The notes beneath the pieces are model-generated. The model was given only the letters and a program-made list of their open reading frames with translations, had not been told where the DNA came from and searched no databases. Shown one piece after another: positions 1 to 64,000 of a DNA stretch of 64,000 nucleotides. This DNA comes from Iphione sp. A-MEVVRFRX5. Its lineage: Eukaryota. The DNA is taken from contig OZ320317.1 of assembly GCA_976226885.1 (NCBI GenBank), forward strand, positions 2,170,001-2,234,000, read 5' to 3'. A program made the position numbers and the translations under genes. How positions within the stretch are numbered: the first letter of the stretch is position 1; every line of letters starts with the position of its first letter.

Positions 1-2479
1 AACATACTTTAACGTGTCTATCGTTGAAATAAGTTCAGGTCCCCAACGGTATTTGCGAAATAATTTTAACAAAGACAAGTAAATAAGTTTCACTCCAAAA
101 TACATTAAATCGTTGTGCATGGAATGGTCTCTCTCAGTTTGTGCAAAGAGAAAGGGGTCTGTTTATTCAAGAAACACATGGGTTTATATATGACAGTATT
201 ACATAAGAGTTGCTAAAAATAGGATGTCTAGACATTCTCTTCTACGTACTAAATAAACAATCCGCGAGGTACCTCTACTATGCAATGCAAATACGGGTCC
301 ACGAGGTGTCACGGACCACACCCTGTCGCGGATCACGGATTCTGTCACGGACCGCTCTCACGGACTGACCATCCTTCTAGCACCAATACGCTCTTGTTAC
401 ATGCACACACTACAATACAAAAATGCACAACGACCAGTACTGCATTTTGAAAATCATCAGGCATACTGCACATCATGTAATGGATTCATTTATTTTTTTT
501 ATTTGAAACATTTCAATATGAGTTGACCGGGCTGAGTTAATAACAAAAGGTGAGAGATACTGGCTGTTGGTAGAGAAAATCATGATGGCTTAGAGTCCAA
601 AAGTGCACAGGAAAGCATAATGGTATACCATAAACCTATCAAAATATGCAGTAGCAAACTATGATGAGCAGCAACTTATGAATAAAATACCCGAAAATGA
701 TGAAGCATCATCTGGTGTCCTTCCAAGCAAAAGTGTCAAATACAGGTACGAAAAATGAAAAGTGAAAAAAAGTGATATATGAAAGCGCCTTGGATGGCAC
801 ATTAAATTTCACCTTTTCGGCAAATGCATTACCCGTGTGACTAACATAGTTGTAAATTGGCTACCTACAGGGAACACTGGAAAAGTCACCAACAGGTAAG
901 AACACACATCCCAGTTAGGCTGATGCAGATATGCCAATGCTTGACCTAGGTGTGAATGTGTTTCGAACAGCCTCCTCATCCAAGATGGTAACATCTTTTT
1001 CACAAATGTTTCATCAATAAAATTAATATAAATAACTCAGTAATTTATGGTTGTGTACATTACAGTCTGCATTGTAGGCTGAAACCTATGTTAAACAACA
1101 CTGCTGCTAGTAGGGGTCACTGAGTGTAACTCCTGATGCCACTGTGACATGCATTTTGAGGTCAATGAGTGAAGTTTCATGACCTCATAGCAATTTTCAC
1201 TACTGTGATACTGGTGGGAAAAAACACCAGATCTCAATTATTTGGTATTGAAGCTTTAAGATCACCTCACATCTCCAAATATGGGAGAAGCTCTTTGATT
1301 GGTGGCAAATACTGTACAGCTTGTTACTTTGTATGTTTTACTAGAGGAAGTGTATTCATTGGCTGAAAACTTTCTTTTAACATAAAAAATTTTTGCAACT
1401 GATGGAACTGTGTCTTGATTGGTCAGATAGTGAGGCTAGGCCTCTGATTGGTTGATTAGTGCTGGGAAAGGCTATACAAACACTGGTTTTGGGAGGAAAT
1501 AAGCAGTTTGGAACTAGCAGCCTTGATTTTCAAAGAACTTTTTGTTGGTCAAAATTTCAGTATTGTGAAAATACATCTTCACTTTGTAAACTTGCAGGTT
1601 CAAGTCACTGTCAAAGATGCTGGTAACAATAGAAAAGCTAAGAATATTCTGGATGGAGTTATTGCACGGAATAAATTAGAATAAATAGATTAGTACAATC
1701 AATATAAATACCAAACTGTCAAGAAATTTCTGAAGCTGTAGTCTGTAAGACTTAGTTGTATTGGAAGTAAAAGTAAAATTCCTGCTCACAGAATGTCTGC
1801 TCCACAAGTGAGTAGCACTGCCGAATGTTTGAAGTAGTAGACGCTTTTTTTCTCATGTTTACATGAATTCAGAACAATTTCATCAATCTGTCTACAAAAA
1901 AAATAAAAACAAATGACTGACTTTAGAACTATGCCTTCTCACTGCATTCTTACAATACCACTTGTAAAAATTGGCCAAAATTCATAACTTGTATAAACGA
2001 GAAAAAAATATTTAATCTTATGTCAATACAGGAAAGATGACTTATCCAAGATGGCAACCAAAACATCAAATCTGTATGAATAAGTCTGGAGATCTTTAAA
2101 AAATCTATGTTTAAAGCTTTTGGCATAACCATAGAGTAAAGAGGTAACCATGTTGGTGTGCATATATTTGTTTTTGTTTATTTCCAATCTCCTTACAGGA
2201 CAGAGGTTTCCATTATTGTAGGCATATGTGTTTTGATGAACCATGTAACACTTTCGATTACACAACTATTCAGACAGTCACTCAATGTAAGTGAGATACA
2301 ATACATTAGCCAGTATCCACCAACATATGTGTGCCTTGCTTTATACATTGTAGTGTGGTAGTTTGATACAAAGTTTGCTGTGCTTTCAATAAGAATCCTT
2401 ACTGCCACATGAAACTTCATACACGCTAAACACCTTACCATAGTACCACATCAATACTTCTATACAAAAGTTCCATATT

Positions 2480-3640
2480 CAACCCTTTGGAGTTTTTCAG
2501 ATGTTTTGAGGGAGTTTGGAGGTACTAGAACCACCAATGGAGGAGAAAGCACTGTTTTTGCCCTATTAATTTTCTCAATGGATACATATAGATCTCTTGG
2601 CCCATAACAAAATAGTAAAAACTGTTCTGCTCTACTGGCCTTCTTTTGAAAGCTATTGGTGGTTTTGTGCAGACTGGTAATGTCTGCAGACCACCACCAA
2701 AGTTGATAGTCCTACCCTGTGGAGTTTTTTGGGTGTTCTGAGCAGGCTTGGGAGGTGCTAGCAATGGCTGAGAAATCACTGGGTTTTGTCCCATTCATTT
2801 TCTTAATGTGTCCATAAATATCTCTCAGCCCCCAAAACAGTGATGAAAACCATTTTGCTGTATGAACCTCTGTTGTGTTGTGGGTAGTTTGGGGCAGACA
2901 TTTGATGCCTGCAAATCACCATCAATCTCAACAGTCCTACCCTTTGGGGGTTTTCAAATGTTTTGAGCAAGTTTAGGGGTGCCCGGACCACAGGGGACAA
3001 GGAAACTCTGCTTTTGTTCCTGTACTTTTTTCCATGGATTCATGTATGTCTCCTAGACTGCATCATAATAGTAAAAATCATTTAACTCTATGAGTGTTTG
3101 TTGCAGAGCTTCAGGTGGTTTTGTGCAAACATGCTTTGTCAGCAGATCGTCACCACTTCAACAGTCTTACTCTGTGGGTTTTTTTGATGTCCTGTGTGAG
3201 TTTGGAGGTGCCAAGACCATAAAGGGATGTCCAAAAACTGTTCAAGTCCCATTAATTGTTGGCCTGCCCTGCAATGGTGAAAACTGTTGGTCTCTGCAAG
3301 CTTTCTTTGTGAAGCTATGGGTGATTTTGTGCAGACATTCAAAGTCCATGGATCGCCACCAAATTTGACAGTCTCCTCTTGGGCTTTTTAGCTGTCTGAG
3401 TAAGTTTAGGTGTAGTTTGAGTGATGCGCAAGTGCTGCTTTTGTCCCATCAAATTTTTCAATTGATATATTTGGATCACTTGCCCTGTAATGCAATGGTC
3501 TAAAGCACTTTACTTTAGGAGCCTTTTTAGCAAGGCTATTGGTGGATTTTTGCAGGCATGTGAAGTCTAGGGATCACCTCCAAACTTGACTGACCTACCC
3601 ATTGAGTTCTTGAGAGAGTTTTGGGGTGCAAACACCACCA
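2480..3640. repeat. Degenerate tandem array of about five 205-230 bp units
   Basis: The anchor motif (c/t)agtcctaccct recurs near 2707, 2932, 3162, 3369 and 3590, with a weaker copy near 2480. Each is followed by a ggagttttt..gatgttttgag..agtttggaggtg-like tract. The motif aagctattggtggttttgtgcag also recurs once per unit. Confidence 0.75.
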
Positions 3641-4439
3641 AAAGATGAAATAAACACTTTTTCTGTCATGTTAACTTTCTCAGTGGATCCATTCAGGGTG
3701 TCTTCAACACACCCCGAGCAGGCTTGGATGAGCTTTAACCACCAGGGACCAAGCAATTGCTCAATTTGGGCAGTTAGCTTTCCCAGTGAATGTGCATAGG
3801 CGTCGCAGCAATTAAGGAGCAACTGCCCCATCAGACACAGTACCCAGTCCCTCCACTGGAAGAAGCAGGTCAGGCTTCAGCAGTTCAGTTTGGAGTTGGC
3901 ATCTGATGAGTTTGATCGGGGTGCTCCCAGATAAGCCAGACTCACCATAGGGGGCCTCTTTAGCCTCAGGTGGCTCCCTCCAGGTCTAAACAATTTCTTG
4001 GCCAGCTGTCTGTTGGACTGTTGGCTGAAAGTATGTCAGTGCCAGGCACAACTCAAATTGTCCATCCAGCTAGGTGGTGCAGGATAAGCCAAGTTGTCAA
4101 CATGCTTGAGGGGCTGAGGTCCAGCAGTGAGTCCTTGGGGACAATCCCAGTTGGCAATATGACCCAAGTTGGCCAAGGGTCAGCGGCAACGCCTAACGCC
4201 ATGCCATCCCAAGACCCAGATAGGGTGGGATGGCCAGCCTGGCTGCTTGGATGAGTTTCAGGCAGAATGCCCATTGGAGGATTACAGGGCTGAGGAGCCT
4301 GCCTTTTTAGTGGTAGAGACCTATTTCTCTACCTATTGGAATTATCTGCTGTTGAGGTCTACGCTCAACAAATTGGATGTTTCTACTATTAATATAATGT
4401 GTATATACCATAATATTCTAGCATTGAAACCTTGTCTGA

Positions 4440-5650
4440 TAAATTAAAATTAGTACTGAAAGAAATATATCTTAGTTTAATGGTAACGGATATATACGGA
4501 TAAGACAAACGTCATTAAGAACATTCACAGGAGATGTTGAAGAAAATTATGTGTATACAGAAATATACACCCACACTTTATTTGAGATTCATTGATAACA
4601 CCTTCTTCATATAGCCACATGGGGAAGACAGACTTTCAGCTTTTATTGAAGGATTCGGGACAAGTGTACCGGATGCTGTCTTCACCTCTAACATATCAAA
4701 GAACAAAGATTTAAGATGTCACTGTCTAAGAAGGGTTCTAGCAAAAGCTGGAATAAGTTCAAAGAAGGGTATCTGGTTCACGCTATGGCAGGGCATCTGC
4801 TGGAGGTGTACCTCTGTTGGTGCAATGGGAAAAGCAACTTCTTTATTCAGAGACTTGGCCCTATTTATACAAAGACTGGCTGTAAAATGAACTTAGCCTT
4901 ATAAACAATATCATGTAAGACCCTCAATGAGTCCGACTCAGAACTTAATTTGGAACAGAATCAGAATATATATTGTAGAGTACATCATACAAAAACTTAA
5001 AAGTAGGAATTATGCTCTGCCTGGAGACTTGCCTCTAGTAGAGAGTGATATTTCTTGACACCAAGGTATCAAGAGTGAGTATAGGGAGTATCAGCATAGA
5101 GCTTTACACAAAAGACATGGATACAAACAGAATTTCACATAGCCAATGCTCAATGCTCAGCAAGACCAATGCAAATGAAAAAGATATTCCATACAGTTAG
5201 TTTCTTAGAATAGGCAGGATCCGTTGTGCCGTTGTGATTGTGACTTTGTAAAATATGCCCTAATGAAGGAAAAAACTTTGCTAAAGATAACAACCCCTTA
5301 GAAATCGAAAGAGGGGCCTCACATGAATCTCTAAAAGTCTGACAAGACCAACTGGTAAGGAAGAGCTAATGAAAAACAGTGTTAACATCTATATCATCGA
5401 TAACCACCCAAAAAATAGAAAGACAGAGGAACTAGTGAGGGAGAATCAGATTTTTCTGGAAAGGTCACACAGCACAAAACATCTCAAAAGAGATAAGCTA
5501 TTTGTAGCATACGGAGAATCTAAAAATTTAGTAGACTACCAATAAGATCCAAATATCTTGAGTTTTGGACTCTTTCATTCTCTCTTCTTCAAATATTTAT
5601 ACAACGAATAAGAAATACAGGAATGGGCATGACATAATTTATTCAGAATA
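4440..5650 (+). mobile_element. Decayed Penelope-like element RT remnant
   Basis: Frame at 4561-4700 reads KYTPTLYLRFIDNTFFI*PHGEDRLSAFIEGF, resembling the PLE RT motif (LRFIDDIFFIW.HG). An upstream FSFNGNGY..QTSLRT-like segment and a downstream LKSRNY segment also fit. Many stops and frameshifts. Confidence 0.6.
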
Positions 5651-7324
5651 ACAATAGTCTCAGGAGACTGCAAAGTTTATCACAATGCATACACATATAC
5701 GTTAATATCAAATGAGAATGTTGGTCTCTTGAGACCGGGACACGGTGAATAATAGTGCAATCTCCAAACCAACTAGGGGATTATGCCAAGTCAGGGTAAG
5801 GGTAGATGAAGCCCTATAGATTGCTGGAAGCTTGGATGCTGAGATTCACTTGGAAGACCTTGCCTAGGTAACTCCAATACACCCACAAAGCTTAATATCT
5901 TGTTTCCACTATTTGGAATAATTCCTCTCTGCATTTGATGTATTTTCTCTAGGATTGATCTCAAAAGATGGATGTCACTGTGTTCAGTTGTATTTTTGTA
6001 GATGCCTAAATCTGCAGTCTTGAAAGACTACTAAATCCATGAAATACTAATTTATGCTCTAAGTTAATCTTATCTCCAAAATGGTTCAATGTGCATTTTG
6101 ACACTGGGCTATAATAATGCTTATCAGGTAACTTGTCAACAATGGTTTTCACCTATCATAAGAAATATTGAAGGTGGATATATCTATTCCCGTCTATTCC
6201 ATAGCCACTCATTGATCAGTGAAGGTGGAATTGATTTCTGACATGACATAGATCAGCTAGAAGTAAGTTATTATTCAATTATTTTCCTTTTATTTACTAG
6301 TTATTACAAGAATTCAACAGAATGTTTTCATCAGAAGAAATCAGTCTCTAAATAACTGAGACTTTTAATTGATTTCAGTCTTTCTTAATCCTTACTTGTT
6401 GTTTAACATTATATTAAATATTACAATATGTTTTTAGCCATTTTGCTTACAATATGTCATCCCTAAACCCTAGTAATTTGCGTTTCTACTGCCAATTGGC
6501 TGCTACATCCAATTTCAATACACTGGTTAAATTTGTGAAACAGAAAAGTATTTGAATCTTGTAGATTGGCAAGGCTTAATTCTCTGACATGGACAAAAAA
6601 ATGGCCAAAAGATGTACTCGAATGAGCTTTTGGGAATAAGCCCCTTATTTCTCATATCTGTTCTCAGTATGCTGCATACAAAACTGTTCCTCAAACCCCC
6701 ATGGATTTCTTTGGATGTCTTTTAACATCATCTGTTTACATATTTACTAGGGTATGGACATAGATATTTTGATTTTTTGTTCTTGTTCCACTGTCAGTAT
6801 TATGTACTATTCAGATTTCATATAAATAAGTGCTTTGATTTGGACTTTTTTCTTGTTGTTTAGAAAAGAAATTGTAAAATTTATCGATTTATACTATAAA
6901 CTTTCCTATTAAGCTAGAACTATAACACACCAAGAAATCTGACATCACTCAATACTCCTATAAAACCAGATAAATATGAACCATCCAAAAGGTTTATTCT
7001 AAACTGCTACACTTAAAATAGACTCCAATCTCTAGACAGGTAAAATTCAATGTATCTGCCTTTGACCCAGGTCAAACATTATTGTGCATGAACCTAATTT
7101 AGGTGGCTATGAAAAAGTTTATCAGTTAAGTTTTAAACAAAATTTAAAAACAATTTGTTCTCATCATGAAAATGGTTTCAATGTCCATACATTTACAACT
7201 TGAACAATTGAGTCTTCAAACTGAGGGAATACAAATTCATCTTTGTCAAAGTTCTGTAATATATTCATTAAATTTCTCTTTTTCTCTCAGGCCTGCTGCA
7301 TTTTGAACACCAAAAACGTGATGA

Positions 7325-7516
7325 ATGTGGTTCTTCATGTTGTCAGTATTAGTAATGATGATACTAATTTTTATGTATAGGAATCATAAACCTTTAAATT
7401 TACCAGGACCAGCAGGATTTCCATTTCTGGGCAATGTTCATCGATTGAAAGCAGGAGAGTCACATATTAAACTATGTGAATGGGCCAAAAAATATGGAGA
7501 TGTTTTCACGATAAAG
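7325..7516 (+). CDS. Cytochrome P450 (clan 2-like), first coding exon only
   Basis: A hydrophobic N-terminal anchor is followed by the Pro-rich hinge LPGPAGFPFLGN and then LCEWAKKYGDVFTIK, typical of microsomal CYP N-termini. Acceptor tttttctctcag ends at 7290 and a phase-0 donor AAG|gtactg starts at 7517. Confidence 0.85.
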
Positions 7517-7899
7517 GTACTGTCCATGCATGAACTTCATTTATCTCACCATTTATTGAAAGTTTAACTAAGTTTCTTATATAAGTGCTGTCCACTTTAA
7601 CAAAACTATATGTAAGTTATGCAATTACTTCTGTCAGTTGCCAACAAGAAGTGGTGCACGGTTTTGTTGATTAGACACATCTGGGGTGTAAATATATATA
7701 TATATATACACCATAGGAGAACTGACAGGAACAGGTATCTCTTTGAAAAGGATAGTTAGATTCTGATAAATGTCTATCCTTACATTGCATATTTCAGCAA
7801 TTTGCATACAAAATGTTATTCTTCTTCAAACTTGGTTTCCATAATATAACAAGCTTTATGGGAAATTCTACCTTTGTAGCATAAAGCAAACACCATGAG

Positions 7900-8160
7900 T
7901 CAGGTTCGTTTTGACCTTTTATTCTTCTCAGCGTAGATGGTTACAGCAAGTCTGCGTCTTCACGTCAACCGAGGGCAAGTTTGACAACAGCTTTGGACTG
8001 CTTCACTTATATACATTGTTAAATCTTTATTTAGTAGCATCAACAGGACATTGTTGCTTACCAAATGTCAGACAAGACAATAAGTTGTTAAGTTTTAGAT
8101 GTCTTACTGATAAGGACATCGTGGTTAACATTAAAACCCTTGTGTGAACAAAGTGGCAAA
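7900..8160 (-). mobile_element. Very decayed LINE RT fragment
   Basis: Minus-strand frames give VNHDVLISK (like DxVxHxILxxKL) and TIYAE (like YADD). All frames are disrupted. Confidence 0.35.
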
Positions 8161-9499
8161 CAACACAATTGAGCTCTAGTTACACTGATAGGAAGAACTG
8201 CATTCTCGAAAGGAACAAACAAATCACATGCTACTTCGCTGTAGACTTACTTACAGTCCTTTTAACCGTACACTGTACATTACATATTAACTATACACTG
8301 TACATTATAATACCAAAACTATCCCTTTAAGGGCAGTGCCAACATCTTTGTTATTGAAATATTGAAATTGAAATAAAGTTTATTGTCAAAAGGATCTTTC
8401 ACAATTGCGGGAGCTTTTCACAAAAAGACAAGTTTACAATTCTACATTATTGACAACAGTATATATCCTACATGGTAACAGTTACATAGGCCTGTAGTGC
8501 ATCTATATATATGTATAGCATATACGCCTCTCGTCAGTTCTGGTACATGAAACTACATCCTGACAAACTCACCAATAGCAGAAATGACAGAGCAGAGGAT
8601 GTCTTGGCCACACTCTTCCCTAGGTAACCAGATTTTCTTAAATTTATAATATGGAAAATTAAGGTTATTGAAATGTAAAAATGATATTCATTCGATTCAT
8701 TTCTTCTCAAATTATATTTTTTTCAACTTTGTAAATCTAGATTTGATTTTCAGGTAAGGTTCACACGAATTCTAGTCGGTTATGATTCTTAAACAGGGAA
8801 AATATTGTTTGGTGGAGGATAGGAAGGCGGAGGATACTTTGTCAGAGGGCATACAGACGGAGGAACGGAACTAGAATAGCAGAGGATGGGACCTGTCCCT
8901 ATAAATATGTGTGTGTTGTGTTGTTTTGTAGCTGCTCTTCTGCCATTGTGTAATACACAACCATCAAAACATATACAAAGATGTCTTTATCATGGTGAAA
9001 GCCAACAACATACTGCTTCCTTTCAGCTCCTAGACTTTTTTTAAGTCCTTGATTTGATCTGGACAAAATTATTGCTTGAAATTTAGTCTGTGTTCTTATC
9101 CAAGAAAAGGAGATGTTAAAGATGATTTATAATACAACAGTATTCTAATTTGAAATTTCCTCTATCGCTAAAACAACAAGAACTATTCTATACTAAACAA
9201 AATGACTTATAGCTAACTGATGGAGCTAAACAAGAATGACTCATTCAGAAAGAAAAATCACATCTATAGGAAATATATGGTCACTTCTTGAAAATAGATC
9301 CGAAAATGATCAGATTACATTTTATATACAAAAAATACAAGCATTAAAAGTATAAGTAAATTCCTCAAACGGGAAAATTGAATGCTGTTCATCCGAGGAA
9401 AAGGTCAAAGGTACAGTCTTTGCAAGATGGGAATGCCCCATGTATAACTCTCAGGTATGAATGTTAAAATTCAAAATGCAAAAGATAAGAGTAAAAGTC

Positions 9500-10900
9500 T
9501 TTAGAAATTCAAACAACATTCACTATCTTGGGTCTTCCTCACATCAGCTGGTGGCGACGGGTAATGCTTGGGAGTTGGAAGAGGCAGATCTCCTGGAGTC
9601 AAAACTTTGTTGACAGCCTGGGAGACTTGTCTTTGGCTCCCCTGTTGCTGCTCTCTGAAGGTTTCTGGCACCCTTGAAAATGCAAGACAAGTCAAGCATG
9701 GCCTGTGGCTGTGGCTGCAGAGCATACTGCTCCCAGATTACCAAACAGACATGTTGCTGCGCTTAAACAAGTGCCCTGGCAGCCCCTTTACTTCCGTTGG
9801 TTGGTACAACTTTGGCCCGAACAGGCGCAGCTGGTCATGCATTGGGCAAAGCAGGTCCTCAGGGATCATGGACCTCTCTGCTATAGTCTCCATGAAGCTC
9901 AAAGTATAAGAGGCCACGAATCAATGTTCCGGCACCAATGACTCCATATCCTCTGATGGTTACTTGAATCAGATGGCAAGTAGATAAGCTTGGTGGCCAA
10001 GGTCCTTACTGCAATGTAGTAGGGAGGCAGTTGACCATCAAGAATCTAATGGACCCAAATATTCTAGCCTGCTTCCCTAGGTGGCAGTGGCTAGTACCTA
10101 GCTGGGTGTTGCAGCTCGCCTTGATCTCCACCCTGTTGGCTTAAGTGGGTTCCCGTTGCCATTTCTTGATCTCTCATTCTCTAGCAGGCTGCTCTAGTGG
10201 GTCCTGATCAGCAGCACCAGGAGCCTGGCTGCTCCCTCTCCTACTATTGTTGAAGAAAGAGTGCCTGCTGCTGGGCCACAAAAAAGCTGCATTCTCTGGA
10301 GTCTTGAGGGGAAGCATCCCTCAACCCCACTTGACTCCTGTTCTGCCTGCATCTGCTGGACTCTGAGCTCTATGGAGGGCTTTCAGCAAATGGAGGTCAT
10401 GCTGATGTCCAATGGGCCATTAATGTCTTTCAAATCTTCCTCCTCCTTGGTGCTCGCAAACTGAACAAACCAGCCAGAGAGGGTAATTCCTCCGTGGGCT
10501 CTGATTCTCCTCCCTCTCTACTTGTTTCACAATCATCCTCAACTTCCTCTTTAACCTTCTGCTTCCCCTCTGATTGCTGCTCAGTCTCTGACTCGGATGA
10601 CCTGGATCTTACCGATGATCTCCTTTTGCCTGCTGCTTCTCCCCTTCCAAAGTTGACTGTTTTCTCTCCCTCTCTGCTGTTGTGATCACCTTGTTCATTT
10701 TGACCCTACAGCTGTTCCTGGATTTCCGAACGTTTACTGAGGACTGTTTCGATCATGTCCCGCTGGAATCACTCATCAAAGGCATAGGGCCATTTCTCAA
10801 GGACTCGTCCTCCAGTTACAAAGCAGATTCCAAACACTGCCACCAAAATGTAGTGTGCACCTGGTCTCCAATGAGTTGCGCATCACAAAATAACACAAAC
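9500..10900 (-). mobile_element. GC-richer decayed ORF, possibly gag-like sequence of a retroelement
   Basis: Composition shifts sharply from the AT-rich flanks. The minus strand reads a charged low-complexity stretch (RRSSVRSRSSESETEQQSEGKQKVKEEVEDD) and a later Cys/His cluster (CSHSHRPCLTC) between stops. No diagnostic motif. Confidence 0.3.
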
Positions 10901-11471
10901 TAACATAAAATATGTGGTTCACTCAACATGCAAAAATGAGGATGGGGTGCATGTAGAAAGTATGTGTGTATTCAGGAGAAGGGACATCCTTATATAAACC
11001 TGGGTAAATTGCATGACACAGATACTCCTGGAAAATTGCATAAGATAATTGATAAAAAAATATCTCTCTGCCCTTTCTGATTGGGCACTCCAGTAACAGT
11101 AACGGAGCAAGTGACAAGCACCTAGCTAAGTGTTTAAGTGATCAGCTCTGTTCAGGAAACTACATCCTCACAAACTCACAAGTCCTAGAATTGAAAGAGT
11201 ATGTCTCCAATACACTATGTAGGAGATCAAAATTATGTACATATTGCAGCAATCTTGATGGGAATACAATCAACCAAAGCGTACGGAATACTCACTTTAC
11301 AAATCATTTACATATCTGATATAATTCTGAGGGAACTATTCAAACTTAACACACGTAATGGTAAGGTTTTTAATAAACATTTTTCATATCAAAGACACCA
11401 TAACCTTGACTTGGTTTCATGAAGCATCAATCACTAAATATAAGTATTACTAGTTGAACACAATGATTTAC

Positions 11472-11676
11472 CTGTGACAGCCACGCCGGGAGTGTACACA
11501 GCACTGTCCACAGAGATGATGTAAGGGTGGGGCTCTGCAGAGGCAGCTGTTCCATGGTGAGGTAGCAACGAATTACAGGCAGTTGGTGGTGCCCCACTAC
11601 CAAAAGCCACAGTAACTCTGAAGGTCATCCCCAGGAGGCAGCATAGGGTTAAAAGACTCCTAATCAAGGAAGACAT
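11472..11676 (-). CDS. Reeler-domain secreted protein, paralog 1, first coding exon
   Basis: Signal peptide plus FGSGAPPTACNSLLPHHG..PYIISVDSAVYTPGVAVT, a Reeler N-terminal pattern. Acceptor tttgacag lies at 11711-11710 and a phase-1 donor ACAG|gtaaat at 11471. The coding length (205 nt) and splice sites match the paralog at 60539-60743. Confidence 0.85.
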
Positions 11677-12002
11677 GGTTCCTCCGTGCATGATGGAATA
11701 GGGGTGAATCTGTCAAATGGACCTCATACTTTGGTCTGTTGAAATATATAATCAGAGGTAGACAGGGATAGACTCCAGTAGTTTTCAAGAGTTTCACTAA
11801 ACATTTACTCATTATTAATGTGTGTTAATTAAGTCTGTATTTCTTGTGGCTTAAAGCAACAACATATGTACTTAAAGTCAACTTTGATATAATGGTCTTG
11901 TTCTCACATTAAGAGAGGAGAACTCACATATATATATATTATATATTGAATAATACAAGGGTGAAAGAACTCATTTTTCTCTGCAATTTTATTGTGCACA
12001 TA

Positions 12003-12048
12003 CATTATAAACATTATAACCATTATAACACATTATAACCATTATAAC
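12003..12048. repeat. Short tandem repeat of (cattataa-c/a), about 5 copies
   Basis: cattataaacattataaccattataacacattataaccattataac is seen directly. Confidence 0.85.
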
Positions 12049-12366
12049 ATGAGGAATAAAATCATGAGGAAAAGTGACACAATGAAAATGAAATACCTCT
12101 ATATGCATAAAGAGATCAGTAGTTTAATCATTTAGTCACAGAATCTACATATCCTAGATCTATATCCATGACAAATTATGCTTTTTGCCTTATATTCTAC
12201 GCTACTAAATATCATATTGGAAACCATTATATCCTTATATATGAATCATCCACTAGTTTTTAGTCAGGGAGAAGGTCAAAATCACACAGGAAATCCTTGC
12301 ATCTTTTCATATATAACATGATATATAACAGGTTGATGTCACATTTGGAAAGAAATGGTATAATAT

Positions 12367-13490
12367 GTGAAAGTCAGCATGGATTTAGGCCAAGGAGATA
12401 CAGATACTGCACTATACCGCTTAATGGAATATGTTAATCTCAATTTGAATGATGGACAAAAGGTAGTTGGATGTTTCATTGATTTTGCCAAGGCGTTTGA
12501 CTCGGTGAGTCACAAAGTGATATTAAATAAGCTTGGCAGTATAGGTATGGAGGGGATAGTTTCAATCATGTCTGCATATTTAAATAATCTGTGGCAGTCA
12601 ACAAGTTTGGCTGGTCATCATTCTGCTTTGGAAAAGGTTAAATGTGGAGTTCCACAAGGGTCAATATTAGGCCTGATACTGTTCTTAATTTTCATTAATG
12701 ATCTGCCCTTATCTTTAAGACACTCAAGATGCTACCTCTATGCTGATGATGTGGCATTAATGGCAAGAGGAAATACTATCACAGAGGCATTGGAACTACT
12801 ACAGCATGACATAAACCAGATAAGTGAATGGTCTATAGAAAATAGAATACTGATCAATGCTAACAAAACAAAAGTGATGGCCTTTAGCTATGGTAAAAGT
12901 AAAGCAGATGTGGTATTATATATGAATGGTAATTTATTAGAACAAGTAAGACAATTTTTGTATCTGGGGGTAATGATTACTTCAAACCTGAGTTGGGACT
13001 CTTATATAAGGGAATTGGTGGGGAAGGACTATAGCAAACTAAAGCTAGTCAATAAGCTAGTTTTATTAATTACAAGAACAATGCTGTTGCCCAATAACTG
13101 AGTATGGAAATTTTCTAATTGGTAATCCCTCATCTCCGCAATTTAAAAGGTTAGTTACATTAAGAAGGGCAATCTACAGGCACTGTATCTTTCCACATGA
13201 GCCTCCAACCAGGGAGTTGGTCAAGATGGAATTACAATCCGTAATTGATTCGACTCTCCTAAGGTTAGGTTATAATAATAACAGGTTGTCTGAAATAGTA
13301 ACAAAGAATGAAACAAACAGGGGACATGTACATACAAGAAGGAGAATTGAGAAAGAGGATTGTTCTCCTAAGACCAAAATGTGAATCTGTGAGAAGATCA
13401 GTATGCTATAGGTTCCAACAAATTTGGCAAAATTTGTCTAATGAAGAAACAAACTATAACCCATTGCAAATGAATGCATTGTGGAAAAGC
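12367..13490 (+). mobile_element. 5'-truncated LINE (CR1/L2-like) RT fragment
   Basis: Contains FIDFAKAFDSVSH, GVPQGSILG and LYADD. A frameshifted C-terminal piece (LLRPKCESVRRSVCYRFQQIWQNL) lies at 13308-13450. Confidence 0.9.
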
Positions 13491-14134
13491 AGAAGGAGAG
13501 AAAGAAGAGTAATGGCACACGTTTTTGTACCGTGAAGAGGATAGGACATAGTCCTGACCAATATTCTGTGTAATTTACATGACTAGTACTAGTGGAAAGG
13601 ACATAGTCCTAAGGAAGTACATAATATATATACTATTATTATGATCGAATGGTCTGGACAAAGTCCTACTTTGGACAGGGAGGATCCCTGAAAACTGCAA
13701 CATAATATTCGGGAAAATATAAAATTAATACTTAAGGGTGAGATTAAGTAGATGCCGACTAGCTATTATGATACGATGTTGATTATTTACATTAAAATGT
13801 GTATAAATGTGTGGCTATGCACTGGAGGGGAACTCGCTGGGGTGGATACTACCAACACTGTTACTATGTGAGACATAATAGTACTTGGAAAGGATATGAT
13901 CCTGGCTACAAATACTCAAAGATGTATAATAATGTCAGGTAAAATAAACCTTTATATAAAAAAAATAATCATAGGGAAAACTATTCAATTCACTTTTATT
14001 GTCCGACTGTCATTATACAATGGATAATGCTTTACAAGCGAGACAGAACAGTCAATTAATCCGAAATTCAACTTAATTTGAATAAAAGGTATGTTCAAGT
14101 GCACAAAGCCTCATTATTTGTTACGAGTATTGCT

Positions 14135-14300
14135 TTAACTGGGCAACATATTTCTTTTCAGTTCAGAAGATGTTCTTAAGCACTTCAATCTGTGGTCCAA
14201 GTTATTCCACCACCTTGTACCAATGTACAGCCAGCTTCTACTTATTATTTTCGTTTGTTTGGCATTACTAAGAGGTTGATATATGACTGTACATGTATAT
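14135..14300 (-). mobile_element. LINE ORF2 C-terminal remnant
   Basis: SRSWLYIGTRWWNNLDHRLK..S.ELKR matches the usual RSF.Y.G..LWN.LP end of CR1/L2 ORF2. Confidence 0.6.
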
Positions 14301-14900
14301 GCAAGGTAATAAGGGACTAGAAACACTAGCTACTAAAAATCTCCTCACTACTTCACTAAATCCCATCCCCGCCCGTCCATAAAGACCCATTGCATTTCTC
14401 ATTCATAATAGTAATATAAAACTTTATGACAGGGATATATATTCATAATTCTTAATAGACTGTTCCAGCTTAAAGCAATGCAGCAAAAATAAGTGAACAT
14501 ACATATATATATAAACTTTTACCTGAGTTCGACCTACAGTCAAAATGCCTCCCACCTACTCTCATCCAAACACAAACACACTGCTTGGCCTACCAAGCAG
14601 TTGATATTATCACCTTGCATATACATGTACAGTTGTATATTACTTGACATAGAACCTCTTTCGGTGGCCTAGTGTGACCTAATTGACAATACCCTTAGTG
14701 TCCCTACTACTGTGACCCAGTTAACAGATGATCTGTATCATAAGAGTTCTAAATACTTAAAGAATAGAAAAATGGCTTGGTTCTGAAACTTGCTATCACT
14801 ACTTAAGGGGTGGCCCATGTTTTGATGCTCTCCAGTACCAGGGTAATGGTATCTTAATGAATAAATATTAGATCTACCAGCTATACTGCCAATCACCTAC

Positions 14901-15050
14901 CTTTGCTTGAATCTCCTTGAAATTATACTGTGTGTATGACCACCTCAACTCCTGAGTACTGTGCCCAACCATGTGAGCCTACATTCGTGCAAACTAGTCC
15001 ATGCCTTGTAGGGCATTCTTTACCTGCATCAAACCTGTTACCCCACATTC
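14901..15050 (-). other. Probable 5'UTR exon of Reeler paralog 1 (5' end approximate)
   Basis: Donor caaag|gtaggt at 14900, conserved at 61608 in the paralog within a homologous non-coding block. Confidence 0.55.
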
Positions 15051-15649
15051 CTGCCCCACAAACAGTAACATACATACATACAAATGCACACATAAACACA
15101 CACACACATAGGCTGTTCTGTGATCTCTATGCAATCAATACACCGCTGTTCCTTTTGAGGGCTGTTAGGTGACAATGTAGACTAACGACTCACTGAGGGA
15201 GCACACAACAGATAAAGCCGGGATATTTCTTGAAGATGATATATTAGGGGTCCACATCTCCTCCTGCAAGCATTCTCACAGGTAGTAAATTAATGCAAGA
15301 GCCGGTGACAAGATGTCTCGGGGAGGGGAGCCTGGGAAACCTTTACCTGATGGAAGGTCCCTTTGAAGTGGATCCAGGGTGGATCGTTTTAGGCTGCCAA
15401 GCCCTTTGTGAGGTGGCTCAGTCATTAGTCATCATTTATTGTTGTTCTTTTTGCTAGATGGAATATCTTACTTCATATGATGTGCTTCAATAAATAGGCT
15501 AACTACTCAATGAAGAAGAACACAACAGGTAAAACTTGAATGTTTTATTGAAGATGACACCTGAGGAGTGCTTATACCCTGACAGCATTTTCTCATGTAG
15601 ATTGTAAAAATTTGGCAAGACATCTTTCTGGGGAACCCCTGATGCTGGC

Positions 15650-16620
15650 ATTCACAAACTGAGAATATTCTGCAAACGGGAAAGCTGAATTCCTCATGTT
15701 GGGTCATCTACAGTTGGGGCATGATCCGCCTGGAGACCATTCAGTCTGGATTTTATTCTGATGAATTGAAGTCTGGGGGTGTCAAGTGCTAGCTGGGCTA
15801 GGCCTGTGGTTGGTTATGGGGCAGACTGCCCCTGGATGCTCAGCCTTTGTCTAAACTCTGGCTCTGGCTCCCTGTGCCCCCTCTACAAGGTTGCCTTCCA
15901 GATTGGATGCCTCACTGACTTGGGCTGAGCTGGTGCCTTTAAAAATGGCTTTGATGGTCATGACTGATTTACAACCAGGGTGTGTGGGCAGACCTGTTAC
16001 AAGGGGATCATGACCTCCGTTATTATGACTGTGGTCCCTGACTCCTCAGGTATAGCCCTACGTCAAGGGCAGAGGTGAACAAGCCAAAGATGTAGGAAAA
16101 CATGGACATCTTCTAGGATAAAACAATCCCCAGGCATGGATGTCCAATGGTATTGTTATCCAATAGAGGGACTGAATTGAAAATGACAATGTTGGCCCTT
16201 CATATGAGCACCAGCAATCCACAAGGTGCACAGCCTTTTATCTGCTACACACCTAAGACCCATTGTTCACTTTGACATTGGATACCTTGCTTCAACCCTG
16301 TCTAAGGTCTCATGGGGAAGAGCATCATAAGCATGCCATCTGACATCACCATCAAGCAATGACTGTGATCTGTCAGAATGTTGCTAGAACATGACAATGC
16401 ATGATGAAAGATCATGACCAATGCACTGCAGGAGCATCTTTTGAAGTGGGAGATCCTGTTTAAGTACAGAATCCTTTCAGAAAGCACCAGGTACATAATC
16501 AGGTGGAGACCTAATTATGGATTCTTGAGTGTTTGTTTCCGAAAAATTTCATTTTCAAGGACCAGGTGAATGGCAAACTCTAAAGTTCATTGTGATCATC
16601 TCTGGTTGGCCAACGTAGAT
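15650..16620 (+). mobile_element. Decayed LTR-retrotransposon (Gypsy-like) integrase remnant
   Basis: IPRHGCPMVLLSNRGTE at about 16125-16175 resembles the integrase core RHG.P..I.SD.G..F. FEVGDPV at about 16439 resembles the integrase C-terminal motif. Many stops. Confidence 0.6.
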
Positions 16621-16880
16621 TGGAAGGTTGTCACCACTCGAGATGAAGAGTGGCTGCACTGGTGTTTCGCATTAGCTGAAGAGATCTTGTCAGCCAGGTC
16701 AGATAGAGACAGGTATTGGTAACCAGACAGGCATAGTTCTGATGGTTCTTTTTCTGAATATGATGTTCCTATTTCCCAATTTAACTCATCATAATACCGT
16801 TACATAGCCACTACCATCCATCACATCACATGACACTCATATTTCTCCTATGGTCACATATAATGTTAAAAATTAAAGAT

Positions 16881-16956
16881 AAAGGTTTTCAGTTGCAGTG
16901 TCAGTATTGTACTTTCTCATATACTTTTAGAATAAATATAAATATCTCACCATGTT
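16881..16956. repeat. Short dispersed repeat with a second copy at about 28268-28346
   Basis: Both sites share aaaggttt..cagtatt..actttctcatatacttt.aga..aaata. Confidence 0.55.
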
Positions 16957-18927
16957 CTCTCTGGATATATGTGTGTAACACAGCCATGTTAGAAATAGTT
17001 ATATTGTGGCAGATGTCTGGATTTGAGGACATCAAGAACATAAGGAATATTATGAATGACCGCTGTGACAGACATTGAGGATATCCTTCTGTAAGCAGAC
17101 ATACCAAGAATCTACATTTTATGCGGATAATCTGATATGCAGACAATAGATATGATCTGATAAAATGTATTCAAATGTTCTGATACTGTAGTAATAAGAC
17201 ACTGATATTCAATAGTTAAATTTGGCTATATTGGAAAGAGTGTGATCCATGTCCACTGTATAGGTATAAGCCGGTAAGCATTGTCCATGTGTAAACAACA
17301 GCCTTGCCCTATTACTAAGAGGTGGTGTTGATAGTCTGCACACTGACAGTCTCTGGTCGGAGAAGACCCTCATAAACTTTGTTAAAGTGACAGGTTGGAG
17401 GTAACCAACCCTACATAGGAATGTGAATTCAAGGCACTTCTAGGGTAGTCACTGATAGCTCCAAACATTTATCATGAAGTGTGCTAAGGTGGGACCAGCG
17501 TTTAACTTGATTTTGTACTGGTCATGCCCCTGGTCAGAGGTAATGTGAACTATGACCTCAGGTTAGGACATGCTACAAACTTTGTGCCTCAGGTTGTAAA
17601 CTATGTACCAATGGTTATGAACTCTGACATAAGGGTGATGAACTACTGGTATATAATGTCCATGATTTCTCTAGACTTTTCAGAGAGTTCTGATCTGCTG
17701 CTTGTATATGTCAATTCTGTCTCTAATAAAACCCCATAAACCAACCAGGAAACCTGTGTCATCTGAGATATTGTGTTATATGTCAATGCATAACAACATA
17801 ATGACAGTCATATAATTCTAATAGAGTCATCTGTGAGGAACAGTAACACTCAAACATCATCTGCATGGATTGGTTACAAGAGTCATGTGATGAAATGGCA
17901 TAACAATATTGCCTATGGAATTCTTTGATTGACAAATATTATCACCGTAAAATGTGTTGACCTGTCACGTGACAGTGTGTCAATTGTTTGGAAGTGAATG
18001 GCAGCACAAGATTCATAAACTACAGAAGAACAACCCCAATCCCTAGTGGGAAGGAAGGGTTTAGGTGGAGGGTAGATCTTAATCCACTGGATCATGTGCA
18101 CATACCTGATGAATTGGTACCTTAGCCAGTGGCCATGGGTTAGGAGTGCCACATTACTGTGAGGAATGGCAGTTGGAGGCTTTATCCTGGTCAGCCAAGG
18201 AATAAATCAGTACGAACCAGCAGGTAGGCCAAGAGAAGGTCAGAGCACCATCTCCCAATGCCACTAGGAGAGCACAGTCTCCTGAGGTTCCTCCTGTTCC
18301 ACATATCATAATCAGCCTGTGGCTTAATGTTCACAAACTATGGAAATGGAATTGCCTCTCATTGGTAAGCATGCATGCCAGCAATTGTCTAGAGGTAATA
18401 AGTTAAATGGGGACTAAAATAAAGGTGAGCCTGATTCACTAGCTTAATGGGCAAAACATCCTTAACCCTTTGACGGCGGCCCCCTATCAGTTCATGACGA
18501 TACGTCGCGGCTGGCCACTAGTGCGGCCGCTCCTCCGTAGAGGGCGACACCCCAACTTTACAATTACATTATGCTAATCGCAGAGCGTCACCGGACTAGA
18601 TATTTCTCTAAAAATGGAATTATTTTGGATATGTCATCTATAGACATTGTGAATTATCTATTTAGGAGGAATTACAGATTTCATCTTGGTATGGATATAG
18701 CTGGAATTATTCGTATTTCTCTCACATTCAGGATTATTACAGAGTGGATAACCTATTACGTAACCGAGTATTTTACATGTGGAGCATTATGGGCATTTAT
18801 ATGTTTTTCTATCTGGAAGTAGCTAAATGAGAAAAATACATCAGAGAAACACAAGTAAGTGAATTTTAATCACTTTTTATTGCTTTATTGTGGTTTTCTC
18901 CATTTCAAGATAGCCAGATAACATTTT

Positions 18928-19844
18928 CTAAGGCTCAAGGATTATGCTGGCAAAGTCCTCCACTGTATGATACAGGGTGAAACACGTTGGGAGACAGAGG
19001 TGCTTTTGGTAGTTGGAACAACCGAATTTAGTTTGACTTTTTGTCACCTTCAATCCAGCATTTGCTCTCCTATAGCAAACATGACAATATGATTTTCTAG
19101 GGAGTTGGCAAGGCATACATCTGTTTACTAGTCTGTGAGTCAATCCATAGTACATTTGCCTAGGCAGAGCATTGGGATTTGGGCATATTATAAGGTATTC
19201 AGCGACGTGGAGAGAGAAACTGTACAAAGACATTTTCTTAGCAGAAACCTTATTCAGCGTAATGTGAGCCTTAACCTTCATAATTTCCATCAAAAACTAG
19301 AACATTTTAATAGTCCACCTTGTACTTTTCCTATTATAGTTATAATACTGGATGAACTGATCTGATCTATCGACACCGCCCATATGCTTGGTGTAATTTT
19401 TGACCGCGAGCGGACAACTGAATGCTTTCTTTTCAAATTTACCACTGGCAGCATTTTTCCTGATTCTGTTCACTGTAGAAAGCTGGGTACTGTGGGCAGT
19501 GGATAGGACACGTACAACCTGCTTATCCATCCATAATGACAATACCATGTCAAGACTTTTGTAAAAAATCATTGAGCCCTGTTCCTTCAATTCAGCAATT
19601 TTCTTCTTTTTTATGATTTTTGGTAGCTCTACTCTGTTTGTTCGTACGGTTCCACAAGAAAAGGTTTTTTTGGCCAATAAATTTGATAATAATTGTACAG
19701 ATGTATAGTAATTGTCTAGGTATACTCTTAAGTGTTTTCCGAAATAATCTGCACTTTTCAATAGAGTCATAACGACATGCTCAGGTAGCGACTTCTGCAC
19801 CCTATCCTCGCGGCCAAAATATGGGATCGCTTGGAGAATGAATC
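18928..19844 (-). pseudogene. piggyBac transposase, last exon
   Basis: Contains YLDNYYTS, CGTVRTNR, GGVDRSDQ and a C-terminal Cys-rich domain (CHVC..C..HLC..CF..YH). One in-frame TAG at 19299-19297. Acceptor ccctcag|GA at 19845. Confidence 0.9.
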
Positions 19845-19982
19845 CTGAGGGACATAAAGGCAAAGCATCCATTTAGATCAAATATGCAGATAATAAGCAA
19901 TAAAATTTGGAAATAATTTCATTTGAAATTACATATCCTGCCAAATAGCCAAAGTGATTAGTGAATCATAAAATATTATTAC

Positions 19983-20010
19983 CTGTACAACTTTCTGCCA
20001 AAAGCCAGCA
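19983..20010 (-). pseudogene. piggyBac transposase exon remnant left of the LINE
   Basis: Reads CWLLAESCT-G followed by donor ACAG|gtaata at 19982. It continues GMK from 26649 when the LINE is removed. Confidence 0.85.
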
Positions 20011-20067
20011 TTCCAGCCAGAGGGCCCAAGGTTAGGTGGTACGTTAAATCCGCCCTCGCCAGTAGAC

Positions 20068-21225
20068 ATGGGGCAACTCATCCGTAAATCAATCGAGGCT
20101 GTCAAGGAGGAGATGTCATCAGAAATAAAGAAGCTCAGAGATGAAGTGGATCAACTGAAGAGGGCAAACGCAGCACTGAAAGTGGAGCTGAACGCAACGA
20201 TGACAGCTCAACAATCGAGTGTGCAGTCGGCTATATCGCACTTGAGCGCCAGGCTGTCCGATACTGACAAGACCTGTATCAAACTGGATGAGGAACTCTC
20301 CAGACAACGAATCTCCGAGCGAGGTACCAGAGTCATTATTGAAGGGTTGAAATCTGATGATTGTGCCGACCCGTCGGATGTGGCTATGAGAATGCTGTCA
20401 CAGCTGTTGGGCGGCGATGCTCTAGAGGTGACAGACATCGTCTGCTTACCAGTTGACGATGTGGGTCAGAAGGTCGTCGTTACATTTGGCGACATGGAGT
20501 CTAGGAATAAGGTGATGAAAGCGAAAGGTGGCCTAGTTAAGATGCAGGGATTCGAGTCTGTATATATCAAGGAGGACATTCCCCCGCGGGCACAAGAAAT
20601 TCAGCGGAAGCAAAGACTGGCAGCGGCTATCCGACGGCGAGGCAAGCGCGCGACTACGAGAGGGATCGACCTGTATGTGGAGGGGGTACGGTACGAGCCC
20701 TCTGATATTTCGTCGTTACCACAGGAAATCAACGTTGAAAACCTAACAACTCATACTGACGAGAAGGTTCTCTATTTTTCTAATGATACCCCATGTTTGT
20801 CTCCTTTTGACAAGAGTATTGTGCTTGAAGGTATGTCAGCCAGTGATTGTGTCGAAATAGCGTACAGAAAGTGTGAATCGCGCGCAATTGGGAACGAGGC
20901 AATCAGTCGCGAGGTAAACAAATCAAAAAGCGGTAGAGAAGCTCGGCATGCTTGTGGTGATTTGGTGCCGAATGAAGAATGGCGGGACGAATCAAAGGTA
21001 GTATTATCAAGAATACTTTATAGCAAAGCACACTTTGATCAATCTTTCAGATCAGCGTTGTTAAGAACTGGCGATCTTGATTTGGTGTATGCCGATACCG
21101 ACCCGGTTCTGGGATCAGGTAACTCTTTGCGTAAACACGAAGGCGGGAATGTAAAAATGAACGGGAATAATCTTCTTGGTGTTCAGTTGATGGAGGTCAG
21201 GCGTAATCTAAAGTTATGTACGTAG
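20068..21225 (+). CDS. LINE ORF1p: coiled coil + RRM-like domain + C-terminal NADAR/YbiA domain (385 aa, intact)
   Basis: N-terminal heptads, then RVIIEGL..VVVTF..VYIKEDIP (L1-type RRM/CTD pattern). The C-terminus has FRSALLRTGDLDLVYADTDPVLGSG and GNNLLGVQLMEVRRNL, matching NADAR motifs LL.TG..LVE..D..WG.G and G.N.LG..LM.VR. Confidence 0.85.
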   Translation: MGQLIRKSIEAVKEEMSSEIKKLRDEVDQLKRANAALKVELNATMTAQQSSVQSAISHLSARLSDTDKTCIKLDEELSRQRISERGTRVIIEGLKSDDCADPSDVAMRMLSQLLGGDALEVTDIVCLPVDDVGQKVVVTFGDMESRNKVMKAKGGLVKMQGFESVYIKEDIPPRAQEIQRKQRLAAAIRRRGKRATTRGIDLYVEGVRYEPSDISSLPQEINVENLTTHTDEKVLYFSNDTPCLSPFDKSIVLEGMSASDCVEIAYRKCESRAIGNEAISREVNKSKSGREARHACGDLVPNEEWRDESKVVLSRILYSKAHFDQSFRSALLRTGDLDLVYADTDPVLGSGNSLRKHEGGNVKMNGNNLLGVQLMEVRRNLKLCT

Positions 21226-21595
21226 ATCAGGGCGATTGTTATAGCCCGCATGTAATTTTGAGTCAAGCAAGTAGTTCATGTACGATTGTTAATCACTAAT
21301 GTAGGAGTGCAAGCCCAATTTGTCAATCTAGTTAATTCCACATATTACCGCCTATGCTTTGTGGGAGCAGGGCTTACTCGCTAACTCCATAATGTAACTA
21401 AAGGCTTCATATGTCTGTACAACACATTTCAACTGTCATTGATCTGAAATTAGCCTACTATTGCTTTGTCTAAAAGGTAACCTGTAGTGCATGATATTAT
21501 ATGCTATTGATTGCGGACATGGGGCACACAGGTTAACTCGCTTATTTATGCTCATATAATAGCTGCTACCGATTGACTGTCTCAATCACCTTTGA

Positions 21596-22294
21596 ACAGA
21601 GGCTGCAATCCGTAACTTCCCACCCTGGACTGAGCAAGACTGCACCCACGTCCTGCTAATATGTGACACCAGAACCGCGCTGTCGGCGGTGACGCTGCCA
21701 GTAGACAACATGCCGCCTGTGGCAGTCGACATCGTGAGAGTCCGTCATATTTCATATAAGAGACTTCTTATGCGGCGCATGCTGGTCGATACATCAACAT
21801 ACGGGATGGTAGTGGTATCAACCGGGCTTGGTGATGTATTAAAACGAGAAACCGAACAGTGGTCTCCTAGGTATCGTAGGCCGCGCGCCTATCAAGGCTA
21901 CATGGAGATGTGTGTGGATAAAATGACTCGTATGATCGCGGGTCCAGCAAATACGGGTCCGCTCTTGGTACTGGCAAACATTGCACCGATTGATTTAGGC
22001 GCTCTGAAACCAGACCTGGATGACATCACTGAGCAAATGTGTTTGAATGTATTGATTGACATCCACAACAGTGTATCAACATACACAGCTGAGAGGCATG
22101 GCACGGAGGCGCTGTGTCAGGAGTCACCATTTGATGTGCACAACAACGCAGACCTTCTGTCGGTGGCTGAGCTACTGAAATCAGATGGGATGCACGTGAC
22201 GGCGAGTGTGCGCGCAATATGGGGTGAACAGTACGCAGATCTTATACTTAACTACATAAGTGTTCATGGATCCGTTCCAAATGGTGCTATCTAA
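21596..22294 (+). CDS. SGNH/GDSL esterase-like ORF inside the LINE (start uncertain)
   Basis: The frame is open from 21596, upstream of the tracked GTG at 21689. It reads HVLLICDTR (block I-like), VVVSTGLGDV (block III-like), VLANIAP, and LKSDGMHVT..W (block V DGxH). First ATG is at 21710. Confidence 0.6.
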   Translation, partial: TEAAIRNFPPWTEQDCTHVLLICDTRTALSAVTLPVDNMPPVAVDIVRVRHISYKRLLMRRMLVDTSTYGMVVVSTGLGDVLKRETEQWSPRYRRPRAYQGYMEMCVDKMTRMIAGPANTGPLLVLANIAPIDLGALKPDLDDITEQMCLNVLIDIHNSVSTYTAERHGTEALCQESPFDVHNNADLLSVAELLKSDGMHVTASVRAIWGEQYADLILNYISVHGSVPNGAI

Positions 22295-22876
22295 AGACGT
22301 GCTGTCAAGACTCGTAATGTAGCTCTTTGAAAGAGTGTTAATGTATTGGATGTTTTCGTCTAGTTCATAAGCAAGATTGATGTTGTATTGGGTGATCTCG
22401 TGCACCCTGTTATCATGCGCTGACATACCAATAGTCGCAGGGATTTTTAAAGATCTTTGAATCTGTAGCTATTTACTGTAACTAAGCATCTATTGAATTT
22501 CTGTCTGACGTTACTGTCCATATTCTAGTAGAAGGAGCGCGCGTACGCGGGCATTGGTGTCTATGTTATGATCGATCCTCATGACTGTTGTTTGTCAATA
22601 GGTTGCTGACACGAACATGTATCACCATCTCTCTAAACGTAAGATGTATAACCCGGAGTAATGAGCGTATTACAGAATTTCAAATTAGAATGTAACTTCT
22701 GCAGAGATGGTTTCCAATCGTACGTGAGTGTTTATCATCAAAAGATCCATAGCTATGCTTTGACAAGGTAGTGCAAGGTAATACTTAGTGGGGAACACTA
22801 GCTGAAGGGAGTCCTAGAACCGAATATTACGAGTAGAGTCAATTTACACCGTCAGTAAATACTGTTTTAGCCAGTC

Positions 22877-25672
22877 ATGGGGGGAATTAAACTGGTTAGC
22901 TACAACATCAGGAGTATAGTGAAAAAGACAGATGATCTCTACTACAATCTGTGCTCTGACAAGGTGGACATAGTGTGTCTAACCGAGTCGTGGCTCACTA
23001 AGAGTCACAATGACGGTCTCATCAAGCTGCCTGGGTACACTACAGTCAGACAGGATAGGGGCGATAATGGGAAAAAGCGGGGAGGGGGTATTCTACTTTA
23101 TATAAGACAGGAAATAAAAGTGATAGAGACTAAGAACATCATGGAAATGGGGAACGCATGTTAAGGGCTATTTATCTCTCTAAAAGCAGGGATGAGGAAA
23201 CCCCTAAATTTGATTGTAATCTACCGCCCACCTTATGTCAGTCTACAAGATTGCTTAGCAACTATTAGGAAAGGTCTTAACTGCGTAACCAGGCTTTCCC
23301 GAAGGGATGTAGTTATCGTGGGTGACTTCAACTATAACTACACACAAAGTGGGGGATGTTCAGGGATGGGTATCAAGAGCTTATTAGGAAGTCTCGGATT
23401 TGTGCAGTTGATAAATCAGGCAACCATGGTAGACAACAATACGTGTCTGGACCATATATGGCTGAATCACCCGAGTAAGGGGCCATCTGGTGTGCTCAAC
23501 TGGCATCTGAGTGACCATCTGCCTACATTTGTGCAGCTAAAAAAAGGGACCTGTAAAGGTAAAACAGAATTTACCTGGGTACGTCCTTGGTCTAATATCG
23601 ACCTAGAGGACATCCTGACTGATCTGAATGTAGATGATCGTCACAAGCAGGGCCCCCCTGACTCAGCTTGGGACACATTTGTGGAAAAGCTGGAGGCAAC
23701 AATAAACGAGAGATGCCCATTAAAGAGAGTAGCGCGAAGAACTCGGTTTGGTGGATATCTCCCAGATTCGCAGACGAGGGAGCTATTCAAGAATTGGGAC
23801 TACTTCTTCGCCGTCTGGCGCGCTAGTCAGGATGAAGACAGCAGAAGGATTTATAAGTTCTATTGCAGGCTAATCAAACGGGTTGTGAAGCAATCGAAGC
23901 GTGACTGGTGGAACGGTCGCGTACGGGCTGCTGGAGAGGACCAGAAGAAATTATGGAAGGTAATCAATGATGCAATGGGTAGGAATCGGACAGGCCTGGT
24001 GATCCCCGACACGAATGTGGCAGGCTTTAGCACTGATGAGGAACTTGCAAATGGCTTCAATTCATTCTTCGTGAACGAGGTGTCGAGGCTTGCAAGGGAT
24101 CCGGTTGTTCACGAGCCTGGCATCCCTAGACATGAAGCCTTCGAGATAGAGCCACCGTCACCGACCACCTTGCGTCCGTTTGTGGCCAAACTGAAGACAG
24201 ACAAAGCATCAGGTGTTGGGTCAATACCGATGCGTGTCCTAAAACCCGTCCTACTTCAAAATCTCGACTTCCTCTCTCGGATCTATGGTTCCGTGATCGA
24301 CTCAGGTGTCTTCCCAGCCAACTGGAAAGTCGCGAGGGTTACACCGCTGCACAAAAGGGGTGACAAAAATGATCTTGGCAATTACCGACCGGTATCCATT
24401 ATACCGGTGGTAAGCAAGGTATTTGAATCATGGTACATTAAGATTCTAATGAAGGAAATGGAGAAAAGAGGCTTCATTTCTGAGAGGCAGCACGGGTTCA
24501 GGGCGGGCAGGTCAACCGAGACTGCGATATTCGAGATCTTCAAGTCTGTGGCTGAAGCGCACAACAAGGGACTATACACTTGCATTCTTGCATTTGATAT
24601 GCAGAAAGCTTTTGACCTGGCTCCTCATTCCATAATTTTGTGCTGTCTGGCTGAAGCCGGTATAGGTAGGGGAGTGAGGAAGCTCATGGAGAGCTATCTG
24701 TCAGACAGAATGCAATATGTGGCATGTAAGGATGCAAAGTCGGCGATGCTGCGTTTGGAACACGGAGTACCGCAGGGCTCAGTGGTCGGCCCAAGTGCCT
24801 TCAGCATCCTGATAGATAGCGTTGCGTCTTGTCTGCCAGATGGCTGCACAGCCACCTTATACACTGACGATATTAAGGTGTCTGTGGCAGCAAGAGACCT
24901 ATTGTGGCTTAGGGGCAGATCACAACGCTGTGTTGACGCAATTTCCAACTGGTGTGCAGATAATGGGCTCAGGTTGAGTGTAAAGAAATGCATGTATATG
25001 CCAATGAAGCGAGCCAAGGGGGTCGACCTGGACCTGTCGCTTGATGGAGATGTGCTAAGCAGAGTAAGATCGATGTCTCTGTTGGGATACTCCATCGATG
25101 ATGGCCTAACCTTCACATCTTGCCTGAAGCAAGTCAAACGCAAGATGTGGGCGGCCGCCGTGCAAGTGGGACGTGTGAAGAGTGTCATGCCGCTGGCAGT
25201 GCGCTGCAAATTAGCGAGATCGCTTGTACTACCTCACTTGGAGTATGCAGCATTGCTCTTCTTTGGGTGTTCCACCTCCTTGAAGATAAAGCTGCAGGTC
25301 CATCTCAACAACTGCATTCGTGTGTGTGTACAGTGCGGTCACTTTCTTTCAGCTAGGAAAATCAAGGACGATCTTGGGTTCGAACGCATGGAGGATATCA
25401 TAAATCAGCGGGGGCTAATAGCAGTACATAACCAACTAAGAGCCAGAGGACTGCAGATCTCTGGGAGGGGCAACACCAGAAGGAGCATGTCTCTCAATGG
25501 TAAATTGGTTAAGCCGAAATCAAGTTGGTTCGCAAGGAGTATCCTATATGAGAGGATCAGAAAGTGGAATTGTCTTCCAATTGCCATGAAGAATGCCCCT
25601 CTCTTGAACCGTGACAGGGTTCGTCAGCACCTAAGGGAAGCCGTGGATGGGGACAATGGAGACGTGCATTAA
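22877..25672 (+). pseudogene. LINE ORF2: APE endonuclease + reverse transcriptase, one nonsense codon
   Basis: Contains SYNIRS, LTESWL, DR..GGG, YRPP, GDFN, LSDH, QHGFR, FDMQKAFD, GVPQGSVVGP and YTDD. The tracked ORFs 22877-23164 and 23192-25672 share a frame and are separated only by TAA at 23162-23164. Confidence 0.95.
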
Positions 25673-26648
25673 AGGGCTGTTACTAAAACAGCAGTGGACC
25701 CGCGATGGTCGATCACGCCCTGGGTGGTTATCGGGTCGTGGCTGTAACAGAAGCCCAACTCCAGTAACAGGGGAGGGGTGACATTCTTAGCTTGGAGGGA
25801 CATTTGTGGGCGCTTACAGCTAGGTCACGTTACGTTTGAAGATGGGACTTGAGGGTACTGGGTAGCAAATAGGGTGCAGGGTTTCACAACACATATAGCT
25901 ATTATAAAGAGTGCGGTGTATCTGACGTAAGTGTGCCCAGCTGTGATATGATATATTTCTGTGATCCTCTATCATCAAGTCCTAAATCCTGTAATGACAT
26001 TGATAACTGATATGGGAAGATGTAGATCAAACTTTTAACCATACAGGAGATATATGTTTGTTTATCAAGCTCAGCATTTTTCTAGGTCAATATCCTAAGT
26101 AAATGTTCCCACCTGTGATATGACATATTATCTGTGATTTTCCATATGACACATTATCTGTGATTTTCGATCCCAAATTCTTAAATTTCGTAGAGATACT
26201 GTTAACCAAAGGTTATGACTATTGTCTAGCGGATAGTTCTTCCAGATGTTTTGAGTTTATGAATTGAGGTGTAATATATGTACCCTAGTGCATTAACTTA
26301 TGGTCGTACTGAGAGAAATGCGTGTATCAGGTATCTATACTTGTTTTTCATAGGCGATGTACTGATTGCTATAATCCTGTATAATCTCGAGTGTTCATTT
26401 GTTCTGGAACATGGAGAACTTGTCTTGTTGCTTTCTCAAGGACAATGTATTGACTACTATAGTCGTGTTTATTGTTATTACGAAGAGTTTGTCTAATATG
26501 TCTTTCTACAGATAATGTATTGATCACTGTAATTCATGTAAATGTTTGAGTGTTCATTTGTTCTTGTTAATCACGGAGAACTTTGTGCAATTGCGTGCGA
26601 TGACTTGATTAATAAGCAATCTTGAATCTTGAATCTTGAATCTTGAAT

Positions 26649-26868
26649 CTTCATCCCCCACTTGCATGGCTTCTTGGGGAAATATTGTTTGAAGTGTATT
26701 CTACCTTTAAAAGGTATCATACTCTCATCTACAACAATTTCTGGATGGTATAGCTTGGTAGTGAGTTTGTTGAGATGATTGAATATCCATCCCATGCGTT
26801 GCGCTGGGCCAGTTGGTTGCGTGGTGTCTCCAGCGTCATCGTCAGTCGCAACGTCAAAGTGAAGGTAC
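26649..26868 (-). pseudogene. piggyBac transposase middle exon
   Basis: Acceptor ttactatag|G at 26869. Reads YLHF..VVDESMIPFKGRIHFKQYFPKKPCKWGMK, containing the first catalytic Asp. Confidence 0.9.
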
Positions 26869-27002
26869 CTATAGTAAATAAATGAGAATTAATTCATTAA
26901 GATACCATGGATTCTTGTGGTTGTCACATAGAAAATTACATAAATTCATATTTTCTGTCCACACCAAAATAAATAAGAAAAATAACTGATTTTAACCCCT
27001 AC

Positions 27003-27624
27003 CTCAAAATCTGCGTGAATCTGTCCCGTTTCATTGTCTGTTCGAAGGATGGTGTCAGGATGGCCTTTATGGTAGTCCAGTATGCCTTGATAATAGGCTT
27101 CTTCATCAAACCCATGATGAAGGCTAGTCCTATGAATTGCTTTAGTTCCTCTAGAGAAACAGGCCTCCACTTCATCTTGTGCTGGTCCGGTAGCTTTGCT
27201 CTGATATCATGGGCGAATTGGTTCGTCCTCTCCATTATGGCTGTAAGAAAGGGGAGGGTCAGAAACAGATTGAAGAAATATGTGGTCTCTTGGTCACCTC
27301 CAGATCAATGTCCTCATCCAGTCCTATGGGCTCATCAAAGCTTGGCATAGGTTTTTCTTCACCAGACTTCACTCTTGACCATTTTCTTCCAAGTGGGGTG
27401 GTTTCTTCTCTCAGATCCTCCAGGGGAACATCACTGAGGCCAGAAGAACCACTATCACTCCCATCATCACTCTCATCGGTATCATGGTAAAATAGATCCA
27501 TGTCAGCTTCCGAATCATCAGAGACTCCATCACCACCACCACCAAGCGCTCTAAGAGAAATAAGAGGTAATTCCTCTTCCCAGTCCTCCTCCAAGTCAGA
27601 GAAATCAGGATCGTTGGAAGCCAT
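27003..27624 (-). pseudogene. piggyBac transposase first exon, one frameshift
   Basis: An acidic N-terminus is followed, after a frameshift near 27300, by YFFNLFL..IMERTNQFA..ELKQFIGL..YW..MKRDRF. Donor TTGAG|gtaggg at 27002. Confidence 0.85.
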
Positions 27625-28799
27625 TGTACACAGGTCGACACCTCCCCTCTTGTCATCAAGTATACAATGACACCCTATATTGAAAGGGAAGGACTAAATA
27701 CAGATATTGAAATATTTTTATTTATTTTTTTCTCTTATTATTATACTCAATTTTAGACAATATATTTTCCTACATTCTGTGAAAATTTGGTTATGATCGA
27801 GTAATTATTTAGTATTAATTTAATGTATTTTTATCAGTTAGTGCATTTAATGCCTTATGGCAATATGCGGCCTCTCCCCAGGAATGCTTTTTCGCCATAT
27901 GCAGTAACGCCCCGGGAGTGCCTTTAGACCATATGCGCCGTCAAAGGGTTAAATCATCTTAACTAGAAATCATCATTCTTTAACCACTTATATTCCCAAT
28001 GGAATTCTTGCAAATCTTATTTGCCTCTCCGGGGCACTGCACAGTATTTCTGCAAAGGACAAGAGAGGACAGGAAATAACATGATCCTTTCTCTCTTTTC
28101 CAGAGTTCCTCATGGCACTCAATGTCCTCTCAGGTTATAGGGGGACTGCTGGAAAATCTTCAAGAAGCAATTGTCTAATTGCCGTACTGTCATGGAGCCA
28201 CATCCACCAATCAAAATGTAACAGGCATACTTTTGCTAAAGTGACATACAATGTTCAGAACTTTGAAAAAGGTTTCTAGTCACAGTATTAATGTACTGCA
28301 CTTTCTCATATACTTTGAGAAACAAATACAAAAGCCACACTATGTTGTTAATGAAAATGTCTATACATTTGCATAGCCACATAATGATATTTGTTGTTCT
28401 CATATGGTCATGTGTGTGTGACAGTGTCACTTGAATCTTGTCTGCACAGATTGGTTACATACGTCATTTGACAAAATAGCATAACATGATTTGTTATGGA
28501 AGACTATGATTGACAGATATTGTGACCATAAAACATGTTGTCCTGTCATGCAGTGAGGTGTCACTTGGGTTACGCAATTAACGATGGCATTGAGTGAAAG
28601 GTGTGGTGGTTTAAGTTGCTTGGGCCTCATCCCAGCCCAAGGCAAAAGCAAATTAAACCACCCACATTTCATGAAATAAAATCATTAATTGAAGTTCTGA
28701 TATTGTATATATTAAGAGGGAAATACCTTTTGTAGGCCTTAGGAAGTTAATTATTCTTCTATTTTCACTTGCATCCAGAATGTTTACAAAGTGCGCCAT

Positions 28800-31700
28800 T
28801 TTCAACTAATGTGTGCATCTAGAACAAGCGTTTGCTTTTGTTGTTGCAATCCCACTTCTACCTTGTCAGCCAATGAGAGTCCACCACCCAGAATTTATTG
28901 GTTTGACTATACACGTTTCCTCCGCCATGTTATAGGTGTGGCTCTGCCCAATAAACGATGTACTAAGCATCCACTGAGAATGAAAATATGAAGGTTGGGA
29001 CAGCTTTTTCATGCCTGTAACTTAGTCTCAGGTTTAAGAGACATCATTGGGACATTGAAAGGGTTTTTCACTGCCAACCATATTAGAACCTATGCTCCAC
29101 GTTGTCCTTGTGCTGGTCATGAATTAAGCCATCAGCTTAATGAAACCCACTAGGGTATCCTGCAGACTACATTCCAGCTTAATATTAGTGACATTACTTA
29201 CGATGCCTTCGAGTAACAGGTCCTTCTTCTCTAGAACAGAATGGTATGCATGAGGGTGGGTAGACATGGATAGGATGGACATGAGGTTGTTTTTTTTCAG
29301 TATTGGTGAAACCGACTGCATCTTCACTCAAAATGGTATTAGGTTACTGGTAGTTTCAACATTTATTACAAGTTTGGGGAAAATAAGTACCTGAGGATAG
29401 CTGAAAGACCTCCTGCCGACTCTCACTACTGCAGTTGTAATAGTACTTGTAATTTGTTTATTGTCATACGATCCTTCTACAAGAACAATGCTTTTCAGGA
29501 ATGACACATTATGCTTGTCAATTACACTTTTTTGGTTGTAAAAGGGATTTACTACTGTTCAATTATTTATGAACTTTATACATAAATACATGGGATTATC
29601 AGACACAATGTTATTGTTCTTACATGAGTACTTAACTCTTATCCCTTGTACTTTTCTTCAGTGAGGATATTCCAACTGATTTGTTGCATGCCGTTTTTGA
29701 AGATCTGCGACAATTTTTGTTAACCAATACCCCAAAAGGCAATATGTTACTGATGTGGTATGATGAGTTTGTTGAATAGCAATATTTCAATATTAAAGGG
29801 TAGGTACCTCTTTAATTTACTCAGGTTATATATCATGCCCGTAGCTAAGGGGGAATCAGGGGTATTGTCCGATATTCCCCAGAAAACTTCCTGGCTACAG
29901 GCTTGTATACACATAACATAATTCTACATTTTTGTTTGTCCAATACTTGACCTGTAAGACAGTACCTGATAAATAATGTACCCCAGATAAATAATGTACC
30001 TGATAAATAATGTACATGATAAATAATGTACTCAAGATAAATAATGTACCCCATTCATTATGTTTCATGTTCTGTGACTGTAGAGTTTTATTAAAAGTAA
30101 TAATCTTTCTTGTGCTGTCCTTGTTGTACAAGAGGACATATTTGATTTTGTCAAAATTTAGAATAAGGCCATTATTTCTGCACCATCTAACCATATGCAA
30201 CAGGCTTTTTGATCAAGTCCATCCCTATCATTCCCATGTACCACAAGGGTGATATCACATGCATGGTCGTAGGGGGTATGTCCGGTGGCATATCTTCTGG
30301 CAAACAGTTGATAACTATATGGGCAGCCAATGGCCCTATTGGGAAGCCTTGTGGTACCCCAATTGATCATATCCTACATGATGATTGTTCTCAACCCAGT
30401 CACACATACTGTTGTCTGTTTAAGAAGTAGCTTTGCATCAGGCTCAAATATATTCTTCATCCACCCGAATATTCTGCAGTGTTCTTAGGAATAAGTCACA
30501 ATTAAGTATATTGAAGGTTTTGCTCAGATCTAGGGCTAGTATGGCACCCTTTTTTCCTTGCTCAATGCCCTTATTCATATTCATTACTATTGAGGCTGTT
30601 GCTGTATTTGTAGAGAGTTTTGGAGTGAAACCATGCTGTGTATTGGACCAGCATTGAATAGACAATAATCCATGTAATTCAATAATTCATGTAATTTCTT
30701 ACAAAGAATTGTTTCAAATATTTTACATGGCATTGGCAGACAGTTCCCTGAATGATGTGTGCTCCCTGATTTGAATACTGGGCTTAGTTTTCTTATGTTC
30801 CATTCATCCACATACTCTCCCTACTTTATTATGCTATCAAATAGATTCCCAAATCATCTCATCTAATTAGGAAGGCATCAATAAGTATCCTACTGGTGTT
30901 GATATCTACGTTTGATGACTTTGAGCTATTCATACCGTTGATTACATTCAAAAGTCCTCAAAGTTGAAGTTGGTTACACTTGGGCTTGTAACACAGAGTG
31001 TACACCATACCAGTAGGTTCGATATCAGCCTTTATTTTTCTTCAGTAGTGGTACAGCAAGTCAGCACTCTTCAATATTAAGGCGGGTGAGTCCAACAAGA
31101 GAGTTAGAAAAACTCCCTTTTATAATCAATTCCCTTAAATGCTACTGCATAACATGTCACATGAGCCAGACATAGTTGTTAATTACATGTCAACTACACA
31201 ACAGGTACCTTAGGTCTTAGATGTCATGACATCACAGGTGTCAAGCATCCAGTGTCTCGTAAAGGCTCACTGATAACAATTACATGGTTCACAGCTAAAC
31301 TTGACATGAAATACAATCACTTTACACTGTTTTACAGGAACAGTTTCTGGCACAAAATGAACACGAGTACTTGAATGAAAAATTTATATGCGCACTTAGT
31401 AGTACTTTCCAACTGTTCACTATACAACACAGTACATTTGAGTGCATAATTCCTAATGATACATGTTCTCATTATCAGTACTGTGTTACAGGCTCCCTGT
31501 TTCCAAGCATCTTTCTGGTAATTGTTGATTTGGGATCGACACAGAGAGTTTGGCTACTCTGGCTATATAGGTCTCATTAAGTAATACTGCTGCTTCTCTG
31601 CCCATTACTGTAGCATTGTCCTTGGATAATTCTAAGTTATGATTAAATCGTTTGCTAACTAGTAATGTGTTAATATAGCTCTGCCATTTTTTTTACTGTT

Positions 31701-32400
31701 CTATATGTTAGCCTCAGTCTGGTATTGTACATTCACTTCAATTCAACGCTTAATGTCTTAATAAGTTCATCAGGAAATGAGAATATTACTCAAGCATCCG
31801 TATATTTCTCAGTTTTTGATTTGTCTAAGAAATACTTTCTATCTTTAATTAAATACCTTCTATCTTTGATTAAATCCTTCAGAACCTTTGATAACGGTAC
31901 CCAGCGTTATTTGCCCTGCGTTTTATGCTTTCTCCCAGTCGGCACCACTGCGTCTGCTATGTTTTTTCATTTGTGTTGCTAGGGGACCCTGTTGGGCTAT
32001 CCTGGAAAAGATTGTTATCATCACAGGACTGTTTCATGGCCAAATATTAGTCATTTTCCATGTCTCTTTTGAATACACATCATTTTTTATTTTGTTTTTG
32101 ATCTTACCTGTTTTGTGCAGATCCGTCATTGCAGAATGGTCACTTGGACATTTATATAACATCTTGGTTCAACATTTGGCACTTCCTGATAATGGGATCA
32201 GCTCGAGTTTTTTTTCAAGTATGTATTGTTATATCATGTATGAGTTGTATTGGCCTGTAAGTAGCAGTACATGTTTGCAGCCTCTGTCTCTTTTAGAATT
32301 ATCTGTCAACCAGTCATCACTGAAGTCACCCCAGGTGGTGGTAGTTGGTTATCTATATAAGACACCAGAGGGCAAGAGGTATTTATAGAGCCCCTGCGAC
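28800..32400 (-). mobile_element. Old, fragmented LINE (EN to RT C-terminus) with internal insertions
   Basis: Pieces in the expected order on the minus strand: PSDH (about 32140), QHGF..LALDLSK (30444-30665), GVPQGFPIGP (about 30360-30330) and WCRNNGLILN (about 30190), plus C-terminal remnants at 28800-29350. Confidence 0.7.
29962..30052. repeat. Minisatellite, five 16-18 bp units (gtac..gataaataat)
   Basis: Seen directly. Confidence 0.9.
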
Positions 32401-32759
32401 ATAGTTGCTATTCATTTAGCCACTGCCGCTTCCCTGACACCATCTTGCTGTCATTTAGCTCTGGATGACAGCAAATGATGCAGTCTAATACTCATGTTGC
32501 ATAGCACAGAGAGTTGCCCATAATGTATGCTGGCACAATTTCTTTTCATCAAACAAATCTACTAGGAATACTAGCCAGTCATCCAGGAGTTCGTGGATTG
32601 ACCAGGCTAATTCTGAGGTGTCAAGCAAGATTCAGTAATGAAGCTGCTTAGTTATGTGTTGATGGTGACCTAAAATTCAACAAGGCACTGAAATCTCTCA
32701 AGAAAAACTTGTAGAGTGCGATCTGTATAGGGAGAGTAAAGAAGTTCCTACTGCTAAAT

Positions 32760-33240
32760 GCCCGCCCGCACCTTTTTAAGGCATTAGTGATGTTGCACGT
32801 GCATTATCATGCGGTGACTCAGTTCAGTTTGGGGGCCTCCAAGCTGGTAGATTTGCAGGTACATGTGAATAGGTGCTTTCGTGTGGCTGTACAGGTTGGG
32901 TCTTTCATCTCGAGCAGAGTGATGGTGGATCGTCTTGGTGTTTGTAGAGTGGGTAACATCATCCAGGTGAGGGGTCTAAGAGCAATTCACCAGCAGGTAC
33001 ATCTTCGTCTAATGAAATTGGCCCCGGTGACTAATACCAGGCTGGGTAGGACCCTTCAATGTGCCCTTCCCAAGGCAAATTTGTGTAGATTTGCAAGATC
33101 TCTTCGCTTCAAGGGTAGAGGTGCTTGGAATTGGTTGCCTGCTGCTGTGCGTGAAAATCCTGTCTTCCCCAAGGCAGCGGTGGCGGACAAATTATTGTCT
33201 CGGGCATCTCACTGAATGTAATCAAAGGTCTGCTCTGACT
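32760..33240 (+). mobile_element. 5'-truncated LINE ORF2 C-terminus related to the LINE at 20011-26648
   Basis: LQVHVNRCFRVAVQVGSFISSR..FARSL..WNWLP aligns by eye with LQVHLNNCIRVCVQCGHFLSAR..FARSI..WNCLP of that LINE. Confidence 0.8.
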
Positions 33241-33899
33241 TGAAGATTGTAAGGTGATACCAGGAACTAGGTGTGTTGTTGGCCAGTTTGAGGAATGTAT
33301 ATGTTTGGTGAGTGATGACTTTGTGTGCATCTGTAAGTTGGAGTTAAGATTGAGGCTGTGTGTGAGTGCAGTTGCTCTGTGTCTGCTAGATTATGATACA
33401 TGTTAAGAGTACTGTGGGATTGTGAGTTGTGGAGATGCAGTGTATGGCTTAATGATGCTATGATGTGGCAGTGTTTGAGAGTTGCTATGTGTGATCATGA
33501 GCCCGTTTCGCTGCTTGGTGACTTTCAGATCAGTTGGCCCACTAGCAATGTAGATGCTGTGGAATTGTCACAACAAGCATGGCATGATGACACTACCTCA
33601 ATCGCATAATTCAAGATGTACAGAGTGATAGAAGACTATGGGTTATTAAGGGTCATGGTAGCAACATCCATATTAAATACTTCCTGATCACATGTTGCAG
33701 GCTGTGCAGCTGACGAGACAGTCCGAAGATATAACTACTACTCAGTGTGTTATATGAATCTTTTGAGTGTGATATATGTATTTTGATGCAGATATTTGCT
33801 TCACATGTCGAGTTAGTATTCACTTCTTTATGTATACCTGTATTCTTCAAGACACTTGAGCTCAGTGTTGGTCTGTGACAAATTGTACCTGACGTGTGA

Positions 33900-34900
33900 T
33901 TTTTTGAACTACTTACCATATGTTATATTAGTCTTGGAAAGCTTACTGTACGTGATAAGATTAATAAGGACTTTGACTGTGACTTTGAATTCCTAGGTGC
34001 TCATTAGACTGTTCAGCCACTGCATTATGTAGCATTATATGTCTGTCCATCCCATCCTGATTCAGGGCCACTGAGCCCTGCAGTATGATGCCCATGATCG
34101 GAAGAAGCACTACTCTCACTCCTTTGGCCGATGGCAATTCCTGTTTGATGGACATATACAGTAAACTCCTGCTTAAGAGCCCACCTTGGACTGAAGGAAT
34201 GTGGTCTCCCCTGTGATCTGGTCTCCCCTGAGGCCTGGTCTTTAGGTGAGATGTCACTGTAGTATGTCAAGTCATGTAAAGTGCAAGGTATGCAGTGTGT
34301 GTAACATCCACCTCATGCTGGGGAGTTTCTAGTAGGGTATGTATATCTAACCTCTGACATACGCACCTTCATACGGATGCACAATATGTGAGGTGCTAGA
34401 TAAGCGCCAATGTTGAGTATTGTAGCCCTGAGCTACACATGCTGACCCATGCACCACACAATCCATAAACATCAGTTCGCTTAGAGTGTATGAGGTTTCC
34501 ATCATATGGCAAGCAAACAGCTAGGCATGAGTCCAACAACCTGAGATACTAGCCAATTCCATTGACTAGTAAGGTAAATTATCAGATGTTCTGGTATTGT
34601 ATGAGGGGTTGCATCAGTGCGGTCCCTCCTAGTATGTACCCATGATGGTTGCCGCCAAGCTTAACTGTCTGCCATATGTTCTCCCCACTCCCAATTGTCA
34701 TGCCATGTGTTGATGTATTTATTTCCTGTAGCGAGCAACAATTCAATGTAGTATTTATTTTTTCTGCCAACATCTGTAATCTCTTTCGCCCCCATGGCTC
34801 ACTTTCTTGTAGGTTTTTTGCCAACCCTACGGTGTTCAGTGGATTTGGGACAGTTGTAACACTGTTCAGTTGACGTGAAAACTGTTCCTGCATGTTGAAA
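33900..34900 (-). mobile_element. Possible decayed DIRS/Ngaro-type RT region
   Basis: VTTVPNPLN..L..LQ...HGMTIGS..N resembles the Ngaro RT N-terminal pattern (TPL..L..L..GF.IG..N). Weak. Confidence 0.3.
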
Positions 34901-36870
34901 CCCGCATTACTTGACCTTTGATGGTGGCAGTGCCCCCCCCCCCCCCCGGTATATCACCATGCTAGTGATACTCTGTGGTAGTGAAGAATCTCTGGATTTA
35001 CCATTTAAAATTTGTTTGAAGCAGCTCTTGCATCCTCACTAGATGTTTTCTTCTGATAGCATGTCTTGACATGTTTCATAATCTGGTAATATCTTAGTAC
35101 ATTGTTCAAACAGATAAATTTGAGAGGTCACTTTTGGATATCATTCATAATTTGTTGATATCTCGATAGTTTCTTTCATCAGATAAAACAATGCCGACTG
35201 TGCAATTTCCTTGGAGCATGTCTAAACATGTTTAATACCAATTTCATAACTCTGGGAGATCATTTCAGTAAATGACAATATCTTTCTGAAACAAAACATT
35301 CTTAAACAGATGAAAAAGTCAGATGTTATTCCTTTTCTTAGGTTATGAGAGTAGATAAACAGACAGATCCATGGTACTAACTCATCATTTTGAAAATGTA
35401 TATTGACATAAAAAGTAGACATCATTAGCACAAAAGAAACAGCTTTAGGCACAGATCTCTATTGAGATGTCGCGAGATTTCTTGAGAATCTGTAGAGCTA
35501 AACCAGATGGGAAAGTCAGACAGATCCTGATCCGTGTTTGTTTGTTCCATTCTGTGAAGAAGCACTGGAAATGGATTCGACATGGAAAATCTTTCAAATT
35601 AGATGCCAAATTCTAACATTTGATTGTTCCAAGGCAAGCACTCTCTTGAAAATAATATATATGTTTCACATGACTGACCTAACCTGTCTGACCTGGTTGT
35701 AAATACAATCATAAAGTGCCTACCTGGGAACTGCCACCCGACACTCTACGCGGAAAACCTGTCAATCGTTGCAGTTGCTACAGATTTATTAGGGCTAAGG
35801 ACATTGTGTCTCCGTATAGCTGAATCTGTGGCAAACTGGTGTGCGAGGGAAGGCTTTGTCTTAAGCTAAAAGAAGTGTACATACCTGCCACTGCCTAAAG
35901 CTGCAGGTTTAGACTCAGACATCACACTAGGAAAATGTAAGATGGATATGTTGAAACAGTGCACACTACTGGGATATAAACCGGATGGTTCGCTTGGTCC
36001 AATGGAGACCATTAGGCATCTCAAATGCATCATGTGGACAGGTGCTCTGAAGACTATCACCTGGTGATGCTATAGAGTTATCTCAGGTAAAAAGGGTGAA
36101 GTTTCAAACTCATATCCACAAATGTGCTACAGTAGCACTACAATGTGGTGGACACCTGAGTGCTAGATACCTACAGGACCGTCTAAAGGTACCAAGGGTA
36201 GGTAAACTAATCAATTAAAGGGGATTGCAGTGCATCCATAAACTGATGTAACTAGGGATCTTGCAATCAGAGAGAAAGGAACAGGCTCCCACTAGGCAAG
36301 AAACTGGGTAGTAAACTCGTGTTCGGGGAACACGATGACCAATGACAACTAATTGACTGTAGACCTAAACATGACATGGCATTTGCTCCTCATGGCTAAG
36401 CATCATAGAATATGGATCTCCTTGTCTAATCATCTATTCATGCAGTCTGATCGTTAACCCCATAATCCAGACTAATTGTGAACCAAGTATATCTGAAGGG
36501 TCTAGTCGCTTTTTTGGTTGTAATGATGTGTTCAATGAAGTAAAGTTGTATTTAAACCTCTGAATTAGATAATGAACAACACAAGGTTACATTAGATGGT
36601 CCAATTGAACATTACTTGTATAAGGATAAGGCGTTCAGTTCAGAGACTATTGTTCATCCATTGAAAACTCTGCATATTGTATGAGACTGATGAATAAAAT
36701 CTCTTGAAATCTCTTGAAATCTTGAAATGAACTGATGACAAAGGAAGAACGGATCAAGTAAGAAAAGAAAATTCATTTTCTTTCCATTAGTTTTATTTTT
36801 ACTTATGTAATGTGTATTACTTTTGTTCAGATAGGTTTTTTTTAAATCATGTCATTTTCACAAGGCTAAC

Positions 36871-39800
36871 AAAGTTCAAAGTTCAAAGTTCAAAGTAAGT
36901 TTAATTTTTTCTCAGTGTACATCATATGAGAAATACATAGAGCTCTTCCAGGCAAACTAACAGGCAAAGAAGTGTTTTTTTTTTTTGGTACGGCAGATGG
37001 TTCTTTTTACAGGACTGAGACCTTTGTGAACAACTTAAGTAAGCATAACTAAATCTTCTGGTTGTGACAGTTGATCAATATATTTAGATGTCAGGTTAGT
37101 GTGGACCCCTACTAGTAGAACTTCACTCATCGGATCAACATTTGTCTAAGTAGCCTTTAAAACTTTTCATAGATATTGTGGCCTTAGAGGGGATAGTTAG
37201 TTCATTCCACAACTTTTGAACTTGGTTCCAGAATGATTTGGCATATGCAGATCTCTTAGGCAACTTTAGTTCGAGACTACCCACGAGACTTCTTTGGGAC
37301 ACCCTAGTTTTCACAGACATTTCACACTCTTTCAGTAAGTGTACTCTGTGTATCAAACAGACTAGCTGATTCAGTCCTCTGTCCATCACTGTCAAGATCC
37401 CAGTCATTTTCCTCAAAGCTACAGATGATACCTGAGACTGTTGTACCAAACAAAACTAGTTTACAAGCCCTGTTCATTTCAATTTGCAGGTTGTCCATTA
37501 TACCCTTACTGGATGTTGCTACAAATGGTAGTCCGTAGTCAATGGCTGGGAGAACAAAGGCTTTGAGTAATTTCACTCTGTCCTTGAAGGGGAGAATCCA
37601 AACAACCTTACATAGAGAGTAGGATCTCCTTCTTAGGTTCATAATCATTTCTTTTATTATTTGATGCCAGTTCAGTTTGTTGTCAATAGTATACCCTAGG
37701 AATTTGAATGCATCTACCGCTTCAAGTTTAGTATCACCCATCATCAAGTCTAGGGCAAACTCCCGTGCCTTACCAAATGACATGTAGACAGTTTATTGTG
37801 CATTCAAGGTTAGACCATTCATTTTCATCCAGTGCATCGCGTCTTTTATACCTTGATGTAATTTTAACCTGAGAGACGATGCATTACTTGCACTGCAATA
37901 TATTGTCAGATTGTCTGCATAGAGGATCGATTTAGTGATGCATAAAGATTCTGGAAGCGCATTAATAATCAAGGAGAACAGCAGAGGGCCCATAAGGCTC
38001 CCCTGCGGTACCCCTTGATTCACTGGTAGCTGACTGGAGCTGTACCCATTACACCTTACATATTGTTGTCTGTTACTTAGATACTCCTCTGCCCATCTGA
38101 TCATTCGTGAACCTGTACCTGCTTTTTTGAGGCAATTCACGATCAACTGATGGTCTATTACATCAAAAGCTTTCGATAGGTCAAAACACACGGTCCCCTC
38201 GTCAACTGCTGTGTATACATGACGTAGGAGTACTGCTTTTGCTGTGGATGTTCCCCTTTGCTTGTGGAAGCCTTGCTGCTCATGACAAAAGTATCCACTA
38301 TCCTCCAGGTACAAAGACAATTGTCTTTGGATCAGCTTCTCAATCAACTTCCCAATCTACGGCAGTATTGCTACTGGCCTTTAGTTACTCTTACAGTTTC
38401 TTGATCCCTTCTTGAACAAAGGCGTGATTCTTGCGACTTTCCACTGCTCTGGGAAGCATCCAGATACAATCATTGAATTTACTATTCCTAGGACTGTTTC
38501 CAAACCTATTAATAAGGCATCTTTCAGGACCTCTGAGGGTTTATTGGGCATACCACTAGGCTTGTTCGTTTTCAGACCCTTGATAGTTTCTACCAGCTCA
38601 CCATGAGTTACCCAGCACAGGTCCCATTTGGGATCCCAATTGATATGTTCAAGTACAGCTTTGTTGGATAATAGCTCGGCTTGTTGGATAAATGACTCAT
38701 TTTGACAATTTGGTACTTCGCTTAGAGGAATTTTCATGCAATACTACACTCGTTTCATGGTTATTTTTACACATAGTATGCCTGTTAATACATTGCCAGT
38801 AGTCCTTAAAGTAATGGCAATTAGATAGCATCTTAGACATGTACACATTTTTTGCTCTTACAACGAGCACATTGACCCTTTTCTTGTAAAATTTTGAGAT
38901 ATGGAGGCAGTCTATATTACCTGTTTTTGAGAATTCAGAGATAAAGAAATCCCGATAAGCCTTGGCTCCCAGTATCTTTGCATTCATCCACCCTTTTCCA
39001 TTGTAACGCTTTTTCCTTTTTAGTGGGCAAAGTTTCTCAACAGCATGTTCTATACATGATTGCAAGCGTTCCCACTTAGTTTCCGCTGAGACCGACAAAT
39101 CAGTGTTCAAGGACTTTAAGGTTGGAGCAATTTCATTGTCTAAGGCTACTCTGGAGTATTTGGACCGTGGCCTACCCATATACTCACTTGTTAGCTAAGC
39201 AAGGAGTGGTGCCCGAGCCTGACCACTGTTAGCTTGAAAGGAGCTGACGTTATTTCATGTGCCACATCAAGTAAATAGTCAGGCTTGGCATAATCGCTTT
39301 TTTGGTTGACCCAGAAGAATTTTTCGATGTAATACTCAACCATATGATCTCCGAGTTCAGTTCCAGTGTGATCAGTAATATACCGGATGATGGGATTCAT
39401 TCCTGAAAAAGAATAGTGTCCTGTCAGGTTTATACCTATATTTTTCCCTTCTTGACTGTATTGCCCTTTTACTATAGATTTTTTCACGTACTTGTATTAG
39501 CGATAGGCCAACTAGATTTTACCCATTATGTTCCTTACCCGCAGTACACAAATTCCGCAGATTGTGCCCTGTACCAAGTTCACAGTCGTAGGACGCCTCT
39601 GCTAAGTAGAGATTGTCTGAGCGCAGTAAGTATTCAACCAAGTTTGGATTCTGATCAAACTTACTGCGAGTGATGTCTGTCAAAACATTGAGATTTCTTT
39701 CTCCCCAATCAGCCAATGTAATCAGACATGCTTCGATGCCCCTGATTACTCTGGGATCAGTTTCATTCAAAATTGGTTGAGCTGCTTCTAGGTTCCCAAC

Positions 39801-40600
39801 ACTTATAGCCTTCGGGTGTTGGAAGGCTTGCTCTGCTGAGGTATATGTTGTGTCATTGTATTCAATTGGACACCGATAGAGGTTTGCAGAAGGCACGTGA
39901 ATGCCCCTAAAAGCCAGAGTGTTGTCCGAGTGGTAAGATTTAGCTTCTCCTAGGCAAAATGATTTAGGCAAATCCTCCGATTTGTCGTATTGGTACTCAA
40001 TGCCATCGATTGTTAGACTAATACCAGTTACGTAATCCTGGTGTCCAAGCTCGCATGCGTGTCGAACTATCGTTTGCAGGTCCCGGTTCAATGACTGAAG
40101 ATGCTTTGGAATATCCTCGTTCAGATAGATATTCCTATAGTCCTTTTCTCTTCTCAGCTTGAACCTTCCTTTGTACGCTGTATGCTCTTCTGTACGCTCT
40201 TCTGTTGCTCAGAACCATTATCGGTGACATCCTCCCATTTGTTTAGCACAGTCTGGATACTTTCCGTTTGGGATTCCAGCCTGTCTATTTTGCTGTTTAG
40301 CACTTCAGTTGTTTTGATTAGTTTACCTATTTCCTTGTTTTGTTGATCCCTGTCTTTGTTCTCAAAAGATGACGATAACGTGGATGATAACGAGTTGTTT
40401 GGCTTGTGACCATGTCCCTGTGCGGAGTTTGAGCGAGTCACCGGGGTTGATCTGTCTTGTATTCCTGCTTGCTCTGTTGGTTGATCCTTCACCTTTGGTT
40501 TCTTCAGTTTTGTTTGATTCGTCATTGTTTTATAGACTTATTCTGTATTTTGTTTTTTTTTGTCAAAAAAACTAGTGGAAACTAGTGGAAAGTAGTGGAA
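36871..40600 (-). mobile_element. Second LINE (CR1/L2-like), decayed, with internal deletions
   Basis: ORF1 pieces at 40525-39480 and ORF2 fragments at 39179-37135 (QQGF, FDLSKAFD, GVPQGSLMGP, LYADN). A (TTTGAAC)3 tail lies at 36871-36895 and a 10-bp tandem repeat at 40571-40600. Confidence 0.85.
39480..40525 (-). pseudogene. ORF1p of second LINE with NADAR domain
   Basis: Coiled coil (40154-40525), then after a deletion/frameshift YRNIYLNEDIP. It continues NLY..IEYND.TYTSAEQAFQH.KA, KFDQNPNLVEYLL, LAEASYDCELGTG and G*NLVGLSLIQVREKI. A single TAA at 39521-39519 interrupts the last NADAR helix. Confidence 0.85.
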
Positions 40601-40609
40601 AGCCTAAGA

Positions 40610-43600
40610 ATGCACATTGTACAGCTACGGAGAAATGCTTTAAAAATTCTGAGCATAGAAGCATCAATGATTTCCAAAATGAAATTCCCATTCGAGGAGA
40701 AGAATAGTTCATAACCACTGACACTTAATTCCGATGTAAATGACACTCTCGCCAACCTATGGCACATTGCAGGAACACAAGATACCACTGGCAATGACAC
40801 GGTTATTTTAAACACTGGCCCGACTGCCATGTCTACTCCAATGAAGCAGACACGAACCAGGCCTGAGGCGAACATACAACATACAACATACAACCATCCA
40901 GTGCGGCAACACATCACAATGTAGAAGACCGGGGCGAGCATTGGACAGGTGAAAAAAACAATGTTCACAATACCACTAACACAAGAAATACTTGCTTTTT
41001 TCAGAACGAATCGTGGTTGGAAGGCCTCACAGAGGCCACAATGGAGACCTGGCAATCTGCAATGAGCCACACTGCGGCATACGTATGCAACAGCGTCCGG
41101 GTTGCATACGTATGCAACAGCGTCCGGGTACGTAAAAGATGAAACATTTAGAACAAGATTATACGAAATGAAAAAAGCCCACGGTGAGGCGGTGTTAAAT
41201 GAAATCATTTCATACTTGTCTCAGACCGTATCTGCCGCAAAACGCACAGCGGCAAGTGATTTGGCAATAGTGGAATGGCACATTGAGTCCTCCACTGAGT
41301 TAAAAATGAGTTGCAAATATGCAGAATCAATGAGAGAACGGATTAAAAAGGAGACACTCGAGGACCTTAAAAGACGAATAGACCGGATCATACAGAGAGA
41401 AACCACGCAGTCCGACTTGCTCAATGGTGGGAAGAGGAGACCATCCAACACAGGTAATAACAGACAGAATTTTCAGACAGGCGGCAGGGGACAGGCAGAG
41501 GTACAAACGGAGGATGAGGGAGTCACGGATCATTGTCCCACCCCTACAGCTGCCCGAGCATCGCAAGGGACTCAACCTCTGCTTTCTCCAGCCAGGAGAT
41601 GACCGCCTTATGCAACCTGATAGTAAAAAAGTGAGTAACAAACATACACCTCCAGTAAGCATGCTCCCCACAAAGCAAAAAACAGCAAAGAAAGCATTCA
41701 TAAGTAACCCAATTACCAAAACCTGTGACATGGACATAAATACAAGTTCCCTAACATTCATGCATAATGTGAACAAAAATCCCCATCAAAACACTTGTAT
41801 CCTTGAAACTAACGTCAATGGCACCAGAACCAAAAAACACTGAAAAACACAAACTCCTCTGGTCCAACACAATATACGTTATCATACAATTACTGACAAT
41901 ATCACTACTGTTGCAGGTATCAACCCCTCAGCCACTGCAGACAGAGAGCGACCAACCCCTGGTTTGAGGCAGACATGTAATAGTCACATCGAGGGAACAA
42001 CTTGCAGTAAGTGGTTCTCCGAATCCTGGTTGAGCAAGTTGTCCAAGAGGAGGCACAAGATGAGCAATCAAAAATGAAATAAAGACTCTAAGAAAGAAAA
42101 TCGTGTCATTAACCACCCTGTATGCACCTCTCTTACTGATCCCAGCATAAATAAATGCAAAGACGGTAAAGAGATGTTAGGTTTCATTATCTCGATCATA
42201 GAGCATATGAAATTGAAACCAACATATGAATTTATTAGAGAGATCTGGACACACTATAATGAACAAGTTAAGAAAAAGATCGTAGTAAACCTGAGTCATA
42301 TACTAAGGACCTTAGGTACATACTGAAGCAAATTAACACAGAACAAATCACGAAAGGGGGACCTAATGGTCCGATCTTATTGGAAACCATGATCAATGTC
42401 AATGAGAACGACTTCACAAACATTAACCTGAAAGAATGACACAAAAGAACATTACTAGACAAACACAAAAATGCATTAAAAACACTTACCAAAAGACCAG
42501 ACATAGTCATTAAGAAAGCAGACAAGGGTGGGGCAGTGGTGGCGTGGGACACCACTTCATACAGAGAAGAAGGATACAGACAACTCAGTGACAGGAGGTT
42601 CTACAGACAGTTAAATGAGAACCCGACTCAGAAATATAATCATGAAATCCAAAACCTGATTGACGAATTGGGAAACATGAACAAACTTCCACCAAGCATC
42701 ATTAGGGAACTAGTGAATCCATGCCCCCGGACATCACAGTTGTACCTCCTGCCTAAAATCCACAAAGGGGTAAAACCGGTCCAAGGTAGACCTGTTATAT
42801 CATCAAACGGTTGCCCGACAGAAAAGATTTCTGCATTAGTAGATTATTATCTCAATCCTTTGGTACAAAACACTAAATCGTATGTCAAAGACACCCCAGA
42901 CCTATTACACAAGCTAAGAAACACAGACCTTGACATGAATGACTTACTAATCACACTAGATGTGACAAGCCTCTACACTGTGATACCCAACAATGAAGGA
43001 ATAGCAGTGGTCTCAAACTTTTTGGCTAAGCATAGGAACACTCACGAGAAACCGACAAATGACACTCTCATAAAATTATTAACGAAGGTCTTAACAATGA
43101 ACAACTTCAAGTTTGAGCTACTTACAGGTAGGTGGCACTGCCATGGGCACAAGGGTACCCCGACTTATACGAACATATTTATGAGTGAATTCAAAGAAAA
43201 ACATATATACAATTATAAAAAGCTACCAAAACTATGGTTAAGATTCATAGATGATATCCTGTTTATATGGAACCACCGCACAGTCGAGTTGACAAATTTC
43301 ATTAATTATCTCCAAGGATGTACTGAGAACATCAAATTCACCATAGAGAACAGCCAGGTGAGCATAAACTTCCTGGATGTGCAAATTAACAAGAAAAATA
43401 CATGCATAGACACAACGGTCTTCACAAAACCCACTGACAGAAACACTTACTTATTTTATAACTCAGCGCATCCTATACACATGAAGTGGGGAACCCATAT
43501 GGACAACTCCTCAGATTAAGGAGAATCTGCAACAACGACTATGACTTTAAGTGTAAGATGGTGAAGAAATTGGTAGACTTTAAAATGAGAAGTTACCCCA

Positions 43601-44900
43601 CGAACATCCTCTTGGAGGCAGCAACTAGGGCATTAAACTTAAATAGAAAAGAAACGCTTAAGCCCCACAGTGCAGGGCAAGAAAATAATAGGTGCCACAT
43701 CCTATGTACTACATTTCACCCAGGCAACACACAGGCAAGAACAATAGTGAAAGGAAATTGGGACTACCTGAAAAAATCAAAGAGCAGGTTTCTCACTAAA
43801 ATGAGACTTGTAATGGCGTACCGCAGACCAAGAAACTCAAAAGACATCTTGGTCAGGGTGAAACTACCAAGCGCAAATACAGGACAAATCCATCTGCTGA
43901 AACACCACCAGATAACAGAAAGAAATGCAAAGCACATAAGTGCAGATATTGTCCAGGTTTAAGCAAAACGGATAAAATCACGAGCCGCACCACAGAGTAC
44001 ACGTATATTGCCAAACATAATGTAACATGCAACAGCTCGAACCTGATATACTGCCTAACCTGCAAAAAATGTGGTATGCAATATGTGAGACAAACAAAGA
44101 ACGAGATCAAGGAAAGGTTTAAAAGACACTTCTATAATATTAAAAAAGACCCCGAGAAAACAGAAGTCTCCAGCCACTTCAGAGAAACAGGCCACAAGGG
44201 GTTAGACGATGTTTCAATCACAGTTGTTGACTTCATCCATAGCTATCCGGAAGGGGAAAAAGCTAAGTACCTGACACAGAAGATCGAATTTAACTGGATA
44301 CACCATATGCGCACTATGTTCCCACTGGGCCTTAACACCATTGATTATGAATAACCACTATCCCCGAATGTAACTACTCCCTTAGCCTCGTCAAAAAATT
44401 TTTTCTGTCTTAGAAGAGTACCTACATTTGGTGTAATGTAGCCTGATCAGATGGATTTCGAAACCAGGATAACCCTCTGTGACACCAGTAGTATTTTGTG
44501 TTGGTATATATGCTCCTATTAACAACCAATAGGAAGGGCAGGAAGCTTCACTGCTGACCCCTGGTATCCTAGTAACACTGGACATCCAAAACATACACTG
44601 ATTTAAATACCACTGCTGTAAGGTAGGCTTCACAGAACCTGGTCGCTTTAGGAAGGAGAAGGACTAGCCGCGTTTCGCTTATTCTGTATTTTGTATCACT
44701 TCTCTGTTTGATTATCTCCAAGTTTTTAGCCAATATATGGCAAATTAGCCGGAGCGTTACTCCTGCATGTCCACTCTCCACTGGTCCCTTCGCAGTTTCA
44801 ACAAGAGTTAATCTCTTCTCAGGCATAATTGCTTTAAATTGTTGGATGATATTTGTTCGGCAGAATTTGAGTATTCAGAGAGAAACATTAAGGACGTCAC
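40610..44900 (+). mobile_element. Penelope-like element (RT + GIY-YIG), frameshifted; ends approximate
   Basis: Contains IVIKKADKGGAVV, YLLPKIHK, GRPVIS, LDVTSLYT, LRFIDDI and FLDV. The GIY-YIG region reads NLIYCLTCKKCGMQYVRQT..RFKRH and ends PLGLN at about 44330. An N-terminal domain lies at about 41040-41600. Confidence 0.9.
41077..41128 (+). repeat. 27-bp in-frame tandem duplication in the PLE N-terminal region
   Basis: gcatacgtatgcaacagcgtccggg occurs at 41077 and 41104. Each copy starts with the 12-bp palindrome gcatacgtatgc. Confidence 0.9.
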
Positions 44901-47900
44901 ATCTTCCATTTCTGATTATCCCCTGAGGAAGAAGTGAGGAAGGAGGTGAAGTTGAAATGTGACTGCTTCAAGTATCCATTGACCACAACTCGACACTTCT
45001 TCATTTCTGATACAAATCCCCTCTACACAAACTGTTAGAAAGATGGTCAAGATGCTTTTGAAGATGGTGAAATTGTTGAAATAGTTTATTCAAGTACCCC
45101 TATTCATTATTCCTTGAAACTTTTGATTCAGAGCATTTATTCCTTCCTATTATTCAGTGAATATAGTAGTAGGATCAAAGACCGTTGTAGAGGCTATCTA
45201 TTTTAATAGTAAAACGAATTTATGATGCTTGACTATTACTCATCTAGTGATATAAGTGATGTCATTTCAAGGATGAGCTGTGCACTATCTCGTCATTATT
45301 TACCATTTATTTTACGGAAAACGTTTCACAGGTTTTAGACAGGTAACATCAGCTATAGTCATATATCATGGGGTCATAACCCACGGATCAGGGATTAATT
45401 TGAAAATTGACTGGAAGTGACCCAGGTTGAAGGCAGAATGTAAAGTGTTCTCTTGGGTCATGGATTATCTGTATATAATAATTTAAACCTTTTCAGAGAG
45501 CTCTGAAGACCGAAATCTACTTTGCCAAAATACCTAAACAGGAAACCTTAGTCATCATGAGTTGTATTGCGATACAAGGCACTCACCGTGTAAAATATAA
45601 GGTTGTCTCTTGTTCTTAACGAGAGGCAACAGATAAAAGCTACCAGACTTATCATAAAGCTAGAGTTAACTCGAAAACGTTTTGAGTCTTGTGATAGTAA
45701 CAACCTATAAAGTTGGAAGCATGCTTATTTAAGTGGCTAAAATAATGGTGATTAAGTTATGTAAAAAAAAATCATGAGCAGGAAAATAATACATTTTTTG
45801 GCAATGTTAGTGCACAGATTGAAAATTTGGAAATGATGATCCAAATGAAATATATAATTTGGAAGTAAAGATAATCTTTTCAACTTTACCTTCCATTCAT
45901 ATTTAATAAATGCATCCAGATACATCCATTTTATCGAATGACACTAAAAAAAACTTCTTTTATTTAACAAGTTCTATCCAGCTAGTCTCGTATTCACAGT
46001 TGATTTCAAAATGGTGACAGCCCCCAGTACCTTTCAACAAGAAAAAAGCTTTCGACCGGTTGGATTACAAACTGCAAAGTTGGTTCTATCAATCTGCTCT
46101 AGGTGTCAGTAGTGCAGACCCAGAATGAACAAAGCAATATGTGTTGGAGACCGATTCACCAAGGTCCCTTTATAACCCCATGTGGCGGGTGTATCACATA
46201 TGATCTAAGCCTTAAAGTTCAATTCAAGTAAATATAGGGGAATGGAATGGTAATGGGCTACTGCAAGATATCTGTATGGCCCAGACTGCTTTGAAAATCA
46301 CTGTAAGTTATAGCTGTTACTTCATTCATGTCAACTATTGAAAAGGATCGATTCTGTACAGCGTTATGACATGTCTAGTGTGAATGAAAAATATAAAACA
46401 ACATTTCTGTAATTAGTCTAAAGAATGTTGAATGAAAATAACATCACCTCCAAGACCAATCATCTCTAGTCAAATTGAAAATGTTGTGTATACTGTTGTA
46501 CAAAATTACAAAACAAACATTTGTGCAGTTTTTAAGTATGTTAACAAAGTTATGCACATGTTTATAACAGAAAAATCAAATATAATATTGATTTAAGGTC
46601 TTTCCCGCCATCAGTCCTTTAGACATTTGATGAGCCAAGTGCCTAAATCTGGGAGTGACTGTCACATTACCACCTCATTTTGGCCTTGGGATATTTGGGA
46701 TCATCGCATGAACCTATTCAGTTCAGACTCAGTCTCTCTTCCAATCCAGTGACCTGAGATGTTTCATTGGGGTTGTCTCTGTTGTCAAATCCTCTTGAAA
46801 AGATAATATGAAGCAATCCATATAATTCCTAAATCTAAGAAGAGCTCAAGAACTAATGTGGAGACCACTTGAATATGAGGTTGATAGTTATAAACTTCAG
46901 AGAGTATTGAGGCAAAATACCTCTCTGAATGTGTCTATAAGTGTCTCTCGATAGATGTGTAGCTCCCTGAATATGGTGTTCTATACATTTTAGTGGGGTG
47001 TCGCCTGTATATTTTATGTGTCAGGCATGCTCACAGGGCGTCCTTATATATAATGTACCAGCCCGTCTAAGGGATTGTAGACAAATGAGATTTATGTAAG
47101 CCAACTTCAATTACTTCCCTTGAGTTAAGCATTTTTATGGATATTGGTTATAAACAGGAACTGAAATTTTGTATTGAACATCAATTCCATCAATAATGTA
47201 TTCTGTTATTCATAAATGTGTCAGAAGTGGTAGGAAATGGTATATTATATATTAAGTAAGTGTTCTTTTCACACACACAATAAGACCCACACTAAGATCC
47301 ACAATCACAATCAAACTCTTGTAGAGTCTCATGAACCCAGTCTTAACTATTTCATATTCACACTCAGGTTAACACATAGACTTTATAATAAAATCACAGT
47401 CATGCTGCTGCTTCATACTAATTTACAGTCACACTTACAAAGCCATAAGAGCTCATAATGCCACTGAGATGGAGACCCACCTTCACATTCACACACACTC
47501 ACATATTGCATCTTAACTGCTCCATCTTGACACTCAGACTAACTGTAGAGTTCAGGAAGGCCTGAGTGCACTACCAACTGTCCCTGCATTTACCTTTTTA
47601 CATCTTGTCACTTACTTAGAACCAGTCCCTTCAACAGTCATTCTTGACATCTAAATATTGTCGAGTCTGCTCTGCAAATAAACCGACATGAAGACAATTT
47701 ACAAAACTGGTTTTATTGCTTCAGGCACAAAAATAAAATGTTGCTGATGAAAATGATTCCCTCCTTTACATATGTATCGTTCTCTCTCTATATAAATATA
47801 CCCAACATCGGCCTTGCAGGTTCCGTCTTCACCATGGCTTTGTGTGCCCCATGAACCCATCAGACCATGATCCTTGTGCTGCTTAACATTGTCCAATACT

Positions 47901-50900
47901 AAATCTCTCAATGATCCAGTCAGGTTGGAGTCAATTAATTTCCTGCATAATAGTTTGATCAACAGGTAACTCACCTGGAGAGAAGTCCCAAGTTCAACTG
48001 GAAAGTTTTTAATGTCAGGGTGGGTAACCAACGGACCCTAAAGTGTCTACAACCCAACACTTTAGATTTATGAGAGTGAGTCCTAATAAAGGCACACGAT
48101 GGCAACCAAATATCAAAACATGAGTAGAGGGGACATATGCTGGCTAGACACAACTAAGTAGAATATCTATGAGAGAGCATACATTGTGGCAGCTATACCT
48201 TAAGCCTACATGAAAAGTAAGTGTGTTTCCAGAGACCCGACTGGCCCTGAAACAAGCCTAGCAGGAATATGTTATTTTTTCCTTGTTTGTCAAAATCTTC
48301 CAAATGAAAAACACACCATCTAGTCTCCTGTGTCATCAGCTTTCCTTTGATAAAAGTTTCATTAAAATCTACGCATTAGACAAGATATAGGAATATATAT
48401 CTGTGTTTTCCAGTATCTGTTAACATAGCAATAAAGAAGCACCTCCTGACCTACACTCTAATCTTTGTGTTACCGAAAAAAGGGATATTTTCTTAAGCCC
48501 TCTCAAAAAGCCTTAAAGGCACACTAGGAAGGTCTCCTCCAGAGTCACAGTCCTCTGGCTCCCATTGTCTGCAGTCACCTGCCATATCCTTGACCGACGA
48601 ATAGCTGTGCCCAGGGTGAGGATCGGCATCCTCTGCATCTGCCATGTCGAGAGGTCAGCTCTTCCAACATGTGCTATACGGTTGAAGACGACTGTCTGTT
48701 GTATGAGGGCTAGGATCCAATCAGCCTCCCAGTGCAGGTCATAGGATCCGGTGCCACTCTCGATGGTCCACCCGGATGGGGGTGGGGTGTCCGGATCGAC
48801 CAGATAAGCAGATGCCCACGCAAACACAGCATCAGGGATAACCTCCACCTGGCAATCTATGTTGAAACAACATGTTTAGCCTCTGGCACATACCAAAATG
48901 TGACACCTACCATATGGAAAACAGTCCTGCAGATTCCTAGTCCATCAACTAATGACCAAGTTGGTGCAACAAATGTAGGCTAAGATAAATATGACAAGGA
49001 AACTTTAGCCCTTTAGGTATCTAACTAGCCTCTGTTAAAGTCTGACACAAATAACATTATGACCAGGTGTCTGGATGTGGAAAGCAAATGATTTACTATT
49101 TCATTATTTGTGACTTAGATATACCAGCTACCTTGTGTAGTGATGAATGGAAAGTAAACTTATGCTGATCATTATGTTATCCTTAATAAGTCAGATAAAT
49201 TGGGTGGGGGGAGTGTTAGAGATGCATTGAAGAGATATGCACAAGATTTTGTCGAGTGGTGCTATATGAACATATAAGTTTGAACGTTAAACCCTTTTTT
49301 GACAGCCAAAGCTAAATTGATCACTTCAGGGTGATTGATTTTTTAAAAGATTTCTACCATTTATCAATAACTATTTTCATTTTTCATGTAACAAATATTG
49401 ATATACACGTATACATATGGTTACCATAGAAAAGCAGTCATGTGACCCATAAAAGACTGCAAAATTAGCACATGTACACATGAATAAAGACGTATTAATA
49501 CAAATGTCTCATTAAAACTCTATATAACTGAGGAAGTCATGTTATATTCCCAAATTATTCTCATGAAACATAAGAATGGTCATCCCTTTAGCTTATCAGA
49601 AATTTTTTATGAATCATAATTGGGAAAATGCTTAACATGTAATATATAATGTCCTATAATCTTTTGGGGGGGCAAATCTACATGTAAGTATTACATTACG
49701 TTGTCTGATTACTACATCAGGCATTTATGTGATAAAGACGGTTTTTTGTTATGGATCCTACTTGACTAGTATTTTCTAACCTATTATGGTTATTTCAAAT
49801 TTCTATGTATCCCATGATGCATCAGATATGCATTAGTGATGCCTATGTCAAAAGACAGAGTTGATTTTGTAAAATGTCTGTTTCTATCCCCCTTTAATTC
49901 GGATGTCCCACCCTATGGATATTATACTATCAGGATCTTTGCTATCTTCCTTCTAACGTAACGTAAGGTACCAACAAAGCATTCCCACCCACCTGCTGTA
50001 ATATACAGTATACGACTACCTTGCTCTTGGTGTCAGGGGCTTTCCACATGTATCCATACAAAATACACACTTCCATGGGCATAACTAACCCCCCATCAAC
50101 AGGTTAGGTTAACCACTTCCATATTTTCCCTAAGCATCCTATAACATTGCTTTCTATGGAGAGCGGAGCTCTTTGTATCGAAGCCCCATCCAGGGGTGGA
50201 GAGTTACGGACATGGATCCGGGTGGTTAGGGTATGGAGACATCTGAATGCACTGATTGAATATCACAGGAGTGGCTGAAAACATACACTCCTGGATCTGT
50301 GTGAACAATAAAATGCGGACACTTGTGAACCCTGCCTTAGGAGAGTACGGTGAACACATGAAGCATGCAGTCCAGGTCATCAGTACAGTAAGTAGGGTCT
50401 GTCTGGCAGGCATGGAGGTTGAATAAAGACTGACACCGTTTTCAGATAATATAATAAGCTTTAATGGGTCATTTCTTTAACAATGTATTAGAGGAAGCTT
50501 TCAAATCACTGAAAGTTACATCAGCCAAGCTTTGTCGAGACACATGTTGTTGGCCCTCTTTCATATTGACTGTTGTTAGGTGAGTTATGTAATGCTTGTC
50601 AAGGAATGTCTATGATGTCTCTGCCAAGCTTTGCACATTAGGCAGTTACAGTTCATGGATATTTTTTTAAGTACAGCGAATGAGGGACTCTATCTGTTGC
50701 ATTATGGAAGCATTTCATTGTTTATTTAATATTCGGGGTAATATGGTTCACTGAAATGTATGTATGGATCTCTCCTCTCTTCCTCCTCTCTCTCTGTCTC
50801 TCTCCATTGGTTTTCATGGAAAGCCATCCCTATTGCCAAGCATTGTCATTTTTTTGTGGGAAACGCTCCTTGTGCCTGGTAAAAGCTCTGATAAGCCTTA

Positions 50901-50989
50901 AGAACTAAGGAGTTCTCAATGCAGGTTGTCAAACAATGCAACAGAGTACAATATATATAAATGTTTCTCCTCACAGTATTACCTCATTA

Positions 50990-52633
50990 TGAACTCCATG
51001 CATGGAACATAGTCAGACACAGATGGTGTCATTACTTCATGGAATTTAACCAATCGTCATACGCAACTGTACGATAGTGTTAATATAATGGTTTAAACAC
51101 ACACAACACAGGACAATAAACAACGGAACAAGACAAGACAAGACAGGACAATATCATTACACTACCTATTTCAACCATTACCCTAAAGTAGGTTTGGCCA
51201 GTTTAATGGCATAAGTCTCATGGGAGGATATGACACTTAGTATTACTACTTAATTTTGTGTAATGCTGTTGGACAGAATGGGACTTGTAAAATGCTTACA
51301 CTGACACTCTAGGATGGATAGGTACTGCAGGGGAGTCAGGGGTTAAAGGTGTAGTTAGAGGAGTTAGAAAACTGTCAAGTGCCAGCTGAGAAGGCTTTTC
51401 TAGTATATCAGATATCCAGGTGGGCTTTTCCTTCACTTTAGTCAGCTTTCTAAAGTAATCGCTTGATGGCGGACAGTAGGGCTGCTAGTAGTAGCAGAAG
51501 AGAATAATCCAGAGCTGCAAGAGGAAAGGCAGCTCATCATTAGCAAACAAGCCTTTGCAATGGAATGTGTAGAAGACAGCTCAAAATTGACTTCTAAGCT
51601 GTGAACGGTACCTCCTAGCTTTCAATGATGCTTACTAGCAAGCTGTTTGGTGGAGGCTCCATTATGACGTCACAAATAGTAAATAACCTGGTGTAGTAGT
51701 GGTGTCTAGTGATTTGGTATTTGGTTATATCTCTTCATTATGTCACTGTAAAGTTAGCATTTGCAACACGTCATAGCCGCCATGACTAAACCTGAAGCTT
51801 CATATGAAAGGGATCTGCTTAAGGGCTGACCTTACCATTATTTACCATGCAAGGTCTAAGGATTTGGGGTGTAGACACTAGTAGCACATGTTTACCGTTT
51901 CCTGCCAAACAGGACCTCATCCTAAACTCATTGAAATAGAACTGCAAGTGCTCTCATTAAGGAAGGGTCTACATGTTGATAGCATAGGAGAGTCAGACAC
52001 AGATGGTGTCATTACTTCATGGAATTTATCCAATCGTCATACGCAACTGTACGATAGCATTAATATGATGGTTTAAACTCTATGAACTCTATGCATGGAA
52101 CATAGTCAGACACAGATGGTGTCATTACTTCATGGAATTTAACCAATCATCATATGCAACTGTACGATAGCGTTTTATATGATGGTTTAAACACACACAA
52201 CACAGGACAATAGACAACGGAACAAGACAAGACAAGACAGGACAATATCATTACACTACCTCCTAGCTTTCAATGATGTTTACCAGCAAGCTGTTTGGTG
52301 GAGGCTCTATTATGATGTCACAAATAGTAAATAACCTGGTGTAGTAGTGGTGTCTAGTGATTTGGTATTTGGTTATATCCCTTCATTATGTCACTGTGAA
52401 GTTAGTATTTGCAACATGTCATAGCTGCCATGACTAAACCTGAAGCTTCATATGAAAGGGATCTGCTTAAGGGCTGACCTTACCATTATTTACCATGCAA
52501 GATCTAGGGATTTGGGGTGTAGACACTAGTAGCACATGTTTACCGTTTCCTGCCAAACAGGACCTCATCCTAAACTCATTGAAATAGAACTGCAAGTGCT
52601 CCCATTAAGGAAAGGTCTACATGTTGATAGCAT
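50990..52633. repeat. Local tandem duplication of a unit of about 550 bp
   Basis: Copy 1 is 50990-51985 and contains an extra 441 bp. A partial head copy is 51990-52080. Copy 2 is 52082-52633. The copies are near-identical. Confidence 0.9.
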
Positions 52634-53689
52634 TGTGTGTTTGTTTCCTTCTCTGTCGATACTTTTAAAAGTGAATCAAACAACAGTAAAGTCAGTATTT
52701 TGAATTACATGAATACATCGGTAGTGTAAAAGTATATTGGATATAATTATGACCTTTTTATCTTACTGTATGAGATAAGACGGGAAAAGAATCTGTTTAA
52801 GCTCAAATTATTTGAATGCAGAGCTATCTGGATTTCTAAAGTGAATATGTGCAGAGGAGTGGCTGGAGCATCCATGGAGCATTATAATTATTACTGCTCT
52901 ATATGACTATGATACATTTCATTCTGATCGTAACCTTAACCCTTCTTTTAAAAGCATGCATTTTTCCATCTATTTCCATATGTAGATTTCTACAGAGTAG
53001 AAGCATAACATGTAACAAGTATGCAATAGGCTGATTGACAAATTATGTTATAACATCAACAGCAATCAGTGTAACTGGTAGCAGGGCAATGGCAGTCATG
53101 GGTAAAACTATGCTGCTGGTAAAAAAGGAAGAAAGAGGATGTCTTCCTAAGCCTAAAACAGCTACATTTAATGGTTTAATGGTTTTATGGGCTTATAAGT
53201 TTTTGCCAGGGTAAAAATACTTCAAGTCAATGTATTAATGTAAACAACATCATATTGACATGCAAATGCGAATGGTCCATTGAGCAAGTGAGATACCCCA
53301 AATGCTGAAGTCATCATAGAAAACTTTGTATCTCAAATGTTACTGTCAACTATAAAACACACAGAACCGGTCCTGTTTTAAAGTCACGCCAACTTACCGT
53401 AAATGTCTTTGTGTAGGTAATCAGTTATACTAACATCAAAATAATGTCTTTATTGCACCTAGTTGCTGGATGAAACACTCATATACCAAGACTGGAAGGG
53501 AAGTCTCCCTCTAATTTTCATAAGCTGATACTATTACATGGAATAGAGCAAGACCTTTTAAATGAAGCTAAGTGGATTGACAGTCCCCATCCATCTCCAG
53601 ACATGTCTACTTTCACAGATCTTCCTTTTCAATACTGAATATTAGGATCATTCATAACACTACAATGATGCCACAGAAACCATGTATAG

Positions 53690-54300
53690 AGCATGCTCAA
53701 GTATATATGTAATGTTGACATATTTACTGAGTGCAGAATGAAACAAGTATACCATTTATCATGCAAGACGATACTCTTTGCAACAGATGTAAACATGGAG
53801 GAAAATACAAGTCTCACAGATCTCGTGACAGTACCCACGAGATCTGGCCATGAGAAGCAGAGATCAGTTAGTATTGTACATACAAATGACAAACTGACTT
53901 GTACTGCTAGGGTAGAAAGAGCGCGATATGTAATAGGCAATCAGCGGCTAATTTTAGCGGCAACACAAATGAAATCAAGCAGGAAGGTACATGACATCAG
54001 CATATTTAGAATACATTGAATAAAATGGCATGCTGGAAACTAGGCTGCAGGAGTGCCTCAAGGATCAGTCTTTCAACCTTATTATTTTAAATGTGCATTC
54101 ATGATCTGCAAAATGAAATTAGGGAGTACTAAAATGATCCTGCAGAAGGATGAAACAGTCATTTACAGGAGAGATGGCAATATGAATGAGGCAGAAAGAT
54201 CACTACAGGGTGATGTACAGAAGGGGTACACCAAATAAAAACTAACAATAAACACAAAGGGTCAAAAATGACGTCGGTTTCTCCTATTATGAAGAGTGTT
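53690..54300 (+). mobile_element. Decayed LINE fragments
   Basis: DLVTVPTR (EN C-terminal-like) and GVPQGSVF at 54050. Confidence 0.55.
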
Positions 54301-55809
54301 ATGTCCAAAGGTAAATATATTTTCAAATAAAAAACCAAAATATCAACTAATTCGCCGAGTTGTGTTGGTGTGTTCACCTTTACATAATTCATATTTTCAA
54401 ATAGTAAAGAAATTGCAGAATTATGACAATAAAAGTATATTCATGTCATGGTGTACGACAGATTTCATATGTGCAATGAATGAGGTACATGTCTTACTGG
54501 TTTCAAGCAGGCAGTTGCAAGAATGCAATTTTTCATTGGAAATGACATTGTCAATGAAATGTTAAAAGCTAGGACCATTTTGATATTGGATTACTGTGGA
54601 GTGTTTTTAAGTAACAGACTCACTACAAATTTTATGTGAGGGCTTTCTAAGAGCTCTTAAATAGATGACTGAAAACTGATTAGATTAAAAATGATACATG
54701 TTACAATGACTTAGCATAGCAGCACATAGAGTCAAAGAGACGATCAACCGACAATGGAGGCAAATCTGAATTTACGAGGCCTGGTAAAATACAGGTGCAA
54801 ATTCATAAATAGAGATAGAGCTGTAAGGGGAGCTAGTAACAAAAGTTGTTCACAGTTCCAAGGATCAGGCATGATTCAGGAAGTACACAGGAGATAGTAG
54901 GCATCAATTATAAAGATTCCATGAAAATACCATTCACAATGAGAAGCAAGGATAAAATATTGCAACCATGCATTTTCAAACGGATTTCATAGCAAAACTT
55001 GAAGATGGTAAAGTAGAATAAAAATACACTATTCAGTTGAGGCTGACCTTATATGCTGAGCGTTTACACCTTAGTGTACGAGTTCCTATTTATAAAGTGG
55101 TAAAATAGAAAAATCGATACAACATTACGCTGGCCAATGCATAAAAAACTACATCGCATGACGGGGGTATGATAAACTCATAGAAAAGAAAATGCTGTAA
55201 GAGCAAAATGGAAGAGGAATACAAAGTGCAATATGGAAGACTATAGAAACATAAAGATATCAATACTGGTGAAAGCTAGGCAAGTTCACATAGTCATAAT
55301 GCCAATGTTATATAAAAAAAATACCACATTATTCGTCTGTGAAGAGTAATCGACCTATCGCTACAAGGCTTAGACATTGTCCATCCTTGACTGGAGCTGC
55401 TGAAACATTTCTTGTGGACAAAACTCTGTTTCCCTTGAAAAATAAAAGCAAGGCCCCAAAAAAGGTAGGGAAGGGGTATTTTCTTTTTAATTTTCTTTCC
55501 ACTTCCTTCTTCTGGTTTTCAATAATACAGATAATATGAATAATTTTGACCAATTTGCAGTTTATTGCTGAATTTCCATGGCTTTGGGTGTTTTCTATTG
55601 AATTAACAAAAATATGTGCTTTAAAAACATGCATCTAAGGAAATTCAGCCTTGAAAACTCTTTTGGGCTGAAAATCTTCTAGGTAGGGTGAGGTTTTACT
55701 AGGTTTGGGGTGGGTTACCAGAAACACACCTATTTTTTGGGGGGCCTAACCAGGGTACTCATCATCAAATGGCCAGGACTTGATATGGTACCTTGGATCT
55801 GTGGCCCTC

Positions 55810-56260
55810 TAAAACCATTAGCGGCATTGCCTGAGACCAACTGGACACATCATGGGATTGTAGCACTGGCCCCTCGGAGGACCCTGGACTAGCTTCTGCC
55901 CAGTCCACCTCTTTGACAGTGTCTCTGATGTATTTTGCCATGGTGCAGGTCTATACTGGAATCTTGCTACTGATACCAAAGAAAAGGGCACTCTTGTGGT
56001 CATAGTATGTAAGTGCTAGTTTACACACAAGGGCTTGTCAGAGAAGAACATCCAAGGTGGTGGTGGGTGTTTCTGAGTGGGTGCTTGAGTATTTCTAGTT
56101 TGCCTAACTCTCTGATGGTGTCAACCTTCAAAGCAGATCTCGGATTAAGTATGGAGTTTTATTGGGAGTTGAGAACACAGCCTTCTCATGGTCACTCTTC
56201 TCATCCAGAAAGTCTCACCCTGGCCTAAAGGTCTCCTCTCTCCAGAGAAGGTCACATAAT
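55810..56260 (-). mobile_element. Decayed DIRS-type tyrosine recombinase remnant
   Basis: LVCKLALTYY..LFF..SK..T.AKYIRDTVKE..SHDVSSWS resembles the DIRS YR C-terminal pattern (CPV.AL..Y..LF..TIS.WI..HS.R..SWA). Confidence 0.45.
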
Positions 56261-57420
56261 AGTGACAGCTCTTGAGCGTTTAAAGGCACCTTGTAGGAGC
56301 CTGAGGTTTCATGTCGATTCGGACACTCTCCAAAAACTTCCAACCTGGCCCCATGCAGTCCAACTTATGGGCTTGTTTGTTGGTGTATCCTGGGTGGTCT
56401 AGTGTAGGTCTAGCTTCCATGATGGTTAATAGGTGAGAGAAGGATAGTGAAGGTTGTGAGGTGGGGCAGGGACAATGATGCTTCGTGGATGAAATAGAGA
56501 GTATGACTATTAGATATAAGGTGAGAAGGATGTTAAGGTGGCTTTAAGGTAAAACAGGGGCATAAATAGAAAGCATTGAGTAGAAGTATATGGATCAATA
56601 CAACCATCCTGCTCAATCTGTACCCTTAACTTTGTGCACTACAACTTAGGTCCCCTTACCTTAGATCAATAAATTTACATAGCGTATCAGATTAAGTACA
56701 ATGTATGGAAATGCAGTTGATATACAATGTCAGGGCAATACTCTCACCATGTAAGAGGAACCTCTTGACAAGAAGAAGGACTCCCCCATGAAGTAGCTTC
56801 TATTGTGGCTTCGCTGTGGTGAACAAAGTCTTTTATCTTCTCAACACACTACAAGGAATCTGACTAAAAGAGAGAGGAATAACAGATGCTGTTGGTCTTC
56901 CTAGGGAAGATGTCTGAGGTATTGGGACCTGTACTTCTGCTATGATAGTGTCTTATTGAATGTGTGAAAGTTGTACAATTACAAGTATTCCTAGTTACAG
57001 AGTATAGACCCTCGTATAAGTGACATAATACTATGAATGTGTATAGTTTATGAAAGGATCTCTACAGTACAGCCACCACATTGTATCATAGTTACCTTTT
57101 TTGCTGCTAGATGGTTTTTGTATAGCTTTCCTTTCAAGGAAGTAGGCATAGGAAATGAACAGTCCTTTTAATTTGTATAGAACATATTGATTTTAGAAGC
57201 ATTGTCCAAGGTATCTGTATCCGAGAGTCCCAACTACCTAAACGACCCTTGTTTGACCATATACATAAGTGGAGGTTCAGTCACACAAAATTCTGGTTTT
57301 TGAGAAAATATACAATTATAACTGAAACAAATGGAGACAATTTATAGTAACAATGCAACTGAGAGAGATCAATACCTGAGCTGTGGCAAATTGTATAAAA
57401 GGAAATAGTGTAAGACATAC

Positions 57421-57644
57421 TTGGACCCTTATTTTCTGGCGTTGTATCATCCGAGGTTGTACCCATCCCAGCGGGAGCCTGACCATCTGCTGGGGTTGTG
57501 CTACCTGTAGTCTGATCATCTGCTGGGGTTGCACTACCTGTAGTCTGACCATCTGCTGGGGTTACAGCTGCCATAACAGAGCTGCCCAGGACCGCCGAGT
57601 TGACATTTCGCCACCATGTGTTCATTGACTGAGCAACTGTTGCC
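57421..57644 (-). CDS. Reeler paralog 2, coding exon 4 (Reeler end + Thr/Pro/Gly-rich linker)
   Basis: Acceptor ttttacag|G completes the Val codon from the preceding phase-2 exon. Reads ATVAQSMNTWWRNVNS, the Reeler terminal strand. Probable donor CCAA|gtatgt at 57420. Confidence 0.85.
57481..57563 (-). repeat. 33-bp coding tandem repeat (TPADGQTTGSA), 2.5 copies
   Basis: Seen directly in the exon. Confidence 0.9.
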
Positions 57645-58261
57645 CTGTAAAAGAATATCTTGTTTCAGCAGAGAGTGTTATCTAGTTGGAATTTGGTAGG
57701 AGTTATGATTCAGCTCAAATTTACCAATCACTGCCATATTTAGGATGCAGTCAAAACCTTATATCCAGCCACATGGATATCCTATGAAATTAGCTAATGT
57801 CAGTTTTCAAGCTAAACACCCAAATTCTGTCTATGGTTGAATGATATATCAGTTTCCCAACATTCTCACTATTCCAATTACTTGGGCTGCTACCAAAGCG
57901 TTGATCAGAAATACAGTTTTGACTGTATTCCCCATCTTCACTGGTAAAGTTCACAGGACCCAGTAAGGCTCAACATCAAAGTTTTCATTATATGTTTGAT
58001 TTCACTCAATTTCAATTGTATAATTTACAAAGGACAAAAACTTCAGCTGTCTTATCTGTCATGTCTTCCTTGGATAGCAAAAAAAACATCAATGATACAG
58101 AATTGAGAGACCAGAACACCCAGAGTTGCCTGCCAAACAGGTTTCTGGGGCTTTCTTGTACATAAGGGACCCAACACAATACATACTCAGTCTCTGTCAC
58201 AAGTTGTAGATCACCCTGGGTTGAAGCCATTGTAAATCCATCTGGTCATTTTCCTCTAGTC

Positions 58262-58334
58262 ATGAGCCGAGGATTGAACCTGCGACCCCTAGATCAGTAC
58301 ACAAGTGATAATCAGCATTCTTACTAAGCTAACT
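58262..58334 (-). mobile_element. tRNA-derived SINE-like head or tRNA pseudogene
   Basis: The minus strand has an A-box-like TAGCTTAGT and the B box/T arm GGTCGCAGGTTCAATCC. The cloverleaf does not close. Confidence 0.5.
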
Positions 58335-59224
58335 TGCAATCCTGATGTTTTGAAAGATGTGTCAAACATTTTGCAAATGCATTGTTCATATCTAAAAAGC
58401 AGGTGGGTATCATATAGTCAGCATATAGACTTCTTTCTTATTTCTCTATGGAGAGAAATCCAATCTATCCAGCATCAAAAGTCCACAGAACAGATGACAT
58501 TCCTTCGGATTGAACTGTTGTATACTATGTTCAAAAGAAGGTGTGAGTTCTGCACAGAACTTGGACTCTGTATTCTGTATAGATCACCATCAAAAGAGAA
58601 CTCATCACAAAACCTTAATGACTCACATATGGTCATAATGAAGGGGCTATGAACCCCTGGCATAGTATATGGCTTTTACACAATCACTAGGGGATTGAGG
58701 CTAATTGGTGATACAAACTGAGCCTGAAACTGTTAGAAATACCTTATTTCGGACAATCATAACTCTTATGGAGGGTCTCCTAGCAGCAAAGTATTCTTGA
58801 CCATTTCTAATGGGCTGGATAATCTATGTGTTGAATAAAACCTAAGACTTCCAGTATAGAGTATTGTATTAGTCTTACTTCCTTACAAAGATATTGGTAC
58901 AGAAGTACATATCTCGAAATTTCTATTTGCACAAAGTCAGGTTTCATTGAATTGCCAGAAACCTGTATATTTTCTAATAGGTCTCAATGAACAATTCAGT
59001 CAGACAAGCGCACTACAATCCTACAAACATCCCACAAATGTTAACATTTCAGTCTCTTTTTTCAGAGGAAACAAATGAAGGATGATAATGTTAAAAGGTT
59101 GCTTATTTTTTAGAGAATTTATGTGAATATACATAGGAGTATATCTTAATAGTATTGTTTTCACAAAAAATCCATGTAACCATTCATCCATTCTGGTGCA
59201 AAATAAAACTCTATGTCCACTTAC

Positions 59225-59406
59225 ACAACCTTAACATTTTCTGTCAGGCCCGCAGGTGGTGTCCACATGAACTCAGCATCTGCCTTTGCATTTATGTTTG
59301 AATGGGTCACGGTGTCATTGATTGTGTCACATTCGATAGTCTTCGTGTTTTCTGTCGTACCAGTTGACCAGGTGCCCAGAATGCTGTTTGAGGTTTCTCC
59401 ACGCAT
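59225..59406 (-). CDS. Reeler paralog 2, coding exon 3
   Basis: Acceptor cttctctttccag at 59407. Reads MRGETSNSILGTW..C..TVTHSN..K..FMWTPP. Phase-2 donor GT|gtaagt at 59224. Confidence 0.9.
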
Positions 59407-59872
59407 CTGGAAAGAGAAGCAAATATCATAATCTGATTTCATACCCTTTTTCTTTGCCTCAGCCAATTCATCATATTCACAGGCAAGTAAATGCTATAAG
59501 AAAATCTACTATAAGGAAATCTATTTGAATGACCCTTGTGTGATTAATCTTGTGAATTTTCAGAAGACTAGTCTAGTCAAAGAGCACTGGACTGAGGACG
59601 ATCTATTTCCTTCCATATAGACCTTACATGCATAACTGTAAAGGCATCAGACAATTGGTAATACAGAGGTCATGTGATAAGGGACTAAAAGCATATTTCT
59701 TGATATGATACAATAATTGTTCTCATTCAGTAAAATTTACAGTGATTTGTCCCATGACCACTCTCACTGACTTGGGATGATGTTAGTAGCCCATGCTTTA
59801 GTTCCATTCAGATTTACTGTCAAAAACTTCCTTGTACCTCTCCTAGACAAAGGAACTTAATACATTACTTAC

Positions 59873-59913
59873 TTGCATTATAAATCCCAGGAAATTACCT
59901 CCACGTACAGTGA
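59873..59913 (-). CDS. Reeler paralog 2, coding exon 2 (41 nt)
   Basis: ttttcttcatgcag|TC ACT GTA CGT GGA GGT AAT TTC CTG GGA TTT ATA ATG CAA|gtaagt gives VTVRGGNFLGFIMQ, the Reeler F.GF..Q motif. It bridges phase 1 to phase 0 exactly. Confidence 0.9.
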
Positions 59914-60049
59914 CTGCATGAAGAAAATATAGATATAACATTAACAATCGTCTATAGCATTGTCACCTTAAAAATGAAATAATCCTGTAGAGCTGACGCT
60001 TCAACCATTTTTATAACTATGTTATAAGCACCTCAGCACCTGCTCTTTC

Positions 60050-60180
60050 TGGCTTTCCCTCTATCTCTTCTCTCTCTCTCTCTCTCCCCTCTCTCTCTCT
60101 CTCTCTCTCTCCCTCTCTTTCTCTCCCTGTCCTCCTATCTCTCCCAGTCTCTTCCTTTTTCCCCTAGGTCTCTCTCTGTT
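60050..60180. repeat. (CT)n-rich microsatellite in an intron
   Basis: Seen directly. Confidence 0.9.
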
Positions 60181-60538
60181 TACATTCGAAGGTCAAGGTC
60201 ACTAGTGTATTCCCAGATCTTTCTTTCACTTTCACATGGCATTCATGAAATGCATCTATATAATTTGTATGTAAGCATATGCGTATACATATCTCATATA
60301 TTTCAGCAATCCTGATTGGAAAACAATCAGCCCATGCCTACGGTATATTCACTTCACAAAACATTTGCATATCTGGTTGAATGTTTAGGGGACCATTTGA
60401 CTTTAACACACATGTAATACTAAGATTTTGAATGTACATATTCCCTATCAAATACAGCATAACCGGGACTCAGTTTCACCAGGCAGTAATTTAGTATCAC
60501 TACTTCATGTGTATTAAAAGTTGAACACAATGATTTAC

Positions 60539-60743
60539 CTGTGACTGGCTGGCCAGGGGTGTACATAGTACTGTCCAGAGAGATGCTGTAAGGGTTGGTA
60601 TCTGCTGTGCCAGCTGATCCATGTCCAGGTGTCAATGAATTACAGGTACTATTTGGTGCCCCACTAGGCAGAGCCATGGTAACTCTGAAGGTCACCAACA
60701 GAAGACAGCATAGGGATGCAAGGGGCGTAGTCCACAGGGACAT
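60539..60743 (-). CDS. Reeler paralog 2, first coding exon
   Basis: Signal peptide plus LPSGAPNSTCNSLTPGHG..PYSISLDSTMYTPGQPVT. Acceptor at 60779-60778 and phase-1 donor at 60538. Confidence 0.9.
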
Positions 60744-61608
60744 GATTCCCTCTGTTTGTGATGCAATTAGTGTGAATCTGTCAAATGAACCACATTCTCA
60801 CAGTCAACAAATGACTGTCTTACTGAGATATAGGAAAAATTCCACCTTAGTTTGATGAAGCAGCTAAGTTTTTTTAAGCCTGATGTTGAGGGCCAATAGG
60901 CCTGAGACAGAGGGGCTTAGTCCTGTGGGCAACCACCAGAAACCAAACTCAACTGCTGTTCTTATGGGAAATAAAAATCAGAATTCAGTTCAATGTCTTA
61001 AAGATGTCAAATATGTCTTTGCAAATACAAAATACGTTGTTTTTGTACATCAAGTTTAGATGTTTCAAAATGGTGTCATCACATTTATCACTACTTAGAA
61101 TTCTATATTTTACTTATTTTTTAACACTTATTTTAGGCATTTCATTTTACATACTCAATCAAATGATTTTGGGTCTTGAGATTCATGCCCTGGTTGAGTC
61201 CATTGTGCTCTGTTGGGAAATTCACGACACGAGTGTTAGGCCCAAAGATAAAATGACCCCCCCTTACCTACTCTCACCTGAACATACTACACAGTCTACC
61301 AAACGGTTAGCATTGTTACCTGGCATGTATACATACAGTCATATATCTATATATAGAGCCTCTTTCTGTGGTCTAGCATGACCTAAATGACAATACACTT
61401 GGTGTCCCAGCCATGACAGCCCAGTTAACAAGTGATCTGCATTGTAAGACTTCTAAATACCCAAAGAATAGAAAACTAGCTTGGTTTCAAAACACACTGG
61501 TGCTACTCGAGGGGTGGCCCATGTATTGAGGCTCCCCCATAGCATAGTTATGGCAGGAATATTAACCTCTCTATGTTAGATCAACCAGCTAGATTGCTAA
61601 GGACCTAC

Positions 61609-61760
61609 CTTTGCTTAAATCTCCCAGTGAAATGATGCCGGGGCATGACCACCGTAACTCAGGAGTACTGTGCCCAACCATGCGAGTCCGCCATGGTGAA
61701 AACTAGTCTATACCATATATGGCAGTTTCTGACTCTGTTCAACCGGTCTGCCCTTATTCC
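61609..61760 (-). other. Probable 5'UTR exon of Reeler paralog 2 (5' end approximate)
   Basis: Donor caaag|gtaggt at 61608, homologous to 14900. Confidence 0.55.
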
Positions 61761-64000
61761 TGATGCCCCCCTACAGAAACATGCATACACACACACACAT
61801 AAACATACACAGAGTAATGACTTGGAAGCTAAAATGCAGGCCAATTTGAACTGTGTGTTGGTATATTAATGACATATTTAAGTGCTCTGCATGTGCTGAG
61901 AAAACCTTTGCCCTATTTCGAAAAAATAGCGCATAAAAAGGATGTCTTGTCAACATATTAAAGTATGTCCTTTTTCTTATACAGCGACTTACCTGTTCTA
62001 TATCTGACATAGGAAAAAACCACTGGTGCACGTGGCCTCAGATCACCAGCATGACAACTGTAATTACAGCACGACACACACTCATAAGGGCATGGTGACT
62101 GTATACAACTGTCTTTAATAATAGGGGGGTGGAACGGGGCTGAAACTTCTCCCCACCTTTAATAATGCCAATGTTACTAGGACGGGCACCAATCTGACCC
62201 TCCATATCTAGATTCACAGTGGCACATCAAGAAGGATCACCTGAGGTAGAACGGGTGTTGGTGCATTTATCAACTGGAATGAAAATCCAATTTATCGGAG
62301 ATCTAGCAGCATGGGTCAATGCTGTAGATGATTATTAGACTGGGTAATTTTCTGACTGCTAACTGTTTAAAGTAGTTGGCAATCGAATAAACTCGCTCTA
62401 GTTCCCCTCTTCTATGAAAAGGGAGTGCTGGGGAGGAGGGGAGGTGGCCCTGTAGAGAAGGGGAGAGACCTGCACCTCAGTCCTGGTCTACTCTATTGTG
62501 ACTTGCCGGAGTCTGTCACCATGCATTTCTTTACTATACGGAACCTCCTGGACTTAGCAGACTGTTGTTATTGTATGTGTGGGACACAGGGCGGCCAAAC
62601 TGGCAAAAACTTGTGAATTTGACAAGACAAAATAGGCAAACTAGTAGACTTGGCAATAGAAGCTGCAAAACTGGCAAAAATATAACAAATGACAAGTGTG
62701 ATGAGAAGACATATTCATATAACATATGGGATCCGTCATTATGTAAAGATGCATAACCTCGTACCACAGCTTTGGTGTGTAGGTGTAGATATGTGAGCAG
62801 AAATGAAGTTGTCAGTATGTATATGTAGACGTGTGTGCGGATATGTATAGGCTGTTTGTGGAGGTGTGTGTGTGTGTGTATTGGTGTGCCTGTTTCAGGG
62901 TGCAAAGGCGGAAACATCTTGGTATTGTAGAGTGGGGAGGGACAATAGAGGGAACATTATAGCATATTCTATACGTTATAACTTTTTGCATGATGTTTAA
63001 CATGATCAAACCTATAGGGAAAGCAAAGTCTGATGCTGAGGGAGTGGTATGAGGATAAACATCAAGAAAAATGCACATTACTTCCAGAACATGCCTAAGA
63101 AATCATACTAGATATAGTTAACTATTGAGAAATTCAGTAGGTGATGAGCAGATTTCTGAAATGCTGTCAACCATTTTGTTGACAGTAGTATAAGCACCAC
63201 TCTTTGTGCCTGATTCTGCAGTTGATATTATCCAGAGATAATAACTTATTAGGCCTTAAAAAAAGTTGTGTGTTTCTCGTTACAAGCTCAAAACAAATAG
63301 AGGGTCGACAGGTTGGTGGTGATTTTTTTCTTTCTTTCTTTTAATGCTAATTTATTATCAAAGCAAGAGATGAAGGTGGTGACCCAAATGCTGCTGCTTA
63401 GGTTTTTATGGACCTTATGTGAGATGAATGCTTCTAATATAAGTAACGCACACTGCATTTTATGTCTCTATCGTTATGTGTTCTAAACATATACACACAC
63501 AAAAAAAAACTTGACCAACGGTTACACTGTAGGCTGTGTACCAGAAACACAGGTTTGTTTTTTACAAAACCTGAGAAGTGATAAGGCACTTAAGTATGAA
63601 GGGAGATGGCGTCATCAGGATATGGCTAAAACTAGCATTAATCCCTCGATGTAAACAACCGTTAGTTAGCAACAGAAAGATGGCCTACTCCTCCACTGTA
63701 AACAGTCCCTGTTTTTGACCTGCTGAAAAATTAATTGCTCAAGCATGCATCATGAATTCATCTGACTACTGAGATATGCCATCACCGCTACTGAAGGCAT
63801 GGACATGGCAAAGTGTCCCCACCTCTATGAGGTGCTATGGAGATGTGGCTAGCACTGACTGCCTATATGCAAACGTTTGGGAGTCTGGCTCTGGAGGATC
63901 CTCCTTGGGTTGGCTGTTTATTCTCTGTCCATGATAACGTGGTTTTGATGGTTGTTACCTGGGATATAATAATTGGTGTACAATAGGTAGCATAAATATG

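Follow-up and report, generated by a model that had tools for sequence, protein, structure and literature searches.

Does a retrotransposon that carries a NADAR domain on the protein binding its RNA own, by this very fact, an eraser of ADP-ribose? The question is raised by an open reading frame at positions 20068-21225 of a stretch of 64,000 nucleotides from Iphione sp. A-MEVVRFRX5 (contig OZ320317.1), hereafter the window, which the first-pass annotation had read as the ORF1 of a LINE fused to a NADAR/YbiA domain. No hydrolase other than NADARs is known to take ADP-ribose off the guanosine base in RNA (PMC11833690), and they reverse guanosine ADP-ribosylation on DNA as well as on RNA (PMC11543638, PMC11833690). 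An animal NADAR acts on ADP-ribosylated cytidine (PMC12945103), and the roles of NADARs in animals are unknown (PMC11125620).

The frame is intact, with 385 amino acids from ATG to TAG and no internal stop, and its C-terminus is confirmed as a genuine NADAR-fold domain. The Pfam family PF08719 matches residues 235-382 of the protein over positions 11-163 of the 163 of the model, with an E-value of 4.4e-14 and 53.5 bits for a gathering cut-off of 35.1. This corresponds to nucleotides 20770-21213, nearly the same span (about 20767-21213) as that in which NADAR motifs had been noticed beforehand. TIGR02464 reaches 42 bits, under its own cut-off. The best Foldseek matches of the AF2 model (mean pLDDT 82) are the NADAR of Phytophthora nicotianae, 8BAU (E 1.3e-7, TM 0.69), and YbiA, 2B3W (TM 0.67); VIA-align places the model on 8BAU with Z 19.1 and an rmsd of 2.6 Å over 162 residues, on 2B3W with Z 14.3, and ranks RRM domains next, at Z about 8. 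A single-sequence phmmer search of the PDB missed NADAR, which was reached only with a canonical bridge sequence and with the profile of the family; that profile found 8BAU at 2.5e-5 and 2B3W at 1.1e-3 among the PDB sequences.

The frame belongs to a whole non-LTR retrotransposon of about 6.6 kb, with three ORFs and of CR1/L2-like type, at 20013-26651 on the forward strand, where all its parts lie. Its limits are given by the closest copy (G000:C10:98578674-98585251, 94%), to which homology extends from 20013 through to the tail; because the flanks are unrelated, the two are independent insertions that share their 5' end. The 5' UTR, with a terminus common to the copy L032, has 55 nucleotides only (20013-20067). 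ORF1 (20068-21225) is followed by a middle, SGNH-esterase-like ORF, open over 232 amino acids (21596-22294) and 74% identical to a 274-aa ORF of the copies L002 and L031, then by ORF2 (22877-25672), which holds an APE endonuclease and a reverse transcriptase in a single frame, with one in-frame TAA at 23162-23164. The 3' UTR spans about 0.95 kb (25673-26617); it contains a 26-nt sequence duplicated in tandem (x2, 26118-26168), and its final 80 nucleotides or so are common to many other loci. It ends in a microsatellite tail, (AATCTTG) x 4.9, at 26618-26651, of which the sister copy L032 has three units. A 3' hairpin was sought in the last 107 nucleotides, the folding of which (z = -0.31) was indistinguishable from that of shuffled sequences.

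This copy is non-autonomous, because its ORF2 carries a stop and its middle ORF is without a start. In the latter the N-terminus has probably suffered damage: positions 21593-21595 are a TGA, no ATG is found ahead of block I, block I itself reads C-D-T, with Thr for Ser, and the D-G-M-H of block V is retained. It has no Pfam match in the window copy; a homologue from a clade with a canonical NADAR (L036) displays A-D-S and D-G-C-H, together with a weak GDSL match (E 6.8e-4, under the cut-off). The middle ORF follows ORF1 at 30 of 30 loci, and its catalytic Ser and His are retained in some lineages only.

ORF1p itself is composite. Residues 2-85 (20071-20322) are modelled as a single long helix of coiled-coil type, with weak coiled-coil Pfam matches and an alignment to the trimer stalk of human L1 ORF1p. 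They are followed by an RRM at residues 88-169 (20329-20574; beta1-alpha1-beta2-beta3-alpha2-beta4 in the AF2 topology), similar to RRM structures at Z 7.4-8.7, the central domain of L1 ORF1p, 2W7A, among them. Then comes a CTD-like helix with a three-stranded sheet at residues 174-209 (20587-20694), covered by the RRM-CTD alignment of L1 ORF1p (2YKO, 2LDY) and strongly conserved (KEDIPPRA...RLAAA.RRRG.RAT..G.DL). The NADAR-fold domain, as outlined by Pfam, by superposition on 8BAU and by residue mapping, occupies residues 222-385 (20731-21222) and has a non-canonical active site. The N-terminal part of the protein matches the human L1 ORF1p trimer 2YKP (Foldseek E 1.9e-5, probability 1.0), and 2YKO (chain 110-318) superposes on residues 41-228 of the model with Z 7.6, so that coiled coil, RRM and CTD succeed one another in the AF2 topology in the order of L1-type (Type II) ORF1p. 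Pfam Transposase_22 (PF02994) has no match at E<=1 in ORF1p, and the resemblance to L1, as the model presents it, is structural only. The identification of the protein as a LINE ORF1p holds well, with an APE-RT ORF2 downstream in the same element, the match to the L1 trimer and recurrence at more than 100 scored loci, and chance falls far short of accounting for it. Likewise the NADAR would indeed sit on the RNP, as had been supposed, because it is attached to a coiled coil-RRM-CTD RNA-binding module.

As for the class of the element, the Pfam domains of ORF2 are Exo_endo_phos, Exo_endo_phos_2 and RVT_1 (E 2.7e-31) only, neither RNase H nor a C-terminal CCHC being detected, which is the CR1/L2-type pattern, and the element terminates at 3' in a short tandem repeat instead of poly(A), another trait of this type. 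The named public homologues are 'RTJK' and 'X-element', at 25-30% identity. Membership of the Tx1/L1 group was considered and rejected: human L1 ORF2p scores 40 bits (E 1e-9), less than the 57 bits of R2, and the tail is a microsatellite.

Could the fusion be an artefact, in that the ORF arose by chance, that a pseudogene of a host NADAR was caught in a single LINE copy, or that a gene of the host was taken for a transposon? This was a possibility a priori, and the genome does contain a canonical NADAR that stands alone (L033). The family tells another story. ORF1p has 108 scored matches and 4,117 first-look candidates in the host genome, more than 100 of the scored loci matching it over its full length with identities of 31-57%, while PF08719 has 150 scored matches and 4,416 candidates. 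The architecture is kept at the 30+14 own-genome loci examined and in one public contig, with an ORF1 that always ends just past the NADAR, followed by the same middle ORF, then by EN-RT; the domain is present at 44 of 44 loci, and NADAR-less ORF1s are not found among these close relatives. Other copies of the family thus carry the fusion, the absence of which from them would have counted against the proposal. An exhaustive public profile search gave 4,633 matches, with E<=1e-10 for 1,267 representatives; of the best 150, the majority match profile positions of about 5-375 in a single stretch. Since this search was so productive, the blanks of a word-indexed protein search (no match for ORF1p, one weak match for an intact ORF1 of a canonical clade) are blanks of the method. 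The Atlas clusters of homologues are labelled Annelida, a label that comes from few members only. The public clusters have Logan and JGI as their sources and bear the name 'ribA/ribD-fused uncharacterized protein'.

Selection tells the same story. No variation is seen at 44 columns of 22 proteins whose identity to that of the window is only 41-57%, and the NADAR has a dN/dS of 0.09-0.20 in seven unsaturated pairs of the clade to which the window copy belongs (the Tyr clade, described below), a value that does not exceed the one for the remainder of ORF1 in five out of six pairs compared. A single pair from a canonical clade has 0.03, against 0.11-0.20 for the Tyr clade in the same comparison, a difference compatible with partial relaxation in the latter. 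With a layout that recurs down to 31% identity, an invariable order of parts, the domain at every locus examined and a dN/dS well under 1, chance ORF, chimeric one-off and host gene are refuted, and the probability of an artefact is negligible. We may thus hold as nearly certain that the element is a three-ORF CR1/L2-like (Jockey-superclade) LINE, whose ORF1p joins an L1-type RNA-binding module (coiled coil, RRM, CTD-like) to a C-terminal NADAR fold, and that the fusion goes back to the ancestor of a very large and old LINE lineage, where purifying selection has held it.

The first-pass annotation knew of no described NADAR fusion in ORF1. It is already in print: one sentence and a supplementary figure report it in the ORF1 of LINEs of Crassostrea gigas assigned to the Repbase 'Tx1' type, in a study that also places a NADAR at the N-terminus of Pol in a Gypsy lineage of Ectocarpus (PMC12477816, Genome Biol 2025). 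The novelty of the fusion is limited, and what is added here is the replacement of the active site in the clade of the window.

This replacement is best described with the numbering of the P. nicotianae enzyme (Pn, 8BAU), the residue equivalences being those of a sequence alignment and not of a superposed model. The residues mapped at the site are E263, K268, E270, R293, W305, K310, Y341, D343, D345 and L348. The first-helix Glu (Pn E43, E88 in E. coli C7) is E263, invariant in 39 of 39 aligned own-genome sequences. Seven residues past it, the phosphate-binding Lys (Pn K50, Ec C7 K95) is replaced by Glu270 in the window copy as in L032 and L002, and by Gln in many relatives, and Lys itself survives only among the clade's basal and intermediate members; instead of E+7, it is E+5 (K268) that is Lys in the window copy and Lys or Arg in relatives. 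The catalytic Glu (Pn E125) has become Tyr341, with an Asp343 two residues further, and this pair is found in 30 of the 30 clade members that have these columns (they are deleted in L030). The Tyr clade thus defined is monophyletic, with 99/94 support, and includes the window copy; E263, W305 (Pn W89) and R293 (Pn K75) are invariant in it, and position 345 is Asp, Asn or His. The lysine follows a series within it, K50 being kept in basal members, E+5 and E+7 both being Lys in intermediate ones, and E+5 alone being Lys or Arg in derived ones. Five or six of the roughly nine contacts of 8BAU with ADP-ribose are changed in the window copy (K50E, R79G, Y84 deleted, E125Y, W133L; R93 is Ser/Lys), mostly contacts with pyrophosphate or adenine. 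The other LINE clades of the genome retain the canonical site, and nearly all public homologues have the full catalytic set. Private damage to the NADAR of the window copy was considered and set aside: the copy is better preserved than its sister L032, which has frameshifting indels and changes at the conserved V121 and R194.

The position of Pn E125 is Glu in the YbiA subfamily, Asp in the BC4488 subfamily and His in phage NADARs (PMC11543638), and Tyr341 rules out a site of any of these three types. Neither activity nor rescue from DarT1 is obtained with E. coli C7 NADAR without the equivalents of the K50 and E125 positions; in this enzyme the function of the canonical Glu falls to D171, E173 can be dispensed with, and K95R is active in vitro (PMC11543638). 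Two of the three residues with a role, according to mutagenesis, in hydrolysis of guanine-linked ADP-ribose are therefore replaced in the window copy (Pn E125 by Tyr341, Pn K50 by Glu270), together with several ADP-ribose contacts, and it is for this reason doubtful that this copy would act as a standard eraser. The earlier idea of an eraser carried on the RNP stands as regards a NADAR fold on an RNA-binding ORF1p, and is weakened for this clade by the changes at Pn E125, Pn K50 and the contacts R79, Y84 and W133; it is plausible for the sister LINE clades, to judge from their intact sites.

How might such a domain work? Because ORF1p would coat the RNA of the element as a coiled-coil multimer, the NADAR would be displayed on the RNP, beside the RNA and the nascent cDNA. 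Where E43, K50, E125 and W133 are present, as in the sister clades, it would most likely hydrolyse base-linked ADP-ribose (N-glycosidic, on guanosine or cytidine) on the nucleic acids of the element itself. In the clade of the window the site would have been rebuilt once, Tyr replacing Glu125 and an invariant Asp lying on the same strand at +2; a Lys would then have been gained at E+5 and the original Lys50 lost, to Gln, then to Glu in the window copy. A working pocket would have been retained, with D343 as the migrated carboxylate and K268 as the lysine. We would see the window clade, with a confidence somewhat short of even, as a re-wired enzyme of N-glycosidase type, with an altered substrate preference or a lower activity, neither a dead remnant nor a canonical eraser of guanine-linked ADP-ribose. 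The invariance of E263, W305 and R293 and the constancy of the Tyr341/Asp343 pair argue for it, and D171 of E. coli C7 provides a precedent for a two-residue shift of the carboxylate (PMC11543638). Against it, Tyr at the E125 position is without characterised precedent, the literature listing Glu, Asp and His; a Lys at E+5 lies on another face of the helix than one at E+7; the contacts that changed are such that ADP-ribose may no longer bind; the equivalences rest on alignment; and selection was tighter in the canonical-clade pair. A non-catalytic domain, kept as a module for binding or scaffolding (of a modified nucleotide, of nucleic acid, for RNP assembly or for condensation), is a possibility that we consider less likely, though it deserves attention. 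The essential K50 and E125 positions are replaced, as are R79, Y84 and W133, and strong purifying selection shows that the domain is still needed. However, the invariant residues are acidic and of a kind used in catalysis (E263, D343, with D/N/H at 345) and those lost mainly bind the ligand, the opposite of what would be expected of a pure reader of ADP-ribose, and the gain of a Lys ahead of the loss of the other looks compensatory.

The function proposed at the outset for this copy, removal of guanine-linked ADP-ribose (of the pierisin, CARP or DarT1 type) from the RNA or cDNA of the element as a counter-defence, is improbable. A true NADAR fold on an RNA-coating protein, the activity of known NADARs on guanosine, the full catalytic set of sister LINE clades and of nearly all public homologues, and the conservation here of E263, W305, D345 and the G-x-N-x-L-G motif would all speak for it, but they meet a charge reversal at the K50 position and a Tyr at that of E125, the equivalents of which are required in E. 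coli C7. Nor was a matching host transferase found: PF01375 (Enterotoxin_a, a guess for pierisin-like ARTs) and PF14487 (DarT) have no match in the genome, a weak argument, as the control genomes were silent too. Slightly less probable still is a different class of substrate, RNA 5' structures derived from NAD or ADP-ribose, or small-molecule N-glycosides. The lost pyrophosphate contacts may point to another ligand, YbiA acts as an N-glycosidase on intermediates of riboflavin (as cited in PMC11543638), and structural neighbours in the Atlas include a Nucleocytoviricota mRNA capping enzyme-NADAR and bacterial Macro/ARH-NADAR fusions. Yet the NADARs tested were inactive on ADP-ribose linked to 5'- and 3'-phosphates of RNA and DNA (PMC11833690), and a role in metabolism would not explain why the domain is fused to a protein of the RNP. 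Carrying the re-wired enzyme further, we may speculate, with rather little confidence, that the Tyr clade would be a new NADAR subfamily, with Tyr at the Glu125 position, a carboxylate and a lysine each moved by two residues and a new substrate; the RNP of a three-ORF LINE would carry it alongside an SGNH-like protein, within a hitherto unrecognised conflict in invertebrates about the modification of bases in retrotransposon RNA or cDNA.

The consequences reach beyond this copy. In one animal genome, NADAR domains by the thousand prove to be ORF1 domains of retrotransposons under purifying selection, and many 'animal NADAR genes' of the databases may be LINE ORF1s. The series from a canonical site through Glu to Tyr and then to loss of Lys, within one genome, is a ready set of variants for the study of NADAR catalysis and specificity. 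The window copy illustrates that membership of a fold is no guarantee of eraser activity.

It remains to place the element among known systems. Its NADAR shares the fold of 8BAU, of YbiA (2B3W) and of the DarT1-associated antitoxins (PMC11543638), and keeps the equivalents of E43, K75 (as Arg), W89 and D130 and the C-terminal G-x-N-x-L-G motif. It departs from them with Glu for K50, Tyr for E125 (Asp at +2), Leu for W133, Gly for R79 and the deletion of Y84, and in being fused to an RNA-binding protein, whereas they stand alone or lie in a DarT operon. The oyster 'Tx1' LINEs also have a YbiA-family NADAR in ORF1, about which their authors speculate on processing of RNA intermediates, without analysis of architecture, selection or active site (PMC12477816). 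The window element differs from that label, as far as a comparison by description goes, in its microsatellite tail, a reverse transcriptase that is not nearer to L1 ORF2p than to R2, and a separate SGNH-like ORF; its NADAR has Tyr in place of the YbiA-type Glu. An SGNH-like protein upstream of the EN-RT ORF recalls ZfL2-1 and other CR1/L2 elements with an esterase (Type IV) ORF1 (PMC3905857), a kind of ORF1 that Metcalfe and Casane found in vertebrate subgroups only (PMC4120745), but here it is a second ORF, behind a Type II-like ORF1-NADAR. With human LINE-1 ORF1p (2YKP/2YKO/2YKQ, 2LDY, 2W7A; Type II ORF1, Khazina and Weichenrieder) the element shares a coiled coil, an RRM and a CTD-like domain in the same order. 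Unlike the human protein, with which sequence similarity is undetectable, that of the window continues after the CTD with 160 residues of NADAR. Viral macrodomains, such as Mac1 of coronaviruses and that of nsP3 in alphaviruses, are ADP-ribose erasers of selfish replicators. LINEs with a base-ADP-ribose hydrolase fold of their own would parallel them, and ADP-ribosylation of nucleic acids would become a possible anti-transposon mechanism. While the fold is NADAR and not macro, the known substrate class ADP-ribose on bases and not on proteins, and the function of the LINE domain putative, the likeness is one of concept: a selfish element that carries an ADP-ribose hydrolase fold beside its replication machinery.

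The open reading frame at 20068-21225 (+) runs from ATG to TAG without any internal stop, as the first-pass annotation had stated, and its 385-aa product is confirmed, by a predicted structure, as an ORF1p of L1 type that ends in a true NADAR fold. In Pfam, PF08719 (NADAR) matches residues 235-382 over positions 11-163 of the 163 of the model (53.5 bits, E 4.4e-14), above the gathering score of 35.1 bits; the match to TIGR02464, the riboflavin N-glycosidase domain of NCBIfam, lies below its cut-off. The AlphaFold2 model, built from 22 family members (mean pLDDT 82), comprises a single helix (residues 2-85), an RRM of textbook topology, beta1-alpha1-beta2-beta3-alpha2-beta4 (88-169), a helix with a small sheet (174-209) and an alpha/beta domain (228-384). 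Foldseek ranked first 8BAU, the Phytophthora NADAR-ADP-ribose complex (E 1.3e-7, TM 0.69), then 2B3W, E. coli YbiA, and below these the human LINE-1 ORF1p trimer entries 2YKP, 2YKO and 2YKQ and the RRM-CTD structure 2LDY. A second aligner, independent of Foldseek, gave Z 19.1 for 8BAU (rmsd 2.6 A, 162 residues, model 222-385) and 14.3 for 2B3W, the next-ranked rows, RRM domains, being far lower (Z about 8). The NADAR domain that had been placed at the C-terminus from sequence inspection is thus upheld by profile and by structure, and the possibility, raised at the same time, that no NADAR fold would be matched gives way to two such folds at the top of the structural comparison.

The element extends from 20013 to 26651, bounds set by comparison with the closest genome copy (C10:98578674-98585251, 94% identical). 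As the flanks of the two copies are unrelated and their 5' ends identical, the element truly begins at 20013, which leaves a 5' UTR of just 55 nt. The 3' tail (+), a perfect (AATCTTG) x 4.9 microsatellite ending at 26651, has three units in the sister copy. Behind ORF1 comes a middle ORF (frame 21596-22294, +), SGNH-like by alignment across all lineages, with 74% identity to its 274-aa counterpart in a relative that shares only 57% identity with the window copy in ORF1. Its catalytic Ser and His are kept in some lineages only; the window copy reads C-D-T in block I and D-G-M-H in block V. ORF2 (22877-25672, +) encodes an APE endonuclease and a reverse transcriptase in a single frame with one TAA at 23162-23164. 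Because of this stop, and because the middle ORF is without an ATG upstream of block I, the window copy is not autonomous; ORF1 is intact nonetheless. The microsatellite tail, the Pfam Exo_endo_phos_2 match of ORF2, its public relatives named jockey or X-element RT (25-30% identity) and RT scores that are not nearer to L1 (human L1 ORF2p 40 bits, R2 57 bits) argue for a CR1/L2-like element of the Jockey/CR1/L2 superclade, not of L1/Tx1. In the 3' UTR, a 26-nt unit is tandemly duplicated at 26118-26168 (96% match), with a diverged motif copy at 25919-25965. The final ~80 nt (26567-26648) recur at 86-91% identity at at least 12 loci otherwise unrelated to the element, and this segment could be a 3' recognition module common to subfamilies or a tail-sharing SINE; a local hairpin in the 3' end is without statistical support (folding z = -0.31).

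The subfamily is low-copy, with one further full-length copy at 94%, one partial at 86% and others at 80% or less. ORF1 of the window copy and that of its sister are separated by 23 synonymous and 23 non-synonymous differences; frameshifting indels and altered conserved positions in the sister leave the window copy with the better preserved ORF1. The window, which contains no N stretch, holds a second LINE of this kind, far more decayed, on the minus strand (37793-41208), with an RT fragment (37793-38344, -, E 1.5e-22), a NADAR fragment (39519-40088, -, Pfam 49.7 bits) and a coiled-coil-like ORF (40154-40525, -). A piggyBac-like transposase fragment (18928-19872, -; DDE_Tnp_1_7, E 1.2e-28, profile positions 166-337 only) adjoins the 5' end of the intact-ORF1 element, which may have inserted into or next to an old piggyBac-type DNA transposon.

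The ORF1-NADAR fusion is, overwhelmingly, a family feature. Searching the 1.18-Gb genome with ORF1p gave 4,117 first-look candidates and 108 scored full-length matches (31-57% identity, mostly stop-free), so that the absence of the fusion from other copies, which the first-pass annotation had envisaged, is not what is seen. At the plus-strand loci examined the frame closes within a few codons past the NADAR domain; the middle ORF follows ORF1 in 30 of 30 loci, and the layout of ORF1, ~240-aa ORF and ~940-aa ORF2 is complete in eight 10-kb loci, with all three open in several. PF08719 alone found 4,416 candidates in this genome, all 150 of those scored reaching 93-176 bits. Searched exhaustively with the profile, 1.84 billion representatives yielded 4,633 matches (1,267 at E<=1e-10), and most of the best 150 align unbroken over profile positions ~5-375, that is, with the same architecture. 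The public contig Logan ERR14368249 has ORF1-NADAR, a 231-aa ORF and EN-RT in the order of the window element, and the ESM Atlas neighbours form all-NADAR clusters of 415-489 aa, the few labelled members of which are annelids.

Active-site residues were mapped from alignments to 8BAU (chain number = paper number + 2) and from the mutagenesis data of PMC11543638. In Phytophthora nicotianae numbering, E43 corresponds to the invariant E263 of the window protein, W89 to W305 and D130 to D345; K50 is E270, with K268 five residues after the E43 equivalent (E+5), K75 is R293, R79 is G297, R93 is S309/K310, W133 is L348, Y84 is deleted, and E125 is Y341, followed by an invariant D343. A census of 39 NADAR domains of the same genome separates two kinds of LINE ORF1 NADAR, a canonical clade (L034-L040) and the window's, which we call the Tyr clade. 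The canonical loci keep E43, K50, K75, W89, E125, D130 and W133, as does a stand-alone NADAR, L033 (G000:C22:27636416-27636865, -). This locus, the top NADAR match of the genome (176 bits), is canonical, has every catalytic residue and lacks an ORF1-like N-terminal part in its frame; it probably represents the NADAR gene of the host itself. In the window's clade, Tyr at the E125 position and Asp at +2 occur in all 30 members having those columns; L030 has a deletion there and is hence outside the count. Among the public best 150, 148 are non-Tyr (Glu-type or other) at this position and two Tyr.

In a maximum-likelihood tree (LG+C20) the Tyr sequences of the genome form one clade (support 99/94), the basal branches of which retain Lys50. 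Within an inner clade (100/99) some lineages carry two Lys, at E+5 and E+7, and others have Gln at E+7, and the sublineage of the window copy, its sister L032 and the locus L002 (100/99) has Glu at the K50 position. It follows from this distribution that Glu changed to Tyr once, that a second Lys was then gained and that the original Lys was lost afterwards. In the NADAR part, codon analysis of seven unsaturated Tyr-clade pairs gave dN/dS values between 0.09 and 0.20; the first such analysis put these at about the level of the coiled-coil and RRM parts, and the second placed them at or below that of the rest of ORF1 in 5 of 6 pairs. The spacer between middle ORF and ORF2 (22295-22876 in the window) is non-coding and 0.58-1.1 kb long in Tyr-clade elements (window, L041-L044), and just about 90-170 nt in canonical-clade elements (L037-L039); nucleotide-level conservation is absent between the window and L031. 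One locus, L043 (G000:C10:68123000-68132999), has two ORF1 and middle-ORF sets in the same orientation, 7.16 kb apart, with identical ORF lengths and ORF1 search scores; either two full-length Tyr-clade elements stand in tandem here or the stretch was duplicated locally.

Covalently joined to an L1-type RNA-binding module, conserved and under selection, the NADAR domain would ride on the RNP, beside the RNA template and the cDNA. A sponge NADAR takes off cytidine-ADPr (PMC12945103), and in canonical-clade LINEs the domain would erase base-linked ADP-ribose from the element's own nucleic acids, for them the most economical hypothesis. The eraser carried on the RNP, as first proposed, is a sensible hypothesis for the whole lineage; for the window copy it loses force through the active-site replacements, Tyr at the E125 position and Glu at the K50 position among them. 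Since most pyrophosphate and adenine contacts are also gone, ADP-ribose may no longer be the ligand of this copy. In the window's clade a canonical guanine-ADPr eraser is improbable.

As the change is ordered and clade-wide and purifying selection has continued, it resembles re-wiring more than decay, and we lean, tentatively, towards a putative re-wired N-glycosidase whose specificity or activity has shifted. The E. coli C7 NADAR, where D171 acts instead of E173, offers a precedent for a carboxylate displaced by two residues (PMC11543638). That the domain of the window's clade should be a non-catalytic module for binding or scaffold appears less likely, and action on other substrates, RNA end or metabolite, would be the least expected outcome. 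Searches of the host genome for enterotoxin-type and DarT-type transferases were blank, as were the control searches. Atlas clusters structurally close to the NADAR half contain fusions of NADAR to an mRNA capping enzyme, from giant viruses, and Macro-NADAR(-ARH) fusions from bacteria; a public protein of 2,914 aa, P0126, has three NADAR-like stretches.

The ORF1 typology of Khazina and Weichenrieder, as PMC4120745 summarises it, has coiled coil-RRM-CTD as Type II and esterase as Type IV, in CR1/L2 lineages, and no NADAR type. The fusion, of which the first-pass annotation knew no description, has been published in a short mention: PMC12477816 states that YbiA-family NADAR domains appear to be present in the ORF1 proteins of several Crassostrea gigas LINEs listed as Tx1 in Repbase, and its authors speculate on RNA processing as their role. 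Full-text searches for NADAR with LINE ORF1 found no other paper linking the two. To this the present analysis adds the residue-level mapping of the active site in the window copy, the finding that Glu gave way to Tyr in one clade-defining event with an ordered Lys shift after it, a between-clade comparison of selection, and, in contrast with the Tx1-labelled oyster elements, a probable CR1/L2-like assignment. The feature is real, well supported and of a general kind already known, and the window copy lies within a distinctive active-site variant of it.

What the first reader, a model, noticed from the sequence alone, without database searches (positions are those of the whole stretch)
39480..40150. 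Second, highly diverged LINE also has ORF1-NADAR
Seen: the same order of elements as in the first LINE (IYLNEDIP, GISLTIDGIEY vs GIDLYVEGVRY, then NADAR). The NADAR signature is more canonical here: TYTSAEQAFQH.KA, SKFDQNP.L..LL, LAEAS.D and G.NL.G..L..VRE. The two proteins share motifs but little overall identity. Inference: the fusion is old and was retained in separate lineages, which argues for selection rather than a one-off gene capture.
Basis: partly seen in the sequence, partly recalled or inferred. Interest (0 to 1): 0.85.

Follow-up and report, generated by a model that had tools for sequence, protein, structure and literature searches.

The report
Decayed LINE with NADAR-tailed ORF1
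A broken copy of a jumping gene (a LINE) still shows that its RNA-packaging protein ended in a NADAR enzyme domain, a fusion that is old, widespread and kept by selection in related elements, though it has been noted once in print and its function is untested.

Summary
On the minus strand, about 40570-36870, lies a decayed 3.7-kb LINE. Its ORF1 reads coiled coil, L1-type C-terminal domain (IYLNEDIP, GISLTIDGIEY), then NADAR. NADAR passes Pfam (E 6e-13) and its model matches PDB 8BAU (TM 0.81).

This copy is dead. It has a frameshift after the coiled coil, no RRM core, a TAA inside the last NADAR motif, most of the endonuclease deleted, and three stops in the RT.

Its NADAR is more canonical than that of the intact LINE at 20068-25672. 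It keeps 18 of 20 family-conserved positions against 13, and all three residues equivalent to tested catalytic residues.

The fusion looks old and of single origin:
- 128 of the 150 best database relatives carry the same CTD-NADAR junction, with fixed spacing (12 and 19 residues).
- All ten fetched loci with an intact APE-RT ORF2 carry it directly after ORF1-NADAR.

Selection is shown in one related family only: NADAR dN/dS about 0.05, 14 synonymous against 3 non-synonymous changes.

The proposed co-divergence test was inconclusive, with one ORF1/ORF2 conflict.

A 2025 paper briefly notes NADAR in ORF1 of oyster Tx1 LINEs. This scan has flagged the fusion 103 times on other DNA of this genome. 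This is a new member of a known kind.

The parts
40569..40601 (-). 10-bp tandem repeat (3.3 copies) just upstream of the ORF1 start. The 5' limit of the element was not determined.
   Evidence: sequence
40154..40525 (-). ORF1 N-terminal piece (123 aa): low-complexity head, then coiled coil. It ends at a TGA because of a frameshift relative to the rest of ORF1.
   Evidence: It aligns to positions 22-106 of the ORF1-NADAR family profile. Pfam gives only weak coiled-coil-type hits.
40137..40184 (-). Last helix of the RRM (…KLRREKDYRN) in the NADAR frame. The frameshift and a deletion of about 78 profile positions (the RRM core) lie just upstream, at about 40160-40185.
   Evidence: the frame-0 piece starts at profile position 185, and positions 107-184 are unmatched in any frame
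39930..40136 (-). L1-type ORF1p C-terminal domain (IYLNEDIP … GISLTIDGIEY … DLP) and the linker to NADAR
   Evidence: The family profile hits human L1 ORF1p 2YKP at E 1e-14 over the same profile region.
39468..39929 (-). NADAR domain. It carries the E (SAEQ), K (HPKA) and E (LAEAS) that align with residues tested by mutagenesis in solved NADARs.
   Evidence: Pfam E 6.3e-13; fold match to 8BAU and 2B3W; residue table
39519..39521 (-). In-frame TAA stop inside the C-terminal G-x-N-L-x-G motif of NADAR
39191..39487 (-). Remnant of the C-terminal third of the AP endonuclease (…GHHSLLS in place of the SDH motif). The N-terminal two thirds, the ORF1-ORF2 spacer and any middle ORF are deleted.
   Evidence: and tblastn. 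There is no Pfam hit, so this is read by eye against the first LINE and is an inference.
38730..39179 (-). Linker between endonuclease and RT
   Evidence: tblastn to residues 138-274 of the first LINE's ORF2
37322..38737 (-). Reverse transcriptase, in one frame with three in-frame stops
   Evidence: Pfam RVT_1 E 1.1e-22; 31.6% identity to the first LINE's RT over 433 aa; translation
37135..37321 (-). ORF2 C-terminal tail in a shifted frame, with the W-N-x-L-(T/P) motif shared with the other ORF2s
36870..36896 (-). 3' tail: (AACTTTG) x 3.9
20068..21225 (+). Comparator: intact ORF1 (385 aa) of the first LINE, with coiled coil, RRM, CTD and a degenerate NADAR
   Evidence: Pfam NADAR E 4.4e-14; profile positions 48-421; lost residues
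22877..25672 (+). Comparator: APE and RT of the first LINE

Best explanation
Shown: window 40570-36870 (minus strand) is a dead, internally deleted copy of a non-LTR retrotransposon. Its ORF1 protein was an L1-type RNA-binding chaperone (coiled coil, RRM, C-terminal domain) with a NADAR domain joined to its C-terminus.

Shown: the same architecture, with a length-invariant junction, is present in the intact LINE at 20068-25672. It is also present in well over a hundred diverged protein clusters from other genomes, where it sits directly upstream of an APE-RT ORF2. The fusion therefore arose once, long ago, and was inherited by many LINE families. The two window elements are deeply diverged members (RT 31% identical) of one RT sub-lineage.

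Shown in one related family: NADAR is under purifying selection at least as strong as that on ORF2. Across families the residues equivalent to the tested catalytic residues are nearly invariant.

Inferred: in active elements the ORF1p trimer coats the LINE RNA and so holds several NADAR active sites next to the RNA, the nicked target DNA and the new cDNA. There NADAR acts as an N-glycosidic ADP-ribosyl hydrolase and removes ADP-ribose from nucleobases, as characterised NADARs do on guanine and cytidine. This would undo a host ADP-ribosyltransferase mark that otherwise blocks reverse transcription or integration.

At this locus nothing is expressed as a working protein. The copy is a fossil that records a canonical NADAR in its lineage.
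For: Anatomy. NADAR identity: Pfam; family profile against PDB 8BAU E 9e-35 and YbiA 2B3W E 9e-28; AF2 model pLDDT 90.3 with Foldseek TMq 0.81 to 8BAU. L1-type ORF1p: the same profile hits human and mouse L1 ORF1p, 2YKP E 1e-14 and 2LDY E 4e-8. Breadth: 1638 cluster representatives at E<=1e-3, and 128 of the top 150 have CTD+NADAR. LINE context. Junction spacing. Catalytic equivalents among 139 ORF1-type proteins are E 99%, K/R 86% and E 98%; this copy has E, K, E, mapped through the 8BAU alignment and the mutagenesis in PMC11543638. Selection, L010 against L014: ORF1 dN/dS 0.17, CTD+NADAR 0.058, NADAR core 0.05, ORF2 about 0.12. RT relationship of the two window LINEs. NADAR chemistry on nucleic acids: PMC11543638, PMC11125620, PMC12945103.
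Against: No other copy of this element's own family could be obtained, so selection in this lineage is inferred from relatives. No enzymology exists for any LINE NADAR, and substrate and purpose are inference. This copy has Ala at a Ser that is 99% conserved and Leu at a Trp/Phe/Tyr position. These may be post-insertion decay or lineage changes. The intact first LINE lacks two of the three key residues (K to E, E to Y), so some lineages keep the domain without its canonical active site. NADAR and RT trees do not demonstrably co-diverge. There was no cellular NADAR outgroup, so monophyly of LINE NADARs is not proven. Against tandem-NADAR and CCHC-type proteins the tree needs 4 changes, of which well-supported branches force at least 2.
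Confidence: 0.8

Rival explanations
1. The ORF1-NADAR module spreads between LINE lineages by recombination (ORF1 swapping). If so, its presence in two diverged LINEs reflects module exchange rather than strictly vertical co-divergence with the RT.
For: NADAR groups L006 with L009 (95/98; 44% identity against about 28% for other pairs), while ORF2 data reject that pairing (p-AU 0.006). NADAR data reject the ORF2 topology (p-AU 0.005) and stop rejecting it once L006 is dropped.
Against: For the two window LINEs, NADAR data do not reject the RT-supported pairing (dlnL 0.8, p 0.35). The L006+L009 group was named after the tree was seen, and long branches are involved. Exchange would still imply one origin of the fusion and its retention.
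Confidence: 0.3
2. In LINE ORF1p the NADAR fold is kept as a non-catalytic module, for example for binding ADP-ribose or NAD-derived ligands or nucleic acid, and not as a hydrolase.
For: The intact first LINE has lost the equivalents of K50 and of the superfamily glutamate, yet keeps an open frame and the fold-defining Gly, Trp and Lys positions. Earlier notes of this scan report other copies without the key residue (unchecked).
Against: Across 139 ORF1-type proteins the residues equivalent to the catalytic ones are 86-99% conserved. That is hard to explain without catalysis. This copy keeps all three.
Confidence: 0.15
3. The two window LINEs acquired NADAR independently from host or microbial NADAR genes (convergent captures).
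For: Only 23-25% NADAR identity between them. The NADAR tree does not resolve them as sisters.
Against: The junction geometry is identical (12 and 19 residues, conserved LP) and the CTD is homologous on the N-terminal side. Their RTs are sisters. The AU test allows NADAR sisterhood.
Confidence: 0.04
4. NADAR is a neutral passenger that hitch-hikes on successful LINEs.
For: This copy and many others are decayed. Function is untested.
Against: dN/dS of 0.05-0.06 in NADAR between independent insertions of one family, lower than in the ORF1 N-terminus (0.33) and about that of ORF2 (0.12). The domain is still recognisable where RTs are only 22-31% identical.
Confidence: 0.04
5. The juxtaposition is a chance meeting of a host NADAR gene fragment with a LINE fragment at this locus.
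For: The element is heavily rearranged: two internal deletions and a frameshift.
Against: CTD and NADAR are in one uninterrupted frame and align end to end with the family profile. Coiled coil, CTD-NADAR, APE remnant, RT and tail are collinear on one strand.
Confidence: 0.01

Closest known systems
ORF1 proteins of Tx1 LINE families of Crassostrea gigas in Repbase, noted to contain YbiA-family NADAR domains (Genome Biol 2025, PMC12477816)
   Same: A NADAR domain within a LINE ORF1 protein of an invertebrate. The role in retrotransposition is unknown, and RNA-intermediate processing is suggested.
   Different: The paper gives one paragraph and a supplementary alignment, with no junction, selection or distribution analysis. 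Whether the window elements are Tx1 was not settled here. Their ORF2 has no CCHC motif, ends in a WNxLP-type motif, and scores best in PDB against an R2 protein, not L1 ORF2p. This copy has a microsatellite tail, not poly(A).
L1-type (type II) ORF1p: coiled coil, RRM and CTD, e.g. human L1 ORF1p, PDB 2YKP
   Same: The family profile matches 2YKP over coiled coil, RRM and CTD at E 1e-14. The D/E-L/I-P … R … motif of the CTD is present here.
   Different: L1 ORF1p ends after the CTD. Here a 150-aa enzyme domain follows. In this copy the RRM core is deleted.
Characterised NADAR hydrolases: Phytophthora nicotianae NADAR (8BAU), DarT1-associated NADAR antitoxins, E. coli YbiA (2B3W)
   Same: Same fold (TMq 0.81 and 0.69). 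The Glu, Lys and Glu equivalents are conserved. As in 8BAU the acid is the superfamily glutamate (L-x-E-A-S/T), not the DarT1-type aspartate.
   Different: Those are free-standing or operon-encoded proteins. This one is the C-terminal domain of a retrotransposon RNA chaperone. Sequence identity is about 20%, and no activity data exist.
Esterase-bearing ORF1 proteins of CR1/L2-type LINEs (type IV ORF1p; from my own knowledge of Khazina and Weichenrieder 2009 and Kapitonov's CR1 work, not checked here)
   Same: A precedent for a hydrolase domain carried by a LINE ORF1. Several NADAR-LINE relatives also have a separate SGNH-like middle ORF.
   Different: A different enzyme fold and chemistry. No middle ORF or remnant of one is present in this copy.
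Ectocarpus Gypsy LTR retrotransposons with an N-terminal NADAR in Pol (PMC12477816)
   Same: A retroelement-borne NADAR.
   Different: A different element class and fusion partner, and probably a separate acquisition. The authors report mostly bacterial best hits.

Membership tests
NADAR (Pfam PF08719, YbiA-like) | Sequence match above the curated Pfam threshold | tested here: met
   49.7 bits against a cut-off of 35.1, E 6.3e-13
NADAR (Pfam PF08719, YbiA-like) | NADAR fold | tested here: met
   AF2 pLDDT 90.3. Foldseek gives 8BAU prob 1.00, TMq 0.81 and 2B3W TMq 0.69. The next hit has E>1.
NADAR (Pfam PF08719, YbiA-like) | Residues equivalent to those needed for guanine-ADPr hydrolysis (P. 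nicotianae E43 and K50; the superfamily glutamate, E. coli C7 E173) | tested here: met
   This copy has E, K, E and the first LINE has E, E, Y. The mapping uses the HMMER alignment to 8BAU and PMC11543638. A 2-residue tag offset in the chain numbering is assumed.
NADAR (Pfam PF08719, YbiA-like) | ADP-ribosyl or N-glycoside hydrolase activity | not testable with these tools
   Needs enzymology. In addition, this copy carries a premature stop.
L1-type (type II) ORF1p | N-terminal coiled coil | tested here: met
   The 123-aa piece aligns to coiled-coil profile positions 22-106. Pfam gives only weak coiled-coil-family hits.
L1-type (type II) ORF1p | RRM domain | tested here: not met
   Profile positions about 107-184 are absent in all frames of this copy, and only the last helix remains. 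The RRM is present in the first LINE and in relatives, so this is a deletion in this copy and not a family trait.
L1-type (type II) ORF1p | C-terminal domain homologous to the L1 ORF1p CTD | tested here: met
   The family profile hits 2YKP and 2LDY across RRM and CTD. This copy aligns from profile position 185 onward.
Non-LTR retrotransposon (LINE) | Reverse transcriptase of the LINE type downstream of ORF1 on the same strand | tested here: met
   RVT_1 E 1.1e-22. PDB hits are to R2 and L1 ORF2p.
Non-LTR retrotransposon (LINE) | AP-endonuclease domain | tested here: inconclusive
   No Pfam hit. Only a C-terminal remnant was recognised by eye, and the rest is deleted.
Non-LTR retrotransposon (LINE) | 3' tail and target-site duplication | tested here: inconclusive
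   An (AACTTTG)n tail was found. The 5' end and TSD were not defined.
Tx1 clade of LINEs (the clade named in PMC12477816) | RT grouping with Tx1/L1 references; ORF2 C-terminal CCHC motif | tested here: inconclusive
   No reference RT set was available. No CCHC motif occurs in any of the ten ORF2s. The ORF2 of the first window LINE and the RT piece of this copy score R2 at or above L1 in PDB, whereas the external family L006 scores L1 ORF2p best and ends in AATAAA plus poly(A).
Three-ORF NADAR LINEs with an SGNH-like middle ORF (earlier notes of this scan) | A 200-240 aa ORF between ORF1 and ORF2 | tested here: not met
   tblastn finds no remnant. The interval is deleted in this copy, so its ancestral state is unknown.

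The most novel reading that the evidence does not exclude
LINE-encoded NADAR is an anti-defence enzyme. Invertebrate hosts would mark LINE RNA, cDNA or nicked target DNA by base ADP-ribosylation, using PARP-type or pierisin/CARP-type transferases. The ORF1p-tethered NADAR would erase that mark. This would make nucleic-acid ADP-ribosylation a previously unrecognised arm of transposon control in animals. It would also explain many of the 'animal NADARs' whose role is called unclear in PMC11125620.
Probability: 0.25. Interest if true: 0.85.

Novelty: new member of a known kind. Interest (0 to 1): 0.42.

Why it matters
This locus is a fossil and matters little on its own. Its value is as one more diverged data point. 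The point is that an ADP-ribosyl-nucleobase hydrolase domain has been an inherited, selected part of the ORF1 protein of a large group of invertebrate LINEs.

NADAR enzymology on DNA and RNA has only been worked out since 2023. Those authors list animal NADARs as being of unknown role and do not mention transposons.

Linking the two gives a concrete, testable idea: reversible base ADP-ribosylation takes part in the retrotransposon-host conflict. It also warns that many 'animal NADAR genes' in databases are LINE ORF1s.

Tried and rejected
- Word-indexed search with the first LINE's ORF1 found nothing.
- A single-sequence PDB search with this NADAR found nothing. The profile search was needed.
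- A NADAR-only profile search for free-standing cellular NADARs, wanted as outgroups, gave only 11 unnamed fragments.
No outgroup-rooted NADAR tree could therefore be built.
- The look-up of sequencing runs listed no run. Read laying was not used, so neither expression nor copy variation of this family could be examined.
- The ESM Atlas look-up returned only generic NADAR clusters.
- The search of earlier findings by sequence was blank.
- The tree of ORF1 N-termini was too saturated to be useful.
- Co-divergence, Mantel test: r 0.51, p 0.02, but this depends entirely on the fast-evolving first LINE. Without it r is 0.18, p 0.23.
- Co-divergence, AU tests: NADAR data have too little signal, and some random trees survive.
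- Window DNA shares no similarity with any fetched locus, so the external elements come from other species. The host organism of the window was not identified.
- The RT clade (Tx1 or other) could not be assigned without reference RTs.
Full report
**What is at the coordinates.**

The stretch 39480-40150 lies inside a decayed LINE on the minus strand. Reading 5' to 3' on that strand:
- A 10-bp tandem repeat at 40601-40569.
- An ATG at 40525 that opens a 123-aa low-complexity and coiled-coil ORF, ending at 40154.
- In the next frame, an uninterrupted reading from about 40184 to 39522.
- A TAA at 39519-39521, which falls between G and NLVGLSLIQVRE.

Downstream follow:
- about 100 aa that look like the C-terminal third of an AP endonuclease (39487-39191; no Pfam hit, read by eye);
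- the APE-RT linker (39179-38730);
- an RT in one frame with three in-frame stops (38737-37322; RVT_1 E 1.1e-22);
- a frame-shifted C-terminal tail (to 37135);
- a 3' (AACTTTG)x3.9 microsatellite at 36896-36870.

**Is the NADAR real?**

Yes, on three lines of evidence:
- Pfam PF08719 scores 49.7 bits against a cut-off of 35.1 (E 6.3e-13).
- An exhaustive HMMER search found 1638 cluster representatives at E<=1e-3 and 204 at E<=1e-10. A profile of 90 of them (A1) aligns this copy at 231 bits over profile positions 185-423.
- An AlphaFold2 model of residues encoded by 39953-39522 (pLDDT 90.3) matches only two PDB folds significantly: P. nicotianae NADAR 8BAU (TMq 0.81) and E. coli YbiA 2B3W (TMq 0.69).

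**What is it fused to?**

The same A1 profile hits the two solved NADARs (E 9e-35 and 9e-28). Over its N-terminal 230 positions it also hits human and mouse LINE-1 ORF1p (2YKP E 1.2e-14, 2LDY E 4e-8). The family is therefore an L1-type ORF1p (coiled coil, RRM, CTD) with NADAR added at the C-terminus.

In this copy the coiled-coil piece covers profile positions 22-106 and the CTD-NADAR piece covers 185-423. The RRM core in between is missing and the two pieces are out of frame. Measured against the intact LINE in the window, about 1-2 kb between the end of ORF1 and the middle of the endonuclease is also gone. The copy is dead.

**Comparison with the first LINE (20068-25672).**

Its ORF1 (385 aa, intact) has the same order of parts and a Pfam-significant NADAR (E 4.4e-14). 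Identities between the two elements are 24-25% for ORF1 C-terminus and NADAR, and 31.6% for RT.

Of 20 alignment columns conserved at 85% or more in 139 ORF1-type NADARs, this copy keeps 18 (Ser76 to Ala, Thr165 to Ser). The first LINE keeps 13.

I mapped the mutagenesis results of Schuller et al. 2023 (PMC11543638) through the 8BAU alignment. The ribose-binding Glu, the phosphate-binding Lys and the superfamily catalytic Glu are E 99%, K/R 86% and E 98% conserved in the LINE set. They read E, K, E here and E, E, Y in the first LINE. So 'more canonical here' is correct. The intact neighbour is the one with a doubtful active site.

**Is the fusion old and of single origin?**

- Of the 150 best hits to this NADAR, 128 also carry the CTD. 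Many match the first LINE's coiled-coil/RRM/CTD part as well.
- Thirteen loci were fetched for nine such proteins, all from two ENA assemblies. Ten of them have ORF1-NADAR followed at 0.4-1.5 kb by an intact APE-RT ORF2. In L015 the ORF2 is split into two called genes, and in L005 it is degraded. Three of the ten also have a 200-240 aa middle ORF.
- One other look-up (P0009) gave a Logan contig with two tandem ORF1-NADAR genes and no ORF2.
- The window shares no DNA similarity with any of these loci, so several species are involved.
- The junction is the strongest argument. The distance from the CTD Gly to the conserved Pro of 'LP' is 12 residues in 123 of 132 proteins. From that Pro to the first NADAR Phe it is 19 residues in 103 of 132. 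Both window elements read 12 and 19. Independent captures would not reproduce this.

I used ten paired elements: the two window LINEs and eight external families.
- The ORF2 tree puts the two window LINEs together (100/99). They stay together, with one extra sequence, among 130 RTs that include the 120 nearest database RTs (support 98).
- The NADAR tree is mostly unresolved. It does not reject the window pair (dlnL 0.8, p-AU 0.35).
- NADAR strongly joins L006 with L009 (95/98), which ORF2 rejects (p-AU 0.006).
- NADAR data reject the full ORF2 topology (p-AU 0.005). They no longer do so when L006 is removed, although some random trees then survive as well.
- A Mantel correlation of 0.51 (p 0.02) disappears without the fast-evolving first LINE (r 0.18, p 0.23).

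Verdict: compatible with vertical descent for the window pair, underpowered overall, and with one supported hint of ORF1/ORF2 reassortment.

**Selection.**

No second copy of this family was available: no sequencing run was listed and no other copy lies in the window. I therefore tested a related family with three full-length copies (L010, L014, L015; ORF2 split in two in L015).
- L010 and L014 are independent insertions, 96.8% identical. ORF1 dN/dS is 0.17 and the N-terminal half 0.33.
- CTD+NADAR dN/dS is 0.058, with 14 synonymous against 3 non-synonymous changes (binomial p 2.6e-7). The NADAR core is 0.05 and ORF2 about 0.12.
- L010 and L015 share flanking DNA, so they are one insertion that was later duplicated. 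As expected, they show few and more evenly spread changes.

NADAR is thus as constrained as the RT while the family is active.

**How it most likely works.**

Shown: the architecture, its age, its constraint and the conservation of the catalytic equivalents.

Inferred: ORF1p trimers coat the LINE RNA in cis, so NADAR is delivered at high local concentration to the RNA, the nicked target and the nascent cDNA. Known NADARs hydrolyse the N-glycosidic bond between ADP-ribose and guanine or cytidine in nucleic acids (PMC11543638, PMC11125620, PMC12945103). The most economical reading is that NADAR erases base ADP-ribosylation that would stall reverse transcription or integration. Whether that mark is a host defence is speculation. 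The first LINE's degenerate site suggests that some lineages have moved to a non-catalytic role or are losing the function.

**Comparison with the literature and with this scan.**

The only paper found that links NADAR to LINE ORF1 is the 2025 Ectocarpus TE survey. It remarks that ORF1 proteins of several C. gigas Tx1 families in Repbase contain YbiA-family NADAR domains (PMC12477816). The NADAR enzymology papers list animal NADARs as unexplained and do not mention transposons. This scan already holds 103 notes on the same fusion elsewhere in this genome. Several follow-ups there reached similar conclusions. I re-derived mine independently and cite those notes only as leads.

This item is therefore a further, decayed member of a barely described but already noted kind.

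**Clade.**

Not settled.
- None of the ten ORF2s has a C-terminal CCHC motif, and all end in a WNxL(P/T)-type motif.
- Two external families end in AATAAA plus poly(A), and L006's ORF2 scores best against L1 ORF2p.
- The window elements score an R2 protein at or above L1. This copy has a microsatellite tail.
- The nearest database RTs to the first LINE are only 27-37% identical. The three that carry an organism name come from a tapeworm, a beetle and amphioxus.

Noticed in passing
window 20068-21225: The intact first LINE's NADAR has lost the Lys (now Glu) and the superfamily catalytic Glu (now Tyr), and also Asn77, Gln98 and Gln154, yet the 385-aa ORF is open. This may be a non-catalytic or decaying NADAR in an otherwise intact element.
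   Followed up: partly
L006 and L009 (ENA ERZ26222911): The ORF1 C-termini and NADARs of these two families are 44% identical and group at 95/98, but their ORF2s do not (31% identical, AU p 0.006). This hints at ORF1 module exchange between LINE lineages in one genome.
   Followed up: partly
L003 9371-10060, L004 9385-9996, L012 9459-10178, L005 4921-5559: The middle ORFs between ORF1-NADAR and ORF2 are homologous to each other (BLASTP E 1e-12 to 1e-18). They carry SGNH-like blocks (xDSRG, GG-x-N/C, DG-x-H) but have no Pfam hit. The first window LINE's extra ORF (21689-22294) shows no BLAST similarity to them.
   Followed up: partly
protein P0121 and its 11-member cluster: A different architecture: an N-terminal region with two CCHC-type knuckles directly followed by a NADAR that is among the closest (35-37% identical) to this copy's, with no L1-type CTD. 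It may be a second kind of retroelement Gag/ORF1 carrying NADAR. Its genomic context was not fetched.
   Followed up: no
proteins P0001-P0006, P0003 (4240 aa), P0065: Proteins with 2-7 tandem NADAR domains and no ORF1 parts were the top-scoring hits. They could be host genes, domesticated LINE NADARs or gene-model chimeras. On the NADAR tree they form two or three clusters among the LINE types.
   Followed up: partly
L001/L002 (Logan ERR14368249, ERR14368245): Two ORF1-NADAR genes (550 and 542 aa) lie in tandem on one 6.4-kb contig, with only small ORFs between them and no ORF2.
   Followed up: no
L010 against L015 (ENA ERZ25767047): Similarity of 99.1% runs well beyond the LINE: 7.7 kb against a 5.3-kb element. 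One insertion was copied by a segmental duplication.
   Followed up: partly
window 42536-44354 (+): Three consecutive ORFs (327, 158 and 92 aa) with an RT-like F-I-D-D motif and a GIY-YIG-like end look like a Penelope-like element by eye. Pfam found nothing.
   Followed up: no
window 19297-19872 (-): A piggyBac-type transposase fragment (DDE_Tnp_1_7, E 1e-28) abuts the 5' side of the first LINE.
   Followed up: no
window 12367-13101 (+), 30129-30647 (-), 32658-33182 (+), 35678-36242 (+): Four further LINE RT fragments, 27-42% identical to the first LINE's RT. None has a NADAR nearby by tblastn.
   Followed up: no
window 41077-41146: A 27-bp tandem duplication (2-2.4 copies) lies inside an unexplained 208-aa minus-strand ORF (41208-40582), just upstream of this LINE's ORF1. 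It could be 5' UTR or unrelated DNA.
   Followed up: no
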